Shown one piece after another: positions 1 through 64,000 of a DNA stretch of 64,000 bases. Both the position numbers and the translations under genes were made by a program. Below the pieces are notes generated by a model. That model was not told the origin of the DNA, ran no database searches, and saw nothing but the letters and a program-made list of their open reading frames with translations. Numbering within the stretch: position 1 is the stretch's first letter; each line of letters starts with the position of its first letter. This DNA comes from a virus (lineage: Duplodnaviria; Heunggongvirae; Uroviricota; Caudoviricetes), in the IMG/VR virus record IMGVR_UViG_3300010162_000009. One strand, given 5' to 3'.

Positions 1-673
1 TATTAAGTTCTGCTGTTTGCGCCATTTTTTCGAGAGTTTGAGTAACTTTGTCATTTAGTTGTAGCAACTGTTCAAATTTATTTTTCAACTCTTCCATATC
101 ACTATTTGCTTTATCCTGACCGTCGGTTAGTTGAGATATGTCTATAACATTATCTCCAGGTTGTAATCCACCTTCTTCACCTTCCATATCAATATCCTCA
201 TACTCTTCTTCACCTTCCATTGGAGCAGCATTCGGGTCAGCGTTTGGATCCATACCAACATTTGGGTCTGCCGGAGCAGCGTTAGGGTCTGCATTAGGAT
301 CTGCTGGTGGTGGAGCATTCGGGTCAGCGTTTGGATCCATACCAGCATTTGGGTCTGCCGGTGGAGCGGCGTTAGGGTCAGCATTAGGATCCGCTTCCTC
401 ACCTTCTTCTTCAAGTCTGGTATTAAAACCATATTCGGTTATCATCTTGAATCTTTTTGCGTAATTCCTAACAGCATTTTCCTTCATAATTCTTTCGTTA
501 TCATCATCTTTTATATCAGAAAGAATCCACGCCTTTGTTGCTTCTATGTTTGACAATTCTTCAAATACCGGTTCATTAGGATCCCAAGAAGGTTTAAAAA
601 TATCAAAACAACCATCCAAAGTTTCTTTTATCTTATATCCTTTGTAGGAGTATTTCTTAACATATTTTTTCAT
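1..673 (-). CDS. Hypothetical protein, 3'-truncated by the window edge. N-terminus [21 protein letters not shown]; contains DPNA/ADPN Pro-Asp-Asn low-complexity repeats. Paralog of 25193-25567.
   Basis: Manual translation of the minus strand from ATG at 673..671. The ORF track misses it because no stop lies in the window. The N-terminal 20 aa are near-identical to the product of 25193-25567. The plus-strand ORF 138-464 is its antisense artefact. Confidence 0.5.
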
Positions 674-676
674 AGT

Positions 677-844
677 AATTAGTCGTTTAATAGAAGTTTA
701 TTATCTTCGGTTATCAGAGTTTTTGCACAAGCAGTATATCGCTTTTCCAATAAACCATCGTTTTTTCTGATGCGTTTTACCGTTTCTACCGGTTTTTCAC
801 CCAATAGCGCACCTATCCTATTTTTTTGTTCCGATATAGTCATT
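677..844 (-). CDS. Small hypothetical protein (~55 aa, [18 protein letters not shown]...).
   Basis: Manual minus-strand ORF below the 60-aa track threshold, packed between flanking minus-strand genes. Confidence 0.25.
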
Positions 845-867
845 TTAGTAAAATATTATTTTTCTTA

Positions 868-1056
868 TTATTCAACATCCCCACTAAACAGATTAGGATG
901 TTGTTCAACCATCTCAATTTTTTGAACAGGAACAACTTTAACTTCTGGTGCTGGGGTTTTTGCCTCTGTTGTTTGAATAATTTCCGTGCGTTTTTTATGC
1001 GGAAAAACCAACTTTGGCATGTTATGAATGTGTTTTCTATTATATCTTTGTAACAT
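868..1056 (-). CDS. Small hypothetical protein (~62 aa from internal ATG).
   Basis: ORF track 868-1083. Start trimmed to the ATG at 1056 to avoid overlap with the upstream gene stop at 1061. Confidence 0.25.
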   Translation of the reverse strand: MLQRYNRKHIHNMPKLVFPHKKRTEIIQTTEAKTPAPEVKVVPVQKIEMVEQHPNLFSGDVE

Positions 1057-1060
1057 ATTA

Positions 1061-1891
1061 TTAAGTATTTTTGATTTCGTCAATTACCTGTCTTATTTCA
1101 AATAGTTTCATTGCTTTGTTAATATCAGAAGAATCTTCAAATAATATTTGTTCTTTTAGTTGAAGGAATTTTTCCTTTAATTCTACATCTTCTGTTTCTT
1201 TGATTAACGTATTAAGAGAAGTTGTTATTGATTTTTGATATTCAACCAACACACCTTGTGGTTTAGTTGTTTTAATCAATTCTCTTACTAAATTCATTTC
1301 TTCGGAGGTTAATTTACCGGCGTATTTTTTATTGAAATCCTCAATTTTACTTTCAGGTGTTACTTGTTCATTAATTCCATTATCCTTTAATTTAAGGTTT
1401 TTAGCAAACGCATTTTTACATTCTATAAATAAGGATAAATCTTTGGATTTACCTTCATATAGTAAATAATCAAGAGTTCTGAAAACAGGAATATCTTTTG
1501 TTAATACCCACTTTTCTTTTTCAGTACCTTCGGTTAAAACATTACCCTCTTTCATGGTTCCCCATGGATTTTCAGTTTCTGTTATAATTTCATTGTTCAA
1601 CAAAAACCAAAACAATTTGTCATTGGCTTCAGACAACTCCTTTTTCGGAATATCACTAATAGAATTTAAAATTTCATTGACATATTCGTCTTTTGCACTT
1701 TCTTTGATATAAGAAGATACACCTTCCTCAATCTGTGCATACAAATCGTATTGCCTCTTTAAAATTTTATTTTCCTTTATCAGTTTGATGTAATTAGCGA
1801 TTACTTTCTTACCTTCATCGGTTTCATACAACTTACCAATTTTGGAGTTAAAGAAACTATTCATCTTATTAAATGACCTTATTTGTCTCAT
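1061..1891 (-). CDS. Hypothetical protein, 276 aa.
   Basis: Long ORF. ATAAATAG motif 17 bp upstream of the start. Confidence 0.6.
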   Translation of the reverse strand: MRQIRSFNKMNSFFNSKIGKLYETDEGKKVIANYIKLIKENKILKRQYDLYAQIEEGVSSYIKESAKDEYVNEILNSISDIPKKELSEANDKLFWFLLNNEIITETENPWGTMKEGNVLTEGTEKEKWVLTKDIPVFRTLDYLLYEGKSKDLSLFIECKNAFAKNLKLKDNGINEQVTPESKIEDFNKKYAGKLTSEEMNLVRELIKTTKPQGVLVEYQKSITTSLNTLIKETEDVELKEKFLQLKEQILFEDSSDINKAMKLFEIRQVIDEIKNT

Positions 1892-1908
1892 ATAATTTGA
1901 TTTTTAAT

Positions 1909-1916
1909 ATAAATAG
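1909..1916 (-). promoter_or_regulatory. Conserved phage promoter-like motif (plus strand ATAAATAG, sense strand CTATTTAT) upstream of 1061-1891.
   Basis: Motif instance 1 of about 18; see findings. Confidence 0.5.
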
Positions 1917-2070
1917 AAATATTTTATTTTAAATTATTTTACAAAATGATTTTCCGCATAACCCTCTTCTTTGACATCTAATATGATTTTAAATGGAATT
2001 AGAATGGAAATAGACATGTAATTATTGAAATATCAAAAAAAAAATTATATTTAAATAAAATGGTTAGTAG

Positions 2071-3552
2071 ATGGGTAAAAAAATAACGACAGAAGACTGG
2101 ATAAAAAAAGCAAGTAAAGTTCATAATAACAAATATGACTACTCAAAAACTATATATACCAATGCCAGAGAAAAGGTTCACATAATATGTCCTGAACATG
2201 GTGAGTTTTTTCAAACACCAGACGCACATGCAAGAGGACAAGGTTGTCAAGCATGTGGAGGAAATAAACCGCTAACAAGAGAAGTTTGGATTGAAAGAGC
2301 AAAAATAGTTCATGGTGATAGATACGATTATTCAAAAGTTGAATATGTTAATTATGATAAAAAGGTTTGTATAATCTGTCCCATTCACGGGGAATTTTGG
2401 CAAACAGGAAATAGTCATTTGAAAGGGTTTAATTGCCCAAAATGTTATGGTAGAAATAGAACAACAGATGAATGGATTGAAAAAGCAAAACAGATTCATG
2501 GTGATAAATATGATTATTCAAAATCAGAGTATATTGTTCTTCAAGAAAGGGTGTGTATTATTTGCCCAATACATGGGAAATTTTGGCAAACACCAGCAAA
2601 CCACTTAAGAAAAAGGGGATGTCCAAAATGTATAGGAAAAAATAAAACAACCGAAGAACTTATTGAAGAAATGAGAGAAATTCATGGTGATAAGTATGAT
2701 TATTCAAAGGTTGAGTATACTTCTGCTATAACAAAAGTTTGTATAATCTGTTATAAACATGGGGAATTTCAGCAAACACCAAATAAACATTTGGGGTGGA
2801 AGGGATGTCCAAAATGTGTGGGAAAAAACAAAACAACAGAAGAGTGGATCAAAGAAGTAAAACAAGTTCATGGTAATAGATATGATTATTCAAAAGTCAA
2901 ATATATTGATAGTATAAAAAAAGTTTGTATAATTTGTTCAGAACACGGTGAGTTTTGGCAAACACCTCTGAACCATTTTAACAGCAACGGTTGTGCGAAA
3001 TGTGTTGGAAAAAATAAAACAACCGATGAATGGATTAAACAAGTAAAACAAGTCCACAACAATAGATATGATTATTCAAAATCTATATATACTAACGCTA
3101 AAGAGAAGGTGTGTATAATATGTCCTGAACATGGGGAATTTTATCAAATCGCATTCAGTCACTCAAATGGGAGTAAATGTCCCAAATGTATTTCCTCTAA
3201 AATGGAAGATAGTGTGTCTGAATTTTTAAACAAACATAGTATTTTATATGAAAAAAAATATCGCGGTTTTGCTTGGTTAAAATATAAACAACGTTTAGAA
3301 TTAGATTTTTATATCCCATCATATAATATTGGTATTGAATGTCAGGGTCAACAACATTTTATTTCTATTAATTATTTTGGGGGGCAAGATGGTTTTGAAA
3401 AAACAAAAATTCGTGATAAAATAAAAAAACGATTGTGTGAAAAACATAATATTCCACTATTCTATATTAATTATAATGACAATATTGAAGATAAACTTAA
3501 TACTTTATTTTTCAAAAGCAAACACATAAAAATAGACAACACCTATTTATAA
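2071..3552 (+). CDS. Zinc-ribbon repeat protein. Six ~68-aa repeats ([12 protein letters not shown]...[23 protein letters not shown]) plus a C-terminal PD-(D/E)XK/Vsr-like nuclease-like domain (ELDFY...IECQGQQHF). Paralog of 20244-21266.
   Basis: Internal repeats visible in the translation. CxxC and H-G-E motifs. The C-terminal E-x-D...E-C/H-Q-G-x-Q-H motif is shared with 20244-21266. Confidence 0.6.
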   Translation: MGKKITTEDWIKKASKVHNNKYDYSKTIYTNAREKVHIICPEHGEFFQTPDAHARGQGCQACGGNKPLTREVWIERAKIVHGDRYDYSKVEYVNYDKKVCIICPIHGEFWQTGNSHLKGFNCPKCYGRNRTTDEWIEKAKQIHGDKYDYSKSEYIVLQERVCIICPIHGKFWQTPANHLRKRGCPKCIGKNKTTEELIEEMREIHGDKYDYSKVEYTSAITKVCIICYKHGEFQQTPNKHLGWKGCPKCVGKNKTTEEWIKEVKQVHGNRYDYSKVKYIDSIKKVCIICSEHGEFWQTPLNHFNSNGCAKCVGKNKTTDEWIKQVKQVHNNRYDYSKSIYTNAKEKVCIICPEHGEFYQIAFSHSNGSKCPKCISSKMEDSVSEFLNKHSILYEKKYRGFAWLKYKQRLELDFYIPSYNIGIECQGQQHFISINYFGGQDGFEKTKIRDKIKKRLCEKHNIPLFYINYNDNIEDKLNTLFFKSKHIKIDNTYL

Positions 3553-3576
3553 TATATATTATAACCGTATTCAACA

Positions 3577-5523
3577 ATGGCAAAAAAACAGGATAAACCC
3601 ATAAGCATATATCAAGCACTGATTAAAACGTTAACAGGGTGGGATAATGGAGAATATAATACGACTGTTCAATCAAATCGTCAACGTGTCTATAATTATA
3701 ATGATGATATTATTATTAGAACAAAGGATAAGAACGAATATGAATCTGCACTCATACAAGCAAAACAAGATAAATTTTTGAGTTCAGCATGGGTACACGC
3801 ACATGCAAGTACTAACATGTTGGATATGAAGAGTATATCCTATGTAGATTTAATGATGCGGGACTGTGAAAACATGTCCCAAAGACCGGAAATTTATCAA
3901 GCATTAAACATTATGGCATCGGAAACATGTAGTCTTGGAGGCGACGGTTCCTTAATCAACATAACATCCAAATCAGAAAGAATAAAATTCATACTTGAAG
4001 ATCTTTTTGTAAACAGACTTCAAATACACTTAGAATTATTTCCATTAGTCCGTACCATGTTGAAGTACGGTAATGAATATAAATTGTTAAACATTCAAGC
4101 AAAGAATGGGATTCTTGGATGGCATTCAATACCAGTAGTACAAATGAGAAGATTCCAAAGTTTACATCCTTACGGAATTATGCCGAGAACAACTGGTGAA
4201 CAAGCAAATGATATGACACAACTTCAACCACATTTTGAATTTCTTGGGGCAGGTGCACCACAATCTTTTCATAATTGGCAAGTTGCGCATTTTAGATTAA
4301 TGAATGATATGATATGCCAACCTTATGGATGTAGCGCAATTAATGGTGCTAGACAACAGTGGCGTAGACTCATGATGGCAGAAGATCATATGCTTATACA
4401 CATGGCGGATCGTGCATATGAACGATTGATATTTAAAATCGACGTTGGTTTAATTGATGATGCTGACGTTGAAGCATACGTACAGGAAATTGCAAACCGA
4501 TTTAAAAGGACACAGAGAATAGACCCACAAACTGGACAACTTGATTTGTCTAAGAATCATATGAGTCCCTTAGATGATTTCTTCATTCCGGTTAGGGGTA
4601 ATAACGATGCAAGTAAGATAGAAACACTTGCTGGTAGTTCAGCATTTGATAAATTCAAGGATATGTTAGAATATCTTCACTTACAAATGCTCACCGCATT
4701 AGGTGTCCCCAAAGTATTTTTGAATTTTGAAGCATCTCCAGCAGAAGGTAGAACATTATCAATGACCGACATAAGATTCGCTAAACTCATCAATCGTTTT
4801 CAACAGTGTGTAATATTAGAGTTAAATAAGATTGCAATTATTCATCTATATCTATTAGGATTTGAAGACGATTTAAATAATTTTACAATAACGATGAATA
4901 ATCCTTCAACTCAAGTTGAAATTATGAGAGTTGAAGAAATGCAGAAGAAAATGCTTGCTGTTAGAGATGGTCTAACAAATACGGATGCCGGTCTACCAAT
5001 ATATTCATGGAAAAAGGCGTTGAAAGAAATTATGAAATTTTCAGATGCTGAAATTAATCAAATATTGGAAGATATGCGTTTTGAAAAAGCGGTATCAACA
5101 GAATTGTCATTAACACAACAAATTATTAAGAAAACAGGAATATTTGATAAAGTTGATACATTATATGGTGAACCAAATTCAGAATATGATTATTCAGTTA
5201 CTGAAATAGGTCAAGCCGAAGCGGCGGCCGGTGGCGGTGGCGGCGGTGGAGGTGGTGGCATGGGCGGCGACATGGGTATGGGCGACATGGGTGGTGGCGA
5301 AGAAGGTGAAGCCGGAGCAGAAGAAGGTGGTGCGCCAGTAGAAGGTAGTGGAGAAGCACCTGCACCAGAAACCGGAAATACGGAAGGTGCGCCGATGGAA
5401 AATAAAAGGAGAAGAAAAGAAAATATTATTACAGAAAATAGATTTCCTATAAACGAGGAATTTGAGAATTTGATAGTAAAAATGGATGAGTATTTGAAAA
5501 GTAAAGATGATTTTCCCCAATAA
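3577..5523 (+). CDS. Portal vertex protein, T4 gp20-like, with a C-terminal poly-Gly and acidic extension.
   Basis: Segments IETLAGSSAFDKFKDMLEYLHLQMLTALGVP and MTDIRFAKLINRFQQ resemble the conserved gp20 core as I recall it. 648 aa. The GC-rich stretch 5215-5400 encodes GGGGGGGGGGMGGDMGMGDMGGGEEGE. Confidence 0.6.
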   Translation: MAKKQDKPISIYQALIKTLTGWDNGEYNTTVQSNRQRVYNYNDDIIIRTKDKNEYESALIQAKQDKFLSSAWVHAHASTNMLDMKSISYVDLMMRDCENMSQRPEIYQALNIMASETCSLGGDGSLINITSKSERIKFILEDLFVNRLQIHLELFPLVRTMLKYGNEYKLLNIQAKNGILGWHSIPVVQMRRFQSLHPYGIMPRTTGEQANDMTQLQPHFEFLGAGAPQSFHNWQVAHFRLMNDMICQPYGCSAINGARQQWRRLMMAEDHMLIHMADRAYERLIFKIDVGLIDDADVEAYVQEIANRFKRTQRIDPQTGQLDLSKNHMSPLDDFFIPVRGNNDASKIETLAGSSAFDKFKDMLEYLHLQMLTALGVPKVFLNFEASPAEGRTLSMTDIRFAKLINRFQQCVILELNKIAIIHLYLLGFEDDLNNFTITMNNPSTQVEIMRVEEMQKKMLAVRDGLTNTDAGLPIYSWKKALKEIMKFSDAEINQILEDMRFEKAVSTELSLTQQIIKKTGIFDKVDTLYGEPNSEYDYSVTEIGQAEAAAGGGGGGGGGGMGGDMGMGDMGGGEEGEAGAEEGGAPVEGSGEAPAPETGNTEGAPMENKRRRKENIITENRFPINEEFENLIVKMDEYLKSKDDFPQ

Positions 5524-5598
5524 TACCGCAGAATTTGAATTAACTACATGGGTATTTTGTGGAAAGTAGAATTTTTTGAAAAAACACAAAAAAACTGT

Positions 5599-5606
5599 CT
5601 ATTTAT
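5599..5606 (+). promoter_or_regulatory. Orphan CTATTTAT motif in the 430-bp intergenic region after the portal gene; no CDS within 170 bp.
   Basis: Exact motif on the plus strand. It is followed by a GC-rich structured element at 5843-5886. Confidence 0.3.
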
Positions 5607-5842
5607 ATTAGAATAAAAAAAGTGATGTTAGTTTTGAATACATATACGTCGGGTTTACCCAAATTTCATCTTAATGAGCAACCAGAGGATAATATACCAT
5701 TGGGAGTGATTTCTATGTAATTTTTGTACATCCACACATCATAATATCAAACTCCCATTGAAATAATCTTTGGGGGTTTTTTGTTTTTTTATACGTTCTT
5801 TGACATGGTGGTTAAAAAATATGTCGCGTTGGACAAGAGGTA

Positions 5843-5886
5843 AGTCACCGCGCTTTCACCGCGGAGTGAGGGGATCGTTACCCCTA
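5843..5886 (+). other. Pair of GC-rich stem-loops (tcaCCGCG-ctttcac-CGCGGagtga and AGGGG-atcgtta-CCCCT). Candidate structured RNA or terminator.
   Basis: Inverted repeats read directly from the sequence. Local GC is far above the window average. Confidence 0.3.
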
Positions 5887-5953
5887 CGCGATACTATGAT
5901 CAGAAAATTTTCTATTTCTTATTTTTGTGGTATATTTTTAAAAAAAATTTAAT

Positions 5954-6415
5954 ATGAAAAACGGTTTTATCACGCTTCAATTTCATGCACAGGATCTCGA
6001 ATCATATTCAAATATGAGTCTAATAGACTTTTATAATATGAAGGAGAATGAGAGGAAATCTCAGTATGCTGCTGAAAAGTCGATTAAAGATGCAAAACTT
6101 AAAGTTATTAATGATATGGTTGGAAAAATATTTCTAATCAATTTCAATGATAATTCTTACAGGGTTTTTGTGCACGACACACCATTAAAAGTGTATTCTG
6201 ATACAGTGAACACAAAAACCCCGATAATCTGTATAATGAAGAATAAGAGTGTTTATTTCGATAGTTATACATACGTTCAATCGGAATGGTTGGTTGGAAT
6301 GAATGTCAAATCATGTGTTGAAATAACTAAAAAAGAACGTGACGTGATAGTTAAACAAATTGAAAAAATTTCATTAGATGTTTCAAACATAATTATCAAG
6401 AATACTGTTATATAG
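5954..6415 (+). CDS. Hypothetical protein, 153 aa.
   Basis: ORF track; tight spacing with the next gene. Confidence 0.5.
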   Translation: MKNGFITLQFHAQDLESYSNMSLIDFYNMKENERKSQYAAEKSIKDAKLKVINDMVGKIFLINFNDNSYRVFVHDTPLKVYSDTVNTKTPIICIMKNKSVYFDSYTYVQSEWLVGMNVKSCVEITKKERDVIVKQIEKISLDVSNIIIKNTVI

Positions 6416-6459
6416 GTTTTAGATTAACATCTATATATCTTTATAATAACTACAAAATT

Positions 6460-6846
6460 ATGATCTTTAACAAGGAATTGATTAGGATATTTAAAACATT
6501 TAATGAAAATTTGAAACTGTGTACATATAATGATATGCTTAATGTTCAAAGCAGCCGGTTAGTGATTAAAGAACATAGAGATTTACGTATTATTACAATA
6601 TACGCTGCACAAGAAAATATAGGAAGGGAAGTAACTTTAAAAGAGTGTATTGAGATACTATCAAAATTCAATGAGGAGTCTATTATACAGACAATGGACT
6701 TCAGTAGAGCAGTTTTGTGTTGTGAAAATATTACATTCAAAGAAAGTGGTGATAAATTGATAATGAAGGCAAATGGAATACAACAACGGTATTTGTGTAG
6801 TTGTGGTAGAACATCACCTTCTTTAGATTTTGAGGATGAAGAATAA
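6460..6846 (+). CDS. Hypothetical protein, 128 aa.
   Basis: ORF track; its stop lies 2 nt before tRNA-Asp. Confidence 0.5.
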   Translation: MIFNKELIRIFKTFNENLKLCTYNDMLNVQSSRLVIKEHRDLRIITIYAAQENIGREVTLKECIEILSKFNEESIIQTMDFSRAVLCCENITFKESGDKLIMKANGIQQRYLCSCGRTSPSLDFEDEE

Positions 6847-6848
6847 TT

Positions 6849-6921
6849 GGTGCGTTGGTGTAGTGGTTAACATATCTGCTTGTCACGCAGGGGATCATGG
6901 GTTCGAATCCCATACGCACCG
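6849..6921 (+). tRNA. tRNA-Asp (anticodon GTC).
   Basis: Cloverleaf folded by hand. Acceptor ggtgcgt/acgcacc; T-arm atggg-ttcgaat-cccat; anticodon loop ttGTCac. Confidence 0.8.
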
Positions 6922-6924
6922 CAT

Positions 6925-6998
6925 CGGAGAGTAGCTCAGTGGGAGAGCAATAGATGGTCAAAGTCTATGTGACGAAAGTTCGATTCTTTCTTCTCCGA
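6925..6998 (+). tRNA. tRNA with a non-canonical anticodon arm. Simplest fold gives a 6-bp stem atagat/gtctat and loop ggTCAaa, i.e. anticodon TCA (UGA-reading, suppressor-like). Identity uncertain.
   Basis: Good acceptor stem (cggagag/ttctccg), D-arm (tagctcagtgggagagc) and T-arm (gaaag-ttcgatt-ctttc). U33 is replaced by G in the proposed loop. Confidence 0.55.
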
Positions 6999-7004
6999 CA
7001 AAAT

Positions 7005-7076
7005 GGTAATGGTGGTGTAGTGGTAGCATGTCAGATTGTGGATCTGTTGGGTTTGGTTCGAGTCCAAACATTACCC
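7005..7076 (+). tRNA. tRNA-His (anticodon GTG).
   Basis: Acceptor ggtaatg/cattacc with discriminator C; anticodon loop ttGTGga; T-arm tttgg-ttcgagt-ccaaa. Confidence 0.75.
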
Positions 7077-7109
7077 AAAAAATTGTATATTTAATAAAAT
7101 TTAAATAAT

Positions 7110-7289
7110 ATGAAACAATGTCATGGTACATGCGATTGTCTAGAAGAGAAAACAGTACCCGTTGAAATAAGAAAGGAACCTGATGTAGAAGAGATAGGTT
7201 GGTTTTGCAAACAACTTGGGGTTTGGTTTATAGAACCAAAAGCATGGGGAATCTGTATGGATCCCGATGACATGGGTAGTTGTTTTTAA
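7110..7289 (+). CDS. Small Cys-rich protein (59 aa, MKQCHGTCDCLEEK...CMDPDDMGSCF) embedded in the tRNA cluster.
   Basis: Manual ORF between tRNA-His and tRNA-Asn; below the track threshold. Confidence 0.3.
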   Translation: MKQCHGTCDCLEEKTVPVEIRKEPDVEEIGWFCKQLGVWFIEPKAWGICMDPDDMGSCF

Positions 7290-7296
7290 TCAATAT

Positions 7297-7368
7297 TGGA
7301 ATATAGTTCAGCGGTAGAACACCTGACCGTTAATCAGGGAGTCGTAGGTTCAAATCCTACTATTCCAG
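7297..7368 (+). tRNA. tRNA-Asn (anticodon GTT; C at position 33).
   Basis: Acceptor tggaata/tattcca; D-arm gttc-agcggta-gaac; anticodon stem cctga/tcagg with loop ccGTTaa; T-arm gtagg-ttcaaat-cctac. Confidence 0.7.
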
Positions 7369-7374
7369 CTCATT

Positions 7375-7917
7375 ATGAAGTATATAATTGTAATATTATT
7401 ATGTTTTTGTGTTGAATGTTTTGGACAAACAAGACGTTCACCACAAAGAAATATTAGAAGACAGAATACCCAAACGTGTTTTGTGGAGTTTGGTGGACCA
7501 GGTCAAGGGTTTACATTCAATTTCGATACACGTATTTTAGGTGAGGGGGATTTTGGTCCAGGATTTCGTATAGGTGCAGGGGTTGGTTTCGATGGTGAAT
7601 TGTTCGATGAACCGGGTATAGGTATGTTTGCTGTTATTCCGGTTGGGGTAGATTGGGTTTTTGGTTTTAAAAATAATTATTTTGACATAGGATCCAGAAT
7701 ATTATTCTATTCCAGATTACCATATCATTTTTATAATACAGGTAATATCGCTAATACAAAATATCCAAACGATAAAATGATATTAATAATTGGAGGAAAC
7801 TATAATCCGGATCCTATTGGAAGTAGGTATTTTTTGAAAATAGGTGGGGGAGTATCAATGTCGAGGAATAGAATTCTTCCGTATATGAACTTCGGAATGG
7901 GATTCGTAATAAAATAA
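7375..7917 (+). CDS. Secreted Gly-rich beta-strand protein with a signal peptide, possibly outer-membrane beta-barrel-like; 180 aa.
   Basis: N-terminal signal MKYIIVILLCFCVECFGQ; alternating hydrophobic and Gly-rich pattern. Lies between tRNA-Asn and tRNA-Pro. Confidence 0.5.
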   Translation: MKYIIVILLCFCVECFGQTRRSPQRNIRRQNTQTCFVEFGGPGQGFTFNFDTRILGEGDFGPGFRIGAGVGFDGELFDEPGIGMFAVIPVGVDWVFGFKNNYFDIGSRILFYSRLPYHFYNTGNIANTKYPNDKMILIIGGNYNPDPIGSRYFLKIGGGVSMSRNRILPYMNFGMGFVIK

Positions 7918-7927
7918 AATTTTAAAT

Positions 7928-7999
7928 ATGGGTGTGGTCCAGTGGTAGGGCGGTAGGTTTGGGACCTACAAATCGTGGATTCGATTTCCACCACCCATA
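7928..7999 (+). tRNA. tRNA-Pro (anticodon TGG).
   Basis: Acceptor atgggtg/cacccat; anticodon stem gtagg/cctac with loop ttTGGga; T-arm gtgga-ttcgatt-tccac. Confidence 0.8.
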
Positions 8000-8029
8000 C
8001 GAATAAGTGGTTTATTTCCACAAACTAAT

Positions 8030-8111
8030 GCGGTTGTGGCGGAATTGGTAGACGCACCAGATTTAGGATCTGGTTCCGAAAGGAGTGGGAGTTCGAGTCT
8101 CTTCATCCGTA
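8030..8111 (+). tRNA. tRNA-Leu (anticodon TAG), type II with a long variable arm.
   Basis: D-arm tggcggaattggtagacgc as in bacterial tRNA-Leu. Anticodon stem ccaga/tctgg with loop ttTAGga. Variable arm tccgaaaggagtggg. One acceptor-stem mismatch. Confidence 0.7.
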
Positions 8112-8117
8112 CAAAAA

Positions 8118-8193
8118 GACCTTATAAATCAGTTGGGTTAGAGCAATTGATTTTTTAATCCGCAGGTCGGTAGTTCAAGTCCACCTGTGGTCA
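8118..8193 (+). pseudogene. Degenerate tRNA-like element. D-loop-like tcagttgggttagagca and T-arm-like ggtagttcaagtccacc are present, but no consistent anticodon stem.
   Basis: Resembles a tRNA-Lys(TTT)-type sequence, but I could not fold the anticodon and T arms canonically. Confidence 0.25.
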
Positions 8194-8229
8194 CTAAATT
8201 ATTGTCTTGTGGTGTAATGATTAAAAATG

Positions 8230-8706
8230 TTATTCATTACATTTAATGTTCATTTTATCTCTTAGTTCTACACGATATTGTAGTATATCACCTTCTACAT
8301 TAAGTTCTGTCTTTACGGAGTGTGGACCATAACTATTTATATGATTATAATTATTAATCCTGATAAGTGCCATACGACCACTATTATCTAGACCAAAACG
8401 CCCATTTATATCAACACAGTCTCCACCAACTATCCCTTCTTCATTCGGTTCTATGTTAGTATCTATTTGTTGATTAATTGGTGATTGAAAATGTTCTCCA
8501 ATATATTCTGCATCAGCGCAATCAGGGGTTGAATGTGTATGACCACCACTTTTAGTTCCTCTACCACGCCCATCACCATCACCAATAGCGTTTGGGTGAT
8601 TAACGTCATACTCTTCATTATTTTTATATTCATTTTTTTTCAACAATGTTGGTCTATGTTCTAAAGCAATGTTTTCAAGACAAGTTTGACCATTAATTAG
8701 TGCCAT
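8230..8706 (-). CDS. Hypothetical protein, 158 aa.
   Basis: ORF track; ATAAATAG 30 bp upstream. Confidence 0.55.
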   Translation of the reverse strand: MALINGQTCLENIALEHRPTLLKKNEYKNNEEYDVNHPNAIGDGDGRGRGTKSGGHTHSTPDCADAEYIGEHFQSPINQQIDTNIEPNEEGIVGGDCVDINGRFGLDNSGRMALIRINNYNHINSYGPHSVKTELNVEGDILQYRVELRDKMNIKCNE

Positions 8707-8736
8707 GTTTGTATATTATTTTTCAATTATTTTATT

Positions 8737-8744
8737 ATAAATAG
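8737..8744 (-). promoter_or_regulatory. ATAAATAG promoter-like motif upstream of 8230-8706.
   Basis: Exact motif. Confidence 0.45.
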
Positions 8745-8769
8745 TATTTTTGTTGGAAAAATATGTTAT

Positions 8770-9141
8770 ATGGATTTTATTTTAAATAAAAGGTTGTCAA
8801 AATCTATTGAAGAGTATTGTAATACCAATAGTTTGGATATTAACGAATATCTCAATAATTTGATTGAGAAAGCACATTTTTCATTTGTATATGGTGAACA
8901 ACCATCTATTGTAAAACAACCAGCACCTGTTCCAGAACCATTGATAAAAACCCCTGTTCAAATACCGGAACCACCAAAACAAGAACCAATAGATGTTCCG
9001 GTGATAGAACAACCAATCCCAATCCCACAAACCCCACCAATGTCAATTCAAAACCCACCATCTAAAGATACAATGGTGCATACAAGGGGTATACAAGTTG
9101 TTCCGATTAGTAATAAACCTAAAATAAGAAGATTATCATGA
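8770..9141 (+). CDS. Pro-rich hypothetical protein, 123 aa.
   Basis: ORF track. Confidence 0.5.
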   Translation: MDFILNKRLSKSIEEYCNTNSLDINEYLNNLIEKAHFSFVYGEQPSIVKQPAPVPEPLIKTPVQIPEPPKQEPIDVPVIEQPIPIPQTPPMSIQNPPSKDTMVHTRGIQVVPISNKPKIRRLS

Positions 9142-9323
9142 TGAATTTAGAACTTGATTTAGGGGATCACTTACATAGTGAGATCCTTGAAAATGGAATA
9201 GAAGATGTTGGATTAGATGTTTACGAAAACGGTATCTGTCTAACCACAAGTGTTATTGTTTTGACTTTGACAGCAAATCAAGCATCAGAGTTGAAAACAT
9301 TATTAGATTTGTATAATTTTTAA
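9138..9323 (+). CDS. Hypothetical acidic protein, 61 aa.
   Basis: ORF track; ATGA overlap with the upstream gene. Confidence 0.35.
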   Translation: MMNLELDLGDHLHSEILENGIEDVGLDVYENGICLTTSVIVLTLTANQASELKTLLDLYNF

Positions 9324-9332
9324 AAAATAAAC

Positions 9333-9611
9333 ATGGAAAATCAAGAAGTACATTTCATTGGTGTGGTTAACATCAAAGGTTCAACCGCAGAAAAGTTGAA
9401 CATAGTTTATATGGCAGGTTATCAAAAAATGCCTGGTGCGTGGGAGTATTGGCAATTACATAACATGTTATCTCACGAAGAAAATTATAAGAATATCATG
9501 TGTGATATTATTTTGGTTCCATTTTCAGAGGCAACCTGTCGTACCGAAGAAGAAGTTCAAAGATTCCGTCAGATGAGGGAAGAAATGTTCAAAAAATCCT
9601 CCGAACAATGA
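9333..9611 (+). CDS. Hypothetical protein, 92 aa.
   Basis: ORF track. Confidence 0.45.
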   Translation: MENQEVHFIGVVNIKGSTAEKLNIVYMAGYQKMPGAWEYWQLHNMLSHEENYKNIMCDIILVPFSEATCRTEEEVQRFRQMREEMFKKSSEQ

Positions 9612-9799
9612 TAGCAATAAAAATATCACACTTGATATTATGTTTGTGGATGATTTTTACATTCGCATGTGTATTTTGGACAACAAATCTATCAAAACAC
9701 AAGGGAGATTATTCCTTTGGTCTTGAAAAAATTGTACCATTTCTATTATGGTTATTTGGGTCAATGTTTGCGCTAATCATTTGGTTAATTGTAAGATAA
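9608..9799 (+). CDS. Small membrane protein, 63 aa.
   Basis: Two hydrophobic segments; ATGA overlap. Confidence 0.35.
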   Translation: MIAIKISHLILCLWMIFTFACVFWTTNLSKHKGDYSFGLEKIVPFLLWLFGSMFALIIWLIVR

Positions 9800-10737
9800 T
9801 GGAAACAAAAAAAGAAGATAAGGTTATTACCCCTAAAAGAAAAGAAGGATATAGGGAATGTTCTGTATATAGCATTCCAGGCATAGGTTATAAACATTAT
9901 GAGAATATATCTACTTATATGGCGGTCAATAGCATCAAATACAAAAATATTGAAGGTATTTGTTTCGTTGGCGATGTTCACGGCGAATGGAAGACTCTTG
10001 GTTATAAAGCAGTCGAACAATATGGATTAGAAAATTATCTTATTATTCAACTCGGTGATTTTGGTATTGGATTTAATTCTGAAGAATATAATAAAATAGA
10101 ATTAAAGAAACTTAATAGTAAACTCAAAAAGAAAAATAATCAATTGGTTGCACTGCGCGGGAATCATGATGATAAATCCTATTTCACCCCCGAATATTCT
10201 AAATCATATTCCAACATAAATTTAGTACCTGATTATACTATTCTTGAAATAGAATATGAAAGGGATGTTCCGGATGATGGTATTCAAACAACTTCTGGGT
10301 ACATGAATATATTATGTATAGGTGGTGGATTAAGTATTGATAGAACTGAAAGGTGGAAATGGAAAATATCGAAACCCGGTAGAAATTACTATTGGGATGA
10401 TGAAATGCCGGTATATGACGAATTAAAGTTGAATGAAATTAATAAAGATTATCCGAATGATATTCATGTTGTAGCGACACACACCTCTCCGTCATTTACA
10501 TTTCCATTTACAAAAACGGGTATTCACCATTGGATGATGCGTGATATGCAACTGAGACATGATAGTGAAGTGGAAAGAGGGGCAATGGATAAAATTTTCC
10601 ATAAACTTAAAGAAAATCAAGAAAATTTATCCGAATGGTATTACGCACATTTTCATGCAACGCAAAGCATAACGATAGAAGATGTTTCTTTTCGATTGTT
10701 GGATATATATGAATTTAGATCTATCGTATTGAAATAA
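9799..10737 (+). CDS. Calcineurin-like metallophosphoesterase.
   Basis: Motifs GDVHGEW, GDFG and GNHDD. Start moved to the ATG at 9799 (METKKEDK), adjacent to the upstream stop. Confidence 0.7.
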   Translation: METKKEDKVITPKRKEGYRECSVYSIPGIGYKHYENISTYMAVNSIKYKNIEGICFVGDVHGEWKTLGYKAVEQYGLENYLIIQLGDFGIGFNSEEYNKIELKKLNSKLKKKNNQLVALRGNHDDKSYFTPEYSKSYSNINLVPDYTILEIEYERDVPDDGIQTTSGYMNILCIGGGLSIDRTERWKWKISKPGRNYYWDDEMPVYDELKLNEINKDYPNDIHVVATHTSPSFTFPFTKTGIHHWMMRDMQLRHDSEVERGAMDKIFHKLKENQENLSEWYYAHFHATQSITIEDVSFRLLDIYEFRSIVLK

Positions 10738-10907
10738 TGAGTGATGAAACAAATATGGTCAGTTTTATTGTTGGGAGTAGCACTTCTATTCACACCAGGA
10801 GCATTGTTTTTGATTATTGCTTTTCTTGGTTACGTAATGTTTACAAAAAAACGAAAATTGATTGTATATTTTAGATTATTAAAAATTAAATTTAACACAT
10901 TAAAAAA

Positions 10908-11537
10908 ATGACTGTTTACGAAAAATATTTAGCGTTGAAAGACATTATAAATATAGGTGCAATAAAAATTTCACCAAAGGAGAAAATTTTCAAATTTACA
11001 TCCGGAATATCATCTCCAATATATTTTGATAATCGTTTAACATTATCATATGATGATATTCGTAGAAAAATAACTAATGGTTATTTGGAAATAATCATCA
11101 AAAATTTTATAGATGTCGAGGTGATTGCTGGTGTAGCAACCGGTGCAATTTCACAGGGAACTCTTGTTGCTGATAGACTTGGATTACCGTTTGTGTATGT
11201 ACGAAGCGGTGCAAAAGAACATGCTACCAAAAAACTTGTTGAAGGAAAAATCAAAGAAAATCAAAAAGTTGTTGTTATCGAAGATCTTATTTCAACCGGT
11301 GGTAGTTCTATAAAAGCGGTAGAAGCGTTGAGAGATGAAGGTGCAGATGTTTTGGGAGTAATCGCCGCATTTTCATATGATTTTAAAGTATCAGAAGATA
11401 TATTTGAAAAATCACAGTGTAAATTATATTCATTATTTAATTTTGAAGATTTAGTATTTGCTGTGTTGGAAGAAAAGTATATCGAAGAATCTGATGTTGA
11501 AATTTTACATAACTGGAGGGATGATCAGAAAATTTAG
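10908..11537 (+). CDS. pyrE: Orotate phosphoribosyltransferase.
   Basis: PRPP-binding motif VVVIEDLISTGGS and overall OPRT-like sequence (FTSGISSPIYFDNR). Confidence 0.85.
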   Translation: MTVYEKYLALKDIINIGAIKISPKEKIFKFTSGISSPIYFDNRLTLSYDDIRRKITNGYLEIIIKNFIDVEVIAGVATGAISQGTLVADRLGLPFVYVRSGAKEHATKKLVEGKIKENQKVVVIEDLISTGGSSIKAVEALRDEGADVLGVIAAFSYDFKVSEDIFEKSQCKLYSLFNFEDLVFAVLEEKYIEESDVEILHNWRDDQKI

Positions 11538-11570
11538 TTGATATTTTATTAAACCTAATATTTTATTAAA

Positions 11571-11909
11571 ATGGAAGAAATAATAAATTTTTTAGGATTT
11601 GGTGGTAGAGGCACTGAGTATGTTTTATCTAAAAATGTAACCAAAGAGATCCCACCTTTATTTATCAACAATGATAACAAGTTTGTTTTTTCTGTAACAA
11701 GAATGTGTAATAAATACACCGGAATGTTACATAATGACAATGTTGTTCCGATTAAAATAACCGATGAAACAGGAAATCAAGTATATGATACAAAAGATAC
11801 TCTGTTATCAGATGGTATAAATTTCTATAAAAGGATTCTTCAACCAACCGGATGGGAATTAATTCCAGAACTTATATTATACACACCAAAAACAAAAAAA
11901 CATGAGTAA
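11571..11909 (+). CDS. Hypothetical protein, 112 aa.
   Basis: ORF track. Confidence 0.45.
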   Translation: MEEIINFLGFGGRGTEYVLSKNVTKEIPPLFINNDNKFVFSVTRMCNKYTGMLHNDNVVPIKITDETGNQVYDTKDTLLSDGINFYKRILQPTGWELIPELILYTPKTKKHE

Positions 11910-12177
11910 TAACTGGTATAAAATAGTAGTTTGTGAAAACAAAAAGTGTGGTGCGCCGATAAACCAAAAACACAAAAATGATCGTAATAACAACAATCGA
12001 AAAAATTAGTTTGTTTTGGTCACTAATATTAGGTAACACAATATGGGTGATACTAATGTATTTAACATCCAAACAAACCCCAAAACACGAACAATATAGC
12101 GGATGTGCGCTTCATATGCTCATTTGTGCAATTGGAGCATTCATCCTATCATTAGGAATAATATATTTAAAAACAAG

Positions 12178-12453
12178 ATGAAAAGAATAATTTTTTTAAT
12201 AACATTTTTACTGATAGTTGGATTGAATTCTTGTTGTGATAATAACAATAAAAAACAATCTTCTAATACAAAACAATCATCTAAAAAGGAGGTTGTATAT
12301 AGAGGACATAGGTGGGATATAGTAAAAATATCTGAAAATATCTATGTTATTGCACCTGGTGGTAACGCAAGAAGAGGGGATCTACCCATAGTTGTTGATG
12401 TTAATCTTCCTGGTGGGGTTGAAACAATTAATAAAGCAATGAAAAATGAGTGA
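12178..12453 (+). CDS. Putative lipoprotein (MKRIIFLITFLLIVGLNSC lipobox).
   Basis: Start trimmed to the signal-peptide Met; lipobox L-N-S-C. Confidence 0.5.
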   Translation: MKRIIFLITFLLIVGLNSCCDNNNKKQSSNTKQSSKKEVVYRGHRWDIVKISENIYVIAPGGNARRGDLPIVVDVNLPGGVETINKAMKNE

Positions 12454-12628
12454 CAAAGAAATAATATTTTGGATATTAGTTGTAATAATAGGTGGAGGAA
12501 TATTATTAATATCAGGGATATATCATTATCATGCTGAGAAAGATAATCCTCTTGGCATTAATAAAAAAGTTAAAGAAGTTGAAAGTATTGAGGAGTGTAA
12601 TGAATATATTGATAATTTAACCCTTTAA
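12446..12628 (+). CDS. Small membrane protein, 60 aa.
   Basis: ORF track; one TM segment. Confidence 0.3.
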   Translation: MSDKEIIFWILVVIIGGGILLISGIYHYHAEKDNPLGINKKVKEVESIEECNEYIDNLTL

Positions 12629-12639
12629 TCTTTAATAAA

Positions 12640-12984
12640 ATGGAAACGATAGTAAATTTGACACCAGGAAAACTTGTAGAGGAATTTTTACCAAATTGCG
12701 AAGGTAAATGGAAGGATCACATGCACTTTGAACATGATTGTGAGTATGATGATTTAGAGTTTACCGGATTACGAGAAGAAGATGATTTAGATTTTATTCA
12801 AATTCATTTTCAAGAATCACTACAAATCTTTGTAGATAGCATCTGTAAAATACAAAGAAAAAATTGTGCCACCAATGTTGTAGAGTGGGATATAAGAAAG
12901 GAGATTTTAAATGCTCCACAACCAAGTGTTGACACATTTTTTATCGGACGTAAACCTATAAAAATGGCAACATGTAAAAAATAG
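12640..12984 (+). CDS. Hypothetical protein, 114 aa.
   Basis: ORF track. Confidence 0.5.
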   Translation: METIVNLTPGKLVEEFLPNCEGKWKDHMHFEHDCEYDDLEFTGLREEDDLDFIQIHFQESLQIFVDSICKIQRKNCATNVVEWDIRKEILNAPQPSVDTFFIGRKPIKMATCKK

Positions 12985-13006
12985 TAAACAAAAATTTTTT
13001 AATAAT

Positions 13007-14053
13007 ATGTTATATAGAATTTTAAAACCATTATTTTTCAAATTTGACCCAGAAACCATGCACAGTTTTGTTGGTGGTTTAATGCGGTTTGCTTACTGTG
13101 TCCCACCTCTTCGGTGGTTGATACGTAAAATGTATTGTATAGAACACCCTAATTTGGTTAGGAGGTTTTGTGGAATGAAATTTTCAAATCCGGTTGGATT
13201 ATCTGCTGGATTTGATAAGAACGGAACGTTGTTCAGAGCATTTTCTATGCTCGGTTTTTCCTTTGTTGAGGTTGGAACGGTAACACCAAAAGGACAAGTT
13301 GGTAATCCCAGACCAAGGATATTTCGGATAGTAGAAGACGAAGCGTTAATCAATCGAATGGGGTTCAATAACGATGGGGTTTATGCTGCCGTTAAAAAAC
13401 TAAAAGGTAAAAGACCAAAAAATTTAATTGTTGGTGGTAATATCGGTAAAAATACCCTTACACCAAACGAACATGCCACCGATGATTATGTAAAATGTTT
13501 CCGTGAATTATATGAGTACGTAGATTATTTCACGGTAAATGTAAGTTGCCCAAATGTTGTAAATCTTAGTTCATTACAAAATATCAACTCGTTGAAGGAA
13601 ATATTAGACGAACTATATAATCTACGAAGATTTTTTATAGAAAATTATAAATGGGAACATAAACCAATTCTTCTTAAAATCTCCCCTGATATTTCAAAAG
13701 AACATTTAAATGATATTTTGGTACTTGCAAAAGAAATCGAATTAGAGGGTATTGTTGCAGCAAACACTACCACTACAAGAGATAATTTATCAGAAGATGT
13801 TTCACATATTGGTAATGGTGGATTAAGCGGAAAACCATTAACATCAAAAACGCTTGAAACCGTCAGATACATTACCAAACAAACTGGTGGACAAATGCCT
13901 ATAATAGCGGTTGGTGGTATTATAACACCGGAAGATGCTATACTTTTATTACTAGCTGGGGCAACGCTTGTACAAGTATACACAGGATTAATATATAGTG
14001 GTCCAGGTTTGGTTAAGGAGATAAATAAATGTATCTTGGATACACCTTTTTAA
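13007..14053 (+). CDS. pyrD: Dihydroorotate dehydrogenase (quinone-type, class 2-like).
   Basis: Motifs GLSAGFDKNG, NVSCPN and GGI. N-terminal extension typical of the membrane-associated class. Confidence 0.85.
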   Translation: MLYRILKPLFFKFDPETMHSFVGGLMRFAYCVPPLRWLIRKMYCIEHPNLVRRFCGMKFSNPVGLSAGFDKNGTLFRAFSMLGFSFVEVGTVTPKGQVGNPRPRIFRIVEDEALINRMGFNNDGVYAAVKKLKGKRPKNLIVGGNIGKNTLTPNEHATDDYVKCFRELYEYVDYFTVNVSCPNVVNLSSLQNINSLKEILDELYNLRRFFIENYKWEHKPILLKISPDISKEHLNDILVLAKEIELEGIVAANTTTTRDNLSEDVSHIGNGGLSGKPLTSKTLETVRYITKQTGGQMPIIAVGGIITPEDAILLLLAGATLVQVYTGLIYSGPGLVKEINKCILDTPF

Positions 14054-14063
14054 TGATATAAAA

Positions 14064-14294
14064 ATGAAACATAAAAATATTTCAGAACAAACCGAACATT
14101 ATACAAAAGTATATTCACAATGTGGTTATGTTTTTATTTGTAATTCTAAAATGAACGAAAAAAGTGTTTTAGACCGTAAGACCGCACAGATTTCTATAGA
14201 AGATAATGAAGGAAACACAGCACATTATCTTAATTTAACCGATGATGCTATTGATGCACTAATCATGGCACTTAAAAACGCAAAAACAAAATAA
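14064..14294 (+). CDS. Hypothetical protein, 76 aa.
   Basis: ORF track. Confidence 0.4.
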   Translation: MKHKNISEQTEHYTKVYSQCGYVFICNSKMNEKSVLDRKTAQISIEDNEGNTAHYLNLTDDAIDALIMALKNAKTK

Positions 14295-14296
14295 AC

Positions 14297-14824
14297 ATGT
14301 ATAAAAAAGTAAGAGAAGGGGTTTTTGAAACCAATAGTAGTAGTGTTCACAGTATAACGGTAAGAACAAAATGTGGTTTAGAACGTCAATTAGTGGATGG
14401 GCATAACATTTTATATCCTGAAGTATTTTATAATAGGGATGTTGAAGTTAATGACATTGATACGTATGGTTATACCGAATGTAGACAATGGTCTGCTTAT
14501 ACGTTTGACGAAAAGGCGGCGTTGCTTATGTTATATCTGAATTATACCCGCATATGTATGGAATCCTTTGATAAGGTTAAGGTTGAAATGTCAATCGAAT
14601 ACGTATCAAAACAATTACCATACAAAAATATTATTTTAGGAAGAGAGTGTATAGACTATTTTTCCGACATGGGACAATTAGATTTTGACTTTTATATGCT
14701 TTCCGCTTCTCCTGAAACAACATTTGACGAAGTTAAAGAAGAATTACTTGATAGATTTCTTAATGTTATTAAGGATGATAGTAAATATATTATTGTAGTT
14801 CAATCAAAAAACAAATACGCATGA
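14297..14824 (+). CDS. FETNSSS-H family protein (paralog 1), 175 aa.
   Basis: N-terminal REGVFETNSSSVHS motif plus a shared central LYLNY motif; related to 14821-15351 and 31066-31404. Confidence 0.55.
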   Translation: MYKKVREGVFETNSSSVHSITVRTKCGLERQLVDGHNILYPEVFYNRDVEVNDIDTYGYTECRQWSAYTFDEKAALLMLYLNYTRICMESFDKVKVEMSIEYVSKQLPYKNIILGRECIDYFSDMGQLDFDFYMLSASPETTFDEVKEELLDRFLNVIKDDSKYIIVVQSKNKYA

Positions 14825-15351
14825 AAAAAGTAGAAAGAGAAGGGGTTTTTGAAACCAATAGCAGTAGTGTTCATACACTAACTGTAAGTGAAAGACAAAA
14901 AGAAGAGTATCGTAGATTTGTCAAAGATGATATTTTATATCCTGATGAATTTTATAAAACTTACGTTAAGTATGGTGAGTTTGACGATATACAAGAAGGG
15001 AAGTTGTGGGAAGCAACAACATTTGATGAAAAGGCGTGTCTTTTGTTTCTATATCTAAATTACGGTAGGTTGGAAATTATTACCGCTCAAACCGAATATA
15101 CACAATGCGATGGGAGATTAGTTTTTGTTGCTATTAACATGGCAAAAAACCTACTTCCTTACAAAGATGTTTGTTTCGGAGTAGAATCTATATCACCACT
15201 TGTAGACAGAGGTGATGTAGCAATAGATCTTACAGGTTTATTACTTTATCCTGGTGAAGATACACCAAATTACAAGAAAGCAATCGAAGATTTTGTTCAT
15301 ACTATCAATAATAATAATCTTATTATAAGAGTTGTAACCGGTAAAAACTGA
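14821..15351 (+). CDS. FETNSSS-H family protein (paralog 2), 176 aa.
   Basis: Tandem duplicate of the upstream gene with ATGA overlap. Confidence 0.55.
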   Translation: MKKVEREGVFETNSSSVHTLTVSERQKEEYRRFVKDDILYPDEFYKTYVKYGEFDDIQEGKLWEATTFDEKACLLFLYLNYGRLEIITAQTEYTQCDGRLVFVAINMAKNLLPYKDVCFGVESISPLVDRGDVAIDLTGLLLYPGEDTPNYKKAIEDFVHTINNNNLIIRVVTGKN

Positions 15352-15355
15352 TGTC

Positions 15356-15535
15356 ATGAAGGGGTGGTGGGGTCGAATGCTATGTATTCACGATTATGAA
15401 ATACTGGAAGAGTGGAATAATGCGGCAAGATATAGCGGTGGTTCAAATATCCCTTATAAACGTTGGTTTTGGGCAAGATTTAGGTGTAAAAAATGTGGAA
15501 ATTATATAATATATAAATTGTTAAAACCGAAATGA
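15356..15535 (+). CDS. Small Cys-containing protein (~59 aa, ...RCKKCGNYII...).
   Basis: Manual ORF; ATGA overlap with the next gene. Confidence 0.25.
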   Translation: MKGWWGRMLCIHDYEILEEWNNAARYSGGSNIPYKRWFWARFRCKKCGNYIIYKLLKPK

Positions 15536-15804
15536 AAGTAAATTTTAAAGAATGTTTCAAGAGTATGAGAGCATGGTGTTTCTATGTAGGATTATCCATT
15601 GGGTTTCTAATTGGATTAACATTATTGAACCTGTACGGACAATATTTCAATAAACCAGTTTTAAAAATGTTGGAACACTTTGGTCTATCATACCAATACA
15701 TAATATTATTCATAATAATATTCATAATAGTAGCAGCATCATGGTATTTGTACATTTACAAACACAAACATGGTCATTTGAAATTATTTAAATTCACCAA
15801 CTGA
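15532..15804 (+). CDS. Small membrane protein, 90 aa.
   Basis: Two TM segments. Confidence 0.4.
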   Translation: MKVNFKECFKSMRAWCFYVGLSIGFLIGLTLLNLYGQYFNKPVLKMLEHFGLSYQYIILFIIIFIIVAASWYLYIYKHKHGHLKLFKFTN

Positions 15805-16262
15805 TGGGAAAACTCATAATATTTTTCACAACATTCACAATAATATTAACTGCATGTTTTAGGTTATTTAATATGCAGATAATATTTTCGGATATGTGGA
15901 TAGTAACACAGATAGTAGGGATATACCTGACTTTATCCTCTTTTTATTTTATATCTGCGTTTTGTTATAGATACATAGTAGAAACAGGAACTAAAGAATA
16001 TATAGGTTTCAGGTTATGGTTTATTTTTGGTATTCTATCAGGATTAATACCAATAGGTGGATTGTTTGTGGGAATAATAACATGGATAATTATAGGTGTC
16101 AACCTATTGTGTGAAGACTGGGGAAGTGAAAAATCAGGGTTTAGATTAGAACCGTTTTACAAATTCTATAAATTCATTAACATAAAGATAACTTCGGATA
16201 TGATCAGAAATTTTTTTAAAAATTTTATTAACCTTAAATTAATAAAAGTCAAAGTCAAATGA
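15804..16262 (+). CDS. Membrane protein, 152 aa (four TM segments).
   Basis: Hydrophobicity pattern. Confidence 0.45.
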   Translation: MGKLIIFFTTFTIILTACFRLFNMQIIFSDMWIVTQIVGIYLTLSSFYFISAFCYRYIVETGTKEYIGFRLWFIFGILSGLIPIGGLFVGIITWIIIGVNLLCEDWGSEKSGFRLEPFYKFYKFINIKITSDMIRNFFKNFINLKLIKVKVK

Positions 16263-16552
16263 AAGCAGAAGATTATTTTGGAAATGAAAGGATACAAATA
16301 TTTTTAAAAAAGTATTTGGATGATGATATACTTAGATTTGAAAGAGGTGATACTGATTATAACAAAATCTATGACATCTATTTCAAATCAGATGACATCG
16401 TAAAAGATCGTCTTGAATTAACAAATTCAATATTTTGTGTTATTTTTTGGAATGATATTCATCCTATCATTTGTAATGATAGATTTTTTGATTTTGGAAG
16501 AAAAGAAAGCGTTTTTTATGTTAAAGAAAATTTTAAATTTAAAAGGAAATGA
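16259..16552 (+). CDS. Hypothetical protein, 97 aa.
   Basis: ORF track; overlapping starts. Confidence 0.4.
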   Translation: MKAEDYFGNERIQIFLKKYLDDDILRFERGDTDYNKIYDIYFKSDDIVKDRLELTNSIFCVIFWNDIHPIICNDRFFDFGRKESVFYVKENFKFKRK

Positions 16553-17010
16553 ATAGAAAATTGTATTTGATTGTAACCTTTGATGAGAGTAAGTGGGGTG
16601 ATTACGCAGATGTTCACCCACAACTTTTACTTGAAGATTCCGGATTACTTGACGGTATCAAAGACGGTGTTTCTGCTAAAATTCTTGAAAGGGATGAAGA
16701 TGAAGAAGAAACGTGGAACAGAATTAAAGCGGAAAAATTAAACACCTTCATTATGGATAATGATATTAAATGTTATGTTATATCATTAGCATTAGATGAA
16801 GAAGATGTTAAACTTCCAATTAAAGAATTTGAAGAAATAGATAAAGTAGCAGGTGTTTATACCGCATTCTCGGAAGAAGAAACGCTTATGTACCACTATC
16901 TCACAGAAGAAGAAATCGTTGTTGAAGTATCAGAAGAATTTGAACCAATAACATTTTCGGATTTATTGGAAATGTTTGAAGAAGATTGTCAAAAAAATTT
17001 AAGAATATGA
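16549..17010 (+). CDS. Acidic hypothetical protein, 153 aa.
   Basis: ORF track. Confidence 0.5.
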   Translation: MNRKLYLIVTFDESKWGDYADVHPQLLLEDSGLLDGIKDGVSAKILERDEDEEETWNRIKAEKLNTFIMDNDIKCYVISLALDEEDVKLPIKEFEEIDKVAGVYTAFSEEETLMYHYLTEEEIVVEVSEEFEPITFSDLLEMFEEDCQKNLRI

Positions 17011-17354
17011 ATAGAACAATAATCTTATTACAAATAGAGGAAGATGGTAGGATATTACATCCAAGAGATTTTCCCAAAGATTGTGGTGATGTTTCACCAA
17101 TTTATATATATAAGGTGCGCTTATTAACTGAAGATGCCTCACCTTTTGGACCGTGTATTTACGAATATGAAAATGAAGATGGTGGATTATTATACACAAC
17201 TTCGTTATATGAAATAAATGGTCAGTTCAAAAATAGATATCTCATTCTGAAAACAAACAGTAATGATTATTCAGATGATTTATTATTTTCTTCTATGGAG
17301 GAAATGCAAGATGAACTTTTGAAATTGAATGTGGAGTGTTTTCCAGAAGACTAA
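16986..17354 (+). CDS. Hypothetical protein, 122 aa.
   Basis: ORF track. Confidence 0.45.
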   Translation: MSKKFKNMNRTIILLQIEEDGRILHPRDFPKDCGDVSPIYIYKVRLLTEDASPFGPCIYEYENEDGGLLYTTSLYEINGQFKNRYLILKTNSNDYSDDLLFSSMEEMQDELLKLNVECFPED

Positions 17355-17360
17355 TCCAAC

Positions 17361-18347
17361 ATGTACACTCGCCTTGAAAGAATATTTGAAAAATTTTTAG
17401 GTGATACAAAGAGTGGTGTCAGCGAGTCTGGTCAGGCTCAGTTTCCGTGTGTATTCTGTTCTAGTGGTAAACCGAACTTGGAAGTAAATTTTCCAAAAGG
17501 GTTATATAATTCGTGGTGTTGCCCTGAAAACTCGGGGAGGTTATCTTACCTCATAAAACAATTTGGAGGCGAACAAATACTAAAAGAATACTACCAGGAG
17601 ATACAAAACATAAGAGAAAGTCGTTTATATAAACTGGATTTCAATGATGATTGTTTTGAAAAACCAGAAGTTGTTATACCGAAATGTTGTGTACCTATAA
17701 ACAAAAATTTACAACAACACAAAGAAGCATACCAATATCTTATTGATAGAGGATTAAATGATAATGATATTAAAAAGAATAATATATATTGCACTACAAA
17801 TACATGTGATAAATGTACTTCAAACTGCAAGTACAAACATATTATTCGTAATCGCATTATCTTCACTAATTGGAGTTTCGGTAATTTAGACTATTGGATT
17901 GGTAGATTGTATAAACCAAACAAATATCAAACAAAATATCTCCTACCATTAAATTCAAATAAACGTGAAATAATATGGGGATATAATAATACCCAGTTTG
18001 ACGGAGAAGTTAGACTGGTAGAGGGTGTTTTAGATTCAATTCCACTACCATCAAATGGTATTCCGATATTAGGTAAGAAATTAAATTCAGATTTTCGTTT
18101 ATTTAACGTTTTAGTTGAAAAAGCGAATAGCGTATTACTTATACCAGACTATGAGGAAAAGGCGTATGAGGATTGGACAAGGATTTATCATGACTTGAAT
18201 GTGGGTAGATTAAAAGGTAGAGTAAGAATAGTGGATTGGTCAAAATTATCAATCAAACCGGAAGAGTGTAATGATATTTCTGCTCTATATAAATTAATGG
18301 GTAAAATGGGTGTGATAAATCTTTTGAAAACCGGATATTCATTGTAA
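17361..18347 (+). CDS. Zinc-ribbon protein with a possible TOPRIM-like E-G-x-x-D motif; candidate DNA primase, weak call.
   Basis: FPCVFCSSG...WCCPENSG Cys cluster; LVEGVLDSIPLP later on. No full motif set verified. Confidence 0.3.
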   Translation: MYTRLERIFEKFLGDTKSGVSESGQAQFPCVFCSSGKPNLEVNFPKGLYNSWCCPENSGRLSYLIKQFGGEQILKEYYQEIQNIRESRLYKLDFNDDCFEKPEVVIPKCCVPINKNLQQHKEAYQYLIDRGLNDNDIKKNNIYCTTNTCDKCTSNCKYKHIIRNRIIFTNWSFGNLDYWIGRLYKPNKYQTKYLLPLNSNKREIIWGYNNTQFDGEVRLVEGVLDSIPLPSNGIPILGKKLNSDFRLFNVLVEKANSVLLIPDYEEKAYEDWTRIYHDLNVGRLKGRVRIVDWSKLSIKPEECNDISALYKLMGKMGVINLLKTGYSL

Positions 18348-18368
18348 ATTTGTAAAAAAATCATTAAG

Positions 18369-18632
18369 ATGAAAGTCATAGAGTTAATTAAAATTTTACA
18401 GGAATTTCCGGAAACAACAAAAGTACTCATTGAAGGTTATGAAACCGGATACGATGAAATAACTTCTGTCGAAGAAAAAGTTGTCTATCCAAAAGAAAAG
18501 AAGGATAGGTGGTGGAATGGATATTACCAAGATTCAAATGTTGATAAAATCCTAGGACCTGAAGAAAAAGTAAAATATATTGATGAAACATCAATATCAG
18601 TAATAGCGTTATTTAAAAGCAAACCATTCTAA
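18369..18632 (+). CDS. Hypothetical protein, 87 aa.
   Basis: ORF track. Confidence 0.4.
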   Translation: MKVIELIKILQEFPETTKVLIEGYETGYDEITSVEEKVVYPKEKKDRWWNGYYQDSNVDKILGPEEKVKYIDETSISVIALFKSKPF

Positions 18633-18997
18633 TGGGAACAATAGAAGTAATAAACATTCACAGTACAATAGTACCAACAGACGGTGTGTATATCTATATT
18701 GGTAGGGGTAAAACCAGTGTATTGGGTAATCCGTTCACACATAAAAGAGACGGAACATTAGCACAGTATTATGTTCCAAATAGGGAAATGGCAATTTCAG
18801 GTTATGAAACATATCTTGAAGAAAGTTATCGAAATAACGAAGAATTTAAAAAAAGAATTGATGAAATATATGATTTCTATTCTCACGGTTCTAAAATATA
18901 TCTTGGTTGTTTCTGCGCACCTAAATCATGTCATGGGGATATCATTAAAAAATATATTGAAAAAAGATATATCAAAGAACATTTAAAAATAAACTAG
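18632..18997 (+). CDS. Hypothetical conserved phage-type protein (YIGRGKTSVLGNPF motif), 121 aa.
   Basis: ORF track; motif noted but family not assigned. Confidence 0.45.
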   Translation: MGTIEVINIHSTIVPTDGVYIYIGRGKTSVLGNPFTHKRDGTLAQYYVPNREMAISGYETYLEESYRNNEEFKKRIDEIYDFYSHGSKIYLGCFCAPKSCHGDIIKKYIEKRYIKEHLKIN

Positions 18998-19300
18998 ATG
19001 AAAATTGAAGATTTAGATAAAGTTATTGAAATCAGAGATACTATCAAAAGTCTAACACACTTAGATAGAGCACTTGATGGTAAGGATAATTATAACAATG
19101 ACATAGGTATTTGTTCTAATTATAAAAAAAATAGTAATGATTCACCAAATTTCACGTTTGTTTTAGGGTTTGGTGGTGGATATCATGAAGCGAATGTATT
19201 CAAATCAATTCGAGAACAACTACTACCGTATCTTAAAGATATAGTAAACAATGAAATAACAAAGGCAAATAGTGAATTGTCTGACATAATTAATAATTGA
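18998..19300 (+). CDS. Hypothetical protein, 100 aa.
   Basis: ORF track. Confidence 0.45.
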
Positions 19301-19548
19301 TAACAATGAGTAAGGGTATAATTATACAAAACGGTGAAGTAGTAGAAGCATTGGGAAATGCAGCGTTTAAAGTTGAACTGGATAACGGGCACATTGTATT
19401 GTGTACAATATCTGGTAGAATCCGTAAAAATAACATTAGGATTCTAGTTGGAGATAATGTTGAGATAGAAATGTCCCCATACGATCTTACAAAGGGGAGA
19501 ATATCTCGAAGACATAAACTACCGAAAATCAATTTTGATGAGACTTAA
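19297..19548 (+). CDS. infA: Translation initiation factor IF-1.
   Basis: Near full-length match to bacterial IF-1 ([49 protein letters not shown]); 83 aa, S1-like OB fold. Confidence 0.85.
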
Positions 19549-19675
19549 TGTCAGACAAAACTGTCATTATGTCATATCAAATGGTAATTATGTCAGAAAT
19601 AGTGGGTTATAATACTATTGGCATAGTGTTTGAAGAATAGTCAGCAAATAATATTTTAAATAAATTTTTAATAAA

Positions 19676-20188
19676 ATGAACACAAAAAATTGTCGTATCA
19701 GAAGTCAATATCCCAGAACATATATTGGTGATATTATTGATTACCCAAATCCATGGTTTGGTATTTTTCCTCCACATCCATGGTACGGTGAACCGGGTTA
19801 TAGTCCTGGTTATAGTGGAAATACCACTACCTTTGCAGATGCGTTGAAGGAAATTACTAAATCTAAATATAGTTTAACCCATCGCGTTATTAATGACGAA
19901 AAATCTTTTTCGGTTGAATTCAGTTGTCCTGGATTTAATAAGGAAGATATTGAGATCATGTTACAAAATAATGTTTTGACAGTAGAAGTTAGAAAAGAGG
20001 AAGAGGGTGAAACCGAAGGTACAAAATATTTCTTCGCAAAAGAAGGTAAGGAGAGTTTTGTACTTCCGAAAGAATGTGATTTATCTACTATTACAAGTAA
20101 ATACGAAAATGGTATTTTGAGCGTGTCGGTAGAGAAAATCGAAAAGGTTCCGGAAAAACCGGAAATTAAAAGAATTGAAATAAATTAA
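19676..20188 (+). CDS. Small heat-shock protein (Hsp20/alpha-crystallin domain).
   Basis: ACD-like segment SFSVEFSCPGFNKEDIEI...VLTVEV...ENGILSVSVEK. Confidence 0.65.
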   Translation: MNTKNCRIRSQYPRTYIGDIIDYPNPWFGIFPPHPWYGEPGYSPGYSGNTTTFADALKEITKSKYSLTHRVINDEKSFSVEFSCPGFNKEDIEIMLQNNVLTVEVRKEEEGETEGTKYFFAKEGKESFVLPKECDLSTITSKYENGILSVSVEKIEKVPEKPEIKRIEIN

Positions 20189-20219
20189 ATTTAGGTACAT
20201 GTAATTCTTTTTTATATCC

Positions 20220-20227
20220 CTATTTAT
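20220..20227 (+). promoter_or_regulatory. CTATTTAT promoter-like motif 17 bp upstream of 20244-21266.
   Basis: Exact motif on the plus strand. Confidence 0.45.
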
Positions 20228-20243
20228 ATCTAAAAAGATATAA

Positions 20244-21266
20244 ATGGGATATAAATTAGATACAAAAAAATGTATAGAGCGGTTTAATTCAATACATGGT
20301 AATGAAAAATACGATTATTCAAACGTTGTATATGTGAATCAAAACACTAAAGTAGAAATTACTTGTAAAATGTGTGGTAATATATTCAACCAAATACCAA
20401 AAAGTCATTTTATCGGAAAGGGTTGTCCAAACCCAATCTGCGTTGTTAAAAGATGTGTTAGAAGTAAAAAATACAATTACAAAAGGAAAATAAAAGGATA
20501 TGCACATACAACAGAAGAGTGGATTAAAATTGCAAAAAATATACATGGTAATAAATTTGATTACAGTAAAGTGGAATATGTTCATAATAAAATAGAAATA
20601 TGTATAATTTGCCCAATACATGGAGAATTTTTCACCAAACCAATCAGTCATTTAGAAACAACTTATGGTTGTAAAAAATGTTGGGAGGATGTTAAAAAAA
20701 AATTGTTTAATTTAGATAGGGATAAGTGGATTGAGATGGCAAAAAAAAGACATGGTAATAAATTTGATTATAGTAAGGTAGAATATGTAAATCAACATAA
20801 ACATGTTTGTATAATTTGTCCAATACATGGAGAATTTTATCAGAATCCAAATAATCATTTACGTGGAAGGGGTTGTGAAAAATGTAAAGGAGAAGATAAT
20901 ATTTATGAACAACGGTTATATAATGTTTTGAATAATGAATTACCAAATATAAAATGGGTTAGGAATTTCAGAGATAAATCATTGTTTGGAAATTTTGAAT
21001 TAGATTTTTATAATGATGAATATAAAATAGCAATTGAACATCAAGGTAGTCAACATTTTTTTCCTGTAAGACATTTTGGTGGTGTAAAAAAGTATAACGA
21101 AGTTGTTCAATGTGATATTTTAAAACATTCAATTTGCCAAAAAAATAATATAACTTTATTATATTTTGCATACGAAAAAATTAAAATACCTGAAGATTAT
21201 ATAGATATAGTATATCAAAAAGAAAGTGAATTAATAAATAATATAAAAATAATAATTAAAAATTAG
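20244..21266 (+). CDS. Zinc-ribbon repeat protein with a C-terminal nuclease-like domain ([21 protein letters not shown]); paralog of 2071-3552.
   Basis: Three HG(N/D)K(F/Y)DYSKVEYV...[10 protein letters not shown] repeats plus the shared C-terminal motif. Confidence 0.6.
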
Positions 21267-21274
21267 TTAAATAT

Positions 21275-23239
21275 ATGAGTAATAAAATTATAGGTATAGA
21301 CCTTGGGACCACATCGTCATGTGTGTCGGTAATGGAAGGTGGTAAAGCAGTTGTAATACCAAACAGCGAAGGTAGAAATACCACACCTTCAGTGGTAGCA
21401 TTTTTAAAGGATGATGTATTAGTAGGCGATGCTGCTAAACGTCAAATGGTAACAAATGCAGAAAACACAGTGTATTCAATAAAACGTTTCATGGGGGAAA
21501 CTTACAGTTCATCTATAAAAGAACATGATAAAGTTTCGTACAAAATTGTAAAAGGTAATAACGATACTGTTCGTGTTAAGATTGGTGAACGCGAATTTAG
21601 TCCTCAAGAGATATCTGCAAGAGTCTTACAAAAAATGAAGAAGACGGCTGAAGATTATTTAGGACATGAAGTTACAAAATCTATCATAACTGTTCCAGCT
21701 TATTTCAACGATTCCCAACGTCAAGCAACCAAGGATGCTGCTGAAATAGCAGGATTAGAAGTTCTCAGAATCATCAACGAACCAACAAGTTGTGCTTTAT
21801 GTTTTGGATTGGATAAAGCTAAAGAAGATATGAAAATAGCAGTTTATGATCTGGGTGGGGGTACATTTGATATTTCAGTTCTATCATTGGGTTCCGGTAT
21901 TTTTGAGGTTTTATCTACCTCTGGGGATACGTTTCTTGGAGGTGACGACGTTGACCGTGTTATTATAAACTTCCTTGCTGATGAATTTCAGAAAGAATTT
22001 TCTTTGGATTTGAGAAAAGATCCTATGGCATTACAGCGGTTAAGAGAAGCAGCAGAAAAAGCAAAAATCGAATTATCCTCTTCTATTCAAACTGAAATCA
22101 ATCTACCATACATAATGCCGGTTGATGGTATCCCTAAACACCTTGTACAAACTATCACCCGCGCTAAATTTGAACAAATGATTTCAGATATTGTTCAACG
22201 CACCATTGAACCATGTAAAACCGCATTAAAAAGCGCAAATTTAACCATAAATGATATTGATGAAGTAATTCTTGTTGGTGGTAGTACACGTATTCCTGCT
22301 GTTCAAGATGCTGTTGAAAAATTCTTTGGTAAAAAACCGAACAAGAGTGTAAATCCGGATGAAGCAGTATCTTTGGGAAGTGCTATACAAGGGGCAATCC
22401 TCTCTGGTGAGGAGACTGATCTTCTTCTTTTAGACGTTACCCCATTATCACTTGGTATTGAAACTCTCGGTAGTGTATTCACGAAGTTGATTGAAGCAAA
22501 CACAACAATTCCTGTAGAAAAATCACAAATATTCAGTACGGCAGTTGATAATCAACCGGCAGTAACAATCAGGGTTGGACAAGGTGAGCGACCATCCTTT
22601 AATGATAATAAACTGTTAGGTATATTTGATTTGGATGGTATTCCACCAGCAAGGAGAGGTGTACCTCAAATTGAAGTAACATTCAGCATCGATGTGAATG
22701 GTATTATGTCCATTAAAGCAAAGGATAAAGGAACGAACAAGGAGCAGAGTATTACCATTCAATCTTCATCTGGTTTATCTTCCGAAGAGATTGAAAGAAT
22801 GAAGCGTGAGGCTGAAGAAAATGCTGACGCTGATAAGAAGAAAATGGAAAAGGTACATGCGTTGAATAAAGCAGATTCATTAATTTTCTCTACTGAAAAA
22901 CAATTTGAAGAGTTAGGTGATAAAGTTACCGAAGAAGATAAGTCAAAAATTCAACCAATAGTAGATGAACTGAAAGAAGTTCTAAAAAATCAGGAACATG
23001 AAAAGGTTGAAGATTTGTCGAAAAAGTTAGAGGAAGCGTGGATACCAATCAGCGCAAAATTATATGCGCAAAGTAATCCTGACGGTAATTCAAATCCATT
23101 TGCTAATATGGGTGGTAATCCTTTTGCTGGTGGAGATAATCCATTTAGTGGATTTGATTTCAGCAAAGGTGCGCCAAACCCTACCGATGATACCTCTGCA
23201 CCGGAATGGGCGGAAGAAGTAGATCCTGATAAAAAGTAG
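21275..23239 (+). CDS. dnaK: Molecular chaperone DnaK (Hsp70).
   Basis: Full-length Hsp70: [28 protein letters not shown], and substrate-binding and lid regions. Confidence 0.95.
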
Positions 23240-23278
23240 AGTTTTTTATTTTAAAAAAGTTTTATTATTTAAAAAAAG

Positions 23279-23310
23279 AAAACCCCATTCAAATCGAGTG
23301 GGGTTTTTAA
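23279..23310. terminator. Bidirectional rho-independent terminator (cccca-11nt-tgggg flanked by A and T runs) between convergent dnaK and 23328-25145.
   Basis: Hairpin plus T-tract read on both strands. Confidence 0.6.
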
Positions 23311-23327
23311 TGTTTAAGAAGTATTAT

Positions 23328-25145
23328 TTACTTTTTTCTTTTAAACGATTCTTTAGGAATTTGTCCTACGACAGTCCCATCTTGTTCAACGATATATAAT
23401 TTTTTACTCCTTGATTCAGTTTGCGCTTGTGGTTGTTGTGTTTGCATTGATTGCATTTGTGCTTCAAGATCATCTAATCTTTTGTTTTGTCTTGCACCTT
23501 GCATTCCAGGTGCAACCTTAGCACCCAAATAACCACTAACATAACCTTCTTCAATATTATCATCAACCACTTCAATTTCTACCGAACTAAAATTTTTAGG
23601 AGAGGAATTACCTGAATGTTTTCCAACTGTTGAATTTATTTTATCAAGAGTATCTTGATGGTGGTTTCCCAAACCTATTTCGCCATCCGCACTGACATCT
23701 TCAAAACTTGTTCTACCTTTTGAATCTGGTTCAACAGGACTATAACTGAATTTATCTTTTGTCACATCGGAAGCAACTGTATTAATAGTTTCTTTGACAA
23801 TTTTATCGACCATTCTTTTAATACTTTCGTTGAAATTCTTTTCACTATCCATATCGAAGATTCTCTTACCCATATCCTCATCATCGCCACTTCCCATCAT
23901 ACGATGAAAATCGTCATCGACATCAGATGTTCTATCATCGAATTCTTCTTCAGCAACAATTTGATCAATTTTTTCTTTCAATTTTTCTGCTATTTCATGG
24001 TAATCAAGATACTCTTCCTGATTTCTTAACCAACTGATTACAGCATTTTCAAATGAAACTTTATGTTCTTCTTGTTGTTTTGGTAAAGTATTATATTTAG
24101 TATTTAGTTTATCTGATAAAAATGCTTCGCTCAAACCACATTCTCCAACTTCGTCGCCACCTAAAAATTCTTCGTCATCTAAAGTTATTTCCTCTTCACC
24201 AGATTCACCATCTAACTTTTGTTCAATACTATTTAATTTATCCATTAAGGCGTTTAGAATATCCATTTCTTCTTCCATGTGGTCATCGGTTTCGACTTCA
24301 CCTTCTTCAAACTCATCGTCTAATTCCTCTTCGTCAGAAAATTCATCATCCAGATCAATTTCTTCTTCGTCACCGAACATTTCTTCGTCATCCAAACTTA
24401 TTTCGTCTTCTTCCGAACTCTCACCTGTAAGACCGCTGACAGTATCTCCAACAGCACCGGTAACACTGCTTGCGACATCGCCAACAGCATCAACAGCACC
24501 ACTGGCAACTTTACCAACACCTCTTGCAGCACTACCGATAGCACCACCAACAAGACCGAGAACTTCATTTACTTCACCTTCGTTTACACCATCGGTAAGC
24601 ACACCTTCTTTTTTATCACCAATTTTAACTTGTTCGTTTAAAGGTTTTCCCGCTCTCTTTTGAACACTTGTACTTCCTTTTGTTACTATCATGTTTGTAT
24701 TTTCCATAATCTCACGAATACGATCAATCTCACCACGCATTTCTTTTGTAGTTACAGTTTGTGCAAGATTAGTATCAACACGTTGTCTTTCTTCAACTAC
24801 CAATTCTTTTTTATTGATGTTTTCCGCAAGAGTAACTAATTCTTCTTTTAGAACTTTTTCCGCTTGATTATACGATTTATATTCATATAAACCTTTACAT
24901 TGACGATTTCCACCAAGATATTCAAAATCTTCCAATTTTAAATCCCTATCTTTAGTAGATGTTTTTAAATAGTATTTTGAATTTTCTTTAATAATAGCAT
25001 AAGAATTACCATCACAACCTTTATATACTCTTTCGATATTACCTAACGGTTGACTTACAGATTGTACTACATGAGTACTATTACCCATAAGATTTTGCAT
25101 CCTTTTTATGCTTTCTTCCACAGTTGCATAATTATTTCTATACAT
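23328..25145 (-). CDS. Acidic Gly/Ala-rich protein, 605 aa (AVGDVASSVTGAVGDTVSG, then poly-Asp/Glu). Candidate virion-internal or scaffold-like protein; permuted paralog of 56175-57569.
   Basis: Shared segments with 56175-57569 (EGEVNEV...GAAG...; GNSYAIIKENSKYYL vs GNEYLMECDNYNQSFILEYKNPEKL). ATAAATAG 33 bp upstream. Confidence 0.55.
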   Translation of the reverse strand: MYRNNYATVEESIKRMQNLMGNSTHVVQSVSQPLGNIERVYKGCDGNSYAIIKENSKYYLKTSTKDRDLKLEDFEYLGGNRQCKGLYEYKSYNQAEKVLKEELVTLAENINKKELVVEERQRVDTNLAQTVTTKEMRGEIDRIREIMENTNMIVTKGSTSVQKRAGKPLNEQVKIGDKKEGVLTDGVNEGEVNEVLGLVGGAIGSAARGVGKVASGAVDAVGDVASSVTGAVGDTVSGLTGESSEEDEISLDDEEMFGDEEEIDLDDEFSDEEELDDEFEEGEVETDDHMEEEMDILNALMDKLNSIEQKLDGESGEEEITLDDEEFLGGDEVGECGLSEAFLSDKLNTKYNTLPKQQEEHKVSFENAVISWLRNQEEYLDYHEIAEKLKEKIDQIVAEEEFDDRTSDVDDDFHRMMGSGDDEDMGKRIFDMDSEKNFNESIKRMVDKIVKETINTVASDVTKDKFSYSPVEPDSKGRTSFEDVSADGEIGLGNHHQDTLDKINSTVGKHSGNSSPKNFSSVEIEVVDDNIEEGYVSGYLGAKVAPGMQGARQNKRLDDLEAQMQSMQTQQPQAQTESRSKKLYIVEQDGTVVGQIPKESFKRKK

Positions 25146-25177
25146 AATTAAAATTATATTTTTATGTTATTTTAATA

Positions 25178-25185
25178 ATAAATAG
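25178..25185 (-). promoter_or_regulatory. ATAAATAG motif upstream of 23328-25145.
   Basis: Exact motif. Confidence 0.45.
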
Positions 25186-25192
25186 CAGTGTT

Positions 25193-25567
25193 TTACAATA
25201 AATAGTTTTTTAAGTACTGTTCTACTATTGGTCGAATAATATTTTGTTTTATTTCTTCTTCATTTATACTAATACTATAAGGTGGCATCTTTCTTACATG
25301 ACTCGATGCTTTACCAAAAGCAGGGGCATCATATGTTGCAGATCCACTTCCACCACCAAATGCTGCACCACCACCTCCACTGAAACCAGCAGCACCTTCA
25401 TTTTCTTCTAATGCTGTTTCAGAATTAACACATGCTTTCGCGTCATCTATACTTGATAAATTTTCAGATATTAGACCTATATTAGGTTTTAAAACATCAA
25501 ATGTCCCTTCTTTGGTTTCCCTTATCTTGTAACCCTTATAAGAATATTTCTTTATGTAATTACTCAT
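25193..25567 (-). CDS. [10 protein letters not shown]-family protein with a Gly-rich low-complexity middle, 124 aa; paralog of truncated 1-673.
   Basis: N-terminal [28 protein letters not shown] matches the 1-673 product. Confidence 0.5.
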   Translation of the reverse strand: MSNYIKKYSYKGYKIRETKEGTFDVLKPNIGLISENLSSIDDAKACVNSETALEENEGAAGFSGGGGAAFGGGSGSATYDAPAFGKASSHVRKMPPYSISINEEEIKQNIIRPIVEQYLKNYLL

Positions 25568-25583
25568 TAAATTTAAATTTTAT

Positions 25584-25591
25584 TATAAATA
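25584..25591 (-). promoter_or_regulatory. ATAAATAG motif upstream of 25193-25567.
   Basis: Exact motif. Confidence 0.45.
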
Positions 25592-25622
25592 GAAATTTGT
25601 AATTATTTACTATCACAATTAA

Positions 25623-28600
25623 TTACGATATTTTCTCTATAAGTTTTTCCAACCTTTCAATTCTATCAACCAAATTATCAACCATACTTAATGCGACAAC
25701 AGATAGTTTTGTATAATCAACTGCCAAAAACCCTTCCTCATTGGTTGTAACCAGTTCCGGACATATTTTTTGAACATCTTGTGCTATTACACCAATATGT
25801 TGTGTTTTTGTTTCATCATCGTTTAACTGATAGTAGATTTTCTTTAAATGTTTAAATGTTTCAATAGTATAATTTGAATCAACTTCTCCTGTTACTGTTT
25901 TTAAACGTGTATCCGATTCTTGGAAAAATCCACCTCCGGCATATATTCGCTGACTACCATCTCTAAATACTACCGAACTTGCAACACTACTTCCTGTTAC
26001 TGGACAAGCGGTTGGTACACCATTTGTAGCAAAGTAAATAGGTTGTATACCACTACCAAGTGCTCCTTGCCCTGTACCGTTACCTAAAACAAGTTGAGTA
26101 GCAGTAGCAGCAGTACCACTTGTTCCAAGTCTTGTTGCTGAACCGGCATTACCTGTTACTGTTGTTGGTGCCGCTGGCATAGTTAATGTACGTGCCGTTG
26201 CGGTAACTTGCCCGTTTGTTGCTTGACTTACTTGTGGTACAATAAATGTACCCCCATAAGTCAAGGTTGCGTTTGCAGCAGGTCCTGTTGCAGCAACCGC
26301 CGTAAATGTTGGGGCAGCTGGTGCCGCCGGCAGAGTCATTGCACGTGCCGTTGCAGTAAGTTGTCCGTTTGTAGCCTGACTCACTTGTAATACATTAAAG
26401 GATGCACCAAATGTCAAAGTTCTAGCAGCAGTCTCACCGGTATTTGATACGGCAGTTACTGATATTGTTGGAGCAGCTGGCATAGTCATTACTCTTGGAG
26501 TAATTGTCATTTGACCACCTGCTGCTTGTGATGCTTGCAGGACAGTAAATGTTCCTCCATAAGTTAAAGTTTTTGCAGCAGCTTCTCCACCACCTGTTAC
26601 CGCCGTAATAGCGGTACATGCTGTTGGAACACCGGCATTTAAATACATAGGTTGTGTCAACCCTCCAACCGTTCTTGTTGATGTTCTTAAATTACCATTC
26701 CCATCCGATGAGTCTACAACAATCATATTATACGCCGTCGATGAAACACCAGGAGTTATTTGTGTTGGAACACCAGCATTTAAATATATAGGTCTTTGTA
26801 CTGCGCCAACCGTACCCGGAGCATTTCCGTTACCTAATACAAGTTGTGTTGCAGTTGCTGCGGTTCCGGCTGTACCTAACCTTGTTGCTGAACCGGCATT
26901 ACCGGTTATTGTTGTTGGTGCGGCCGGCATGGTCATTGTATAACTTGTAGCTGCAACTTGTCCACCTGCAGCCTGACTTACACCAGGAACACTAAATGTA
27001 CCACCGAAAGTTAAAGTTGCGGCGGCAGAAGGACCTGCTGCTGCAACCGCATTAATTACAGGGAACGTTGCCAAAGAACCATCACCTCTTAAATACTGAG
27101 TGGCTGTTCCGAGTCCGCTGTGAGCGGTTATTGCATGACTTGCTGGGGCAAAAGTTGTGGGTTTATCCGTTATTTGTGCCCAAAGATGATCATGTGTAGT
27201 AGGTGTCATAGACGTTGGAAACGTTGCTAAAGAACCATCCCCCCTTAAATACTGCGCACTAGTTCCTAATCCGGTATGACTGTTCAAAGCATGACTTGCC
27301 GGAGCAAAAGTTGTTGGAACACCAGTAAGGTTACTATATGCCCAACTTGTTGGTCTGTCTGTAATGTTTGCCCAAGTATGATCGTGTGTTAGAGGCGCAT
27401 ATGCTGAAAATTGTAACTGTGTTCCTGACTTTGTAACCGCATTTCCACCAACTGTTGCCGATTGAATCGCTGTATCAACCTTCCCACCTTGCGTATTAAT
27501 CGCTGTCCACACGTCACTTAAATCCACGTTTGCACTAAACTCTTTCCACTCGAAGTCGAAACGATAAAATGCGTTGTCGCTGTTTCTGTTATGCCATAAA
27601 TCACCCAGAGTTTCTTCTACATTTGGTTTATTTACACCTTCAATACCATAAGTTGTATTTGCTGTTCCACTCCACGTTCCGTTATTAATAATATAACATG
27701 ACCAGAATGTGTCAGCAACTAAATTTGATATATTTTCTTGACTATTCACATACCATAATGTTCCGTTTCCGAACATTGTGTTTTGTGGTGTATTATCTGG
27801 CGGTGTCGCCGATATAATTCCGCGAAACCCGAAAAATCCACTTCCCATCGTGGATAACATTGTTTCCACCCACGATTTTCCGGTGGTTTCAGTCCATTTA
27901 CCATTTACTTGTGTTTGTAAATTATTAAGATCTGTCTGAGATGCGGCGTTATCCGCTTTTGTTCCCTGTGCAGCAGTAGCAAATGCGGCAGCATTTTGTA
28001 ATGCAGTATCTGCTTTTGCGCCTTGAGCTGCTGTAGCAAATTCGGCAGCATTTTGTAACGCGGTGTCTGCTTTAGCACCTTGTGCTGCTGTTGCGAAATC
28101 AGAAGGATTTAATTCATCAGGATACTCCGGAAATTCTAATACACCACCAGTTTTTGTAACAGCAAGACCACCAACAGTTGCAGACTGTACTGCACTATCT
28201 GCTTTTGCACCTTGAGCGGTGGTAGCGAATTCGGCAGCATTTTGTAACGCGGTGTCTGCTTTAGCACCTTGTGCTGAAGTTGCAAACCCTTCGCTTCTGT
28301 CTTTAAATTCGTTAAAACTTGTTTGAGTCGGAGCACTATCTGCTTTAGCACCTTGTGCTGATGTGGCGAACCCTTCGCTTCTATCTTTAAATTCGTCGAA
28401 ACTTGTTTTAGTTGCAAACGCTGATGCATCTTGTAACGCCGTATCTGCTTTTGCACCTTGAGCAGCAGTTGCAAACGCTGAAGCGTCTTGTAACGCTGTA
28501 TCTGCTTTTGCACCTTGAGCAGCAGTTGCAAACGCTGAAGCGTCTTGTAACGCTGTATCTGCTTTTGCGCCTTGCGCTGCGGTAGCGAATTGTGATGGAT

Positions 28601-28742
28601 CGATTTCCGGAATATCTATATTATCTGGAATGGTATCAACCATTTCTACAAGAACGTCTTGTAGAACGTCACCTTTAATCGCTTTACTGCTATTCTTGTA
28701 TATCTTACCTTTGATATACGTCTTTAGTTGTGTTAGTGTCAT
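25623..28742 (-). CDS. Tail fibre or tail spike protein, 1039 aa. N-terminal module shared with 43235-50005; about ten 18-aa FATAAQGAKADTALQDAS repeats; C-terminal peptidase-S74 intramolecular chaperone autoproteolysis domain.
   Basis: C-terminus ...SDTRLKTVTGEV...IGVIAQDVQKICPELV...LAVDYTKLSV matches the endosialidase/L-shaped-fibre chaperone domain signature. Repeats and shared module read directly from the translation. Confidence 0.75.
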   Translation of the reverse strand: MTLTQLKTYIKGKIYKNSSKAIKGDVLQDVLVEMVDTIPDNIDIPEIDPSQFATAAQGAKADTALQDASAFATAAQGAKADTALQDASAFATAAQGAKADTALQDASAFATKTSFDEFKDRSEGFATSAQGAKADSAPTQTSFNEFKDRSEGFATSAQGAKADTALQNAAEFATTAQGAKADSAVQSATVGGLAVTKTGGVLEFPEYPDELNPSDFATAAQGAKADTALQNAAEFATAAQGAKADTALQNAAAFATAAQGTKADNAASQTDLNNLQTQVNGKWTETTGKSWVETMLSTMGSGFFGFRGIISATPPDNTPQNTMFGNGTLWYVNSQENISNLVADTFWSCYIINNGTWSGTANTTYGIEGVNKPNVEETLGDLWHNRNSDNAFYRFDFEWKEFSANVDLSDVWTAINTQGGKVDTAIQSATVGGNAVTKSGTQLQFSAYAPLTHDHTWANITDRPTSWAYSNLTGVPTTFAPASHALNSHTGLGTSAQYLRGDGSLATFPTSMTPTTHDHLWAQITDKPTTFAPASHAITAHSGLGTATQYLRGDGSLATFPVINAVAAAGPSAAATLTFGGTFSVPGVSQAAGGQVAATSYTMTMPAAPTTITGNAGSATRLGTAGTAATATQLVLGNGNAPGTVGAVQRPIYLNAGVPTQITPGVSSTAYNMIVVDSSDGNGNLRTSTRTVGGLTQPMYLNAGVPTACTAITAVTGGGEAAAKTLTYGGTFTVLQASQAAGGQMTITPRVMTMPAAPTISVTAVSNTGETAARTLTFGASFNVLQVSQATNGQLTATARAMTLPAAPAAPTFTAVAATGPAANATLTYGGTFIVPQVSQATNGQVTATARTLTMPAAPTTVTGNAGSATRLGTSGTAATATQLVLGNGTGQGALGSGIQPIYFATNGVPTACPVTGSSVASSVVFRDGSQRIYAGGGFFQESDTRLKTVTGEVDSNYTIETFKHLKKIYYQLNDDETKTQHIGVIAQDVQKICPELVTTNEEGFLAVDYTKLSVVALSMVDNLVDRIERLEKLIEKIS
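28040..28600 (-). repeat. Intragenic tandem 54-bp (18-aa) repeats, including an exact ~60-bp duplication at 28441-28560.
   Basis: Repeated ctgcttttgcaccttgagcagcagttgcaaacgctgaagcgtcttgtaacgctgtat units. Confidence 0.7.
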
Positions 28743-28774
28743 AAATTTTTGTTTGTTTTATTTATTTTTTATAA

Positions 28775-28782
28775 ATAAATAG
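28775..28782 (-). promoter_or_regulatory. ATAAATAG motif upstream of fibre gene 25623-28742.
   Basis: Exact motif; divergent promoter region. Confidence 0.5.
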
Positions 28783-28799
28783 ATTCATATATTTGAATC

Positions 28800-28807
28800 C
28801 TATTTAT
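28800..28807 (+). promoter_or_regulatory. CTATTTAT motif 17 bp upstream of 28824-29534, preceded by TATATTTG (Bacteroidota -7-like).
   Basis: Exact motif on the plus strand. Confidence 0.45.
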
Positions 28808-28823
28808 TATAAAAAAAAATATT

Positions 28824-29534
28824 ATGGCAATTACAACAAACGGAATAGGTACATTAACTGAACTTGGTAATAAAGGAGTAGGTTGGTTTAATGGTGCGAG
28901 TGGTCATCCCTCTCCAGGAGTCACTTCTTCACAATGTCCAATACAATCAATAATACAAAATAATCTGTATGGTAAGATTATAAATAATACTTATACTAAT
29001 ACTCAAATAGTTCGTTACAACGATGTAATTCCGGATAAATTTCCGGTTACTATATCATGTACAGGTTATGTTACATGTTCTTTAGCAGTTTATTTTTATT
29101 ATGGTCCAACTGGTTTTCTTAATGGAAGCAACTACCCAACTGGTGATTGTGAACAAGTTGGTGGAATTTCTGGTGGTACATACGGTTCATATGATTCAAA
29201 CAGATCTTTATTTAAAACAAACCTTGATCGAGCAAACCTTTATGGAATAGTTGTACAAAACACACATGCGGAAGGATCAAACAGATATTTTGATATAGAT
29301 TTAAAAATACATTCAAGAAGTATTGGAACTTCCGGCACACCTGGTAGTATCAATAATACCATACAAGATTATGTATATAATATACCTGTTCCATATATAA
29401 CTACAATCGGACCATCATCTCAGTGGGGTTATGTTGTTAATAAATTTCAACCGCTTCCGGCTAATATTGAACTTCATTTTACTACTTATGAAGGTGGTGG
29501 TGGAACAGGTTCTGGTGGAAGTGGTCCAACCTAA
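28824..29534 (+). CDS. Hypothetical Gly/Thr-rich protein, 236 aa; possible structural protein.
   Basis: ORF track; promoter motif upstream. Confidence 0.5.
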   Translation: MAITTNGIGTLTELGNKGVGWFNGASGHPSPGVTSSQCPIQSIIQNNLYGKIINNTYTNTQIVRYNDVIPDKFPVTISCTGYVTCSLAVYFYYGPTGFLNGSNYPTGDCEQVGGISGGTYGSYDSNRSLFKTNLDRANLYGIVVQNTHAEGSNRYFDIDLKIHSRSIGTSGTPGSINNTIQDYVYNIPVPYITTIGPSSQWGYVVNKFQPLPANIELHFTTYEGGGGTGSGGSGPT

Positions 29535-29545
29535 AATTAATTGTT

Positions 29546-30622
29546 ATGTTGAGAAGAATTCATATAATAGGATTACCTCATTTACCGGTTTCTGAATATT
29601 ATCAAACTTGTGCTTTTACACAAAAAATTATCAAGTTAATTAAACAATGTAAAATGTATAATCATGAAGTTTATCTTTATGGTATTAGTGCAAGTGACAA
29701 AGTAAAAACATTATGTGATAAATATTTTCAAGTATTACCATACGAAGAATTTTTAAATATAGAATATATAAACAACCTTAGTGGTTTAAATTTTATGAGT
29801 AATGGAAATCATGAATTTAATGAATTATTTGGTACAAGTGCGGGTAAATTAGTTCTTGAAAATAGAAGAACATTAGAAGATGTTGTATGTATTACACATG
29901 GTAGAATACAAAAATCTGTGACTGATGTAACTAAAAAACAAGTAATAGAAATAGAATCTGGTATCGGTTATATTGGAACGTATCTAAATAATAGGGTTTA
30001 TGAATCGTATATATGGATGCACACCATAGATTATACCGGGACTTCAAATGGGAACTCTTTATGGACTGTTATACCAAATTGCGTGGATACAGATGAAGAG
30101 TGGCAATACTCTGAAAACAAAGACAACTATCTTATTTTTATTGGTAGATTAATTCGCAACAAAGGTGTAAAACAAGCAATAGATGCTGCTACAAAACTAA
30201 AAACAAAAATAGTAATAATCGGTCAGGGTAATATTAATGAATTTGTTGATAAAGAAAATATTAAATATGTTGAATATTTAGGTGTTAAACAAGATATAAA
30301 AGAAAAATCAAGTTTGATTTCAAAAGCAAAATGCATGTTAGTCCCCACTCAATATATTGAACCATTTGGGACAGTTCATGTAGAATCATTATATTGTGGT
30401 ACACCTATTATTACATCAGATTATGGTGTTTTTGTCGAAACAAACATACATGGTGTTACTGGATATAGATACAGATTGTTTGATCAATTGCTTGAATGTA
30501 TAAATAATGTTGATGAAATTTCTCCTGTTGTTTGTAGAAAATATGCAGAAGATAATTTTACACTGTCTGTAACCGCAAAACAATATGATGAATATTTTAA
30601 AACTTTACGGATTTGTACTTAA
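29546..30622 (+). CDS. Glycosyltransferase, GT4 (GT-B) family.
   Basis: C-terminal E-x7-E-type motif IEPFGTVHVESLYCGTPIITSD and the preceding GRLIRNKG nucleotide-sugar-binding region. Confidence 0.65.
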   Translation: MLRRIHIIGLPHLPVSEYYQTCAFTQKIIKLIKQCKMYNHEVYLYGISASDKVKTLCDKYFQVLPYEEFLNIEYINNLSGLNFMSNGNHEFNELFGTSAGKLVLENRRTLEDVVCITHGRIQKSVTDVTKKQVIEIESGIGYIGTYLNNRVYESYIWMHTIDYTGTSNGNSLWTVIPNCVDTDEEWQYSENKDNYLIFIGRLIRNKGVKQAIDAATKLKTKIVIIGQGNINEFVDKENIKYVEYLGVKQDIKEKSSLISKAKCMLVPTQYIEPFGTVHVESLYCGTPIITSDYGVFVETNIHGVTGYRYRLFDQLLECINNVDEISPVVCRKYAEDNFTLSVTAKQYDEYFKTLRICT

Positions 30623-30826
30623 GTGAACTTTTTATAGTTTTATTCTCAAAAATTTATTTATAATAGAATTTGCAGCATCAGGTGATTTTATAGGATATCC
30701 AAATCCCAGTGTAGAATATCCTTTAAAATATTCTAATGGTTTATAATCTAATTCAGATGGTCTTTTTCCTGTTCTTTCAAATAATAGTTTATCTAATGTA
30801 TCATTCATATTATAATTGTCCTTTTA

Positions 30827-30980
30827 AAAAATGTCGTTGTTGGTACATCATATTACAATAGTCTTCAAAACACTTCGCAACAATCTTCTTAATCACCCTT
30901 TCAAAGTCGCGGTTTTCCAATTTCTTTTTGAACCACTTCTCAACATCGTCTTCATCCATGTAATCTTCACCTTTTGCCAT
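30827..30980 (-). CDS. Small hypothetical protein (~51 aa, MAKGEDYMDEDDVEKWFKKK...).
   Basis: Manual ORF; ATAAATAG 17 bp upstream. Confidence 0.3.
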
Positions 30981-30996
30981 CACATTTTTATTTAAT

Positions 30997-31004
30997 ATAA
31001 ATAG
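30997..31004 (-). promoter_or_regulatory. ATAAATAG motif upstream of small ORF 30827-30980.
   Basis: Exact motif. Confidence 0.4.
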
Positions 31005-31065
31005 AATGTTTTGAAATATGATATAATATATGTATCTTTTAATTGAAATAATAATTTAAAATAAT

Positions 31066-31404
31066 ATGAAAAGGGTAGTAAGATTAGGATCATTTGAAAC
31101 AAATTCCAGTTCAACACATTCTCTTAGTATTGTAACTAAGGAAGAATATGCTGCTTGGGAAAATGGGGAACTTTTTTTCAGTAACGACGAAGAGCGTTTA
31201 ATAACAGAAAGTGAAGTCAAAGAACTCTATGAAAAAGAGTTAAAAGAAGAACCAGACACAGACTTTGAAGAGTTTAGAGAAGATAATTTTCAAACATATG
31301 ATGAGTACTGGGACGAAGAGTATCTAGAAATATTCACACAAGAACACAAAACTAAAAGTGGTGACGAAATAGTTGTGTTCGGAAAATATGGTCAAGACGG
31401 TTAG
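31066..31404 (+). CDS. FETNSSS-H family protein (paralog 3), 112 aa.
   Basis: N-terminal RLGSFETNSSSTHSL. Confidence 0.5.
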   Translation: MKRVVRLGSFETNSSSTHSLSIVTKEEYAAWENGELFFSNDEERLITESEVKELYEKELKEEPDTDFEEFREDNFQTYDEYWDEEYLEIFTQEHKTKSGDEIVVFGKYGQDG

Positions 31405-31419
31405 GTTAGGTTGAAAAAA

Positions 31420-31456
31420 AAATGGGGTGTCTAATTTTTTAGACAACCCCATTTTA
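31420..31456. terminator. Bidirectional rho-independent terminator (ggggtgtcta/tagacaacccc) between convergent genes.
   Basis: Hairpin with flanking A and T runs. Confidence 0.55.
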
Positions 31457-31595
31457 TCATTATGAAAATTTTTAATTCAATGAAGAAAGTCAGTAAAAAT
31501 CCCCCATTGTGGTTTAATATCCTCTACGCACTCGGTCTATTGTTTTTTACAATTTGTGTTATGGCGTGGTTTACTTTTAGGTATTTACCAACACT

Positions 31596-32087
31596 TTAGT
31601 AGGCTAAGACGCAGTAGTCTGGTCTAATATTAAATGTTACTGTTGATATTTCATTAGACTTATAATCTAAACTACCAAAATCAACATCACCGTCTATCAT
31701 ACAATTAACCAATATCCATTTTTGAACAACAACTCCTGTTGGATCAAGCATTTCCAATTCACAATTACGTTTATAACCAGCAGCGTATCCTTGTCTACCA
31801 GTAACGCTTTCACTATGCAGACGAACCCATTCCATTACAGCTTGACTCGTTGAAGGTCCGATTGTTTCTCTCAATTCAACTTTAATTTGTTCCCATCTAT
31901 ATCTACCAACAACCCAAGTAGAGGTATTTAAAAATTCTATTTCTTGCACCGCCATATTAATTTTTGGTCTGCTAGCAGTTTTTACCCACCATTCTTGTAT
32001 TCCTAAATCCGATGGAAATCTTAGTAAGAAACGATTTTGTCTCAAAGGTTCGTAAACCAGCGGCATTTTTATCAATAAATCACTCAT
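31596..32087 (-). CDS. Tail tube protein, T4 gp19-like.
   Basis: 163 aa, the size of gp19. Segments NRFLLRF and IDGDVDFGSLDYKSNEISTVTFNIRPDYCV parallel the gp19 N- and C-terminal conserved blocks as I recall them. Confidence 0.5.
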   Translation of the reverse strand: MSDLLIKMPLVYEPLRQNRFLLRFPSDLGIQEWWVKTASRPKINMAVQEIEFLNTSTWVVGRYRWEQIKVELRETIGPSTSQAVMEWVRLHSESVTGRQGYAAGYKRNCELEMLDPTGVVVQKWILVNCMIDGDVDFGSLDYKSNEISTVTFNIRPDYCVLAY

Positions 32088-32129
32088 ATTGCAATATAAT
32101 ATTTAATATTATTCTTTTTTCTTTTGTTA

Positions 32130-32137
32130 ATAAATAG
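32130..32137 (-). promoter_or_regulatory. ATAAATAG motif upstream of 31596-32087.
   Basis: Exact motif, 43 bp upstream. Confidence 0.4.
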
Positions 32138-32188
32138 TATCTTTTTAAAAAATTCATAATTTTGTAGATCGAAATTTTATTTTTATAT

Positions 32189-32842
32189 ATGAATGGGTTG
32201 ATAACATATAATAATCAGTCGGCAACAATTGCTCTACCCCATAATAAATATGTGGATAGGGTTTTGGGTAGTAATTCTTTTGAAGAGTTATGGTGGAGAT
32301 TTAAGGGTGCTGATAGTCCGAGTAAAGAAATAAGTGAAAGTTATGCAGCATTTTCAAATTTAAAAAAACAATGTATTATCAAAGATTATTCATGGTTACA
32401 TATAGGTGATGGTGCATATACAAGAACAGCAGCAATATTTACTTTTTTCAGTAAAACAAAAAATTATTCTGTCGACCCACTAATTAACGAAGAGAGATTT
32501 CACCTGTGGAGAGAAAAATATGATGTTCAAAATATACATATATCAAAAACTAAATTTGAAAATTTTGAACATGATTTTAAATCACCTTACGGAATAACAT
32601 GTGTACACGCTCATGTAGATTTAGAAGATGTGGATAAAAAATTTCCGGATTGGGCGTTTTTATACACAAATGCCTGTTGTTTTCCTACCAAACAAATGTT
32701 TAGTCAAAAATATATGTTGGAAAATAAAATCATCAAAATGATAGATAAATATGATTTGGGAATAACAGGACACGAAAGGCGAATAGTAGTGTACAAAAAC
32801 ACGCGGTTTCGTGATAAAAATGGAAATATCATTTATTTATAA
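32189..32842 (+). CDS. Hypothetical protein, 217 aa.
   Basis: ORF track. Confidence 0.5.
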   Translation: MNGLITYNNQSATIALPHNKYVDRVLGSNSFEELWWRFKGADSPSKEISESYAAFSNLKKQCIIKDYSWLHIGDGAYTRTAAIFTFFSKTKNYSVDPLINEERFHLWREKYDVQNIHISKTKFENFEHDFKSPYGITCVHAHVDLEDVDKKFPDWAFLYTNACCFPTKQMFSQKYMLENKIIKMIDKYDLGITGHERRIVVYKNTRFRDKNGNIIYL

Positions 32843-32999
32843 TATAAAACCAATTTAAACTTATGTATTCTAAAAGTTTTGATCAAATGTTTCAAGAATT
32901 ACTTGCAAGTGCGGGTGCTGTTCTTATTGTTGTCGCTGTGTTGTTTGTAGGATTAGTTGTATACAAACTAATCAAAAGTAGAAAGAAATGGTAAAATCT

Positions 33000-33392
33000 T
33001 TACTCGTTTTTAATACCTTTTGTTTTTTTCCACTTATTAACAGTATCGTCTAAAGCCACGTTAGGTTTTTTTGCAATTCCAATATAATCAGAATATAATT
33101 TTAATATATTTTCACTATCATTAGGATTATGTCTTATTGCTTCTTTTATTTCCATTTGTAATAATATTCGATAGTTTTCAACTATATTATGATTTAGGTT
33201 ATTAATAACTTCTATTTGTAAAGTTGTTTCTTCTCCGAGTTTTTCCAATAATGTTATCTGTGATTTGAATATTGGATCAAAAACTTCATTTAAAGTTTTT
33301 TTGGGGCGTTTGAACATAACAATAAGAAACCCTACCGATACTATTAGTAATAGGAGAAACCAAAGTGTTGTTACTGACTCATGCGTTATCAT
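33000..33392 (-). CDS. Single-pass membrane protein (paralog of 33379-33894).
   Basis: Start trimmed to the internal Met before the TM segment. Shared NI.KLYSDY and WKK motifs with its neighbour. Confidence 0.45.
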   Translation of the reverse strand: MITHESVTTLWFLLLLIVSVGFLIVMFKRPKKTLNEVFDPIFKSQITLLEKLGEETTLQIEVINNLNHNIVENYRILLQMEIKEAIRHNPNDSENILKLYSDYIGIAKKPNVALDDTVNKWKKTKGIKNE

Positions 33393-33894
33393 TGTTATTG
33401 GTTTTTTTCTTGTTTTTACTTGTGTGTTCAGCAACCTTATGTTCAACAACTTTATCAACAGAAGGATATTTTCCTGCTTCCCAATCTTTCATCAATTTAT
33501 CCACATAGGAATTACCCCCCATTTCTTTATAGGTCTGATATAACTTATAAATATTTGGTTCGTTTTCGGATCTGTGATCCATAGCAGATATAATTTCTAA
33601 TCGCAACAGAGTTCGGTTTATGTTTTTAAACTCATCATTTATCTTACCAAATGAATTTATACTTTTAGTATTAATATCATTAAGTTGTTCTAGAATCTTA
33701 TTATTGATTTCGAGTGTTTTGTACAAAGACGAATTTTTACTAAGATCATCAACATTTATCAATGATGCCATATTTGTGGCAATATTTGTTCTTATTTTCC
33801 TAAATAGTGCTGCCAGCCCACCTATTACAACAATCGCCGAAGATAAAATAGCAAAAATATCCGTTATACTCAAATTCAAATCTTGCATTTCCAT
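33379..33894 (-). CDS. Single-pass membrane protein, 171 aa; ATAAATAG 12 bp upstream.
   Basis: N-terminal TM segment; paralogous to 33000-33392. Confidence 0.5.
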   Translation of the reverse strand: MEMQDLNLSITDIFAILSSAIVVIGGLAALFRKIRTNIATNMASLINVDDLSKNSSLYKTLEINNKILEQLNDINTKSINSFGKINDEFKNINRTLLRLEIISAMDHRSENEPNIYKLYQTYKEMGGNSYVDKLMKDWEAGKYPSVDKVVEHKVAEHTSKNKKKTNNNDNA

Positions 33895-33905
33895 TCTCTT
33901 TCTAA

Positions 33906-33913
33906 ATAAATAG
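33906..33913 (-). promoter_or_regulatory. ATAAATAG motif upstream of 33379-33894.
   Basis: Exact motif. Confidence 0.45.
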
Positions 33914-33971
33914 GGGGGTTTAAAATTTTTGTTTATTTAGTATTGTTCTAATTTTGTAGTAGATATAAATA

Positions 33972-34614
33972 TTAAGATTCAACCAGAACCCTATTCTGAA
34001 TGTTATTTTTCAGTTCTTGTAATGACATTGGGCGATATTCGTTTCGCTCAACACAAACATTATAATGGTTATTTGTATATTCAAATGGTTTTTCATGGGT
34101 ATGACCAAAAAAATGTTTCATACCATGATACTGTCCTGAATAATGTACTTGTGGATAATGGTCAAGCAGATAACGTTCATCATTGTAACGAAGTTCCAAT
34201 CTTTCCCTTATCAGAAACAATTTATCCATTCTTGTAACCTCTAACCTATCACCGGAATGTCGTTCAATTAGTTTGTATTGTTCGGATAACTTTTGTAATG
34301 TTTTTGGGTGATCATGATTTCCTTTTATGAGAACTTGATAACCATTAAGTTTTCCTATCAGTTTTGACCAAATAACAGGACTCTCTGACCAACAAAAATC
34401 ACCAAGATTGAATACAATATCATCTTCTTTGACAACCCTATTCCAATTATCAACCAATGTCTTTGTCATATCATCAATATCAGAGAATGGTCGGTTGCAT
34501 AACTTTATAATGTTAGTGTGGAACATGTGAAGGTCGGATACAAACCATATATCCTCAGGATCACCTTCTATTTCCAAATAACCGTATTTGAATAATTTTT
34601 TGATATATACCATA
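33972..34614 (-). CDS. Calcineurin-like metallophosphatase.
   Basis: Motifs VSDLHMFH, LGDF, GNHDHP and GHTH. Start trimmed to MVYIKK. Confidence 0.7.
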
Positions 34615-34668
34615 ATATTATGTATTATTAGATTCAAATGTATAGTAAAAATTTTAAAAAATAAAGTT

Positions 34669-35184
34669 ATGTTGAGCATTATAGTCGCAATGGATGTGAA
34701 TAACGGTATAGGTGCGAACAACCAACTGTTATGTCATTTACCGAATGACCTAAAAAATTTCAAGGAATTAACGACTGGTAATACAGTTATCATGGGTAGG
34801 AAAACATATGAATCCTTACCCGAAAAATTCCGACCACTACCTAATAGGGAAAATGTTGTTATATCTCAAACATTAACCGAAATACCGGGTTGCACAGTTT
34901 TATCTTCTATAAAAGATGTTATAATGTATATAGCACCTCCAGGTAGAACAAAATTAACAAGTGATAAACAATATTTCGTAATAGGTGGTGGAACAATATA
35001 TGATGAATTGTTACCACTAACACAAAAATTATATATTACGAGAATTTATCACATGTTTGAAGAAGCGGATACATTTTTTCCGGAAATCAATCCTGACGAA
35101 TGGGAATTACAATCATCAGCAAGACATAAAAAAGATGAAAAACACGCATACGAATATTCCTTTGAAACGTATATCAGACTCTAA
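34669..35184 (+). CDS. folA: Dihydrofolate reductase.
   Basis: MLSIIVAMDVNNGIG..LPW-like region, IMGRKTYESLP and VIGGGTIY motifs. Start trimmed to the ATG at 34669. Confidence 0.85.
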   Translation: MLSIIVAMDVNNGIGANNQLLCHLPNDLKNFKELTTGNTVIMGRKTYESLPEKFRPLPNRENVVISQTLTEIPGCTVLSSIKDVIMYIAPPGRTKLTSDKQYFVIGGGTIYDELLPLTQKLYITRIYHMFEEADTFFPEINPDEWELQSSARHKKDEKHAYEYSFETYIRL

Positions 35185-35290
35185 CGAGAAGTTACCACTC
35201 GTTATTCTTTCAATTTATGCAATTGGTTATGTTTTGTGGATTTCTTTGTTGTGTGTATATTTAGGGTAGAAAAATTTTAAAAATAATATC

Positions 35291-35971
35291 ATGGATTTTA
35301 CAGAAGTTGATTTAACCAAAGACATAATTGAAACATATGACGAATACGTCAAATTGTTGGAAAAAGGAATTGATGACCTTATTGGGTTAGCAGTAGCACA
35401 CGGTTATACCGGAAATGAAACCGATTATCACGAAGGTATCCGATTAAGAGCAAAAATTCAAGAACTAAAAAACGCTATTGAAAAAGAAGATGAAATAACA
35501 GGTAATGGTTTAGTACAAAATTATTTGGATTCTATGGAACTATCATCTTTTAAGCGTCATGTCATAGAACTGTTGGATGATAGTTATATAGAAGTATTAT
35601 CATATTTTTCATACCCTTCTTGTGTTAGGCGTGTTATATTATCAACCAATGTTAATTATAAAACACCAGAACATGATTGGTTAACAGCATTTGCAGAAAA
35701 AATGTTTTATGAGGTGTTACCAAGATATAATATTTTCATTGATAATAAAATTGCAATAAAAATCAAACCAAGAAATCCGAATATCAAAGAATCGGAAGAT
35801 AATTGTTCAATGTGGTTTGGTAGTAAGGATGGGCAATATTATATTGGATTAAATGCTGAGAATATGGATGGTTTCCCTATTAGAATAGCAAATCTAAAAA
35901 AAAGGAAAGAATTGTTTGAAGTAGATGTTGAAAATATTGAAAATGAGGGGGATTATGACAACCTCCAGTAA
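35291..35971 (+). CDS. Hypothetical protein, 226 aa.
   Basis: ORF track. Confidence 0.5.
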   Translation: MDFTEVDLTKDIIETYDEYVKLLEKGIDDLIGLAVAHGYTGNETDYHEGIRLRAKIQELKNAIEKEDEITGNGLVQNYLDSMELSSFKRHVIELLDDSYIEVLSYFSYPSCVRRVILSTNVNYKTPEHDWLTAFAEKMFYEVLPRYNIFIDNKIAIKIKPRNPNIKESEDNCSMWFGSKDGQYYIGLNAENMDGFPIRIANLKKRKELFEVDVENIENEGDYDNLQ

Positions 35972-35976
35972 ATAAT

Positions 35977-36996
35977 ATGTCTAAAAAAAAATTACTTTGT
36001 TTAACATGTGACACTGTGTTCACACAACATCCACCAAAACCCTGTAAAAATTGTGGTGGAAAGGTTGTTTTGTGGGAACCAACCCCAATTAAAATAATAC
36101 CAAAAATAGAGGAATATAATAAAAAATTGATAAGTGAACAATATGAAAAATTGATTACAGAAGTACAGTCTATATCCTCACATGTTGAAATAGTATCAAA
36201 TCATATTTTTAATCTTATTAAAGAAAATCCTAATTTAACAAAAATTGAAAATGTAGATTTTATTGGTTCAGCTGATATAGAACTTAAAGCAGTTGATTTT
36301 AGTAATAATATTCAATTTAAAGGTTTTTCTGGTAATTCTGATTACACAAATAATAAAGAAAAAGTATACATTTATAACAATCAAATATATGGTATAGAAT
36401 TTTATATAGAATATGCAACTGAAAATGGTGAAATTGTTGATAATAATATATTAGATATGATATATCATGAGATACAACATGCTTATCAAGATTACTGTAA
36501 GTTGTTGGGTGGAGTAGATATTTATGAATTACCAAAAAACAAATTGTATAATTTTGCTCTTGAATATTACGGTTCTAAAAATTATTATTTACATAATTTT
36601 TCTAATATATTATATATGGCAAATGATGGGGAACAAGACTCTTTCATAAATCAACTATATTCTTCGTTGAAATATAATGAACATATAAATAAATTTAACA
36701 TATATAGTTATTATCACACAAATGAAGCATATCTTAGATTACAAAATTTATTGAAATTAAAAGAAGAAATACCACAGTGGAATGAAAATAGTGAATTATT
36801 TTTTTATATGGAAACCGCTTTAATGCAATATGGTATAAAATTCACCAAAAGTGAAATTATTAAATTACTTAAAAATACCATCGTAAGATATAGTAGAAAA
36901 CTAAAAAAGATGTTTGCAAAAATCATGATGGAAAAAAATATAACTGAACATATTTCAATTAGTAGAAGAAATCCAAAATTTGTTAAAAATGAGTAA
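35977..36996 (+). CDS. Hypothetical protein with an N-terminal zinc ribbon, 339 aa.
   Basis: CLTCDT...CKNCGG. Confidence 0.5.
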   Translation: MSKKKLLCLTCDTVFTQHPPKPCKNCGGKVVLWEPTPIKIIPKIEEYNKKLISEQYEKLITEVQSISSHVEIVSNHIFNLIKENPNLTKIENVDFIGSADIELKAVDFSNNIQFKGFSGNSDYTNNKEKVYIYNNQIYGIEFYIEYATENGEIVDNNILDMIYHEIQHAYQDYCKLLGGVDIYELPKNKLYNFALEYYGSKNYYLHNFSNILYMANDGEQDSFINQLYSSLKYNEHINKFNIYSYYHTNEAYLRLQNLLKLKEEIPQWNENSELFFYMETALMQYGIKFTKSEIIKLLKNTIVRYSRKLKKMFAKIMMEKNITEHISISRRNPKFVKNE

Positions 36997-37195
36997 AATA
37001 ATTAAAGACGGAAAACTCCCGAAAGAATATAAAAATGTTATTACCGTAACATGTAATAGGTGTGAGACTGTTTTTGAAGAAGAACAATCTAATTGTGAAT
37101 ATATTACAAAAATACAGGTTATGTGTACGTGTCCACATTGTCACTATAAAATTTTAGCGGAACAGAATTTTAAAAGTGTACCTTATTATGAGTGA
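36980..37195 (+). CDS. Small zinc-ribbon protein, 71 aa.
   Basis: CNRCE...CTCPHCH. Confidence 0.4.
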   Translation: MLKMSKIIKDGKLPKEYKNVITVTCNRCETVFEEEQSNCEYITKIQVMCTCPHCHYKILAEQNFKSVPYYE

Positions 37196-38120
37196 GAGGA
37201 ATAAAACCATAATATTATCTGAATCGCAGATAGAAGAATATTCTAAACGCTGTGTTACAACCCCATTTGCACACAGCATTAGTAATCAAATTCTTTGTTA
37301 TAACACGTTTGAAATATTACCTATAATTTCAAATGAAATATTTGATTTGATAATAATCGATCCGCCATTTAATTTAAATAAGACTTTCAATGAATTGTCA
37401 TTTAAAAAAATGGGGTTTAACGATTATATAGAATATCTTAATTCATTTTTGAAGGATTGTGCAAGAATATTAAAACCTCATGGAACATTGTATTTGTGTG
37501 GTGATTGGAAATCATCATCTGCAATGCAAATAGCGTTATCTATGGCGAATCTTCACATTCAAAATAGAATAACATGGTCACGTGATAAGGGTCGTGGAAA
37601 CAAATCAAACTTCAAAAACAATATGGAGGATATATGGTTTGCAACAAAACACCAAACACAATATACCTTCAATGTTGAAAGTATTAAGATAAAGAAAAAG
37701 GTAATCGCACCATACAGAGACGCGGAAGGTAATAAAAGAGATTGGGAAAAAACCGAAGATGGTAAAAAATGGAGATTAACATATCCTTCAAATATTATTA
37801 CGAATTGTACCGTACCGTATTGGTCAATGGCAGAAAATACTGAACACCCAACACAAAAACCAGAAAAACTAATAGCAAAACTGATATTAGCATCTTCTAA
37901 TGAAGGTGATTTTGTTCTTGATCCATTCAATGGTTCAGGTACAACTACGGTAGTTGCATCAAAACTTGATAGAAGATATTGTGGTATCGAACTCGATAAA
38001 AAGTATTGCGCACTTGCACAATATAGATTGGAACGCGCACAAACAGATAAACGTATTCAAGGATATGATAGCGAAGAAAAATGTTTTTTAGAAAGAAATT
38101 ATAACGATAATAGGGCATGA
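37176..38120 (+). CDS. DNA methyltransferase, beta-class (motif IV DPPF precedes motif I FNGSGTT); probably N6-adenine.
   Basis: IIDPPF and DPFNGSGTT motifs. Confidence 0.85.
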   Translation: MYLIMSERNKTIILSESQIEEYSKRCVTTPFAHSISNQILCYNTFEILPIISNEIFDLIIIDPPFNLNKTFNELSFKKMGFNDYIEYLNSFLKDCARILKPHGTLYLCGDWKSSSAMQIALSMANLHIQNRITWSRDKGRGNKSNFKNNMEDIWFATKHQTQYTFNVESIKIKKKVIAPYRDAEGNKRDWEKTEDGKKWRLTYPSNIITNCTVPYWSMAENTEHPTQKPEKLIAKLILASSNEGDFVLDPFNGSGTTTVVASKLDRRYCGIELDKKYCALAQYRLERAQTDKRIQGYDSEEKCFLERNYNDNRA

Positions 38121-38276
38121 AAAGACTTTGTAAAGTAGTTTGCCGTAGTTGTAAAAAAAGATATGGTTCTGAAGATTTGTACAAACGTTGTAAATCTTGT
38201 GGTTGTGAAATCATTCTGAGATGGGAGGATGGTATTAAACCACCACCAAGAAGAAGAACTTTCGGAATGTCGTAAA
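38118..38276 (+). CDS. Small zinc-ribbon protein (~52 aa, CRSCKKRY...CKSCGC).
   Basis: Manual ORF; ATGA overlap with the methyltransferase. Confidence 0.3.
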
Positions 38277-38346
38277 ATTAACTACTGCAAACACTGTTAT
38301 TATCTAACTTTTTTACAGTTTACAATAGCATTTGCAATTGTTATTT

Positions 38347-39417
38347 TCACCTCCTAGAACCACCACTAGATGATGAAGATGTGGATGTAGAGGTTGTTGA
38401 ACTACTTCTACTACTTGTTGATGGTGCAGTGTAAGTACTACTAGAACTACTCCTGCTACTACTTGATGGTGTACTGTAACTTGGAGTAGAAGAACTTCTC
38501 GTACTATTAGTAGTACTACGTGCAGGTGTACTTGTTACTGTTGTATTTGAACGATTTGTATTTGTTGGTGTGGAATAAGTAGTCGAACTTCTATTACTAC
38601 TGGTAGTTGTACTAACATTTGTACGATTATTATTGTTTGGTGGTTGTACCGTTGTTGTTGTCGTTGTTGTTCGTGAACTTGTCGATGTGGTAGTTGGCGT
38701 ACTTCTGGTATATGTTTGTTGTGGTGTACGAGTGTACGTTGGTTGAGAACTAGTACTACGAGTTGAACTTACCGTTGTTGAAGTTGTGCGAGAACTACTA
38801 CTTGGTGTTGCCGTACTTCGTACCACTGTACTTGTTGAACTTGTTCTGGTAGGTGTATTATACCTACTCGAAGAATATAAAGGACTGCTGCTTCTACGAT
38901 TAACTGGTCCCGCTATTGTTGTCCTATTCGGATATGATCTCGGATAATAGTATACAGGATAGTATACTCTTGGATAATAATATGGGTAATAGTGGTGTGG
39001 ATAATAAAATCTAGGATGGTAGTATGGATAAAAGAATGGATCCCATGCGTATCTGTAATACCATGGGGTGTAATACCACGGATTATAATAACCAAAACTA
39101 AATGTTATTCCAATACCATTAAATCTATTGAATCTCGCAGCATACGAAAAATCATAATCGTAATTATTGTAGTAGTTGTTAGTTACATAAACATTGGTTT
39201 GTTGTGGTTGAGATTCTTGATACATTACGTATCTCTCGTAGTTACTCATTTCCCTTGCCGGTTCAGCGTAACTGTTTGCTGCGACATAAGATACTGAAGT
39301 AGTTCTGTTTGGATTGTAGTAAATATCATCGTCAAACTTGGATTGGGATATTAGTTTGTTGGATGAACATGCTGTCCCTATGACAACAATCGCTAAAAAT
39401 GTGATTATCTTTTTCAT
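38347..39417 (-). CDS. Lipoprotein with Tyr/Pro-rich repeats (YYPYYHPRFYYPHHYYPYYYPRVYYP) and a Ser/Thr-rich C-terminal half.
   Basis: Lipobox GTAC-S after the signal peptide; extreme compositional bias; ATAAATAG 17 bp upstream. Confidence 0.6.
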   Translation of the reverse strand: MKKIITFLAIVVIGTACSSNKLISQSKFDDDIYYNPNRTTSVSYVAANSYAEPAREMSNYERYVMYQESQPQQTNVYVTNNYYNNYDYDFSYAARFNRFNGIGITFSFGYYNPWYYTPWYYRYAWDPFFYPYYHPRFYYPHHYYPYYYPRVYYPVYYYPRSYPNRTTIAGPVNRRSSSPLYSSSRYNTPTRTSSTSTVVRSTATPSSSSRTTSTTVSSTRSTSSQPTYTRTPQQTYTRSTPTTTSTSSRTTTTTTTVQPPNNNNRTNVSTTTSSNRSSTTYSTPTNTNRSNTTVTSTPARSTTNSTRSSSTPSYSTPSSSSRSSSSSTYTAPSTSSRSSSTTSTSTSSSSSGGSRR

Positions 39418-39433
39418 GGCATTGGGGTTTTAT

Positions 39434-39441
39434 TATAAATA
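39434..39441 (-). promoter_or_regulatory. ATAAATAG motif upstream of 38347-39417.
   Basis: Exact motif. Confidence 0.45.
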
Positions 39442-39464
39442 GTAGAACAAAACCTATGCCAAAC

Positions 39465-39986
39465 TTACTGGTTTTCGTTTTGAATATCGCGAGCTCGTCT
39501 TACTTGTATTTGCCCATCATACGGACGACTACCACCCCCACTTTCCGGTTCATCCCTAGTTATGTTTAGACTACGCTCTAATACTTCCAATATCAGATTA
39601 CGCATTTCAGCGGCATTCATATTATTTTTAGATATTTCATATATTTCTCTAACAATAATATTTTGACTTTGCATTGCCTGTATCTTGATCAGTGAAACCA
39701 CATTATCACTTGAAACAGTTAATTCGGCAATTATAGAATCGTTGAAACGTATCTGGTTACTCCAGTACGTATTCATTGATTGTTCATGTTCTCTCAAGAA
39801 ATCACCTAACTTATGTATTTCAATTATAATTTTTTCATCAACTCCCTTTTCATTGATGTAAATATAACTGGCAGACGACAAAGCAATGGTTACACTAATA
39901 AAAAAGAATACCATGGTACTCTTCGGAACACCTATTATCCAGTTCCAAGCACTGGGTATTAAATCTAAAATTTTATCTATTGCCAT
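39465..39986 (-). CDS. Membrane-anchored hypothetical protein, 173 aa.
   Basis: ORF track; N-terminal TM segment. Confidence 0.5.
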   Translation of the reverse strand: MAIDKILDLIPSAWNWIIGVPKSTMVFFFISVTIALSSASYIYINEKGVDEKIIIEIHKLGDFLREHEQSMNTYWSNQIRFNDSIIAELTVSSDNVVSLIKIQAMQSQNIIVREIYEISKNNMNAAEMRNLILEVLERSLNITRDEPESGGGSRPYDGQIQVRRARDIQNENQ

Positions 39987-40042
39987 AATTTTGTATATGT
40001 TAAATTTGTTAAAAAATTAAAATGATTGTCATTTTATATACA

Positions 40043-40050
40043 TAAATAGT
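40043..40050 (-). promoter_or_regulatory. ATAAATAG motif 57 bp upstream of 39465-39986.
   Basis: Exact motif. Confidence 0.35.
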
Positions 40051-40086
40051 TATAAAAACAATCAATTTTTAAAAAAATGGGGTAGA

Positions 40087-40875
40087 TTAAGAAAAATTTA
40101 CCCGCTGTAGTGTTATTTGAACATATTCTTCTGATATATCCATACCAATATATTTTCGATTGTTTAGTTTTGCCATTTTACATGTTGTTCCCGCGCCACA
40201 CATTGGGTCGAATACTAAATCACCCTCATTGGTCCACGATAAAATATGATCTTCTGCTAATTTTTCCGGAAATATTGCCGGGTGTTTGAATGCAATTTTA
40301 TCTCTAGTTGAACCACCTAATCCCACAGCATATTCCCATATGTTTGTTAATGTTTTTTCCTTTTTAAGTTCAGCAGTTACTTTATTATTAACACCATCCG
40401 CTTTCTTATTAGCAACCAACTTCTCAACACCATGTCTTACCGTTTTTGTTTTAATAGGATTGAATGTCTTCGGGGAACCTTTCGATAAAATGAACATAAA
40501 TTCATGACAATTAGTATATGCGTTTGACCTCATGAAAGGGGTGTTTTTCTTTTTATAAATCATTATGTCGTGAACATTGAAACCTATTTCCTGAAAGAAT
40601 AAACATTGCTTAAAACTTGTTAAACTACGATTTCCATTGGTTATTTTATCACCAACCACCCACACAACAACACCACCAATTTTCACAACACGATACAATC
40701 CTTTGGCAATATTCTCAAAGTCAAAATCATATCCAGAATATGATCTGAGATTATCATATGGCGGACTCGTTACTACTAAATCAACCGTTTCGCTTGGAAT
40801 GGTTTTCATACCAACAAGACAATCAACATTGTAAATGTTATTTTCATCAACGTATACAATATTATTAGATAACAT
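40087..40875 (-). CDS. DNA methyltransferase, beta-class with an SPPY motif IV (N4-cytosine or N6-adenine).
   Basis: VVTSPPYDNLRSY and DPMCGAGTT motifs. Confidence 0.85.
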   Translation of the reverse strand: MLSNNIVYVDENNIYNVDCLVGMKTIPSETVDLVVTSPPYDNLRSYSGYDFDFENIAKGLYRVVKIGGVVVWVVGDKITNGNRSLTSFKQCLFFQEIGFNVHDIMIYKKKNTPFMRSNAYTNCHEFMFILSKGSPKTFNPIKTKTVRHGVEKLVANKKADGVNNKVTAELKKEKTLTNIWEYAVGLGGSTRDKIAFKHPAIFPEKLAEDHILSWTNEGDLVFDPMCGAGTTCKMAKLNNRKYIGMDISEEYVQITLQRVNFS

Positions 40876-41251
40876 GATCTTCTGAAATATTTAAGAGTTT
40901 TACATTTTCTTTAATTAATCCTTCCATAAATTTTTTCAAATATTTCAAACCATCTTCTGCATTAGGGTTTGAATAAAGAGAACAACCCTCATTTTCTTCA
41001 GAACGATCTTTCCAATAATAACTGTTATTCGATTCGCGACTTTTGATTATACTATCATAATAGTTATCTTTACCTGCAAGAATTGATAACTTCAAAATAT
41101 CATCTATTTTAACAGGCATATATTGAAGAACATATATACTTTCTGTCTTGTCTGTTCCTATGACAAATGTTCTTTTTATTATTCGGAAACACTCCTCAAT
41201 CCCTTTAATTTTCTTCTTATCTTCTTCTGAAATTGTTATAACTCTGTCCAT
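40865..41251 (-). CDS. Hypothetical protein, 128 aa.
   Basis: ORF track. Confidence 0.45.
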   Translation of the reverse strand: MDRVITISEEDKKKIKGIEECFRIIKRTFVIGTDKTESIYVLQYMPVKIDDILKLSILAGKDNYYDSIIKSRESNNSYYWKDRSEENEGCSLYSNPNAEDGLKYLKKFMEGLIKENVKLLNISEDHVI

Positions 41252-41331
41252 ATTATGTCCTGATTAAATAATCAACTATCTGATTTATAATAATATTTAT
41301 ATTTTATTCTGTCCAAATTCTGTCCTGATTC

Positions 41332-41643
41332 CTATCTCCAAAATGTCTTGAAACCATTTTCATCAATTATCATGTATTCACCCCAACGATAGGCACACTC
41401 AGTCCAATAAGTACGTTCCCTCCTGTGCTTCATTTTATTTTTTTGCATCCACTGCCTATGGTGTTTATGGATAACATCTTCTGGTCTTTCAGCGGTTAGA
41501 ATTTCATCTATAATACCATCATTGGTACTATCCAAATCAAATCCAAACAAACCAATACATTCACGTAACTTGTACGTTTTGTAATTTGCAACACGTTTGC
41601 GCAAATTTCTATATTTTATTTTTCGACAATATTTTCGTAACAT
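41332..41643 (-). CDS. Hypothetical basic protein, 103 aa.
   Basis: ORF track. Confidence 0.45.
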   Translation of the reverse strand: MLRKYCRKIKYRNLRKRVANYKTYKLRECIGLFGFDLDSTNDGIIDEILTAERPEDVIHKHHRQWMQKNKMKHRRERTYWTECAYRWGEYMIIDENGFKTFWR

Positions 41644-41649
41644 CTTATT

Positions 41650-41868
41650 TTAAAATATTTTGTGAAGACTAGTTTGATAACATTTGACAACTTCAAATGG
41701 ATCATCGGAACAAATTTTAGCACTGCTTAATGCACTCTCTTCAGTAGCGTAAAATGTGATCGACATCAATGTTCGACCATAATCATTTTTTAGATCAACC
41801 CACTCTTTACCCTGCTCATTCCATAGATAACCGGAAATAACGTGCCTTATTACAAATGAACTTCTCAT
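41650..41868 (-). CDS. Hypothetical protein, 72 aa.
   Basis: ORF track. Confidence 0.35.
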   Translation of the reverse strand: MRSSFVIRHVISGYLWNEQGKEWVDLKNDYGRTLMSITFYATEESALSSAKICSDDPFEVVKCYQTSLHKIF

Positions 41869-42227
41869 CTCGTTAAATGTAATGCTTTAAACCAATTATA
41901 AATACCATTATATTCATATAACCATTTACCAGTCAAAATGAATTTAAATGGTATTGATACGAACATTAATAATAGTAGGATGAATGCTAGTGGGAATGTT
42001 AGGCGCAACCAAAATTTTACGGGTTTAACAGCAACTTCGTAAAATTCCATTTGTGGTTTGGTTGTCATCAGATAATGTTTCATCATTTCAGAATCAACAT
42101 TTTTCAATTCTGGAATACTATTCTTCAAAATACTTGAAGCATACCAATAATCTATTTTTCTTTTTCTCCTATACATAAAAAAAACGTTTACTTTCTTCAA
42201 ATAAACGTTTTTTATATCAAATTTCAA
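41865..42227 (-). CDS. Membrane protein, 120 aa.
   Basis: ORF track; TM segment. Confidence 0.4.
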   Translation of the reverse strand: MKFDIKNVYLKKVNVFFMYRRKRKIDYWYASSILKNSIPELKNVDSEMMKHYLMTTKPQMEFYEVAVKPVKFWLRLTFPLAFILLLLMFVSIPFKFILTGKWLYEYNGIYNWFKALHLTR

Positions 42228-42235
42228 AGAAATGG

Positions 42236-42646
42236 TTAGTTATACATTTTGAATACATATTTTATCCAACCATACCATTTTCTTTCTTTACCATAATTAA
42301 GGTTTTCTGAATTGTAATACGCTTCTTGTTCAAATGAAATAGATTTGTACGCCACGTTATCACCTTTTCTTCTCGTGATAACAACAACAAGAAGTTTTAC
42401 TAACCATTCCAAAAAATACCATAGATAATATGGTAAAATAAGCATTTCTTTTGCTTGCATCGTATGAATCATTTCATGACGAATAGTATTGTCAGATATT
42501 CGTTTCATACTGTTTGACATACGTGTATATGTGGGAAATGGATAAAGATTTATTGCCGAAAACCCCTGTGGAGGTATCATACCAGCAGGATTTTCAACCA
42601 AAGTTAGTTTCATTCCATACGCTTCTCTTTTAAATTTTTGTTTCAT
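42236..42646 (-). CDS. Putative HExxH zinc metallopeptidase-like protein, 136 aa.
   Basis: HEMIH motif (IRHEMIHTMQA). Confidence 0.4.
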   Translation of the reverse strand: MKQKFKREAYGMKLTLVENPAGMIPPQGFSAINLYPFPTYTRMSNSMKRISDNTIRHEMIHTMQAKEMLILPYYLWYFLEWLVKLLVVVITRRKGDNVAYKSISFEQEAYYNSENLNYGKERKWYGWIKYVFKMYN

Positions 42647-42650
42647 AATT

Positions 42651-43223
42651 TTAGAAATTAAAAAAGTAGTATAATACGATATATAAACTAATGAAGCATA
42701 TCATTTCTGCAAAAAATACAATAGCGTTTCTTTCTGGTTTTCCTTTTAAATTCTCACGAGTTCTACCACCACAATACAATCCACACATTATGAAAAATAT
42801 TGCAAGCGGTACTATGATATAGGAAATAGGAGAATACATCAATATCCAAATAACACACCCGGCAGCACTAACCAATGCTAGACTACAATGTATGATAAAT
42901 TTGTATTTCGCATCCTTGAAATCACCTGCTATCCCTACTCCTACTAACCCGAGCGCGGTCAAATACGCGAGGAGTTGTCCTGACATATCATTCGCATTTA
43001 AATGATATAACCATACTATTAATAATGGTATGGCGGTTAAAGAACACATTAAATACCAAAGTAAGTGCCCTACCTTGCGGTGGTTTACAAGATATCTGGT
43101 TTCAGATAATGAAACCGGAATACCACCCGTCTTGTGCAAGAGAACCCAAGTCCACCCAAATAGCACAAGGAAACTTATATAAAATAAGTATGATAATTCA
43201 AAATTTGTTGTTAAAAATTCCAT
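42651..43223 (-). CDS. Polytopic membrane protein, 190 aa.
   Basis: About five hydrophobic segments. Confidence 0.5.
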   Translation of the reverse strand: MEFLTTNFELSYLFYISFLVLFGWTWVLLHKTGGIPVSLSETRYLVNHRKVGHLLWYLMCSLTAIPLLIVWLYHLNANDMSGQLLAYLTALGLVGVGIAGDFKDAKYKFIIHCSLALVSAAGCVIWILMYSPISYIIVPLAIFFIMCGLYCGGRTRENLKGKPERNAIVFFAEMICFISLYIVLYYFFNF

Positions 43224-43234
43224 CTTTTTTCTTA

Positions 43235-46200
43235 CTATTGAGAATCATTTCCTAAATAAATAGCACCATCCTTATCTACCGTAAATCCTGGTCCTAACTT
43301 AATCTTAATGGAATCACCTAAAGCTAACACTGGAAGAGAGATGGTGAAAATATCAAGGGTGGTACCGCTACTTCGTGGCATATATAACTTTCCATTGTAA
43401 ATTTGACTTGTGTTTCGAGTTATATTTGCAGGAATTGTTGTCGTGCGAGTAGTTTCTGTTACCAAATCAAAAATCTCAAGGGTGGCACCACCACCACTTT
43501 GTGGCATATATAACTTTCCGTTGAAAATTTGACACGTAAAACGCTGCATATGTGTAGGAAGTGTTACCGTGCGAGTGGTTTCTTCTTCCAAATCAAAAAT
43601 ATCAAGTGCGCTGCCACTATGTTGTGGCATATATAACTTTCCGTTGAAAATCTGACTTATCCATCGCTGCCTACTTGCAGGAAGCGTTATCGCACGACCA
43701 GTTTCCGTCACCAAATCAAAAATCTCAATGGTGGCACCACCACCACCTTGTAGCATATATAACTTTCCGTTGAAAATCTGACTTGTGTATCGCCACATAT
43801 TTGTAGGAAGTGTTACCGTGCGAGTAGTCTCTGTTACCAAATCAAAAATCTCAAGGGTGGTACCACCAGTTCCTGGTATATATAACTTTTCGTTGAAAAT
43901 TTGACTTGTGTCTCGTTCCATATCTGTAGGAAGCGTTACCGTGCGAGTTGTTTCCCTAACCAAATCAAAAATCTCAAGGGTGGTACCACCAGTTCCTGGT
44001 ATATATAACTTTTCGTTGAAAATTTGACTTGTTTTTCTACCCATATTGGGAACTGTTACCGTGCGAGTGGTTTCAGTTACCAAATCAAAAATATCAAGGG
44101 TAGTATTCCAATCACTTGGTATATATAACTTTCCGTTGAAAATTTGACTTGTTTGTCTCTGCATATTTGTAGGAAGTGTTACCGTGCGAGTAGTTTCTTC
44201 TCCATTGGTAATTTTAATATTTGGATAAGCAGGAAACCTTATTTCATTATTAACTTTTTCAACCTCTTGTCCACCAAGCATAATTTTCGGAATATCAGGA
44301 TATACCGGAAGGATAAACTCATTACCAACCTTCTCTACCGGAATACCTAAATCAAAAATCTCAAGAGCGGTACCACCATCTTGCGGCATATATAACTTTC
44401 CGTTGAAAAATTGACATGTAGCCTTCCATACAGATGTAGAAAGTGTTGCTGTGTATTCTTCTTCTGTTACCAAATCAAAAATCTCAAGGATATTACCACC
44501 ATCTGGTATATATAACTTTCCGTCGAAAATATGACTTGTTTGTCGTCCCATGTTTGTAGGAAGTTCTACCATGCGAGTAGTCTCTGACACCAAATCAAAA
44601 ATCTCAAGGGCGGTGCCATTATGTTGTGGTAGATATAACTTTCCGTTGAAAATCTGACTTGTTTGTCTCTGCATATTTGTAGGAAGTGTTACCGTGCGAG
44701 TGGTTTCCGCTATCAAATCAAAAATCTCAAGGGTATTACTACCATCTCGTGGCATATATAACTTTCCGTTGAAAATTTGACTTGTTCTTCGCCACATATT
44801 TGTAGGAAGTGTTACCGTGCGAGTAGTCTCTGTTACCAAATCAAAAATCTCAAGGGTGGTACCACTATATTGTGGTAGATATAACTTTCCGTTGAAAATC
44901 TGACTTGTTTGTCTCTGCATATTTGTAGGAAGTGTTACCGTGCGAGTAGTTTCAGTTACCAAATCAAAAATTTCGAGAGTGGTACCATTATCTCGTGGCA
45001 TATATAACTTTCTGTTGAAAATTTGGTTTGTTATTCGCCCCATACTTGTAGGAAGTGTAACCGTGCGAGTGGTTTCTGTAACCAAATCAAAAATCTCAAG
45101 GGTGGTATTCCAATTCCCAGACATATATAAATTTCCGTTGAAAATTTGACTAGTACGTCTCTGCATATTTGTAGGAAGTGTTACCGGGCGACCAGTTTCT
45201 GTACCAATTTTTACAGATGTATAAGGTGGAAATACTAATTTATCTCCTATCTTTTTTACATTATTTCCTACAATGTTAAAAATTTCAAGGTTTTTCCCAA
45301 AATTTTCTGGTATATATATTTTCTCATCGAAAATTTGAATTATACTTCGTTGCATGTTTCTAGAAAATCTTACCACGTGAGTAGTTTCTGTTACCAAATC
45401 AAAGATCTCGAGGATGGAATTCCCTGCCATATATAACTTTCCCTTGTAGATTTGACTTCCAGGACGATTCATGTTTGTAGGAAGTGTTACCGTGCGAGTA
45501 GTTTCTGTTACCAAATCAAAGATCTCGAGGGTTGTACCTTGCTCCTGTGGTATATATAACTTATCATCATAAATTTGACTTGTGTATCGCAGCATATCTG
45601 TAGGTAGTTCTACTGTTCGCATTTCTTCAGTGGTTAAATCAAATATTTCCATAGTTGTATAACCAGAACTTGGTATATATAATTTACCATCGTATAGTTG
45701 CCCAGTATATCTCAACACATCTGTTGGAAGGGTAATATATCGCGTTTCCTCGGTATTTAAATCAACAACTTCAAGTTTCACACCAGAACTTTCCGGTATA
45801 TATAACTTTTCGTTATATAAAAAACTTGTTAGTTTATTTGTCATCATGTCACTCAAACTAGGGAGTCCAATCATACTCACTTCTTCAGTTTTTAAATCAA
45901 ATACTTCAATCATTTGGTACATAACTGAAGGTATATATAACTTATCATTATAAATATGACTTGTAAGTCTTCCTATAGTTCCATTAAGATCTACTGTTCG
46001 CATTGTTTTAGAACTTAAATCAAATATTTCGAGAACAACACTACATAGTAAATATAATTTACCATTGTAAATTTGACTACCCAATCTCTGAAATTCAGTA
46101 GGAAGTTCTATTGTTTCTATTATTTCTATACTTTCTTCTCCAATACTAGCGAATTGTACTGCCGTGTCAATTTTCTCTAATTTTGCTTCATCTATTTCCG

Positions 46201-49200
46201 GAACTTTTGGATAAGGGGGGAAATATAACACATCACCCACTTTTTCTACTTCAATGTTAATATCATAAACCTCTAAATTTCCTTCACCTAAATTTTCTGG
46301 TATATATAATTTTCCTTCGTGAATATGAAATGAACTATCTCTATATGAATCTACTGGAAGTGTTACCACACGAGTTTTTTCAGTAGCAAAATCAAATATT
46401 TCAAGATTTGAACCATAACCACTTGGTATGTATAATTTTCCATTTAAAATGTTACATATAAAACGATCTGTTAAAATAGGAAGTTTTATTGTACGGATTT
46501 CTTCTGTGGTTAAATCAAAAATAACCATGTTTGTACCATTATTTTCTGGAACATATAACTTTCCATTATAAATTTTAAAAGTTTCATAGGTTATATTCGT
46601 AGGTAGTGTTACATATCGCACCTCCTCAGTAGTTAAATCAAAAATTTCAACGGTTTTATCATTCGATTCACCGCTCATCATATATAATTTTCCATCAAAA
46701 ATTTGAGATGTGTTTAACATATGTTTAACCATGGTAAGCGATACTGTGCGTGTTTCCTCTGTAGTTAAATCAAATATATCAAGACCATTATTATTACTTC
46801 GACGTATATATAACTTTCCGTTGAAAATTTGACTTGTCCTTCTAGAATTCCAACCATCAGGTAATGATACTGTGCGTGTAGTTTCAGTTACAAAATCAAA
46901 AATTTCAATAATATTCTGATTCAGACCTAACATATACAATTTATCATCATAAATTTGACTTGTTGCGCGTCCCATATCACTTGTAGGAAGTGATATGTTG
47001 TAAAATTCTTTGGTTTTTATATCAAATATATCCATTCTTGTACCCCAACCTTCAGGTATATACAACTTTTCGTTATAAATTTGACTTGTAAAACGGTTTA
47101 AAACAACAGGTATCTTGAATATTTCAGTATTATCTTTACCAATAAATGCGGTTATTTCCGGATAAGCAGGAAATACCAATTCCGTTCCATTTTTTTCTAT
47201 TGATGTGGTAATACTAAATATTTCAAGGGTGTTACCATTACCTTGTGGCATATATAACTTTCCGTTGAAAATATGACTTGTATGTCGCTGCATACTTGTA
47301 GGAAGCATTACCGTGCGAGTGGTCTCTGACACCAAATCAAAAATCTCAAGGGTGTTACCATTGTCTTGTGGTATATATAACTTTCCGTTGAAAATTTGAC
47401 TTGTAGAACGAGTCATAGATGATGTAGGAAGTGTTACCGTGTGGGTGGTTTCTGCCGTTAAATCAAAGATTTCGAGGGTTGTATTCCAATCTCCAGGTAT
47501 ATATAACTTTCCGTTATAAATTTGACTTGTACGTCGCTGCATACTTGTAGGAAGTATTACCGTGCGAGTGGTCTCTGACACCAAATCAAAAATCTCAAGG
47601 GTGTTACCATTCCATTGCGGCATATATAACTTTCCGTTGTAAATTTGACTTGTGATTCGCTCCATACTTGTAGGAAGTGCTACCGTGCGAGTAGTTTCCG
47701 TCAGAAAATCAAAAATCTCAAGGGTAGCACTACCACTTCCTAGTATATATAACTTTCCGTTGAAAATTTGGCTTGTTCTTCGCCACATATTTGTAGGAAG
47801 TGTTACCGTGCGAGTGGTCTCTGACACCAAATCAAAAATCTCAAGGGTAGCACTACCACTTCCTGGTATATATAACTTTCCGTTGAAAATTTGACTTATT
47901 AGTCGAGACATATTTGTAGTAGGAAGTGTTACTATACTTCTTTTACTTGTTAAATCAAATATTTCAATATTATTATATGTTGGTATATATAACTTTCCGT
48001 TATAAATCTGAGTTGCTGATCCCATTTCAATGGAATTTACCTCTATTGTTTCTATTTCTTCTTTAGAATATATAACCGCTGATTGTATAGAACTATCTGA
48101 TTTATTTCCTTGATCAGCGGTAGCAAACTGTGTTGTATCAATTTCCTCATAAGCAGGTAATTTAAATATAATATTAGTATCTGCAGTAGCAAGAGTTATA
48201 ATTTCAAGTGTATCATCCAAAGAAGGTGGTATATATAATTTTCCATTGTAAATTTGGCTAGTATATCTACCTATATCCGCCGGAAGTGTTTCAACATGTA
48301 CCTCTTCCGTTGCTAAATCAAATACTTCAAGTGTAGTATACCAATCTTGTGGTATATATAATTTTCCATTAAAAATTTGACTTGTGTATCGTTCAACATT
48401 AGAAAGAATAGGTAATACACGAGTAATTTCAGTGGCAAAATTAAAAATTTCAATGTTTACATTATTAGGACCTACCATATATAAATTTCCATTGTAAATT
48501 TGGCTAGTTGGTCTATCCATACTTGTTGGAAGCGTTACTGTACGAGTTGTTTCTGTAGTCAAATTAAAAATTTCAAGAGTGGTACCTCCGAATTCTGGCA
48601 TATATAATTCTCCATAGTAAATTTGACTAGTGCGTCTCTGCATACCTGTAGAAAGTGTTACTGTACGAGTTGTTTCTGTAGTTAAATCAAAAATCTCAAG
48701 GGTTGTGTCAACCCCACCCATCATATACAACTTCCCATCATAAATTTGACTCTCATATCTATTAGCTGGTTGTAGTGTTACTGTACGAGTTGTTTCTGTA
48801 GTTAAATCAAAAATCTCAAGGGTTGTTCCACTATGCTCCGGTAAATAAAGATTCCCATTATAAATTTGACTTGTAAAACGCATCATATTTGTTGGAAGTG
48901 TTACCGTGCGAGTAGTTTTTGTAGTTAAATCAAAAATATCAAGGGTATCACCGCTATCTTCTGGTATATATAATTTCCCATTATAAATTTGATTTGTACG
49001 ACGGGTCACGCTAGAAGGAAGTATTTCAGTATCAGTTATTAAATCTTCAAGTGAAATCCATTCACTGTTAGTTATTTTTTGAACAGGTTCATCACCAAGC
49101 ATTATTTCTATTTCAGGTACTTCAGGGTATTCAGGTAATTGTAATTCTGTACCAACTTTTGGGACAAATTCACCCCCAATACTTATTGTCTGAACAGCGG

Positions 49201-50005
49201 TATCAACCTTACCACCCTGTGTGTTAATCGCTGTCCACACGTCACTTAAATCCACGTTTGCGCTAAATTCCTTCCACTGGAAGTCAAAACGATAAAATGC
49301 GGTGTCACTATTTCTGTTATGCCATAAATCACCCAATGTTTCTGATACAGTCGGTTTGTTCACGCCTTCAATACCGTAGGTGGTGTTCGCCACAGAAGAC
49401 CATTCACCATCTTGAATTACATAACATGACCAGAATGTGTCAGCAACCAAATTTGACATGGTTTCTTGATTGTTAACATACCATAATGTTCCGTCACCGT
49501 ACATTTTATCTTCAGGGTTGTTACTCGGAGGTGTCTCCGACACCACCCCACGAAACGTAAAGAAACTGCTTCCCATTATGGACAACATTGTTTCCACCCA
49601 TGATTTTCCGGTGGTTTCTGTCCATTTTGTATTTACTTGTGATTGTAAATTGTTAAGACTTTCTTGTGTTGCGGCATTGTCTGCTTTAGCACCTTGTGCT
49701 GAAGTTGCAAACCCTTCGCTTCTGTCTTTAAATTCGTTAAAACTTGTTTGAGTCGGAGCACTATCTGCTTTAGCACCTTGAGCAGCAGTTGCAAACGCTG
49801 AAGCGTCTTGTAACGCTGTATCTGCTTTTGCACCTTGAGCAGCAGTTGCAAACTGCGATGGATCAATTTCTGGAACGTCTATATTATCTGGTATTGTGTC
49901 TACCATTTCAACAAGCACGTCTTGCAGCACGTTACCAGTAATTGCTTTGCTACTATTTTTGTATATCTTACCTTTGATATACGTTTTTAATTGATTTAGT
50001 GTCAT
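43235..50005 (-). CDS. Giant fibre or structural protein, 2256 aa. N-terminal ~290-aa module shared with 25623-28742, followed by about 45 tandem ~42-aa beta-propeller-like repeats (consensus TTRTVTLPTNMQRRTSQIFNGKLYIP...GTTLEIFDLVTE).
   Basis: Uninterrupted ORF. Repeats visible in the translation and at DNA level. Repeat pattern resembles YVTN/NHL-type propeller blades. Confidence 0.8.
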   Translation of the reverse strand: MTLNQLKTYIKGKIYKNSSKAITGNVLQDVLVEMVDTIPDNIDVPEIDPSQFATAAQGAKADTALQDASAFATAAQGAKADSAPTQTSFNEFKDRSEGFATSAQGAKADNAATQESLNNLQSQVNTKWTETTGKSWVETMLSIMGSSFFTFRGVVSETPPSNNPEDKMYGDGTLWYVNNQETMSNLVADTFWSCYVIQDGEWSSVANTTYGIEGVNKPTVSETLGDLWHNRNSDTAFYRFDFQWKEFSANVDLSDVWTAINTQGGKVDTAVQTISIGGEFVPKVGTELQLPEYPEVPEIEIMLGDEPVQKITNSEWISLEDLITDTEILPSSVTRRTNQIYNGKLYIPEDSGDTLDIFDLTTKTTRTVTLPTNMMRFTSQIYNGNLYLPEHSGTTLEIFDLTTETTRTVTLQPANRYESQIYDGKLYMMGGVDTTLEIFDLTTETTRTVTLSTGMQRRTSQIYYGELYMPEFGGTTLEIFNLTTETTRTVTLPTSMDRPTSQIYNGNLYMVGPNNVNIEIFNFATEITRVLPILSNVERYTSQIFNGKLYIPQDWYTTLEVFDLATEEVHVETLPADIGRYTSQIYNGKLYIPPSLDDTLEIITLATADTNIIFKLPAYEEIDTTQFATADQGNKSDSSIQSAVIYSKEEIETIEVNSIEMGSATQIYNGKLYIPTYNNIEIFDLTSKRSIVTLPTTNMSRLISQIFNGKLYIPGSGSATLEIFDLVSETTRTVTLPTNMWRRTSQIFNGKLYILGSGSATLEIFDFLTETTRTVALPTSMERITSQIYNGKLYMPQWNGNTLEIFDLVSETTRTVILPTSMQRRTSQIYNGKLYIPGDWNTTLEIFDLTAETTHTVTLPTSSMTRSTSQIFNGKLYIPQDNGNTLEIFDLVSETTRTVMLPTSMQRHTSHIFNGKLYMPQGNGNTLEIFSITTSIEKNGTELVFPAYPEITAFIGKDNTEIFKIPVVLNRFTSQIYNEKLYIPEGWGTRMDIFDIKTKEFYNISLPTSDMGRATSQIYDDKLYMLGLNQNIIEIFDFVTETTRTVSLPDGWNSRRTSQIFNGKLYIRRSNNNGLDIFDLTTEETRTVSLTMVKHMLNTSQIFDGKLYMMSGESNDKTVEIFDLTTEEVRYVTLPTNITYETFKIYNGKLYVPENNGTNMVIFDLTTEEIRTIKLPILTDRFICNILNGKLYIPSGYGSNLEIFDFATEKTRVVTLPVDSYRDSSFHIHEGKLYIPENLGEGNLEVYDINIEVEKVGDVLYFPPYPKVPEIDEAKLEKIDTAVQFASIGEESIEIIETIELPTEFQRLGSQIYNGKLYLLCSVVLEIFDLSSKTMRTVDLNGTIGRLTSHIYNDKLYIPSVMYQMIEVFDLKTEEVSMIGLPSLSDMMTNKLTSFLYNEKLYIPESSGVKLEVVDLNTEETRYITLPTDVLRYTGQLYDGKLYIPSSGYTTMEIFDLTTEEMRTVELPTDMLRYTSQIYDDKLYIPQEQGTTLEIFDLVTETTRTVTLPTNMNRPGSQIYKGKLYMAGNSILEIFDLVTETTHVVRFSRNMQRSIIQIFDEKIYIPENFGKNLEIFNIVGNNVKKIGDKLVFPPYTSVKIGTETGRPVTLPTNMQRRTSQIFNGNLYMSGNWNTTLEIFDLVTETTRTVTLPTSMGRITNQIFNRKLYMPRDNGTTLEIFDLVTETTRTVTLPTNMQRQTSQIFNGKLYLPQYSGTTLEIFDLVTETTRTVTLPTNMWRRTSQIFNGKLYMPRDGSNTLEIFDLIAETTRTVTLPTNMQRQTSQIFNGKLYLPQHNGTALEIFDLVSETTRMVELPTNMGRQTSHIFDGKLYIPDGGNILEIFDLVTEEEYTATLSTSVWKATCQFFNGKLYMPQDGGTALEIFDLGIPVEKVGNEFILPVYPDIPKIMLGGQEVEKVNNEIRFPAYPNIKITNGEETTRTVTLPTNMQRQTSQIFNGKLYIPSDWNTTLDIFDLVTETTRTVTVPNMGRKTSQIFNEKLYIPGTGGTTLEIFDLVRETTRTVTLPTDMERDTSQIFNEKLYIPGTGGTTLEIFDLVTETTRTVTLPTNMWRYTSQIFNGKLYMLQGGGGATIEIFDLVTETGRAITLPASRQRWISQIFNGKLYMPQHSGSALDIFDLEEETTRTVTLPTHMQRFTCQIFNGKLYMPQSGGGATLEIFDLVTETTRTTTIPANITRNTSQIYNGKLYMPRSSGTTLDIFTISLPVLALGDSIKIKLGPGFTVDKDGAIYLGNDSQ
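43300..49100 (-). repeat. Long array of ~126-129 bp intragenic tandem repeats with high DNA-level similarity.
   Basis: Recurrent accgtgcgagtagtttctgttaccaaatcaaaaatctcaagggtggtacc units across roughly 5.8 kb. Confidence 0.8.
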
Positions 50006-50020
50006 ATTTTTATGTGTTAA

Positions 50021-51832
50021 TTATTTGATTATTCCTAATACCTTATCAACTTTTTCAAAGATGATTTTCTTTTTATTGTCTACTGTTAATATATCGGCGT
50101 TTTCCATATATTGTCTTAAATTTGTAAAATCTTTATCCACCCAAGCACCTGGTGTTGAGGGGTCTGTGACCATATCCCAGCAAAGAAGTTCAAAATCATC
50201 TCCAACAATACCTATATTATTTTTTCCGGATTCTACTGAACCAACACCTCTTGAAGACACACCCATTTTAAGTCTATTGAAATAAATATTATTTGCAATA
50301 ATATCTCCGGGCGTGGAACAGATACCGTGTTTAACATATGCTGGTGATATTAATAATTCAAAATCACCTACCACAGTTTTTCCTTCCCACCAAAGTTTTA
50401 AAATATTCATGGAAATACCTTTGGTTGATATGATGGAACTCTCCGGGTGGTCTGAGTTATTAGTCCAGTGTGTCTTTCCATTACACATACAATACCATGT
50501 ATGATTTTTAACTTTAACACACATTACTTTACCCACATATTTTTCTTTTGTTATAGATAAATTTTTGTAAATGGATATGAATTTATTTAATGATTTATAA
50601 GTGAAAAACATATTACTACAATTTTCACCTTTTATTAATCTATCACCTATATATCTATCATATTTTCTATCTTCTTCTTTAAATGTTCCTGAATACCCTA
50701 TTTTTAATTGTATTTCATTTAAATCTAATACCAACCGTTTAGATGTTGAAAAAACATCATTTGAATTTACTCTTTTTCTACCATCACCTAAAACAAACCA
50801 ATCATATAATATGGTTAATAACTCTTTTGATAAGTTTTTTATTTCAAAAGGAATATATTTATCATAACATATACCTAATTTTGATAAGTATGTATGAAGT
50901 CGCGCATCGGTGATAAGAAATACGTTTTTTTCTCCTTCTTTACCACATTTAGTAAATGGTAAACCAAGTTCATTTAACATTGTTTCTATTTCATCAATTA
51001 CTTCTTTCTTTTTTTGGTGAATATAAATTCCATATCCTCTATTTTTTTCATTTCTTTTTGATGCGCTACCTTCTGAAAGATATATACCCATAAATGCCAT
51101 AAATGGTTTTATTGGTAATACAAGATCTTCATTTAATTGTTTTCTAAAATTTTCAGATATATTAAAGTGAGGTTCCTTATTCAATTTAGGTATAATAAAA
51201 AATTCTTCGTCAGTTTTTTTCATCCATTTTCCTTGTTTTAAAAAATGACAATGATTTTGATCTGGTATCATACTATCATACAAATCTTGTGCTGAAAAAT
51301 TTCCTTTATATTTATGGTATCTATCCCATATTGGATAATTGTGATTAGGTGTAACAAGATCGTTGATATGCCTACCTTTTATTCTAATCATATCACCATT
51401 ATGATCAAACACAGGTTTTTCTTCAATAGGATTTATTTCTATTTCCTCTGTTTCAGTGTTGAGTGTTAAAATATTTTCACCAACTTCAACATCTTCAAGT
51501 GTTTTCCAACCGGTTTCGGTTAATATCATTGTATCAGGTGTATAACATTCTCCATATGCTCTTCTTTCTCTGATTTTTACGTTATATTTTTCTACTTCTC
51601 GTTCCAATATTCTTCTAGGATATATTCTACCGTTGGCATTTGGGGTATCGCATTTTTGAAAAACAGCATGTAATACATAAGGAAATGGAATATACCATTC
51701 TTCACTTACCTTACCTTCAAATAACATCTTATCTTCTTTTGGGAGAACATATCCATCATTTTCAAATAGAAATCCGTATCCGTATTTTCCACGTTTTACC
51801 TCTTGTAAATTCTGAACATCTTTTACTTTCAT
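50021..51832 (-). CDS. Prohead core protease (T4 gp21-like) interrupted by an intein. The spliced host protein would be ~239 aa.
   Basis: Exteins: GRIYPRRILEREVEKY..RAYGE / SDHPESS...GVSSRGVGSV. These match the gp21 blocks (KRLYPKRILEKAVKDY...LGELNHP...GVSSRGLGSL) as I recall them. ATAAATAG 19 bp upstream. Confidence 0.8.
   Translation of the reverse strand: MKVKDVQNLQEVKRGKYGYGFLFENDGYVLPKEDKMLFEGKVSEEWYIPFPYVLHAVFQKCDTPNANGRIYPRRILEREVEKYNVKIRERRAYGECYTPDTMILTETGWKTLEDVEVGENILTLNTETEEIEINPIEEKPVFDHNGDMIRIKGRHINDLVTPNHNYPIWDRYHKYKGNFSAQDLYDSMIPDQNHCHFLKQGKWMKKTDEEFFIIPKLNKEPHFNISENFRKQLNEDLVLPIKPFMAFMGIYLSEGSASKRNEKNRGYGIYIHQKKKEVIDEIETMLNELGLPFTKCGKEGEKNVFLITDARLHTYLSKLGICYDKYIPFEIKNLSKELLTILYDWFVLGDGRKRVNSNDVFSTSKRLVLDLNEIQLKIGYSGTFKEEDRKYDRYIGDRLIKGENCSNMFFTYKSLNKFISIYKNLSITKEKYVGKVMCVKVKNHTWYCMCNGKTHWTNNSDHPESSIISTKGISMNILKLWWEGKTVVGDFELLISPAYVKHGICSTPGDIIANNIYFNRLKMGVSSRGVGSVESGKNNIGIVGDDFELLCWDMVTDPSTPGAWVDKDFTNLRQYMENADILTVDNKKKIIFEKVDKVLGIIK
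50456..51547 (-). mobile_element. Intein (~364 aa) with a LAGLIDADG homing-endonuclease domain, inserted between GE and SDHP of the protease.
   Basis: Block A CYTPDTMILTETG; block B TPNHNY; LAGLIDADG-like FMGIYLSEGSAS and WFVLGDGRKR; C-terminal ...THWTNN followed by a Ser +1 residue. Confidence 0.75.
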
Positions 51833-51850
51833 TATAAAAAATATTTTAAT

Positions 51851-51858
51851 ATAAATAG
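51851..51858 (-). promoter_or_regulatory. ATAAATAG motif upstream of the protease-fibre operon.
   Basis: Exact motif. Confidence 0.5.
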
Positions 51859-52073
51859 GATAAATTGTATCTTTCTAACATGTTTAACGTATAATTTAAT
51901 AAATCACATGGTCATGGTAAAAGAAGTTTTAGAATTAGTTTTTGAAAATTGGTGGAAAATCTGTTTGATAGTAATATCATTCGGAGCGTCATTTGGTGTT
52001 TATAGGATCTTCAGAAGAATATCCGAATACGATTACAGACGAAAATAATTAATAAAATTTAAAAAATTGAAAA

Positions 52074-52643
52074 ATGAATGTAAGCAATGAAGTCACATTG
52101 TTATGTGAAGGTGTATCAGTTACCCCATATTCGGGTAGTAAGTTTGAGGTGGTTTTAACCAACCCTAAATCTCAAAGTCCAAATGTTTATATCAAGGAAG
52201 ATGAAAGATTTAAAAATCCATTATATCATATTGATATATATGATGTGATAGAATATTATGGTGAAGAAAAGTTATTAGACGAGATAGACACAGATTCTCG
52301 CACAGCAGTTAACCATTACGGTATCTACAATGTTTTAGAAAACATAGAAGTAAACGATGTAATCGAACATTATGGTGAGAGTGCTATTCTTGAAAAATTA
52401 GGAATAGATGATGTTATTACGAATAAAAATAAAATAACAGATGGGAGATTATTGTTTGATGATAAAACATTTTATACAAGACTTCTATCTCATTTAACTA
52501 CGTGTAAAGCACATTGTCCAATAGGTGAGGATGAACTTCAATATCTTAGGCGAGTCGCTGAAAAACTTCAAAGTTTTCAAATAGAAACGGTTGATAGAGG
52601 TAGCGAAGAATATCGCTATTTGAAGAATTTGGATTTGGTATAA
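52074..52643 (+). CDS. Hypothetical protein with internal DVIE(Y/H)YGE repeats, 189 aa.
   Basis: ORF track. Confidence 0.5.
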   Translation: MNVSNEVTLLCEGVSVTPYSGSKFEVVLTNPKSQSPNVYIKEDERFKNPLYHIDIYDVIEYYGEEKLLDEIDTDSRTAVNHYGIYNVLENIEVNDVIEHYGESAILEKLGIDDVITNKNKITDGRLLFDDKTFYTRLLSHLTTCKAHCPIGEDELQYLRRVAEKLQSFQIETVDRGSEEYRYLKNLDLV

Positions 52644-52689
52644 CGCTACTAATAGGAAGTTAGTGCATTAGAGAACTTTGAAAAACTTG

Positions 52690-52697
52690 CTATTTAT
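52690..52697 (+). promoter_or_regulatory. CTATTTAT motif 21 bp upstream of 52718-54622.
   Basis: Exact motif on the plus strand. Confidence 0.45.
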
Positions 52698-52717
52698 TAT
52701 TGAAAATTAATTAAATT

Positions 52718-54622
52718 ATGTGTAATATGAAAAAGTTTTTTTTATTAAGTTTAGTGGTTTTAGTGATTTCTTTCATGGGTTGTAAACCGGAAGAGTTTCC
52801 TGAGATTATTTATGAAGACTCTGTTGTTTTATTAGACGGAGCATTGATTCTAAACAACGCACCTGTTGATGTAATGGTAACTCGAAAAAACCAGTTGATA
52901 GGTAGTAGATTAAAAGGTATGGTTGCAACCGCCAATGAATACAGGTGGAAATTGGTTGCTGAAATGGGTACATTAGCGGTAGTTGATGACCGAGATAGGA
53001 GCGGTAGAACAGTTAGAAACGCACAAGCAACTCACGTAAAGTTTTCCAGTGGAAATGGACAGGGTTCAGTGTTTGTGTCGTATAATAATAAAGGTACACC
53101 AAATATTGGTGGAGTTGTTATCTTTGATTATTTTGTAAAAGAAGGATCTATTGAATCGGTTAGCGTTGATTTAGACGCAACAAGTGTTCTTAGAATGCCC
53201 AGAGCACAAATCAATGCTGTGGATTACGACCCTGTAATGAATAGATTGTATATGGTTGGTGCCAATGAAGACACACGCACAGGATACAAAGGAGACGCAA
53301 ACCTATCATTTGTTATGGTTATGGATTTGGATCCGGGCACAGGAAAATTCATGTTGAAAGATCCTGTGTTTATGAAACAACTCACATCGTATCAAGCAAC
53401 CTCTGTTAAAAAGTTCGGTGATAAAGTATATGTTACTGTTGGTGACGGTACAAAAAGTACTCAAGGCGGTTTATATATATTTAATGAATCGGACAACTTT
53501 AAACAAGTCGGTCAAATATTGAGATTAGAACATGCAAGAAGCGTTGACGTTGATGAATCAGGCATCTATGTTTTCCAAGCAAATTCAAGTAAGGTTACAA
53601 GATATAATTTAGACGGAAGTGGTGGAACAGTAATATTCTTTGATTCAGAGAGGGCATTACAAAAAGACGCAAAGAGCGAATTACTTGTTTGGAAAGATCT
53701 TGTATTTGTTACCGAAAACGAAGCGGGTATGACCATGTTGGATAAATCCAATGGAAGAGTATTACTTCAATTGGAAAGACCAGGTGACTGTCCTGAAAAT
53801 GAGGTTATGAATAGTATTTCGATTAACTCTGATAAGAAGAGAGCAGCAAGTGGTGAATTAGTTCAATCAGATTTACTGTTAATTGCCAGCGGACAATCAG
53901 GAATGATATGGTACGACATAGTAAAAGATGAAACAGGTCAAACAAGGTTGATGGTGAAAGGTGTTAATAGTATTCTTGAAAACGAAAACAGCGTTAACTA
54001 TGTTGAATCTCGTGGAAACATCGCATTTGTTGCTGACGGTTTAGGTGGGTTGAGAGTATTATATCTGTTGGGTAAAGAAAGTGATGATAATATTTGTCCT
54101 GACGGTACAAAATTCTATACGTTCTTAAAAGACAACGGTAACGACCACGGTAATCCATATACAAGAAAGGTAGGTGATGTATTTGTTCAAGCAGAAGGTG
54201 ATAATTTGGTTGTGTATATTTTCAGTATTGCGCAATTACCAGATGGTTTCGTATATGTTGATGCTGACGGAGTTGCAAATCCAAACGTAAAAACCGTTGA
54301 TTTGAAATACGCAGGTGTTATGTTCGGACCAAGTCTGAAACACTTTGAAGATATTAACCTGTTAAGAGGTAATGGAAATATGAACAACGGTGTTATGAAC
54401 AATTATAACTATCAATATCGTGAATATATTCCTGGTGGCGTTAAATTTACATTCCCAATGGATAGCGAAGCACTTAAAAATGGAACAAATTTAATGGTTG
54501 TTTATAGCGGAAACGGAGCATGGGGTTATGGCGACCCTAACGGTCCAAGCGGTTCCACAGGAACAGGAGCACACAACAACGGACAAATTATTACACTTGG
54601 CGACATTGTTTATTGTCAATGA
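52718..54622 (+). CDS. Large lipoprotein (lipobox SFMGC), 634 aa, beta-rich; candidate virion or surface protein.
   Basis: Signal peptide plus Cys; Gly-rich C-terminus; late-type promoter motif. Confidence 0.55.
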   Translation: MCNMKKFFLLSLVVLVISFMGCKPEEFPEIIYEDSVVLLDGALILNNAPVDVMVTRKNQLIGSRLKGMVATANEYRWKLVAEMGTLAVVDDRDRSGRTVRNAQATHVKFSSGNGQGSVFVSYNNKGTPNIGGVVIFDYFVKEGSIESVSVDLDATSVLRMPRAQINAVDYDPVMNRLYMVGANEDTRTGYKGDANLSFVMVMDLDPGTGKFMLKDPVFMKQLTSYQATSVKKFGDKVYVTVGDGTKSTQGGLYIFNESDNFKQVGQILRLEHARSVDVDESGIYVFQANSSKVTRYNLDGSGGTVIFFDSERALQKDAKSELLVWKDLVFVTENEAGMTMLDKSNGRVLLQLERPGDCPENEVMNSISINSDKKRAASGELVQSDLLLIASGQSGMIWYDIVKDETGQTRLMVKGVNSILENENSVNYVESRGNIAFVADGLGGLRVLYLLGKESDDNICPDGTKFYTFLKDNGNDHGNPYTRKVGDVFVQAEGDNLVVYIFSIAQLPDGFVYVDADGVANPNVKTVDLKYAGVMFGPSLKHFEDINLLRGNGNMNNGVMNNYNYQYREYIPGGVKFTFPMDSEALKNGTNLMVVYSGNGAWGYGDPNGPSGSTGTGAHNNGQIITLGDIVYCQ

Positions 54623-54644
54623 TAGCGTTTAATACAAAAATTAG

Positions 54645-54676
54645 AACCACAGATTTTCCTCTGTGGTTTTTTTTAT
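54645..54676 (+). terminator. Rho-independent terminator (aaccacag-attttcct-ctgtggtt followed by a T8 run).
   Basis: Perfect 8-bp stem followed by a T-run. Confidence 0.7.
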
Positions 54677-54715
54677 GTATGTTTATGATAATATAAAAAT
54701 TTTAAATAAAATATA

Positions 54716-55648
54716 ATGGAACAACAATATTTGGATATGATGCGACGTATCCTCGATATGGGTGATTACAAAAGCGCAGCAAGGGAGAATTTACCGGGAA
54801 CAAAAGAGATATTTGTTCAAATGATTAGACACGATTTACAGAAAGGATTTCCGTTGCTTACAACGAGAGAAATGCCCATTAGAGGAACATTTGAAGAACT
54901 GAAATGGTTTTTGAAAGGGAGTACAGATGTTAGAGAACTTATTCGTAATAAGTGCAACTTTTGGAGTGAAGATGTGTATAAATTCAATAAGAAAGGATAT
55001 GACAAATTTCCCGATTATGATCTTTGGTTGGAAGTAATAAAAAACACTGAAACAGAATCTTCACATACGGATGCTGGTGAATTATACGGAAAACTGTGGC
55101 GAAACTTCAATGGTGATACTGACCAAATATGTAATTTAGTCAATAGGATATTGAAAGAACCAAATTCTCGTTATCAAATAGTATCGGCATGGAATCCTTC
55201 GGTAGTATCTCGTGGTTTAAGCGCATTACCTTCTTGTCATATGATATGGCAAACAAATGTAAGAGAAGGAAAATATTTGGATTTGGTTATGATGCAAAGA
55301 TCATGTGATATTCCTATCGGTGTACCGGTTAATATTGCAAGTTACGCTTTATTAATCCACATATTATGCTTAATATTACCATACTATCCTGGTGAACTTA
55401 TATGGATAGGTAACAGCGCACATATCTACGAAAATCAGTTTGAAACATGTGAAGAACAGTTAAGTAGAACACCAAGAGAATTACCACAACTTAATATAAA
55501 ACTACGTCCATACATTCAAAATACTTGGGTATCAGAAGAACTAACAGATTTTTTTGATTCATTAAGGTTTGAAGATATTGAACTTATCAATTACAATCCT
55601 CACCCAAAACTCAAATACACTTTTTCAAGTGGGTTAATCAAAAAATAA
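54716..55648 (+). CDS. thyA: Thymidylate synthase (ThyA-type).
   Basis: Active-site LPSCH; QRSCDIPIGVPVNIASYALL with the Asp and Asn typical of dUMP-specific enzymes; YGKLWR. Confidence 0.85.
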   Translation: MEQQYLDMMRRILDMGDYKSAARENLPGTKEIFVQMIRHDLQKGFPLLTTREMPIRGTFEELKWFLKGSTDVRELIRNKCNFWSEDVYKFNKKGYDKFPDYDLWLEVIKNTETESSHTDAGELYGKLWRNFNGDTDQICNLVNRILKEPNSRYQIVSAWNPSVVSRGLSALPSCHMIWQTNVREGKYLDLVMMQRSCDIPIGVPVNIASYALLIHILCLILPYYPGELIWIGNSAHIYENQFETCEEQLSRTPRELPQLNIKLRPYIQNTWVSEELTDFFDSLRFEDIELINYNPHPKLKYTFSSGLIKK

Positions 55649-55649
55649 C

Positions 55650-56126
55650 ATGTTAGAAAAGTTAACATTTAAATATCCTAAAGAATTTCCCATTAAGTTA
55701 GGAGATAGGTTTGTAGTTGGTTGCTGTTTTTGGCAACAACCCGGTTGGACAGAATCTCATCCAGGTATTGTTTTCTCACCGGTGTTACAATATCGTGAAG
55801 TAAATAGCGCAGAGAGTTTAATAGAAGATACACTTATTGATGCCGTAGTACATTCTACATTAGAGTCAGATGATGATATTATAGATGTTAATGAGAATCT
55901 TAGTTGGGCGGGAACTTCATTAAAAACATTAGAACGTAGAATTAAAAACTCCATTGAAAGTTTTAGATTGTATCCTGAAAAGTGTAAATTATTATACGAA
56001 AACAGGTATTCAGAAATAATTGTTCAAGAAGTAGAAATCATCGACATACATGATAATGAAAATGATCGTGAGGTATTAGATTGGAAAATCATTGAAGAAT
56101 TAGTTATTAAACCATATAACACATAA
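55650..56126 (+). CDS. Hypothetical protein, 158 aa.
   Basis: ORF track; ATGTTAG overlap with thyA. Confidence 0.5.
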   Translation: MLEKLTFKYPKEFPIKLGDRFVVGCCFWQQPGWTESHPGIVFSPVLQYREVNSAESLIEDTLIDAVVHSTLESDDDIIDVNENLSWAGTSLKTLERRIKNSIESFRLYPEKCKLLYENRYSEIIVQEVEIIDIHDNENDREVLDWKIIEELVIKPYNT

Positions 56127-56157
56127 AAAAAGAGAGGATTTTTTCCTCTCTTTTCAA
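56127..56157. terminator. Bidirectional terminator (aagagagga-ttttt-tcctctctt).
   Basis: Perfect 9-bp stem with flanking A and T runs between convergent genes. Confidence 0.7.
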
Positions 56158-56174
56158 TTACACATCCATCGGGA

Positions 56175-57569
56175 TTATTTTTTCTTGCGGTAGTTTCTGA
56201 TTGTTTTTTGAATTTTGTCTTGAGCAGCCGCTTCGTTTAATGAAGCACCACCAACCGCTTTTTTAGGTGAATACTCCCATAACCTTTTCATATTATCAAA
56301 ACTATTTTTTAGTTTTTCTGGGTTTTTATATTCAAGTATAAAAGATTGATTGTAGTTATCGCACTCCATTAAATATTCGTTACCTGCTTTGTCAACCATA
56401 ACAAACTTATTACCGGGTGTTTTATATTGTTCTGGAATTAAACTTTTAACATGATTTTCATTAAGGAAAACTGTTTTGTTAAATTTTAAACGTTTTATTT
56501 TGTTTTCATTTTTCTTTTCATCTCCGATACCAAGAGTATCATTAACTTTATCACCAACAGCGTCACCAACCTTTTGACCTGCTGCTGTTGAAGCGGTCAT
56601 AGCAGCGTTTGTTCCAGCGTCTACGGCGACTTGTTTTGCTATATCTTTACAACTTTGTGTACCTGCGGTTTTCGCAGCACTACCAGCGGCTGTCTTACCA
56701 GCAGTTCTTGCAGCAGTACCAGCCGCCGCTTTACCTGCTGCCGCCCTACCAGCTGCGCCAACTACCGCACCAATGACTTCATTAACTTCTTCATTGACTT
56801 CACCTTCCGCTTCGCCTTTATTTTTATTCCTATTCATTAATGCCGATGCACCTATACCAGCGGCATTAACCGCGATAGGTATAAGAGGAACAACTTCATT
56901 AAGTAACTGTGAATTCCCCCTAACCATTTTATTTTCATTCACCACCTTTTTGAATGTTGGTACCGCCAAAGAGTATTTTTTACCACTTTCGTCTACAAAA
57001 TTAATTCGAGTTTTATCCTCATTTAATCCTACAACTGTAAGTTTAATATTATTCTTTGATTCTACAAAGACATCACCTTTTTTCACTTTACTTTCGTCTG
57101 TTGAGAATTTAGGGGTTTTGGTTTGCTGTGTAATCCTAGTGTTTATTTGTGTAGTTCCCATAATATTTGCATATCCTTTATTATCATTTTGCATTTTATC
57201 CCAGAAACCTTTGTTTCCTTTTATAGAAATACCACCAGATGTTTCATCATCAATATCCGGTTGGTCTGGTGAAGATTTACCTTGAACAAGTGCTTTTACC
57301 CTATCTTGATATTTCTTGTCAATAGAATCATAATTTAAGTTCAATGCGTTTCTTCCATAGGGTTGGTTTTCTCCCCTGTAACCTTTGATTTCAGTAGAAT
57401 TACCTTCAGGAGTAGAATCTTTTATACGTTCTTCACCATCCTTCTTAGCATCTTTACTATCATTTTCATTTTCTGATCTAATATTAGTAAAAAGTTTTCC
57501 GTTTGTTGAATCACTTTCTGCTGCTTCATTAATCAGTTTTCCTAACTCTGCTAAATTTACCATAGCCAT
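56175..57569 (-). CDS. Gly/Ala-rich protein, 464 aa; permuted paralog of 23328-25145; candidate virion-internal protein.
   Basis: Shared segments with 23328-25145; ATAAATAG 30 bp upstream. Confidence 0.55.
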   Translation of the reverse strand: MAMVNLAELGKLINEAAESDSTNGKLFTNIRSENENDSKDAKKDGEERIKDSTPEGNSTEIKGYRGENQPYGRNALNLNYDSIDKKYQDRVKALVQGKSSPDQPDIDDETSGGISIKGNKGFWDKMQNDNKGYANIMGTTQINTRITQQTKTPKFSTDESKVKKGDVFVESKNNIKLTVVGLNEDKTRINFVDESGKKYSLAVPTFKKVVNENKMVRGNSQLLNEVVPLIPIAVNAAGIGASALMNRNKNKGEAEGEVNEEVNEVIGAVVGAAGRAAAGKAAAGTAARTAGKTAAGSAAKTAGTQSCKDIAKQVAVDAGTNAAMTASTAAGQKVGDAVGDKVNDTLGIGDEKKNENKIKRLKFNKTVFLNENHVKSLIPEQYKTPGNKFVMVDKAGNEYLMECDNYNQSFILEYKNPEKLKNSFDNMKRLWEYSPKKAVGGASLNEAAAQDKIQKTIRNYRKKK

Positions 57570-57598
57570 ACTCTTATTAATTTAATAATATTTTATAA

Positions 57599-57606
57599 AT
57601 AAATAG
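57599..57606 (-). promoter_or_regulatory. ATAAATAG motif upstream of 56175-57569.
   Basis: Exact motif. Confidence 0.45.
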
Positions 57607-57630
57607 TGGTTTTTTTCAATAATAGTTAAA

Positions 57631-57666
57631 AAACAAAAAAACACACCTGTAAAAACAAGTGTGTTA
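57631..57666 (-). terminator. Terminator for 57695-57983 (acacac/gtgtgt stem with a T-run on the minus strand).
   Basis: Hairpin plus an A-run on the plus strand. Confidence 0.5.
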
Positions 57667-57694
57667 GTTTTTCCGTTTAGTTAGAAATTACGGA

Positions 57695-57983
57695 TTAGGG
57701 ATTTTCATCATCATCCTCTTCGTCGTCTTCGATATCAACGTCGAATACAATTTCGTCGCTCAGAATTACTGGGCTGCTACAAGCAACTACTAAAACCTCT
57801 TTCGTGGTTGTACCACAACGGTTAGTCAGTTTGAACACGCATGGAAATTCTCCATATTCGGTAGGTTCTCCATACAACTCACCAGTTGCCGTATCTAATT
57901 GCACACCTGCGGGTAGCGGTCCTTCAACCAGTTCCCATAAACCGGTTGACCCTTTGTAAAGTATCTGTTTCCTTTCTTCCATC
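57695..57983 (-). CDS. Small Ig-like (BIG/He_PIG-type) domain protein with an acidic tail.
   Basis: LPAGVQLDTATGELYGEPTE motif. The track start at 58021 is a TTG that abuts the promoter motif, so the start was moved to the ATG at 57983 (MEERKQ). Confidence 0.45.
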
Positions 57984-58023
57984 TTACTTATTTTTTTTAT
58001 TACGTTATTATTTAATTCCAATA

Positions 58024-58031
58024 ATAAATAG
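58024..58031 (-). promoter_or_regulatory. ATAAATAG motif upstream of 57695-57983.
   Basis: Exact motif. Confidence 0.4.
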
Positions 58032-58084
58032 TAAAAAATTTTTCATAAATTACCTTATTACTAAAAAAATTAAAAATATTTTTT

Positions 58085-60421
58085 CTACATTTTTCTAATT
58101 GGTATTCTGAACACTAAATGAGTTCCGTATCCAAGTTCAGATTGAACAGTAATAGAACCACCCAACATTTCAACAATTTGTTTTGTGATATAAAGTCCCA
58201 TTCCTGTTCCACCATATCTAATTCTATCCTGTGCATTGATTTGATTAAACCTATCAAAGATAATCTTCAATTTATCTTCAGGGATACCAATACCAGTGTC
58301 TTCAACGGTGAACACTAACATATCAGATTCTATTTCATATCCAAATTTAACATATCCGCTTTCAGTAAATTTCACTGCATTTCCGATAACATTATTCAGA
58401 ATTTGACGTACCCTTGTAACATCTGAATCAATGATACATGGATAGATTGAATTGGAAGTATCAAACACGACTTCTAATCTCTTATCCTTGGTTTTGATAA
58501 AACTATTAAATGATAGTTCCATTTCCTGTAAAATGATATTAATATCAAATTCTGTATGATTTATTGAAAGACTATTGGATTCTATTTTAGCAACGTCTAC
58601 AATATCATTAATCAATTGTAAAAGTTGTTGTGTGCTGCTCCTGACAATCCTTGAATATTCCTTACGCGTTTCCGGATCAATATGGTTTGAATCAATGAAG
58701 TCAAGGAAACCAAGAATACCGTTCATAGGTGTACGTATCTCATGCGACATGTTAGTGAGGAATGAAGATTTCAATTGATTTGCTTCCTCAGCTTTCATTC
58801 TTGCTTTTATCAAATGATTTGTTTGTTCAGTAACCCTGTCTTCCAAACTATCCTTCAACTTGATAAGTTCATCATTCAAATTAAGTAATTTCTTGTTTGT
58901 GTTTCTAATCATGAATAGAAGGAACAATACTATTACAACTGCAATGACAACTATATAGATAATATATTTTCGATATAATAGTTCTTGCTTTTGTGCTGCT
59001 ATTTGCGCTCTCGCTTCAAATAGACTTTGTTCAAAAGTATATTGTGCCGTTACTTGTTGAATATTAAACTTCTCTGTTTCTGTTTTTATTGAATCATTAA
59101 TGGCGTATGCTTGTCTAAGATATTTTATGGCAACAGAGTATTTAGATTTTTCAAAATTAATATCTGATAATATATGTAGAATTTCAGATTTCTTCTGTTT
59201 TAATCCCCTACCTGTTATCAAATCCAAAGCGGTAGTAAAAATTCTATCAGCATCATTCAATTCACTTTTTGAAAAGTAATAATTTCCAAGATAGTAATAC
59301 GCATCAATCAAGTGTATAACAGAATTTGATGCGCGAGCATATTCAATAGCATTTTTATAATATCTTAATTTATCTCTATCGTAGTTACTTCTCAACCCAA
59401 GATTAATATAAATTGTTGATAGTGCAGATGATTTAGGATTATTTTCTTCATATACCCTTATCAATTCATTTAATATTTTAACTACATCACTGTTATTTTT
59501 ATAATATCCTGATATCGCAAGATTGTGCATTACCCTTGCATATTGTAAATTTTCACCAAGAGTTTTGTATATTTCAGCAGACTTGTTATAATATTTATAA
59601 ACACTATCAATCTCACCAAGACCCTTATAAACACTACCGATTAAATCATATATATCTGCTTCGTTGTGTCTATCACCAATCATTTTTGAATGTTCAACCG
59701 CTTTTTCAGCACTTTCAATAGCGTGTTGTGTGTCACTTATGTACGTTAGTATTATCAATGAAATTTTATATCCCGCAATAATATTTTCAGTATTACCAAT
59801 TTCTTCCCATATCAAAATTGCTCTTCTTATCGCTTCAAAAGATTCATATAAACGACCCTGATAACGATAAACAAGTGATAAATTGTAATAATTACGAGCA
59901 AGACATTCCATCTCACCAAGTTTCATACATATATTTATTGAAGCATTAAACATTTCTATCGCCTCATTGTATTCACCTTTCAAATAGTGAATCGTACCGG
60001 TTGTTCTATACAAATCAGAAATACCCCTTTCAAAATTTATAACGTATGCAAGAGTTAATCCGCGTTGAAGAACATCCATCGCCTCAGAATATCTGCGTTC
60101 TACAATTAATTTACGTGCCGAATCACCAGACGCAATTACACGCATCTCATCCTCTGTATCCGTTGGTCTCGATATATTTTCATTAGACTTATTAATAAGA
60201 GGGAAAATAGAAATACCCCTATCCTTACTGATAATATAACCAACAGTAGAACCAACCCGGTCAGTATATTTAATGGCACTATATTCGTTTTGTTCAATTT
60301 GATTATTACTTAAACTACTATAATCTAATAGAACATCTAATTCACTATTAGATTGTGATATCGCAGGTAATAGATTGAACAATACTAATATAACTACCAA
60401 AACTATGTGTTTTTTTGTCAT
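58085..60421 (-). CDS. Sensor histidine kinase with an N-terminal signal peptide, TPR-repeat sensor region, one TM segment, HisKA and HATPase_c domains; no receiver domain.
   Basis: MSHEIRTPMNGI H-box; N/G1/G2 boxes (NAVKFT, DTGIGI, GGTGMGL); TPR-like repeats in the N-terminal 460 aa; ATAAATAG 19 bp upstream. Confidence 0.85.
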   Translation of the reverse strand: MTKKHIVLVVILVLFNLLPAISQSNSELDVLLDYSSLSNNQIEQNEYSAIKYTDRVGSTVGYIISKDRGISIFPLINKSNENISRPTDTEDEMRVIASGDSARKLIVERRYSEAMDVLQRGLTLAYVINFERGISDLYRTTGTIHYLKGEYNEAIEMFNASINICMKLGEMECLARNYYNLSLVYRYQGRLYESFEAIRRAILIWEEIGNTENIIAGYKISLIILTYISDTQHAIESAEKAVEHSKMIGDRHNEADIYDLIGSVYKGLGEIDSVYKYYNKSAEIYKTLGENLQYARVMHNLAISGYYKNNSDVVKILNELIRVYEENNPKSSALSTIYINLGLRSNYDRDKLRYYKNAIEYARASNSVIHLIDAYYYLGNYYFSKSELNDADRIFTTALDLITGRGLKQKKSEILHILSDINFEKSKYSVAIKYLRQAYAINDSIKTETEKFNIQQVTAQYTFEQSLFEARAQIAAQKQELLYRKYIIYIVVIAVVIVLFLLFMIRNTNKKLLNLNDELIKLKDSLEDRVTEQTNHLIKARMKAEEANQLKSSFLTNMSHEIRTPMNGILGFLDFIDSNHIDPETRKEYSRIVRSSTQQLLQLINDIVDVAKIESNSLSINHTEFDINIILQEMELSFNSFIKTKDKRLEVVFDTSNSIYPCIIDSDVTRVRQILNNVIGNAVKFTESGYVKFGYEIESDMLVFTVEDTGIGIPEDKLKIIFDRFNQINAQDRIRYGGTGMGLYITKQIVEMLGGSITVQSELGYGTHLVFRIPIRKM

Positions 60422-60439
60422 AATGTCGTTTTTTTTAAT

Positions 60440-60447
60440 ATAAATAG
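60440..60447 (-). promoter_or_regulatory. ATAAATAG motif upstream of the histidine kinase gene.
   Basis: Exact motif. Confidence 0.45.
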
Positions 60448-60519
60448 GTCTTAATTTTTAAACAAAAAATCAATTATCTTTTCAAATAATTGATTTATAA
60501 ACATATAAATAATATAAAA

Positions 60520-60560
60520 AATCATAAAAAAATACCATCCAAATTTTTTTGAATGGTATT
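60520..60560 (-). terminator. Rho-independent terminator downstream of 60799-62040 (ataccat/atggtat stem with a T-run on the minus strand).
   Basis: Hairpin plus an A-run on the plus strand. Confidence 0.55.
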
Positions 60561-60798
60561 TTAATAAAAGTGTATTTTACTTAAACATAGTCGAAAAAAT
60601 ATGAAGTCCTTTTAATAACACATCCTTTCAGACATTCAGAGGTCTCTTTTCAAATACACTTATTAATTTACTTATGATTTTCCGCAAAAATACCCCTTGG
60701 GTGTTTTTTTGGAAATTGACGCTTCAACGGGTTCGTAACCTCTTCCCTCCACGTCCTCTTCCCCTCTCATCGAAGGTGTTTTATATTTTGAATTGACC

Positions 60799-62040
60799 TT
60801 ACTTCTTTTGAGATGCTTCTTTGGCAATGTCCATCAACATTTTCAAACCTACGGCATCCATAGCGGTATTTACATTACTACCACTTCCACCACCGCCCAA
60901 ATACATTACACCCGGAACAATAGGAACTTGAATCCCAGCAATATTTTTTGAAACAACGTCTGCTATTCTGATCTCCATTTCCATCCGTTGTTGCGGGGTT
61001 AAACCAGCCTGTACTAATAGACGGTTTGCTTCCGCTTCTGCACGTTTTTCTTGGATAATCTTATCAGCAACGAATTTAGCTTGATCTGCTTCTAATCTAG
61101 CAACGTCTCTTGCTTGTTCCGCTTTTGTTACTTCTACCGCTTTGATTGCTTCCTGTTCCCACCTTCTTGTGGCAGCAGTCGCTTTACCTTGTTCTTCCGC
61201 CTTAATAGCGTTTTGACGAGCTTCCATTGACTGCGCCAGGGCTGTTTGAATTTGCATATTTGCTTGCTGTTGAGCAGCAATTTGGTTAATTACAGTTTCG
61301 TCATAACGGATATTTGAAATAGCAAGTTGACTAATTTCAAGTCCGTAATAACTAAACGGTGATACTTCTTGTCGTGCCAAACCACCGGGTGCATTTTCGT
61401 CTCTGATAACATCAGCAACCCTAACAACTTTTTCTTGTTGAGTTAATTCGTCAAATACACGCTGTTCGGTTGTTCGGGTACGATACACACCGTTGTTTAA
61501 CTGGTCGGTTATATACAGAATAAGGTCATTCTTCTTTGCTGCGTAAGATTCAAACGCTGACATCAAAGGACCTGATGCAAATACCGCCTTGACCGTTGTT
61601 GGTCTAATTAGATCATTCATTAGTCGGTTCATTCCCGCATAATCCGTATGTATCCTTTGCAGATACTGCGTTTCCAGCGGTAACTTAACTCGCAAACTAC
61701 CTGATATGCGACCCTTACTACCGTCATTGAATACGATAGGGATATCAAGGTCTATGGGTTTTTCACCACCCTCACCTTCTTCATCGGAGAACCATAACTG
61801 GCGTGTTTTGTCATATTCGGTAATTCTACCAAACAACTGCCATTGAAACCCCGGTGACACCCAATACGCCATTTTCCCTGTGAAAGGGTATTGGTTAACT
61901 ACTATTTTCTCATTATTCACATCTTCACCCATCTTGGCGAATGCAAAAATAAAGAAAACTCCTATTAGCAACGCTAATACTACATACACTTGCTTTTTTG
62001 TAATTTCTAACATTTTAATACAATTTTTAAGGTTTAACAA
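60799..62040 (-). CDS. SPFH/band-7 family protein (HflK/HflC-like) with an N-terminal TM anchor.
   Basis: N-terminal TM segment; central band-7 region; C-terminal Ala/Gln/Glu-rich coiled coil (QQQANMQIQTALAQSMEARQ...). Confidence 0.65.
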   Translation of the reverse strand: MLNLKNCIKMLEITKKQVYVVLALLIGVFFIFAFAKMGEDVNNEKIVVNQYPFTGKMAYWVSPGFQWQLFGRITEYDKTRQLWFSDEEGEGGEKPIDLDIPIVFNDGSKGRISGSLRVKLPLETQYLQRIHTDYAGMNRLMNDLIRPTTVKAVFASGPLMSAFESYAAKKNDLILYITDQLNNGVYRTRTTEQRVFDELTQQEKVVRVADVIRDENAPGGLARQEVSPFSYYGLEISQLAISNIRYDETVINQIAAQQQANMQIQTALAQSMEARQNAIKAEEQGKATAATRRWEQEAIKAVEVTKAEQARDVARLEADQAKFVADKIIQEKRAEAEANRLLVQAGLTPQQRMEMEIRIADVVSKNIAGIQVPIVPGVMYLGGGGSGSNVNTAMDAVGLKMLMDIAKEASQKK

Positions 62041-62282
62041 ACTAAAATATAAAGGACTTTAACTCTTTCCAAACCACAAGACAAATGGTAAAAACCATTT
62101 TGCACTAACACCGAGCTTATGCCCGATTCTTATCACACCTATTAGGTGTAATATCAGTGTAATATAATACACTACGATTCCGATTGTTACTAATATTGCT
62201 AATAACTTCCACATAACTTTAAAATTTTAAGATTTGACATATTATATAATGTATACTAAATTCGTTTCCAAATTTACACTTT

Positions 62283-62450
62283 TTATTCATTACGAATAAA
62301 TTCCGTTTCTTCCCACCACCAATCAATAAGACCATGAAGATATTCTTGTGCTGTTTCTTCTATTTCTTCTTTTGTGGCATCGTCTTCTACTTCAAACCAA
62401 TCTTCTTCAGTCGTTCTTCCAAGTCTGACTGTTACTCTAACTGTTTTCAT
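62283..62450 (-). CDS. Small acidic Trp-rich protein (~55 aa, ...LIDWWWEETE...).
   Basis: Manual ORF overlapping the upstream stop by 14 nt. Confidence 0.25.
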   Translation of the reverse strand: MKTVRVTVRLGRTTEEDWFEVEDDATKEEIEETAQEYLHGLIDWWWEETEFIRNE

Positions 62451-63390
62451 TCTTTTTAATTTTTTTAATTTCTTCTATTAATGGAAACAACACTTCCATT
62501 AAAGGAATATTTTCAATATTATGTAACTCTATTGGAAAAAAACCGGATTTTAGGGGTTTATCAAGATTTACAAATCCTCCCATCCAATCATTTTGGAAAC
62601 CGGTCATTACCAACCCTGTTTTTGTTGAAAGCGGTAACACTCTTTTAGATTGTTCGTATGACCAACCCTGTGTACTAACAAGATTGGTATAATGAATTCT
62701 ACTTTGAGAAAGAGAATGTAAAAATTCAAGTTTTGCCATTTCTTCCGTATATGGTACAATCTTTCCAACATAACTTTGATGCCTTTTATGAAGGTCTTTA
62801 CAATCACAATCTTCTTCTTGAATATCTAATCCCGAAATAACATATGAAATATTATTCGTATTTGATTTTTCATGTGCAAATGAAAACGCTCGGTGTTTCA
62901 TGAAATTCATTGCTGTAATCATATCACAAACAAAGTAGACTGATATTCTTGGTTCATGATATTGTCCTGGTACACAAAGATATTGTAAATCCTCTGTCCA
63001 TTTGTTTTCAATTATCACACGATAGTTTGTTGAAATAGAATATACGTGTGGAGATACATCGTCATGGTAGTCGACAATGGTGTAAGGATTGCCCCAATAC
63101 TTATCCACATCACAATCATCTTCCTGTGTTATATCAAGATAAACTGCACCATGTTCTAACATAGAAAAATCATTTTTGTTAATCAACATATTAACAAATT
63201 TATCAGCACCACCATAGGGGTCGTAACAACACATTCTACCAACTATTTCGATTTCCTTGAATATGTTATTTAACAAAATATCGTTACCAACGTCACGAGG
63301 GTCTGGTCCATTAGTGACATCCCACGTCTTTATGTGTGGTAAAAATATCTGTTCTGTTAGAACTTTTGCACTTGGTTTTTCAACTTTCAT
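62437..63390 (-). CDS. Divergent ThyX-like (flavin-dependent thymidylate synthase fold) protein, 317 aa.
   Basis: Segments LEHGAVY, FM-KHR-AFSFAHEKS and EQSKRVLPLSTKTGLV parallel the ThyX FEH, RHR-x7-S and ARxxLP..T.T blocks. The canonical S-x-R-Y Arg is absent and RHR reads KHR. Confidence 0.45.
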   Translation of the reverse strand: MKVEKPSAKVLTEQIFLPHIKTWDVTNGPDPRDVGNDILLNNIFKEIEIVGRMCCYDPYGGADKFVNMLINKNDFSMLEHGAVYLDITQEDDCDVDKYWGNPYTIVDYHDDVSPHVYSISTNYRVIIENKWTEDLQYLCVPGQYHEPRISVYFVCDMITAMNFMKHRAFSFAHEKSNTNNISYVISGLDIQEEDCDCKDLHKRHQSYVGKIVPYTEEMAKLEFLHSLSQSRIHYTNLVSTQGWSYEQSKRVLPLSTKTGLVMTGFQNDWMGGFVNLDKPLKSGFFPIELHNIENIPLMEVLFPLIEEIKKIKKNENS

Positions 63391-63408
63391 CTTCTTATTT
63401 TTTTTGTT

Positions 63409-63951
63409 TTAATAAAATTTTAATAATTTTTTCTGATCGAGATGAAAAGAATTTTCTGAAAATATCATCCCTCTATCCTTCTTTACTTTGGTTATCACTT
63501 TTCCTATTTTTGATTCCAAGCGTTTTATACGAAAATCACATAGTTTTAATATTTGATTCAAATCAAATTCAATATCAAATTGAGATAACCATTGAATCAT
63601 GTTATTATATCTTGGGTCCGATTTAATTGATTTATCGGAAAGTCTTTTATATGCTATTCTCAATGTTTGCAACAATATACCTGCTTGCGTATCTTTTGAT
63701 TTTTCAAACAAAATATTATTATCTACTTCTATCAATGATTGATACATTCCATTTACCATAGCATCTTGTTCATGGTTTGTAGCATAAAATATGAGCGATA
63801 CAAATCGAATTAATGGATTTTTACTATTGTAACCAAGAACACCAACCTTATAATACAAATCAGTACTATGTGTTTTTTTATTTCCATTTAAATTTGGTTT
63901 AAAACCCCCACCTTTCAGGTGGGAATCATCATTATTAATATTATTATTCAT
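63409..63951 (-). CDS. Hypothetical protein, 180 aa; probably co-transcribed with the ThyX-like gene.
   Basis: ORF track; 18-bp gap to the downstream gene. Confidence 0.5.
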   Translation of the reverse strand: MNNNINNDDSHLKGGGFKPNLNGNKKTHSTDLYYKVGVLGYNSKNPLIRFVSLIFYATNHEQDAMVNGMYQSLIEVDNNILFEKSKDTQAGILLQTLRIAYKRLSDKSIKSDPRYNNMIQWLSQFDIEFDLNQILKLCDFRIKRLESKIGKVITKVKKDRGMIFSENSFHLDQKKLLKFY

Positions 63952-64000
63952 TTTTAAAAACTAAACTATTTGTATTATAAAATTTGTCTAACTTATTGAC

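Follow-up and report, generated by a model that had tools for sequence, protein, structure and literature searches.

How can a phage obtain an active prohead protease from a gene that is interrupted by 364 additional codons directly in front of the codon for a presumed catalytic histidine? This question is raised by an open reading frame for 603 aa in the window (the whole stretch of 64,000 nucleotides of viral DNA that was analysed). Our analysis indicates that the frame very probably encodes the precursor of an S77 prohead protease with a class-1 LAGLIDADG intein, which would splice to a protease of 239 aa and home into intein-free alleles.

Results

The ORF list, the profile matches and the translation place the precursor gene of this intein-containing S77 (T4 gp21-like) prohead protease at 50021..51832, stop codon included, on the minus strand, where all the features given below are found. 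The N-extein (aa 1-95, 51548..51832) ends with RRAYGE and was delimited by translation and by alignment to S77 and gp21. It is followed by the intein, aa 96-459 (50456..51547), which spans 364 aa from Cys1 to Asn364 according to profile, conservation, model and translation. The C-extein, aa 460-603 (50024..50455; translation, gp21 alignment and conservation), has 144 aa and starts with the nucleophile Ser460 (SDHPESS...). Translation of the sub-ranges gave NGKTHWTNN as the insert's C-terminal end and SDHPESSIIS as the start of the C-extein. The sequence-only reading of this DNA had split the frame into 95, 364 and 144 aa and had put the insert at 50456-51547, which proved exact to the base; the Cys at its start, the TPNH of block B, the two LAGLIDADG-like motifs and the final NN followed by Ser are all present as described there. 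The GC fraction is 0.264 in the intein and 0.32-0.34 in the exteins. Judged from the sequence, the intein and extein pattern is far beyond chance. An intein-family HMM run against the six-frame translation of the window matched this copy only and no second one. A free-standing homing-endonuclease gene or a group I intron was ruled out by the continuous, in-frame ORF and by boundaries that fit the intein nucleophiles.

The joined exteins make up 239 aa and contain the GExxHP and GVSSRG motifs. The Peptidase_S77 profile (PF03420, cut-off 27 bits) matches them with 79 bits in a single stretch, residues 54-204 against profile positions 46-192, whereas on the unspliced precursor the score is 61.6 bits and the match is broken into two stretches. 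The PHROG family of head maturation proteases (phrog_207) matches the joined exteins with 1.6e-36, and T4 gp21 (5jbl) aligns to them with 3e-16 across the junction. The best PDB match of the extein model is also 5jbl (E 5.8e-10, TM 0.72, rmsd 1.9 Å), and the herpesvirus assemblins, which are proteases as well, come next. Thus the expectation that the exteins alone would rebuild an alignable protease was borne out by the S77 profile and by T4 gp21, both in sequence and in the model.

Two residues of the C-extein, His462 (codon 50447..50449, position +3) and Ser526 within GVSSRG (codon 50255..50257), are invariant in the relatives and align with two Ala substitutions in 5jbl that are spaced as expected for residues 85 and 140. 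Catalytically dead T4 gp21 was obtained by mutating H85 and S140. We predict His462 to be the catalytic His because it is aligned to the Ala at the position of T4 H85, and Ser526 is the predicted catalytic Ser. The insertion point lies at the end of a core beta-strand, two residues ahead of His462, and the match of His462 to T4 H85 agrees with the earlier proposal that the insert sits in the conserved GE|SxHP segment beside the presumed catalytic His. The joined exteins therefore share with T4 gp21 the S77 profile, both motifs, the positions of the catalytic His and Ser, and the fold. The difference is that T4 gp21 has no intein and that its +1 residue at site a is Leu (GELNHP), while here it is a Ser nucleophile.

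Block A of the insert (CYTPDTMILTETGW, 51506..51547) begins with the N-terminal nucleophile Cys96, and the core of block B, TPNH (51341..51352), provides Thr161 (B:7) and His164 (B:10). Blocks F and G (VMCVKVKNHTWYCMCNGKTHWTNN, 50456..50527) contain Cys438 (F:4), His444, Thr457 (G:5), the penultimate Asn458 and the terminal Asn459. The numbering of the blocks follows Tori et al. (2010). Block F was assigned by eye from the canonical motifs and the secondary structure of the model, without structural superposition, because the PDB sequence and profile matches of the intein are too weak for an alignment at the level of residues. No variation is seen at Cys1 (120/120 and 39/39), at the block B Thr and His or at the terminal Asn, either among 120 relatives (48-72% identity) or among 39 distant representatives. 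At +1, which is Ser460 here, 117 of the 120 relatives have Cys and 3 have Ser, and the 39 representatives have one or the other. The C-terminal splice residues Asn459|Ser460 are intact and belong to a pattern that is conserved throughout both sets.

Other positions deviate from the standard intein. The penultimate (G:6) His is replaced by Asn458 here and by Lys, Ser, Gly or Asn in the relatives, where His is seldom found. Such a His is common, though not obligatory, as phage class-1 inteins are known to splice without it (Kelley et al., 2016; PMC5050341). Block F:4 is Cys in all 120 relatives and in 35 of the 39 representatives, 37 of the 39 have Thr or Ser at G:5, and B:12, which is Tyr in our copy, is mostly Phe or Tyr and otherwise aliphatic in the protease-intein family.

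The Pfam Hint and Intein_splicing models remained below threshold on the intein (Hint_2 18.8 bits, cut-off 28.4). A PDB sequence search with the intein alone gave an unrelated depolymerase as the best match (E 0.037), with inteins at E 0.09-0.4, and a profile search returned weak N-terminal intein matches and nothing more. Since the Hint models are sub-threshold, the assignment to inteins rests on the motifs, the relatives and the predicted fold. The AlphaFold2 model of the intein (pLDDT 94, pTM 0.92) has TliVMA, PI-SceI, PI-PfuI and PI-PkoII as top Foldseek matches (E 2.4e-17 to 5e-13), which speaks for an intein and against an unrelated fused domain, as had been anticipated. Of the profile matches expected for the middle segment, the endonuclease one is above its cut-off (LAGLIDADG_3, PF14528: 36.2 bits, cut-off 22.5, E 7e-9) and those of the splicing domain are not. 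Taken together, the insert is a genuine class-1 intein and is probably active.

The endonuclease domain extends over approximately 50657..51190, as seen from the secondary structure of the intein model, in which a helix-rich alpha/beta block occupies about residues 130-295. Its two motifs are FMGIYLSEG (51068..51094) and WFVLGDGRK (50774..50800). The acidic residues closing them, Glu254 and Asp350, do not vary in any of the 120 relatives, and the same is true of many further positions of the domain. This half of the model matches I-DmoI (E about 2e-6, target TM 0.62-0.67) and I-SceI. The domain is thus predicted to cut empty alleles and to promote homing.

Empty alleles do exist. The search for an intein-free allele, which the sequence-only reading had recommended, found P0271 (239 aa) and P0272 (237 aa), which are 73% identical to the joined exteins and read RRAYGESDHPES; in P0271 the junction is exactly RRAYGE|SDHPES. 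The extein DNA and the P0271 gene share 77.9% identity with no gap at the junction, around which 45 of 60 positions match. The predicted junction peptide of the spliced exteins is AYGESDHPESSIISTK, and the corresponding empty site in DNA would be AAAATCAGAGAAAGAAGAGCATATGGAGAA|TCAGACCACCCGGAGAGTTCCATC. Homologues that naturally lack the intein align colinearly through the junction and have the identical GESDHPES. In a sister clade, one locus with the intein (L009) differs from two without it (L011 and L012) by a precise insertion of 1110 bp, GGAGAA|TGT...AAT|TGTAAT, between flanks that are 98.3-98.9% identical. The spliced sequence of P0006 is identical to the intein-free P0353, and the DNA flanking the two is 98.8% identical.

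The distribution of the intein was followed further. It is present in all 120 closest full-length relatives. Among the best 150 of 3456 S77 cluster representatives, whose insertion state was read by junction parsing, 36 carry an intein, and these occupy two sites, a and b, five codons apart, which flank the catalytic His. A site-b intein is also present in the S77 protease of the cultured Desulfovibrio/Nitratidesulfovibrio phage 7757 (OR395405, PV062637), for which the predicted peptide across the junction is GELNHPS-SPSVNPD. The inteins of S77 proteases occur in full-size and mini forms. Compared with the nearest relative (about 72% identical overall, a distance at which synonymous sites have probably become saturated), the intein is 78.5% identical and the exteins 65.1%, and no intein-bearing allele is as close to the exteins as the intein-free ones (73%). 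As the nearest empty allele to the copy in the window is only 73% identical, recent homing is supported for the sister clade and not for this copy.

Discussion

The evidence presented above is consistent with the usual class-1 pathway. Cys96 would attack the Glu95-Cys96 bond in an N-S acyl shift, the N-extein would pass to Ser460 by transesterification, and cyclisation of Asn459 would free the intein of 364 aa. A final O-N shift would leave an ordinary peptide bond in a protease of 239 aa whose loop reads AYGE-SDHPE. Owing to the position of the insert, at the end of a core beta-strand and two residues ahead of His462, the precursor is expected to be inactive, and the active maturation protease should appear solely after splicing. 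During co-infection, protease alleles that lack the intein would be cut by the free intein or by the precursor and would then acquire a copy of the intein through repair.

One could argue that the intein has degenerated or been domesticated and no longer splices, the protein of 603 aa being a fusion that may or may not work. Only the Asn at the penultimate position and the Cys at F:4, both non-canonical, and the sub-threshold Hint score favour this. The nucleophiles and the block B residues are invariant across relatives and representatives, and the fusion would keep the protease core split right before its catalytic His. Moreover, intein-free alleles with identical exteins exist, which implies that the exteins are selected to function as one contiguous protease. 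Thus it is extremely unlikely that splicing has been lost. A less extreme view is that the intein splices but its endonuclease no longer homes in this phage, the element being a vertically inherited passenger that is retained because its loss must be exact. Its presence in 120/120 of the closest full-length relatives and the distance of this copy from the nearest empty allele (73% identity at best) could be explained in this way. However, both LAGLIDADG acids and many endonuclease positions are invariant over the 120 relatives, the intein is more similar between lineages than the exteins are, and in the sister clade genomes with 98.8% identity differ in its presence. The mini-inteins illustrate that an endonuclease domain which is not needed gets lost, whereas the domain is intact here. 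For these reasons we hold a mere passenger to be unlikely and favour an intein that splices and homes.

The conserved block-F Cys deserves separate consideration. Class-3 inteins, known from the DnaB of mycobacteriophage Bethlehem, are defined by an absent N-terminal nucleophile and by Trp B:12, Cys F:4 and Thr G:5 (Tori et al., 2010; PMC2807308). Our intein resembles them in F:4 Cys, G:5 Thr and phage association. F:4 is usually Asp in standard inteins, and Cys F:4 with Thr G:5 forms part of the WCT triplet of class 3. Splicing could therefore use or require Cys438, by way of a branched intermediate as in class 3 or of a Cys96-Cys438 disulfide that renders splicing redox-dependent, and activation of the protease would in that case be conditional and not constitutive. 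The near-universal F:4 Cys and G:5 Thr/Ser of the protease inteins, with B:12 mostly Phe/Tyr and the penultimate His nearly always missing, agree with such a role, as does the fact that three WCT inteins in InBase start with Ser or Cys (PMC2807308). On the other side, Cys1 and the block B Thr7 and His10 are invariant, which would be unexpected were Cys1 dispensable, and B:12 is Tyr, not Trp; in the class-3 MP-Be DnaB intein, the W67Y substitution caused a loss of >90% of activity at 30 °C (PMC2807308). Given the invariant Cys1 and a B:12 that is Tyr or Phe and not Trp, the intein in the window is not class 3, and a requirement for Cys438 seems very unlikely. A broader proposal would make the protease inteins a distinct family, with class-1 ends, F:4 Cys, G:5 Thr and no penultimate His, in which the block-F Cys acts in splicing (by a second branched intermediate or as a redox switch together with Cys1) and gates protease activation, and which has moved repeatedly between the two sites five codons apart around the catalytic His. 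We regard this proposal as quite unlikely, and a class-1 intein that splices by the steps given above remains our preferred reading.

The element is of an ordinary selfish kind, residing in a host protein for which a literature search, including phage intein surveys and class-3 inteins, found no published intein, under either prohead or maturation protease, S77 or gp21. This agrees with the earlier remark that an intein was unreported at this site, and the prohead (capsid-maturation) serine protease thus joins the proteins known to host inteins. The intein interrupts the protein right beside its catalytic His, so that the active protease, and hence head maturation of the capsid, should depend on splicing. 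The metagenomic relatives form an unusually full natural series in which full inteins, mini-inteins and exact empty sites are all represented, in part in near-identical genomes. Two adjacent insertion sites hold related inteins, and the series is well suited for the study of the homing cycle and of site change. The non-canonical catalytic signature offers a ready test case for splicing chemistry. In annotation, "hypothetical proteins" of about 600 aa in large phages become callable as intein-containing prohead proteases.

Among known systems, TliVMA (7qsu/7qss), PI-SceI (1vde/1lws), PI-PfuI (1dq3) and PI-PkoII (2cw7) share with our intein a HINT domain split by a two-motif LAGLIDADG endonuclease, as well as Cys1, the TxxH of block B, the terminal Asn and a +1 nucleophile. 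In contrast, the identity is 8-13%, the host here is a viral serine protease and not an ATPase or polymerase, the penultimate His is missing and F:4 is Cys instead of Asp. Another intein inside a serine protease, the ClpP of Chlamydomonas eugametos, was reportedly described by Wang and Liu in 1997. The protease fold of ClpP is unrelated to S77, its gene lies in an organelle genome and the logic of the insertion is another one. The mycobacteriophage survey names the ClpP intein together with others whose penultimate residue is non-canonical (PMC5050341).

The mycobacteriophage inteins themselves interrupt essential proteins, among them TerL, portal and RDF, within active-site motifs, the TerL1-a and -b insertion sites are one residue apart, the intein and extein trees are discordant and the penultimate His is often lost (Kelley et al., 2016; PMC5050341). 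Active-site insertion, neighbouring sites in one gene and the missing penultimate His are thus shared with the protease inteins. However, a prohead protease is not among the 13 groups of host proteins in that survey (PMC5050341), and the protease inteins described here belong to AT-rich large phages of other lineages. Finally, MarsHill/AR9-like jumbo phages carry group I introns in the gene of the prohead scaffold/protease (bioRxiv 10.1101/2020.12.14.422802). Self-splicing mobile elements target the same class of essential gene in both cases, with splicing at the level of RNA in the jumbo phages, whereas here the ORF is continuous and removal would occur at the level of the protein.

Results

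The inserted segment is an intein

The prohead protease gene is an unbroken ORF encoding 603 aa on the minus strand (50021-51832). Translation of its sub-ranges reproduced exactly the three-part split proposed by the sequence-only reading: an N-extein of 95 aa (51548-51832) ending in RRAYGE, an insert of 364 aa (50456-51547) running from CYTPDTMILTETGW to NGKTHWTNN and a C-extein of 144 aa (50024-50455) beginning with SDHPESSIIS, all on the minus strand. The stretch 5' of the gene (51833-52073) is very AT-rich, with no obvious Shine-Dalgarno sequence ahead of the ATG, and the neighbouring gene on that side (52074-52643) has the opposite orientation.

The interpretation of the same reading, an intein in a prohead protease, holds, and the finding is real. 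Pfam searches matched the insert to LAGLIDADG_3 (7e-9) and, weakly, its N-terminal part to Hint. Among 120 relatives (48-72% identity) Cys96, which is Cys1 of the intein, Thr161 and His164 of block B, Cys438 and the terminal Asn459 are invariant and His444 nearly so, while 117 have Cys and 3 have Ser at +1; the acidic residues of both LAGLIDADG motifs, Glu254 and Asp350, are also invariant in the relatives. An AlphaFold2 model of the insert built on a 56-sequence alignment (pLDDT 94, pTM 0.92) was matched by Foldseek to the endonuclease-bearing inteins TliVMA (2.4e-17), PI-SceI, PhoVMA, PI-PkoII and PI-PfuI at the top of the PDB list, and its central domain further down to free-standing LAGLIDADG enzymes such as I-DmoI. 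The insert is thus an intein.

The joined exteins restore a gp21-like protease

Pfam Peptidase_S77 (cut-off 27 bits) matches the precursor in two stretches with 61.6 bits, whereas the 239-aa joined exteins give a single match of 79 bits that spans the junction (residues 54-204, profile positions 46-192). The joined protein was identified as a head maturation protease in PHROGs (1.6e-36) and matched T4 gp21 (PDB 5jbl, 3e-16), with GE-SDHPE aligned to GELNAP and GVSSRG to GVASRG. Catalytically dead gp21 was made by mutating H85 and S140; the two aligned alanines of the 5jbl chain are 55 residues apart, which fits these positions, and from this spacing we infer that 5jbl is the double mutant. His462 (C-extein +3) and Ser526, which align to these alanines and are invariant among relatives, are therefore the predicted catalytic pair. 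In the model of the joined exteins, residues ~50-210 form a confidently predicted core (pLDDT 84-97); the best PDB match of the model is again 5jbl (E 5.8e-10, TM 0.72, rmsd 1.9 A), with herpesvirus assemblins next. The junction falls where strand 92-95 of this model ends and the His-bearing loop starts.

Two insertion sites flank the catalytic histidine

Nine contigs from several samples, up to 269 kb long, encode the identical 603-aa protein. The full precursor matches at least 693 clusters (90% identity, E <= 0.001); the best 120 are all ~600 aa and, with few exceptions, carry precomputed Pfam matches to Peptidase_S77 together with LAGLIDADG_3 and/or Intein_splicing. In a library of 50%-identity representatives the joined exteins match 3456 S77 proteins, and 36 of the best 150 contain an intein. 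Two sites are used (slashes mark intein boundaries): site a, GE/C...N/(C or S)xHP, which holds the window's intein, and site b, GExxHP(D, E or S)/C...GN/S, five codons downstream on the opposite side of the catalytic His. The related proteins P0133, P0139, P0145, P0151, P0160, P0163 and others have their intein at site b, as do those of the uncultured 484-kb phage LR756508 (L001 2911-4635) and the cultured Desulfovibrio phage 7757 (L002 2920-4671).

At either site, inteins come in full-size (309-392 aa) and mini (145-181 aa) forms. At site b the exteins of P0160 (mini-intein, 154 aa) and P0163 (full intein, 382 aa) are 100% identical, and the two look like a natural pair in which the endonuclease domain was lost or gained. 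With the site-b inteins of P0133 and P0139 the window's intein shares 51-55% identity, the value varying with the alignment method, and with some site-a inteins only 38-40%; for 9 of 39 inteins the nearest relative sits at the opposite site. By these comparisons the inteins are not cleanly sorted by site. A related intein (26% identity) was seen in Prevotella phage Lak-A1 (MK250016, ~504164-505318) inside a non-protease protein, in the context ...IKEKFG/C...WCGN/SLRWY..., so the family extends beyond S77 genes.

Intein-free alleles and mobility

The joined exteins, used as a query, retrieved the intein-free proteases P0271 and P0272 (237-239 aa, ~73% identical), which read RRAYGESDHPES over the predicted junction. 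The extein DNA of the window aligns to the P0271 gene at 77.9% identity with no gap at the junction, and 45 of the 60 flanking bases match. The nearest intein-bearing relative is farther in its exteins (65.1%) than these empty alleles, yet its intein is 78.5% identical to that of the window, a conflict expected of a mobile element. The GC content is 0.264 in the intein against 0.32-0.34 in the exteins and 0.328 in the window.

Presence and absence in a sister clade make the direct case for mobility. The exteins of four intein-bearing proteins there are 99-100% identical to intein-free proteins. For one such pair, a contig with the intein (L009) and two without it (L011, L012) have a common gene order and 98.3-98.9% identical flanks, and differ by a precise 1110-bp segment, GGAGAA/TGT...AAT/TGTAAT. 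The intein-bearing P0006, once its intein is removed in silico, is identical to the intein-free P0353.

Of 117 intein-free close homologues, 66 carry Leu, 33 Cys and 5 Ser at position +1 of site a; GELxHP, with Leu, is the commonest intein-free form and includes T4 gp21. The Cys or Ser of such proteins as P0277, P0280, P0282 and P0284 may be scars of precise intein loss, or may alternatively mark pre-adapted target sites.

Discussion

Conserved anatomy and established intein chemistry indicate standard class-1 splicing as the most likely course for the window's intein. An acyl shift at Cys96 would be followed by transesterification onto Ser460, cyclisation of Asn459 and an O-N shift, yielding the 239-aa protease and the free intein, whose endonuclease would cut empty alleles. 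The unspliced precursor probably lacks activity, since the 364-residue insert falls just two residues ahead of the catalytic His.

The catalytic residues are in part non-canonical. The penultimate position holds Asn in the window's intein, Lys in most of the 120 close relatives and Gly in every one of the 22 site-b representatives, and His is rare there; phage class-1 inteins without penultimate His splice well (Kelley et al., 2016, PMC5050341). Position 4 of block F, usually Asp in standard inteins (Tori et al., 2010, PMC2807308), is an invariant Cys in this family, and G:5 is Thr in the window's intein and Thr or Ser in the family (blocks F/G, 50456-50527). Cys F:4 and Thr G:5 are two thirds of the WCT triplet of class-3 inteins. 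However, the protease inteins do not fall into that class, because Cys1 and the class-1 block-B residues, including TxxH, are retained invariantly across the family and B:12 is Tyr or Phe instead of Trp. The signature thus reads as a mixed class-1/class-3-like one. Nothing observed requires a new mechanism.

The open-access full-text papers searched describe no intein in a gp21/S77-type prohead protease, in agreement with the earlier remark that none is known to have been reported at this site. A survey of mycobacteriophage inteins names TerL, portal, methylases and TOPRIM among the host proteins, and no protease (Kelley et al., 2016, PMC5050341); the Jug-phage paper notes prohead protease genes only as "fragmented and/or highly divergent", and group I introns interrupt the scaffold/protease gene of MarsHill-like jumbo phages (bioRxiv 10.1101/2020.12.14.422802). 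One relative is named "intein/homing endonuclease" in a JGI record. The intein itself is typical and its host protein, as far as we found, is undescribed as an intein carrier; what lifts the case above routine annotation is the two-site hotspot round the catalytic His, the full homing-cycle series and the hybrid catalytic signature.

Besides the protease, the window encodes a T4-type portal, an HSP70 and further large-phage genes. Its portal (3577-5523, 648 aa) matches Portal_T4 only; the portal gene of the sister clade, just 5' of the protease, is also intein-bearing (1057-1058 aa, Intein_splicing and Portal_T4; L009 1-2395, L011 1-2394). Sixteen bases 3' of the protease gene lies a minus-strand ORF of 2256 aa (43235-50005) built from dozens of Kelch/beta-propeller-like repeats, each ~47 aa long (Pfam Kelch_FKB95, 1.5e-60). 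In contig L005, which encodes the identical protease, the gene that follows it was called as 1001 aa with a Peptidase_S74 match, and because of this difference the region may be variable among contigs or prone to misassembly. Elsewhere the window encodes a full-length HSP70/DnaK homologue (21275-23239, 817 bits), a protein of 1039 aa whose C-terminal part is a Peptidase_S74 chaperone domain (25623-28742), a thymidylate synthase (54716-55648) and a TPR-histidine kinase (58085-60421). On a relative's contig (L004) the intein-free protease likewise has a HisKA/HATPase gene upstream, which hints at a gene order common to both.

Follow-up and report, generated by a model that had tools for sequence, protein, structure and literature searches.

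The genome of the virus IMGVR_UViG_3300010162_000009, a jumbo phage of ~269 kb with a GC content of 33%, raises the question of why a single phage would encode both a folate-dependent thymidylate synthase, ThyA, and a divergent protein with the fold of the flavin-dependent enzyme ThyX. The two enzymes share no homology and are a classic example of proteins that replace one another. For the most part one excludes the other, and genomes that carry both are regarded as being in transition (PMC2826268, PMC5954106). Among 224 jumbo phages, thymidylate synthase correlates with dihydrofolate reductase (DHFR) and anticorrelates with ThyX (PMC7824862). We analyzed a window of 64,000 nucleotides, which is the part of the genome that was read, and a megablast of positions 54000-64000 against 50,697 phage records returned no matches at the nucleotide level (n=0). 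The original prediction that the window encodes ThyA, a divergent ThyX-fold protein, DHFR, PyrD and PyrE was borne out, and the features that concern us here are as follows.

10908-11537, plus strand: pyrE, orotate phosphoribosyltransferase (TIGR00336 130.7 bits, cut-off 106.8; PF00156)
13007-14053, plus strand: pyrD, class-2 (quinone-dependent) dihydroorotate dehydrogenase (PF01180 262.6 bits; NF003652 433.4, cut-off 267)
34669-35184, plus strand: folA, dihydrofolate reductase (PF00186 185.9 bits over all 159 profile positions; phrog_316)
54716-55648, plus strand: thyA, T4-type folate-dependent thymidylate synthase, the likely working dTMP synthase (PF00303 252 bits)
62283..62450, minus strand: 55-aa ORF (phrog_1997 at 5e-07; DUF7167 18.5 bits, below cut-off)
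62437..63390, minus strand: degenerate ThyX-fold ORF (317 aa) from the ThyX clade of crAss-type phages
62745..62852, minus strand: remodelled active-site-loop region of the ThyX-fold ORF, residues about 180-215 (alignments; AF2 pLDDT 77-84)

The thyA product scores 227.8 against TIGR03284, well above the cut-off of 108.35, and its best PDB match is the T4 thymidylate synthase 1TIS (9.6e-56), with the catalytic residues aligned. The active site claimed for it at the outset is in place: the Cys nucleophile (ALPSCHM), QRSCD, the Asn of VNIASY and AHIYEN all align with T4 TS, and R166, D169 and N177 (E. coli numbering) are present together with the His and Tyr that bind the 3'-OH. The single deviation in these motifs concerns the SRR dimer-partner pair, whose second Arg is a Tyr here; the C-terminus is 5 residues longer than that of T4 TS. 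A ThyA-fold dCMP hydroxymethylase of the T4 gp42 type was considered for this gene as well, but such enzymes specify the base with Asp (E. coli N177), where VNIASY has Asn.

The assignment of folA also held, with a full-length match (186 bits) above the PF00186 cut-off. A related 367-kb IMG/VR phage contig (L013; IMGVR_UViG_3300010049_000009) encodes a ThyA that is 72% identical and a DHFR that is 54% identical to those of the window, and we found no ThyX inside 10 kb of its folA-thyA pair. Since folA adjoins thyA directly upstream in this related phage, the ThyA and DHFR of the window probably form the working dTMP pathway, in which ThyA would methylate dUMP with methylene-THF and DHFR would reduce the resulting DHF. 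The order in the related phage is like that of T4 frd-td, where the DHFR gene lies directly upstream of the TS gene. Unlike the T4 pair, folA and thyA are 20 kb apart in the window. Both pyrD and pyrE pass equivalog cut-offs, and pyrD has matches in only 14 of the 50,697 phage records. The genes of the proposed pyrimidine module are thus all present, but they do not make up a physical module, because pyrD and pyrE lie 40-50 kb and folA 20 kb from thyA.

The minus-strand ORF at 62437-63390 does encode a protein with the ThyX fold, as had been proposed, and this similarity was present in alignments, by structure prediction (AF2 model, pLDDT 85) and by fold search. Using tblastn, we found homologues in gp54 of Bacteroides phage crAss001, which is annotated as a flavin-dependent thymidylate synthase, and in about 80 other phage ThyX genes, with matches to crAss-like phage ThyX at E 1e-33 to 1e-36 and 32-37% identity. 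Another search gave 210 hits, and homology extends over the full length of 119 members of the crAss-type clade (E 3e-39 to 1e-25). With these proteins it shares the blocks LEHG, TNYRV, HE.R, HR.FSF, LP..KT and TGF..DW and a long N-terminal part, which is a feature of the whole clade and is much longer than that of T. maritima ThyX; the protein is about 100 aa longer than canonical ThyX.

Within this clade, the window protein stands apart. Its identity to relatives is 33-40% (about 36%), compared to a mean of 57% among the relatives themselves, and its Pfam Thy1 (PF02511) score of 24.0 bits falls below the cut-off of 24.8, while crAss001 gp54 scores 121.6 and nine further clade members 75-124. 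The TIGR02170 equivalog score is 22 bits against a cut-off of 87.9. When 1.84 billion representatives were searched exhaustively with HMMER, no match exceeded 37% identity, the 90% cluster of the protein has a single member, and a scan of IMG/VR for nearer relatives with an altered site returned only matches of 25% identity. By these sequence comparisons, the protein is an extreme outlier inside the crAss-like phage ThyX clade. We found no papers on ThyX in crAss-like phages.

The losses extend across the active site. Where the family has RHRxFSFAQESTRY, the window protein reads KHRAFSFAHEKSNT; KRVLP stands for AR.VLP, and FFPIEL...IENI for FFxLR...AHPQ. The original prediction had noted a missing Arg in S-x-R-Y, which is correct, but the loss is wider than one Arg: in the ThyX motif RHRxxSxxxxSxR(Y), we find R78K, S88K, R90N and Y91T, and beyond it R147K, R174E and the change of AHPQ to IENI. 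R147 and R174 (T. maritima numbering) and M. tuberculosis R87 are dUMP-phosphate arginines contributed by neighboring subunits, and the family Arg equivalent to R87 is M157 in the window protein. Of the 119 relatives, 113-119 retain R78, R80, S88, R90, Y91, R147 and R174; the window protein reads, in this order, K, R, K, N, T, K and E. A total of 85 columns are shared by 90% or more of the relatives; the window protein keeps 52 of them (minimum among other members 64, median 84), and the ligand-binding and catalytic positions named in the literature changed in 7 of 8 cases, versus 26 of 77 for the remaining conserved columns (Fisher p = 0.005). The dUMP contacts and Tyr lid of ThyX have been described (PMC6514825), as have the roles of R78, S88, R90 and Y91, including a 1000-fold effect from mutation of Y91 (PMC11940539); none of the dUMP contacts listed in PMC6514825 is retained here. 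Since the changed positions are dUMP-binding and catalytic residues, thymidylate synthase activity is very unlikely for this protein, in line with the expectation that it is not an ordinary dTMP synthase. On the other hand, the equivalents of H79, R80 and S83 are kept, and an Arg lies one residue past the R147 position. H166, R167, S170 and the HE.R block, corresponding to part of the FAD site, are retained both here and in one relative, P0121, so the protein may still bind flavin and hence carry out some chemistry.

P0121, itself a full-length ORF, is the sole other protein that we found with the same active-site loss, and the residues that now occupy those positions differ between the two. 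While most of residues 46-150 are 47-73% identical between the two proteins, the former motif segments are only 7-27% identical, and conservation is lowest in these once catalytic stretches. This difference at the old positions argues against a new conserved active site, and the pattern is one of relaxed constraint rather than of a rebuilt site. A profile built from the two proteins gave scores that drop from 589 to 246 bits with nothing between, and a synteny comparison of the P0121 contig with the window yielded only weak matches of small proteins. The high conservation of segment 91-120 in this pair raised the idea of a new functional site, but P0266, which keeps all ThyX motifs, carries the same segment (YHDD..PH.Y; marker YHDDV.PHVY, shared by the three proteins), and it is thus a subclade marker. 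Scattered, independently degenerate ThyX-like proteins also occur on other phage contigs (P0122, P0189, P0194, P0221 and P0260).

Comparison with known systems places the motif loss far outside that of any canonical structure aligned. In relation to the canonical enzymes T. maritima TM0449 (18% identity), M. tuberculosis Rv2754c and PBCV-1 A674R, the dUMP-binding and catalytic residues are replaced. The top Foldseek match is the atypical ThyX of Corynebacterium glutamicum (PDB 3GE9/3FNN), whose genome also has ThyA and where, according to the PDB entry titles, thymidylate synthesis does not require this ThyX; this offers a precedent for a redundant ThyX beside a working ThyA.

Despite the heavy divergence, the reading frame is unbroken over 317 codons, without stop or frameshift. 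At the GC content of this genome (33%), 6.7% of amino-acid-changing substitutions would create a stop, and given 60-80 excess replacements, the chance that the frame would remain open under neutrality is about 0.004-0.016. Because this is improbable under neutrality and a pure relic predicts otherwise, some selection still seems to act on the ORF. Population variation was sought for dN/dS, and the gene in four other contigs proved 99.98-100% identical in DNA.

Together, these findings favor, with a probability of roughly 0.6, a ThyX derivative that is catalytically dead, whether as a pseudoenzyme with some non-catalytic role or as a late-stage relic, beside a working ThyA-DHFR pathway. The ORF would descend from the flavin-dependent ThyX of crAss-like phages. 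Two non-homologous enzymes, ThyA and ThyX, would have come to share one genome, after which the ThyX copy would have been redundant and its active site freed from constraint. Having lost the dUMP-binding arginines, the Arg that stabilizes reduced flavin and the Ser, Arg and Tyr of the active-site loop, the protein would no longer be a thymidylate synthase, although its ORF is intact and it is still predicted to fold as ThyX. Mycobacteria have two thymidylate synthases, and a working ThyX with unusual residues would give this phage two as well. The fold, the retained H79, R80 and S83 equivalents, the two replacements of Arg by Lys and the Arg next to the R147 position are consistent with such an enzyme, but the charge reversal of R174 to Glu, the TIGR02170 score and the replacement of all dUMP contacts (PMC6514825) and of R78, S88, R90 and Y91 (PMC11940539) make it highly improbable. 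A pure pseudogene-like relic, with no function and an inactivation so recent that deletion or interruption has not yet happened, would account for the missing catalytic residues, the long branch, the redundancy created by ThyA-DHFR and the independently degenerate proteins elsewhere. We nevertheless consider it improbable, as the frame has neither stop nor frameshift, tight packing leaves the gene overlapping the next ORF by 14 nt, and a second lineage, P0121, combines the same loss with a full-length ORF. Phage genomes also generally delete useless DNA fast.

A further possibility is that the protein is a neofunctionalized flavoenzyme that kept flavin and took up another substrate (such as DNA, RNA, or a pyrimidine as base or nucleoside) for methyl, hydroxymethyl or other chemistry, which would accommodate the original prediction of a different pyrimidine modification. 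The intact ORF and confidently predicted fold, the unlikelihood of an open frame by neutral drift, the retained FAD-site residues in both proteins and the positive charge preserved by Arg-to-Lys changes at 78 and 147 all fit this idea, as does the precedent of PolB, a UMP/dUMP C5-methylase of polyoxin biosynthesis and a ThyX paralogue with altered substrates, which is among the fold hits (PDB 4P5A; PMC5954106). However, PolB still acts on nucleotide monophosphates (PMC5954106), whereas the window protein lacks the phosphate-binding arginines, and its losses affect the residues by which any nucleotide monophosphate, as well as reduced flavin, would be held. The low identity at the old active site between the only two members, the query-specific loop insertion missing from P0121, the want of a conserved subfamily (nothing closer than 37% among the 1.84 billion representatives) and the lack of a neighboring kinase, transferase or other companion hypermodification gene flanking the ORF also count against it, and we regard neofunctionalization as unlikely, though less so than a pure relic. 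The residues of the ThyX-like protein, the comparison with P0121 and the flanking genes gave no evidence for a second pyrimidine-modifying activity. Equally tentative is the idea that the window protein and P0121 form a small unrecognized ThyX-fold family that has given up nucleotide-monophosphate binding, partly kept the flavin site and now either catalyzes another flavin-dependent reaction or helps to regulate the nucleotide or DNA metabolism of the phage; if true, this would be the first ThyX-derived function other than thymidylate synthesis in a virus.

A catalytically dead ThyX beside intact ThyA and DHFR would represent a snapshot of the transition in a virus, with ThyX visibly dismantled. 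Any role still retained would make the protein an example of a ThyX pseudoenzyme or of a ThyX fold put to new use; our literature search found no papers on ThyX as a pseudoenzyme and no case of either kind. For annotation, a 'Thy1' match in a phage genome alone does not mean flavin-dependent thymidylate synthesis.

An insertion of ~45 aa had been proposed for the ThyX-like protein; extra residues are indeed present, but they number about 24 after the motif compared to T. maritima ThyX, of which about 16-18, including CDC...HKRH, are unique to this protein, and the remainder is a clade-wide crAss-type feature. The loop region gave no significant match among the relatives. A zinc knuckle at CDC...HKRH has no support, because the stretch is absent from P0121. 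The 55-aa ORF that follows the ThyX-like gene shows, by our synteny check, no similarity to gp53, the small gene that comes after thyX in crAss001. Its 14-nt overlap with the 3' end of the ThyX-like gene suggests that the two are co-transcribed.

The five genes named in the original prediction are all confirmed as real. Although pyrD, pyrE, folA and thyA are indeed all encoded, they are spread over 45 kb and form no physical pyrimidine module.

Pyrimidine-related genes in the window
10908-11537, +, pyrE, orotate phosphoribosyltransferase (TIGR00336, 130.7; cut-off 106.8)
13007-14053, +, pyrD, class-2 quinone-dependent dihydroorotate dehydrogenase (433 bits; cut-off 267)
34669-35184, +, folA, DHFR (whole DHFR profile covered, 186 bits)
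54716-55648, +, thyA (PF00303, 252 bits; TIGR03284 equivalog, 227.8; cut-off 108.35)
62437-63390, -, ThyX-like ORF (predicted ThyX fold, member of the crAss-like phage ThyX clade)

The AlphaFold2 model of the ThyX-like protein, built from 80 relatives, has a mean pLDDT of 85, and the top Foldseek matches listed for it are all ThyX or PolB, with low global TM-scores; the model thus predicts a ThyX fold. tblastn matched crAss001 gp54 and, likewise at 32-37% identity, ~80 further phage records, and a large protein search returned 210 matches, the best 120 of which all carry PF02511. By sequence, the protein belongs to the ThyX clade found in crAss-like phages.

To compare functional residues, we aligned the protein with 119 relatives and T. 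maritima TM0449, whose reference sequence matches PDB 1KQ4 exactly and supplies the numbering.

Conserved ThyX positions replaced in the window protein (relatives keeping the residue; window residue)
R78: 119/119; K
S88: 119/119; K
R90: 118/119; N
Y91: 113/119; T
R147: 115/119; K
R174: 119/119; E
His of AHPQ: 117/119; N

In addition, Met takes the place of the family Arg equivalent to M. tuberculosis R87. In M. tuberculosis numbering, dUMP is held by R87, R95, S105, R107 and R199, with Y108 as the lid (PMC6514825). In the numbering of the list above, R78 stabilises reduced flavin, S88, R90 and Y91 are catalytic, and mutation of Y91 slows flavin oxidation 1000-fold (PMC11940539). Among the columns that 90% or more of the relatives conserve, 85 in all, the window protein retains 52 (other sequences: minimum 64, median 84), and the changes affect 7 of 8 literature-named functional positions versus 26 of the remaining 77 conserved columns (p = 0.005). 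It scores 24.0 bits on Pfam Thy1, slightly under the cut-off of 24.8, and 22 bits on TIGR02170 (cut-off 87.9), while ten relatives score 75-124 bits on Pfam Thy1. The missing Arg of SxRY that was noted originally is R90, replaced by Asn, with further losses at R78, S88, Y91, R147 and R174. Together, the replaced dUMP-binding and catalytic residues and the low family scores make thymidylate-synthase activity very unlikely.

The protein is also isolated: the relatives share a mean pairwise identity of 57%, it is 33-40% identical to every one of them, and an exhaustive HMMER search of 1.84 billion representatives found no sequence more than 37% identical to it. Its two best HMMER matches, the relatives P0121 and P0122, are both degenerate, as are P0189, P0194, P0221 and P0260. 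The contig that encodes P0121 is 12.6 kb long, and its accession is within the ENA range of the window's contig. P0121 shares the motifs CDVD.Y, YHDDV.PHVY, FSF.H[ED] and I[ST]YVI with the window protein; it has also lost the catalytic positions lost in the window protein, a shared loss seen in these two sequences alone. Since a third relative, P0266, has the same YHDD..PH.Y segment, yet has an intact, full ThyX motif as well as QQAR.VLP and LR..AHPQ, the three form one subclade, and the loss postdates the divergence from an intact ancestor resembling P0266. Within the crAss-type phage clade, degenerate copies of ThyX occur repeatedly but sporadically. P0122 (L009/L010 10001-10885, on 105-kb crAss-like contigs) is ThyX-like and partly degenerate (S88D, R90N, Y91N, R147K; RHR and R174 retained), and its gene lies two genes upstream of one with a weak radical-SAM match.

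The original prediction proposed a second pyrimidine-modifying enzyme. At the old catalytic positions, the window protein and P0121 carry different replacements (78 K/S, 88 K/F, 90 N/G, 91 T/D, 174 E/S); the former-motif segments are their least conserved (7-27% identity, against 47-73% over most of residues 46-150), and the extra loop segment of the window protein (residues ~181-215) is not in P0121. This pattern points to a disused active site under relaxed constraint rather than a new conserved pocket, leaving the proposed second enzyme unsupported. Even so, the ORF is open throughout. In this genome (33% GC), a stop is the outcome of 6.7% of replacement substitutions; given 60-80 excess replacements, the chance of its being open by luck is ~0.004-0.016. 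P0121 is likewise full length, and both proteins retain H166, R167 and S170, which belong to the flavin site, so the protein still seems to be under some selection. We consider a new enzymatic function unlikely.

The closest solved structure to ThyA is T4 thymidylate synthase (1TIS, 9.6e-56), and the alignment confirms the predicted active-site Cys (ALPSCHM) and Asn (VNIASY), alongside QRSCD and the H/Y of AHIYEN. This Asn specifies uracil. Two small deviations are a Tyr for the second Arg of the SRR pair and a C-terminus five residues longer than usual. Because both proteins are intact, ThyA-DHFR is probably the working dTMP pathway. DHFR is required only where the thymidylate synthase reaction yields DHF, which fits reductive methylation and not hydroxymethylation. 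Further support comes from a related 367-kb phage (IMGVR_UViG_3300010049_000009), where folA (54% identical) lies directly upstream of thyA (72% identical) and no ThyX was found within 10 kb of the pair; a methyltransferase 78% identical to the window's second (40087-40875) lies nearby. Among 224 surveyed jumbo phages, thymidylate synthase co-occurs with DHFR and anticorrelates with ThyX (PMC7824862). For the most part ThyA and ThyX exclude one another, and genomes that have both are regarded as being in transition, with non-homologous displacement under way (PMC2826268; PMC5954106). The ThyX of C. glutamicum, the top Foldseek match, is 'not required for thymidylate biosynthesis' in an organism that has ThyA.

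The most economical reading of these sequences is that a redundant crAss-type ThyX came to stand beside a working T4-type ThyA-DHFR pair, that its active site decayed, and that the protein may have been kept for a non-catalytic role. The original observation was largely right; its proposed meaning is not supported.

An SPFH/Band_7 protein (60799-62040, -) is 72% identical to L006 54-806, on another phage contig. This contig is 62.7 kb long, encodes PolIII-alpha and RecA, and bears an intact-motif ThyX (P0004), which hints at gene exchange between phages of overlapping metagenomic samples. pyrD homologues occur in just 14 of 50,697 phage records, several of them seemingly fragmentary or doubtful phage entries; phage class-2 pyrD with pyrE may occur less often than the ThyA/ThyX pairing. 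A 603-aa protein (50021-51832, -) has a C-terminal prohead-protease domain, and its residues 91-166 weakly match phrog_85, labelled 'thymidylate synthase'; it is probably no third such enzyme, and the label an artefact of a fusion family.

The window matches an end of a metagenomic contig of 268,981 bp (ena:ERZ27257297:k141_148294), of which the 11.6-kb overlap retrieved is 100% identical in reverse complement; no nucleotide-level match was found among the 50,697 phage records. From the gene content of these 64 kb of ~269 kb, we identify the source as a jumbo myovirus-like phage.

Other features of the window
Portal, T4-type (188 bits)
T4 gp19 tail-tube family (weak match, below cut-off)
Prohead-protease domain and primase (both encoded)
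19676-20188, +, Hsp20 small heat-shock protein
21275-23239, +, full-length DnaK/Hsp70 (817 bits)
37176-38120, +, first N6/N4 DNA methyltransferase
40087-40875, -, second N6/N4 DNA methyltransferase (78% identical to L013 6423-7196, on the contig of the related phage)

Between thyA and the ThyX-like gene lies a 778-aa sensor histidine kinase (58085-60421, -) with TPR repeats, a predicted membrane-spanning hydrophobic stretch, HisKA and HATPase_c, and no response regulator was seen near it. A group-1 glycosyltransferase (29546-30622, +), for which we draw no link to DNA modification, lies near a large tail-fibre-like protein (25623-28742) bearing an endosialidase-chaperone domain. The sole matches of a 2256-aa ORF (43235-50005, -) are short, repeated ones to uncharacterised PHROGs. 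Just past the right end of the window (position 64000) is an HNH/RRXRR endonuclease gene (L002 2355-3698, L004 98-1441, L005 107-1450); the 269-kb contig breaks at this point, and the assembly break suggests a variable or mobile element there.

Follow-up and report, generated by a model that had tools for sequence, protein, structure and literature searches.

A phage gene for a sensor histidine kinase raises the question of whether such a kinase truly belongs to the phage, whether it is intact, and which response regulator it would address in an infected cell. We examined this question for one gene in a 64,000-nucleotide stretch of Caudoviricetes DNA (hereafter, the window), the relevant features of which are collected in Table 1. 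The reading that we prefer, and to which we give an even chance, is that the gene may code for a working class-I sensor histidine kinase, an orphan that is owned by the phage and kept by selection, as judged from sequence comparisons and a structure model.

The first-pass annotation of this locus described a 778-residue protein with a HisKA domain and a complete HATPase_c domain, and both the open reading frame call and Pfam agree with that description. The HisKA match at residues 551–615 scores 62.6 bits against a cutoff of 26.9, and the HATPase_c match at residues 667–776 scores 96.3 bits and covers profile positions 2–110 of 111. The catalytic motifs are complete: SHEIRTP with His560, the N-box (N677/N681), the G1 box (D708-G710-G712), the F-box (F722/F725), and the G2 box (G738-G740-G742). 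All of them are invariant in an alignment with nine relatives (alignment A1), and the degenerate His or G-boxes that would have spoken against a working kinase were therefore not found. In other words, an H-box DHp domain and a GHKL ATP-binding domain with all its boxes place the protein among the class I (HisKA-type) sensor kinases. Because the chain ends two residues past HATPase_c, without a fused receiver or HPt domain, it is not a hybrid kinase. A single variant, V593G, exists. In the PADLOC search for defence systems, the kinase matched only a generic TPR model (33 bits), and its neighbours matched nothing.

Two hydrophobic segments, at residues 5–24 and 485–507, carry positive charges on their cytoplasmic sides; the second is the one transmembrane helix that had been placed before HisKA, and the hydropathy scan supports it. 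The TPR domain between them is predicted to be periplasmic, both if the N-terminal segment is cleaved off as a signal peptide and if it stays in place as TM1. Pfam recognizes TPR_12 in six stretches of the protein, together with TPR_2, TPR_8, and TPR_1. In the AlphaFold model (mean pLDDT 73.7), 16 confident helices at residues 99–424 form eight TPR-like pairs, residues 1–103 are of low confidence, and one long helix (residues 428–501) takes in TM helix 2. The earlier estimate of about 10 TPR-like repeats was thus right about the presence of the region and slightly generous about its size. The N-terminal part of the sensor also holds an insertion of ~65 residues that is absent from the relatives in alignment A1. 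The modelled catalytic core superposes on HK853 (target TM 0.84–0.86, rmsd 2.6–2.8 Å), and the modelled TPR region resembles the LGN/Pins 8-TPR superhelix (TM ~0.69). The model thus predicts a core with the same fold as HK853 and a sensor like the peptide-binding LGN-type superhelix.

Table 1. Features of the kinase gene and its surroundings (positions in the window).
Feature	Positions	Strand	Basis or remark
464-aa protein, function not assigned	56175..57569	-	Motif at 57599-57606; kinase-syntenic in both phages
Terminator-like hairpin after the He_PIG gene	57640-57665		Consensus scan
He_PIG (Ig-like) small protein with acidic tail, downstream of the kinase	57695..58021	-	Pfam; own CTATTTAT at 58024-58031
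TPR sensor histidine kinase (P0001), complete CDS, 778 aa	58085..60421	-	ORF call, Pfam domains
HATPase_c (aa 667-776) with N, G1, F, and G2 boxes	58094..58423	-	Pfam and boxes
HisKA/DHp (aa 551-615); His560 codon at 58742-58744; E561/T564 phosphatase-type motif	58577..58771	-	Pfam, motif positions
Helical linker, membrane to DHp (aa 508-550)	58772..58900	-	AF2 helix 520-576; kept in the L099 orthologue
TM helix 2 (aa 485-507), then RNTNKK on the cytoplasmic side	58901..58969	-	Hydropathy peak 3.55
Predicted periplasmic sensor domain (aa 25-484)	58970..60349	-	Pfam TPR families, AlphaFold helices
N-terminal hydrophobic segment (aa 5-24) preceded by KK; signal peptide or TM1	60350..60409	-	Kyte-Doolittle scan
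Phage-wide upstream motif, CTATTTAT in gene orientation; candidate late promoter element	60440..60447	-	Near end 19 nt from the ATG (-19 to -26)
Terminator-like hairpin (15 pairs, then a T run), separating the kinase promoter region from the Band_7 gene upstream	60529..60562	-	Consensus scan, pattern match only
SPFH/Band_7 membrane protein, upstream of the kinase	60799..62013	-	Pfam Band_7, phrog_11908

The surroundings of the gene are those of a phage. The phage markers comprise a T4-type portal, an S77 prohead protease, a tail tube, a tail fibre, and seven tRNAs. The exact kinase protein is found, with the same neighbours, on seven contigs from several samples, the longest of which has 268,981 bp (ENA ERZ27257297 k141_148294). 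From its sequence, we class the carrier as a T4-like jumbo phage of ~269 kb from uncultured bacteria. A second, related phage (L099), from sample ERZ27245258, has a complete orthologous kinase gene in the same position, followed by genes for a He_PIG protein (70% identical), a homologue of the 464-residue protein (53%), and an S77 protease (61–76%). The 464-residue neighbour has no match in Pfam, PHROGs, or PADLOC. The Band_7 neighbour has homologues on four IMG/VR contigs, and on these four distant jumbo contigs there is no kinase within 10 kb of the match and no wider synteny. Because this phage-type Band_7 gene flanks the kinase upstream, the kinase does not stand at a phage–host junction. 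In other words, it lies inside the phage genome with phage genes on either flank, and its nearest relatives outside the phage lineage are cellular homologues, as seen from the tree and from their bacterial contexts.

It should be mentioned that the assemblies are not problem-free: between the 269-kb ENA contig and the window there is a difference of a 21-kb segment, joined via repeats, which leaves some room for the view that the kinase lies in host DNA and that the window spans a prophage junction or was assembled as a chimera. We consider this view extremely improbable. Phage-type genes with the same upstream motif stand on both flanks of the kinase, the same join is seen in the independent ENA, Logan, and JGI assemblies, and the orthologue in the second phage lies 2.2 kb from the prohead protease gene. 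Furthermore, no integrase or host housekeeping gene was found among the window ORFs scanned with Pfam and PHROGs or among the genes of overlapping loci. The seven contigs, the phage genes on both sides, and the orthologue in the same place all place the kinase within the phage and not at a prophage edge, as the first-pass annotation had supposed.

The motif upstream of the kinase may place the gene within the expression programme of the phage. The window contains 22 copies (6.83 ± 2.75 expected), and none of 100 shuffles reached that many; 20 of the 22 lie no more than 65 nt upstream of a co-oriented ORF. The motif stands before 19 genes, those for the portal, protease, tail tube, and tail fibre among them; in the second phage, it is found 17 nt before the kinase gene and also upstream of the three other + strand genes. 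The enrichment and the positions show a genuine phage-wide element that lies close to genes and is common to structural genes. The earlier distance of 19 bp from the kinase holds, but the orientation had to be corrected: the gene-sense reading is CTATTTAT, and ATAAATAG is the + strand reading at 60440–60447. Because late-type genes are among those that follow it, the CTATTTAT element is probably a late promoter, judged from position only. The motif was not equated with TATAAATA, the T4-type late promoter, since in the gene sense it is its reverse complement. A scan for the sigma-70 consensus gave 20 sites, where chance predicts 20.5. The hairpin upstream of the motif would set the kinase gene as the start of its own transcription unit.

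Where did the gene come from? A word-index search had made the kinase look like a near-isolated protein, with a nearest relative at 27% identity, but this was an artefact, in which common kinase words swamped the candidates, and the figure was overturned by an exhaustive search that gave relatives at 41% identity over the full length and 65% in the core. The nearest bacterial relative (P0270), which accounts for the former value, adjoins asnS on a contig with a GC content of 0.39 that was recovered from the phage's own sample; the co-occurrence is circumstantial evidence of host identity. The relative belongs to a paralogue family of TPR(-PAS)-HisKA-HATPase proteins of uncultured bacteria, assembled from metagenomes (P0270, P0121, P0123, and P0272–P0309), no member of which has been experimentally studied or named by any source. 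This family is the closest to the phage kinase by sequence (36–41% identity over the full length, 51–56% in the core, and 30–35% in the sensor) and shares its domain order and the absence of an adjacent regulator; its genes also occur as tandem arrays of five paralogues with no regulator beside them. Unlike the phage gene, the family members are chromosomal, with asnS, galactokinase, glycoamylase, and AsmA genes as neighbours and a GC content of ~0.39–0.41, and most of them have an extra PAS_3 domain and a length of ~900 residues. No close donor or phage copy was found in the genome contigs of 185,579 species or in the JGI metagenomes, in which the kinase-core matches, from many phyla, reach at most 47%. 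The sensor domain alone as a query returned only its own cluster, and scans of IMG/VR with the whole kinase, the 464-residue neighbour, a 634-residue neighbour, and P0121 gave no matches.

In the tree, the two phage kinases pair as sisters with 100% bootstrap support and branch next to the TPR-kinase family; together with that family and the protein P0002 they form a clade with 80% support; on this sequence evidence, the phage kinase is taken to have come from that bacterial kinase family. The core of the second phage's kinase is 65% identical to that of the window kinase, and the stretch of linker and DHp is 71% identical. Because the gene is older than the divergence of these phages, whose kinase cores are now only this similar, its acquisition appears to be ancient. 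Of the recent and the ancient capture between which the first-pass annotation left the choice, the evidence thus favours the latter. All ATP-binding boxes are conserved in both kinases, and the dN/dS of the core between them is 0.2–0.36, a rough value because dS (~1.3) is near saturation. We therefore regard the kinase as an old acquisition that appears to be under selection. The second phage's kinase has no TPR sensor, and this loss of the domain shows that the gene can be kept without ligand sensing.

Jumbo phages are generally known to carry many host-derived genes, and the kinase might accordingly be a neutral passenger, a piece of host DNA with no role in infection. This seems very unlikely, since the gene is kept at the same position in both phages despite their divergence and at the dN/dS given above, its catalytic boxes are intact, and it has its own copy of the phage motif in each of them. 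Its composition is also phage-like (GC3 = 0.23, inside the phage-gene range of 0.18–0.33), and the 41% identity of its nearest bacterial relative means that the capture was not recent.

The remaining question is that of the partner. A receiver-domain HMM was run over the window, 3.6 kb past its right end (L002), and 8.9 kb past its left end (L260), and no receiver domain was found in these 76.6 kb, or ~28% of the ~269-kb genome. The best E-values (4.6–4.8) are noise, and the same HMM found receivers in 63 of 120 homologues, which served as a positive control. Within 76.6 kb, the earlier remark that no response regulator is encoded nearby is therefore correct, and the kinase does not form a complete two-component system with a neighbouring gene in that DNA. 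The bacterial relatives, too, normally have no regulator gene beside them, and its absence here is by itself no argument for hijacking. Certain positions in the DHp domain usually set the partner specificity of such kinases; the residues at these positions here, N567, G571, and F572, are common to the whole kinase subfamily and, as read from the alignment, point to no particular regulator. The hijacking of a host response regulator by the kinase thus remains plausible but unproven.

If the regulator were instead encoded by the phage elsewhere in its ~269-kb genome, the two genes would form a complete two-component system that would carry a periplasmic cue to phage genes, for example, those for lysis timing. 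The scan took in only 76.6 of the ~269 kb, and phages can carry their own partners, because a distant 314.8-kb IMG/VR contig that shares the Band_7 homologue encodes a 512-residue kinase directly followed by a 143-residue single-domain receiver, with a second receiver 5 kb away; moreover, the kinase cores on IMG/VR contigs are mostly fused to receivers. On the other hand, there is no receiver within 58 kb on one side and 7 kb on the other side of the window kinase, nor in the 3.6 kb downstream of the orthologue in the second phage. The kinase of the 314.8-kb contig is no orthologue, with a core identity of 38% compared with 51–56% for the bacterial family, and the bacterial ancestors of the phage kinase are also orphans. 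We therefore hold a phage-encoded partner to be rather unlikely.

In the mechanism that we propose for an orphan kinase, an ancestor of the phage would have captured a TPR kinase of the host lineage once, and the gene would since have taken on the base composition of the phage. It would be transcribed from the CTATTTAT element along with the structural (late) genes, and its product would insert into the host inner membrane and autophosphorylate on His560. The kinase may then phosphorylate a response regulator or, via the retained E/T phosphatase motif, dephosphorylate one. The regulator would most likely be host-encoded, namely one that is normally served by the homologous host kinases, themselves tandem-array orphans. 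The periplasmic TPR groove may bind a peptide or protein ligand that tunes the kinase activity, and the TPR-less relative would act without that input. As to the consequence, it is possible, though we put it forward with doubt, that the phage kinase plugs into the multi-kinase network of the host late in infection, setting the phosphorylation of a host regulator and reprogramming an envelope or surface response. The arrays of orphan TPR kinases in the candidate host presumably converge on a shared regulator; in this phage the input would depend on a ligand, and in the TPR-less relative it would be constitutive; the outputs might include the expression of a receptor, capsule, or fimbria, or the timing of lysis.

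The kinase might also have the opposite effect. The phage kinase retains an H-E-x-x-T phosphatase-type motif (H560, E561, and T564), the phosphatase role of which is established for HisKA kinases, and its DHp dimerisation helices are the best-conserved part between the two phage kinases and are close to those of the bacterial family. It might interfere with host signalling, either by acting chiefly to dephosphorylate a host regulator or through mixed dimers with the homologous TPR kinases of the host, and so silence an envelope or defence response of the host during infection; the sensor-less kinase of the second phage would be a natural constitutive interferer. However, both phage kinases keep their ATP-binding boxes, which would be superfluous in a pure phosphatase or a decoy and which RetS-like decoys typically lose, and heterodimers with host kinases are only a proposal. 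Such interference seems unlikely to us.

Phages that read or rewrite host signalling are a topical subject, as the VqmA-type quorum receptors, arbitrium, and the agr genes of phage phiCDHM1 illustrate. Canonical two-component kinases in virulent-type jumbo phages are hardly discussed in the literature that we searched, which contained no dedicated study of phage-encoded histidine kinases or two-component systems, or of huge or jumbo phages together with histidine kinases. The present case is well framed, with an intact kinase, a natural sensor-less orthologue, a bacterial source family of which one member co-occurs with the phage, and a candidate late promoter. Should the partner prove to be a regulator of the host, the locus would clearly exemplify a lytic phage that inserts a sensor into a host phosphorelay; if it is phage-encoded, the kinase would be an environmental sensor owned by the phage. 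Either outcome would help to explain why kinase cores recur on more than 100 IMG/VR contigs.

Among the known systems, the architecture is that of FimS, the sensor of the FimS–FimR pair of Porphyromonas gingivalis, in which two membrane segments flank a periplasmic domain of ~8 TPRs that is followed by HisKA and HATPase_c, and for which the signal is not known, although a peptide ligand is suspected (PMC11053733). The phage kinase likewise has multiple TPRs between two membrane segments, as in the FimS model (NCBIfam NF053520); FimS belongs to the Bacteroidota, and the full architecture of the Bacteroidota-type TPR sensor kinase is present in the phage protein. Nevertheless, that model gives it only 122.9 bits, in three stretches, against a cutoff of 600, and it is thus not a FimS equivalog. 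FimS is also chromosomal and works with FimR on fimbriae, whereas the phage kinase has no known regulator and has the extra N-terminal insertion of ~65 residues. As for the catalytic core, the best named matches are the hybrid kinases BarA/GacS, TorS, ArcB, LuxQ, and RcsC, which share the H-box SHEIRTPMNGI (the TorS model gives 237 bits, BarA 194 bits, and the GacS structure 7z8n E = 1e-43). These scores are far below the NCBIfam cutoffs, and unlike the hybrids, the phage protein lacks both a receiver and an HPt domain, and its sensor differs from theirs.

A precedent is the AgrC homologue of the Clostridioides difficile phage phiCDHM1, a host-derived kinase for which the phage genome encodes no regulator and for which its authors proposed signalling through a host regulator (PMC3901668). 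Both kinases are phage-encoded and host-derived, and the window kinase likewise has no regulator in the 76.6 kb scanned. However, the phiCDHM1 protein belongs to the AgrC/HPK10 family, has a polytopic membrane sensor, and comes from a temperate phage of Firmicutes; it is accompanied by its own agrB and agrD and is 61% identical to a host gene, whereas the window kinase has no signal-synthesis gene and diverges much more deeply from its bacterial relatives. We also confirmed 112 kinase stretches on IMG/VR contigs, many of 100–676 kb, which are taken as viral from IMG/VR. In contrast to the window kinase, these have cores that are only 30–43% identical, are not orthologous, and lack a TPR sensor; in most of them a receiver is either fused to the kinase, as in hybrids, or encoded by a neighbouring gene, as in the UViG_3300044712_000810 pair. 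Phage kinases without regulators are thus already known, from phiCDHM1 AgrC and from many IMG/VR contigs, and the kinase described here is a well-supported further example of them and not a new kind of system.

The minus-strand kinase of the window carries HisKA at aa 551-615, HATPase_c at aa 667-776 with nearly the whole profile covered, and several TPR families spread over aa ~110-450 (Pfam). Its catalytic motifs form a full set: an H-box (SHEIRTP, with His560), an N-box (N677/N681), G1 (DTGIG, 708-712), an F-box (FDRF, 722-725), and G2 (GTGMGL, 738-743). In an alignment with nine relatives, no variation occurs at His560, Asn681, the G1 positions, Phe722, or the glycines of G2, and the degeneracy of the catalytic His or G-boxes that the first-pass annotation had considered is not seen. 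Hydrophobic segments occur twice, at residues 5-24 and at 485-507. Because KK precedes the first and RNTNKK follows the second, the 460-residue TPR region is predicted to lie in the periplasm and the kinase part in the cytoplasm. An AlphaFold model based on the same alignment (mean pLDDT 73.7) has 16 confident helices at 99-424, in other words eight TPR-like pairs, then a single long helix across the membrane, the DHp hairpin, and the alpha/beta CA domain; the prediction is poor for residues 1-103. The model core superposes on HK853 with a target TM of 0.84-0.86, and the modelled TPR part is similar to the eight-TPR superhelix with which LGN/Pins binds peptides. The first-pass domain reading (HisKA, complete HATPase_c, TM helix, and TPR array) is thus confirmed by the profiles, hydrophobic segments, and catalytic boxes; only its count of about 10 repeats was slightly generous.

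The kinase gene is embedded in a phage genome. The window also codes for a T4-type portal, an S77 prohead protease, a tail tube protein, a tail fibre, homing endonucleases, ThyA, a ThyX-like protein, and seven tRNAs. The nearest named relatives of the portal, at ~35% identity, are those of Microcystis phage Mel-JY01 and the Flavobacterium ‘immuto’ phages, and a comparable match is given by a metagenomic phage of 484 kb (LR756508). On one flank of the kinase are an SPFH/Band_7 gene, the ThyX-like gene, and an HNH endonuclease past the window end; on the other are an Ig-like He_PIG gene, a gene for a 464-aa protein, ThyA, and the protease. The identical kinase protein occurs on seven contigs (ENA, Logan, JGI; the longest 268,981 bp) that match the window at 99.98-100% nucleotide identity and keep the same neighbours, and a one-residue variant, V593G, also exists. 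The kinase gene has a GC of 0.31 and a GC3 of 0.23, in line with the phage genes. The alternative that the kinase lies in host DNA, a host segment or prophage boundary as the first-pass annotation had allowed, is disfavoured by phage genes on both flanks, constant neighbours on the seven contigs, and this composition.

Several other features of this genome should be mentioned. At least three HNH/homing endonuclease genes are scattered among structural and other genes, one directly upstream of the portal gene. The window prohead protease looks as if it contains an intein with a homing endonuclease inside, since Hint and LAGLIDADG segments lie in its middle and its orthologue in a related phage (contig L099, described below) is only 239 aa long and matches its two ends alone. 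Over a short stretch, the ThyX-like gene is 82% identical in nucleotides to the ThyX gene of the crAss-like phage cr271_1 from pig faeces. The tRNA with a TCA anticodon could be an opal (UGA) suppressor; the long window ORFs read normally with table 11, so any UGA recoding would be elsewhere or limited. In the 268,981-bp ENA contig, window position 49787 is joined straight to 28476, so that ~21.3 kb is missing; the skip runs via repeats common to the gene for a 2256-aa protein (43235-50005) and the tail fibre gene (25623-28742), and reflects either a genuine structural variant or a misassembly caused by the repeats.

Features in the window and in related sequences
Feature	Sequence	Position	Strand	Remark
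Sensor histidine kinase, 778 aa	window	58085-60421	-	ORF call
ThyA, classical thymidylate synthase	window	54716-55648	+	Pfam
ThyX-like protein	window	62437-63390	-	Pfam Thy1 24.0 bits, just under cutoff 24.8
S77 prohead protease, 603 aa	window	50021-51832	-	Hint and LAGLIDADG segments mid-protein
tRNA, anticodon TCA, 75 nt	window	6925-6999	+	in seven-tRNA cluster; ARAGORN label SeC
HNH/homing endonuclease gene	window	2071-3552	+	
HNH/homing endonuclease gene	window	20244-21266	+	
HNH/homing endonuclease gene	L002 (right extension)	2355-3698		
Motif copies (examples of 22)	window	3543-3550, 25585-25592, 51851-51858, 60440-60447		last is that of the kinase
Motif copies	L099 (related phage)	91, 1248, 1770, 3416		
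Terminator-like hairpin	window	60529-60562		between kinase and upstream gene
Inverted repeat, almost all A/T	window	60467-60496	-	AAATCAATTAT, 8-nt loop, ATAATTGATTT, then T run
Five consecutive TPR-PAS-HisKA-HATPase paralogues	L095, L096 (uncultured bacterium)	4533-18324; 387-14178		
Kinase, 512 aa, non-TPR extracytoplasmic domain, and 143-aa single-domain receiver	L140 (IMG/VR stretch)	9227-11194		
Second receiver	L140	15585-16016		5 kb beyond first

The motif noticed upstream of the kinase in the first-pass annotation proved to be phage-wide. ATAAATAG occurs 22 times in the window versus 6.8 expected, and none of 100 shuffles attained 22. On the strand of the gene that follows, it reads CTATTTAT, mostly CTATTTATA/T, and 20 of the 22 copies lie at most 65 nt upstream of a co-oriented ORF; the genes behind it include those for the portal, prohead protease, tail tube, tail fibre, and kinase. 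Between 9 and 20 kb of the window, a group of small plus-strand genes is without it. In L099 it stands ahead of all four plus-strand genes, the kinase among them. Genes for portal, protease, tail tube, and fibre belong to the late class in T4-like phages. Because the motif precedes these genes, it is most simply read as a candidate late or middle-to-late promoter element. It is not equated with the T4 late promoter, since in gene orientation it is the reverse complement of TATAAATA. The stretch from the terminator-like hairpin to the kinase motif contains an A/T inverted repeat, which the terminator scan passed over because it has too few G-C pairs. One motif copy also lies 24 nt ahead of a bacterial homologue (contig L094), beside a Bacteroidota-type TAnnTTTG box, and may be there by chance.

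A word-indexed search gave a best relative at 27% identity, a value corrected by an exhaustive HMMER search, in which the bacterial relative P0121/P0270 (779 aa) is 41% identical to the window kinase over the full length. The P0270 gene has asnS on one side and an IS1-like transposase gene on the other; its contig has a GC of 0.39 and comes from the same sample as the 269-kb phage contig (ERZ27257297). P0270 belongs to a large, unnamed TPR(-PAS)-HisKA-HATPase group known from metagenomes only, to which the window kinase shows 30-35% identity in the sensor and 51-56% in the core. Members of this group stand in tandem arrays of five paralogues, in one uncultured bacterium (L095, L096) with galactokinase and glycoamylase genes on either side and a Y_Y_Y kinase just upstream; no regulator is found near the arrays in the loci examined, and more distant Bacteroidales relatives are also orphans or hybrids. 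In three proteins (P0310-P0312), the same TPR sensor is fused to a SpoIIE phosphatase domain.

A closer relative is encoded on L099, a 4.8-kb contig (GC 0.28) with the order kinase, He_PIG homologue (70%), 464-aa homologue (53%), small gene, and S77 protease (61-76%). This shared gene order identifies L099 as a second, related phage with an orthologous kinase at the same position. Its 360-aa kinase, P0124, has a core 65% identical to that of the window kinase (linker and DHp 71%, CA domain 60%). The ORF is complete: it is preceded by stop codons, the motif stands 17 nt ahead of the ATG, and the two membrane segments are only ~55 residues apart, the TPR domain being gone. In a neighbour-joining tree of kinase cores (100 bootstraps), the two phage kinases are sisters (100/100) and branch beside the bacterial family, in a clade with the rest of the TPR-kinase family and P0002 that has 80% support. 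Neither a species-level genome scan nor a JGI metagenome scan yielded a closer donor. For the two phage cores, dN/dS is ~0.2 (NG86) or 0.36 (LWL85), with dS near saturation. From these comparisons we conclude that a single capture from a TPR-kinase family probably predated the divergence of the two phages, which, on the first-pass question of recent or ancient acquisition, points to an ancient one, and that the catalytic core was subsequently under apparent purifying selection while one lineage lost the sensor. A neutral passenger is disfavoured by the orthologue at the same position, purifying selection, intact boxes, and phage-like GC. The evidence shows, at the level of sequence, an intact, phage-resident kinase with a predicted periplasmic TPR sensor, maintained by selection.

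The first-pass statement that no response regulator is encoded nearby holds over 76.6 kb, ~28% of the phage genome: a six-frame scan of the window with 3.6 kb to the right and 8.9 kb to the left, using a receiver HMM made from CheY, Spo0F, PhoB, OmpR, and NtrC, found no receiver domain (best E = 4.6). As a control, this HMM recovered 63 of 120 kinase homologues as receiver-bearing. We propose that the kinase would be expressed from the phage motif along with structural genes, enter the inner membrane, autophosphorylate at His560, and then set the phosphorylation state of a regulator, most probably a host one served by homologous host kinases; phosphatase action would also be open to it through the retained H-E-x-x-T motif. 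The first-pass interpretation is partly supported: phage residence, intact boxes, the motif, and the missing nearby regulator are borne out, and the hijacking of a host regulator is plausible. Interference by the kinase, whether as a decoy or as a phosphatase, is possible but accords poorly with ATP-binding boxes that are all conserved. The main rival, a phage-encoded partner elsewhere in the genome, is a real possibility. On a 314,837-bp IMG/VR contig (IMGVR_UViG_3300044712_000810, the source of L140 and also of L009), distantly related to the window phage via a Band_7 gene, a non-orthologous kinase is directly followed by a single-domain receiver; with the second receiver, the set looks like an entire two-component system carried by a phage.

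In a two-pattern scan, kinase cores 30-43% identical to the window core turned up in at least 112 stretches of IMG/VR, many of them from low-GC contigs 100-676 kb long and from giant-virus bins, and the receiver is fused to the kinase in 14 of 16 stretches examined. A comparative survey of jumbo phages reported only divergent receiver domains, with no connection to kinases (PMC7824862), and our literature search found no paper devoted to jumbo-phage kinases of this type. On large viral contigs, kinases seem to be frequent and too little described.

Among studied proteins, FimS of P. gingivalis comes closest in architecture; its periplasmic domain consists of eight TPR motifs, and its signal is unknown (PMC11053733). 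The window kinase is not itself a FimS, scoring just 122.9 bits against a cutoff of 600 with the NCBIfam model. Its core is nearest to the BarA/GacS/TorS/LuxQ group, but it lacks the receiver and HPt domains of those kinases. With conservation in two phages, a natural sensor-less variant, and an identifiable bacterial source family, it offers a good experimental case. A precedent for such a regulator-less phage kinase is the AgrC homologue of phage phiCDHM1, for which signalling via a host regulator was proposed (PMC3901668). Host-derived orphan histidine kinases in phages are of a kind already known, to which the window kinase adds a case.
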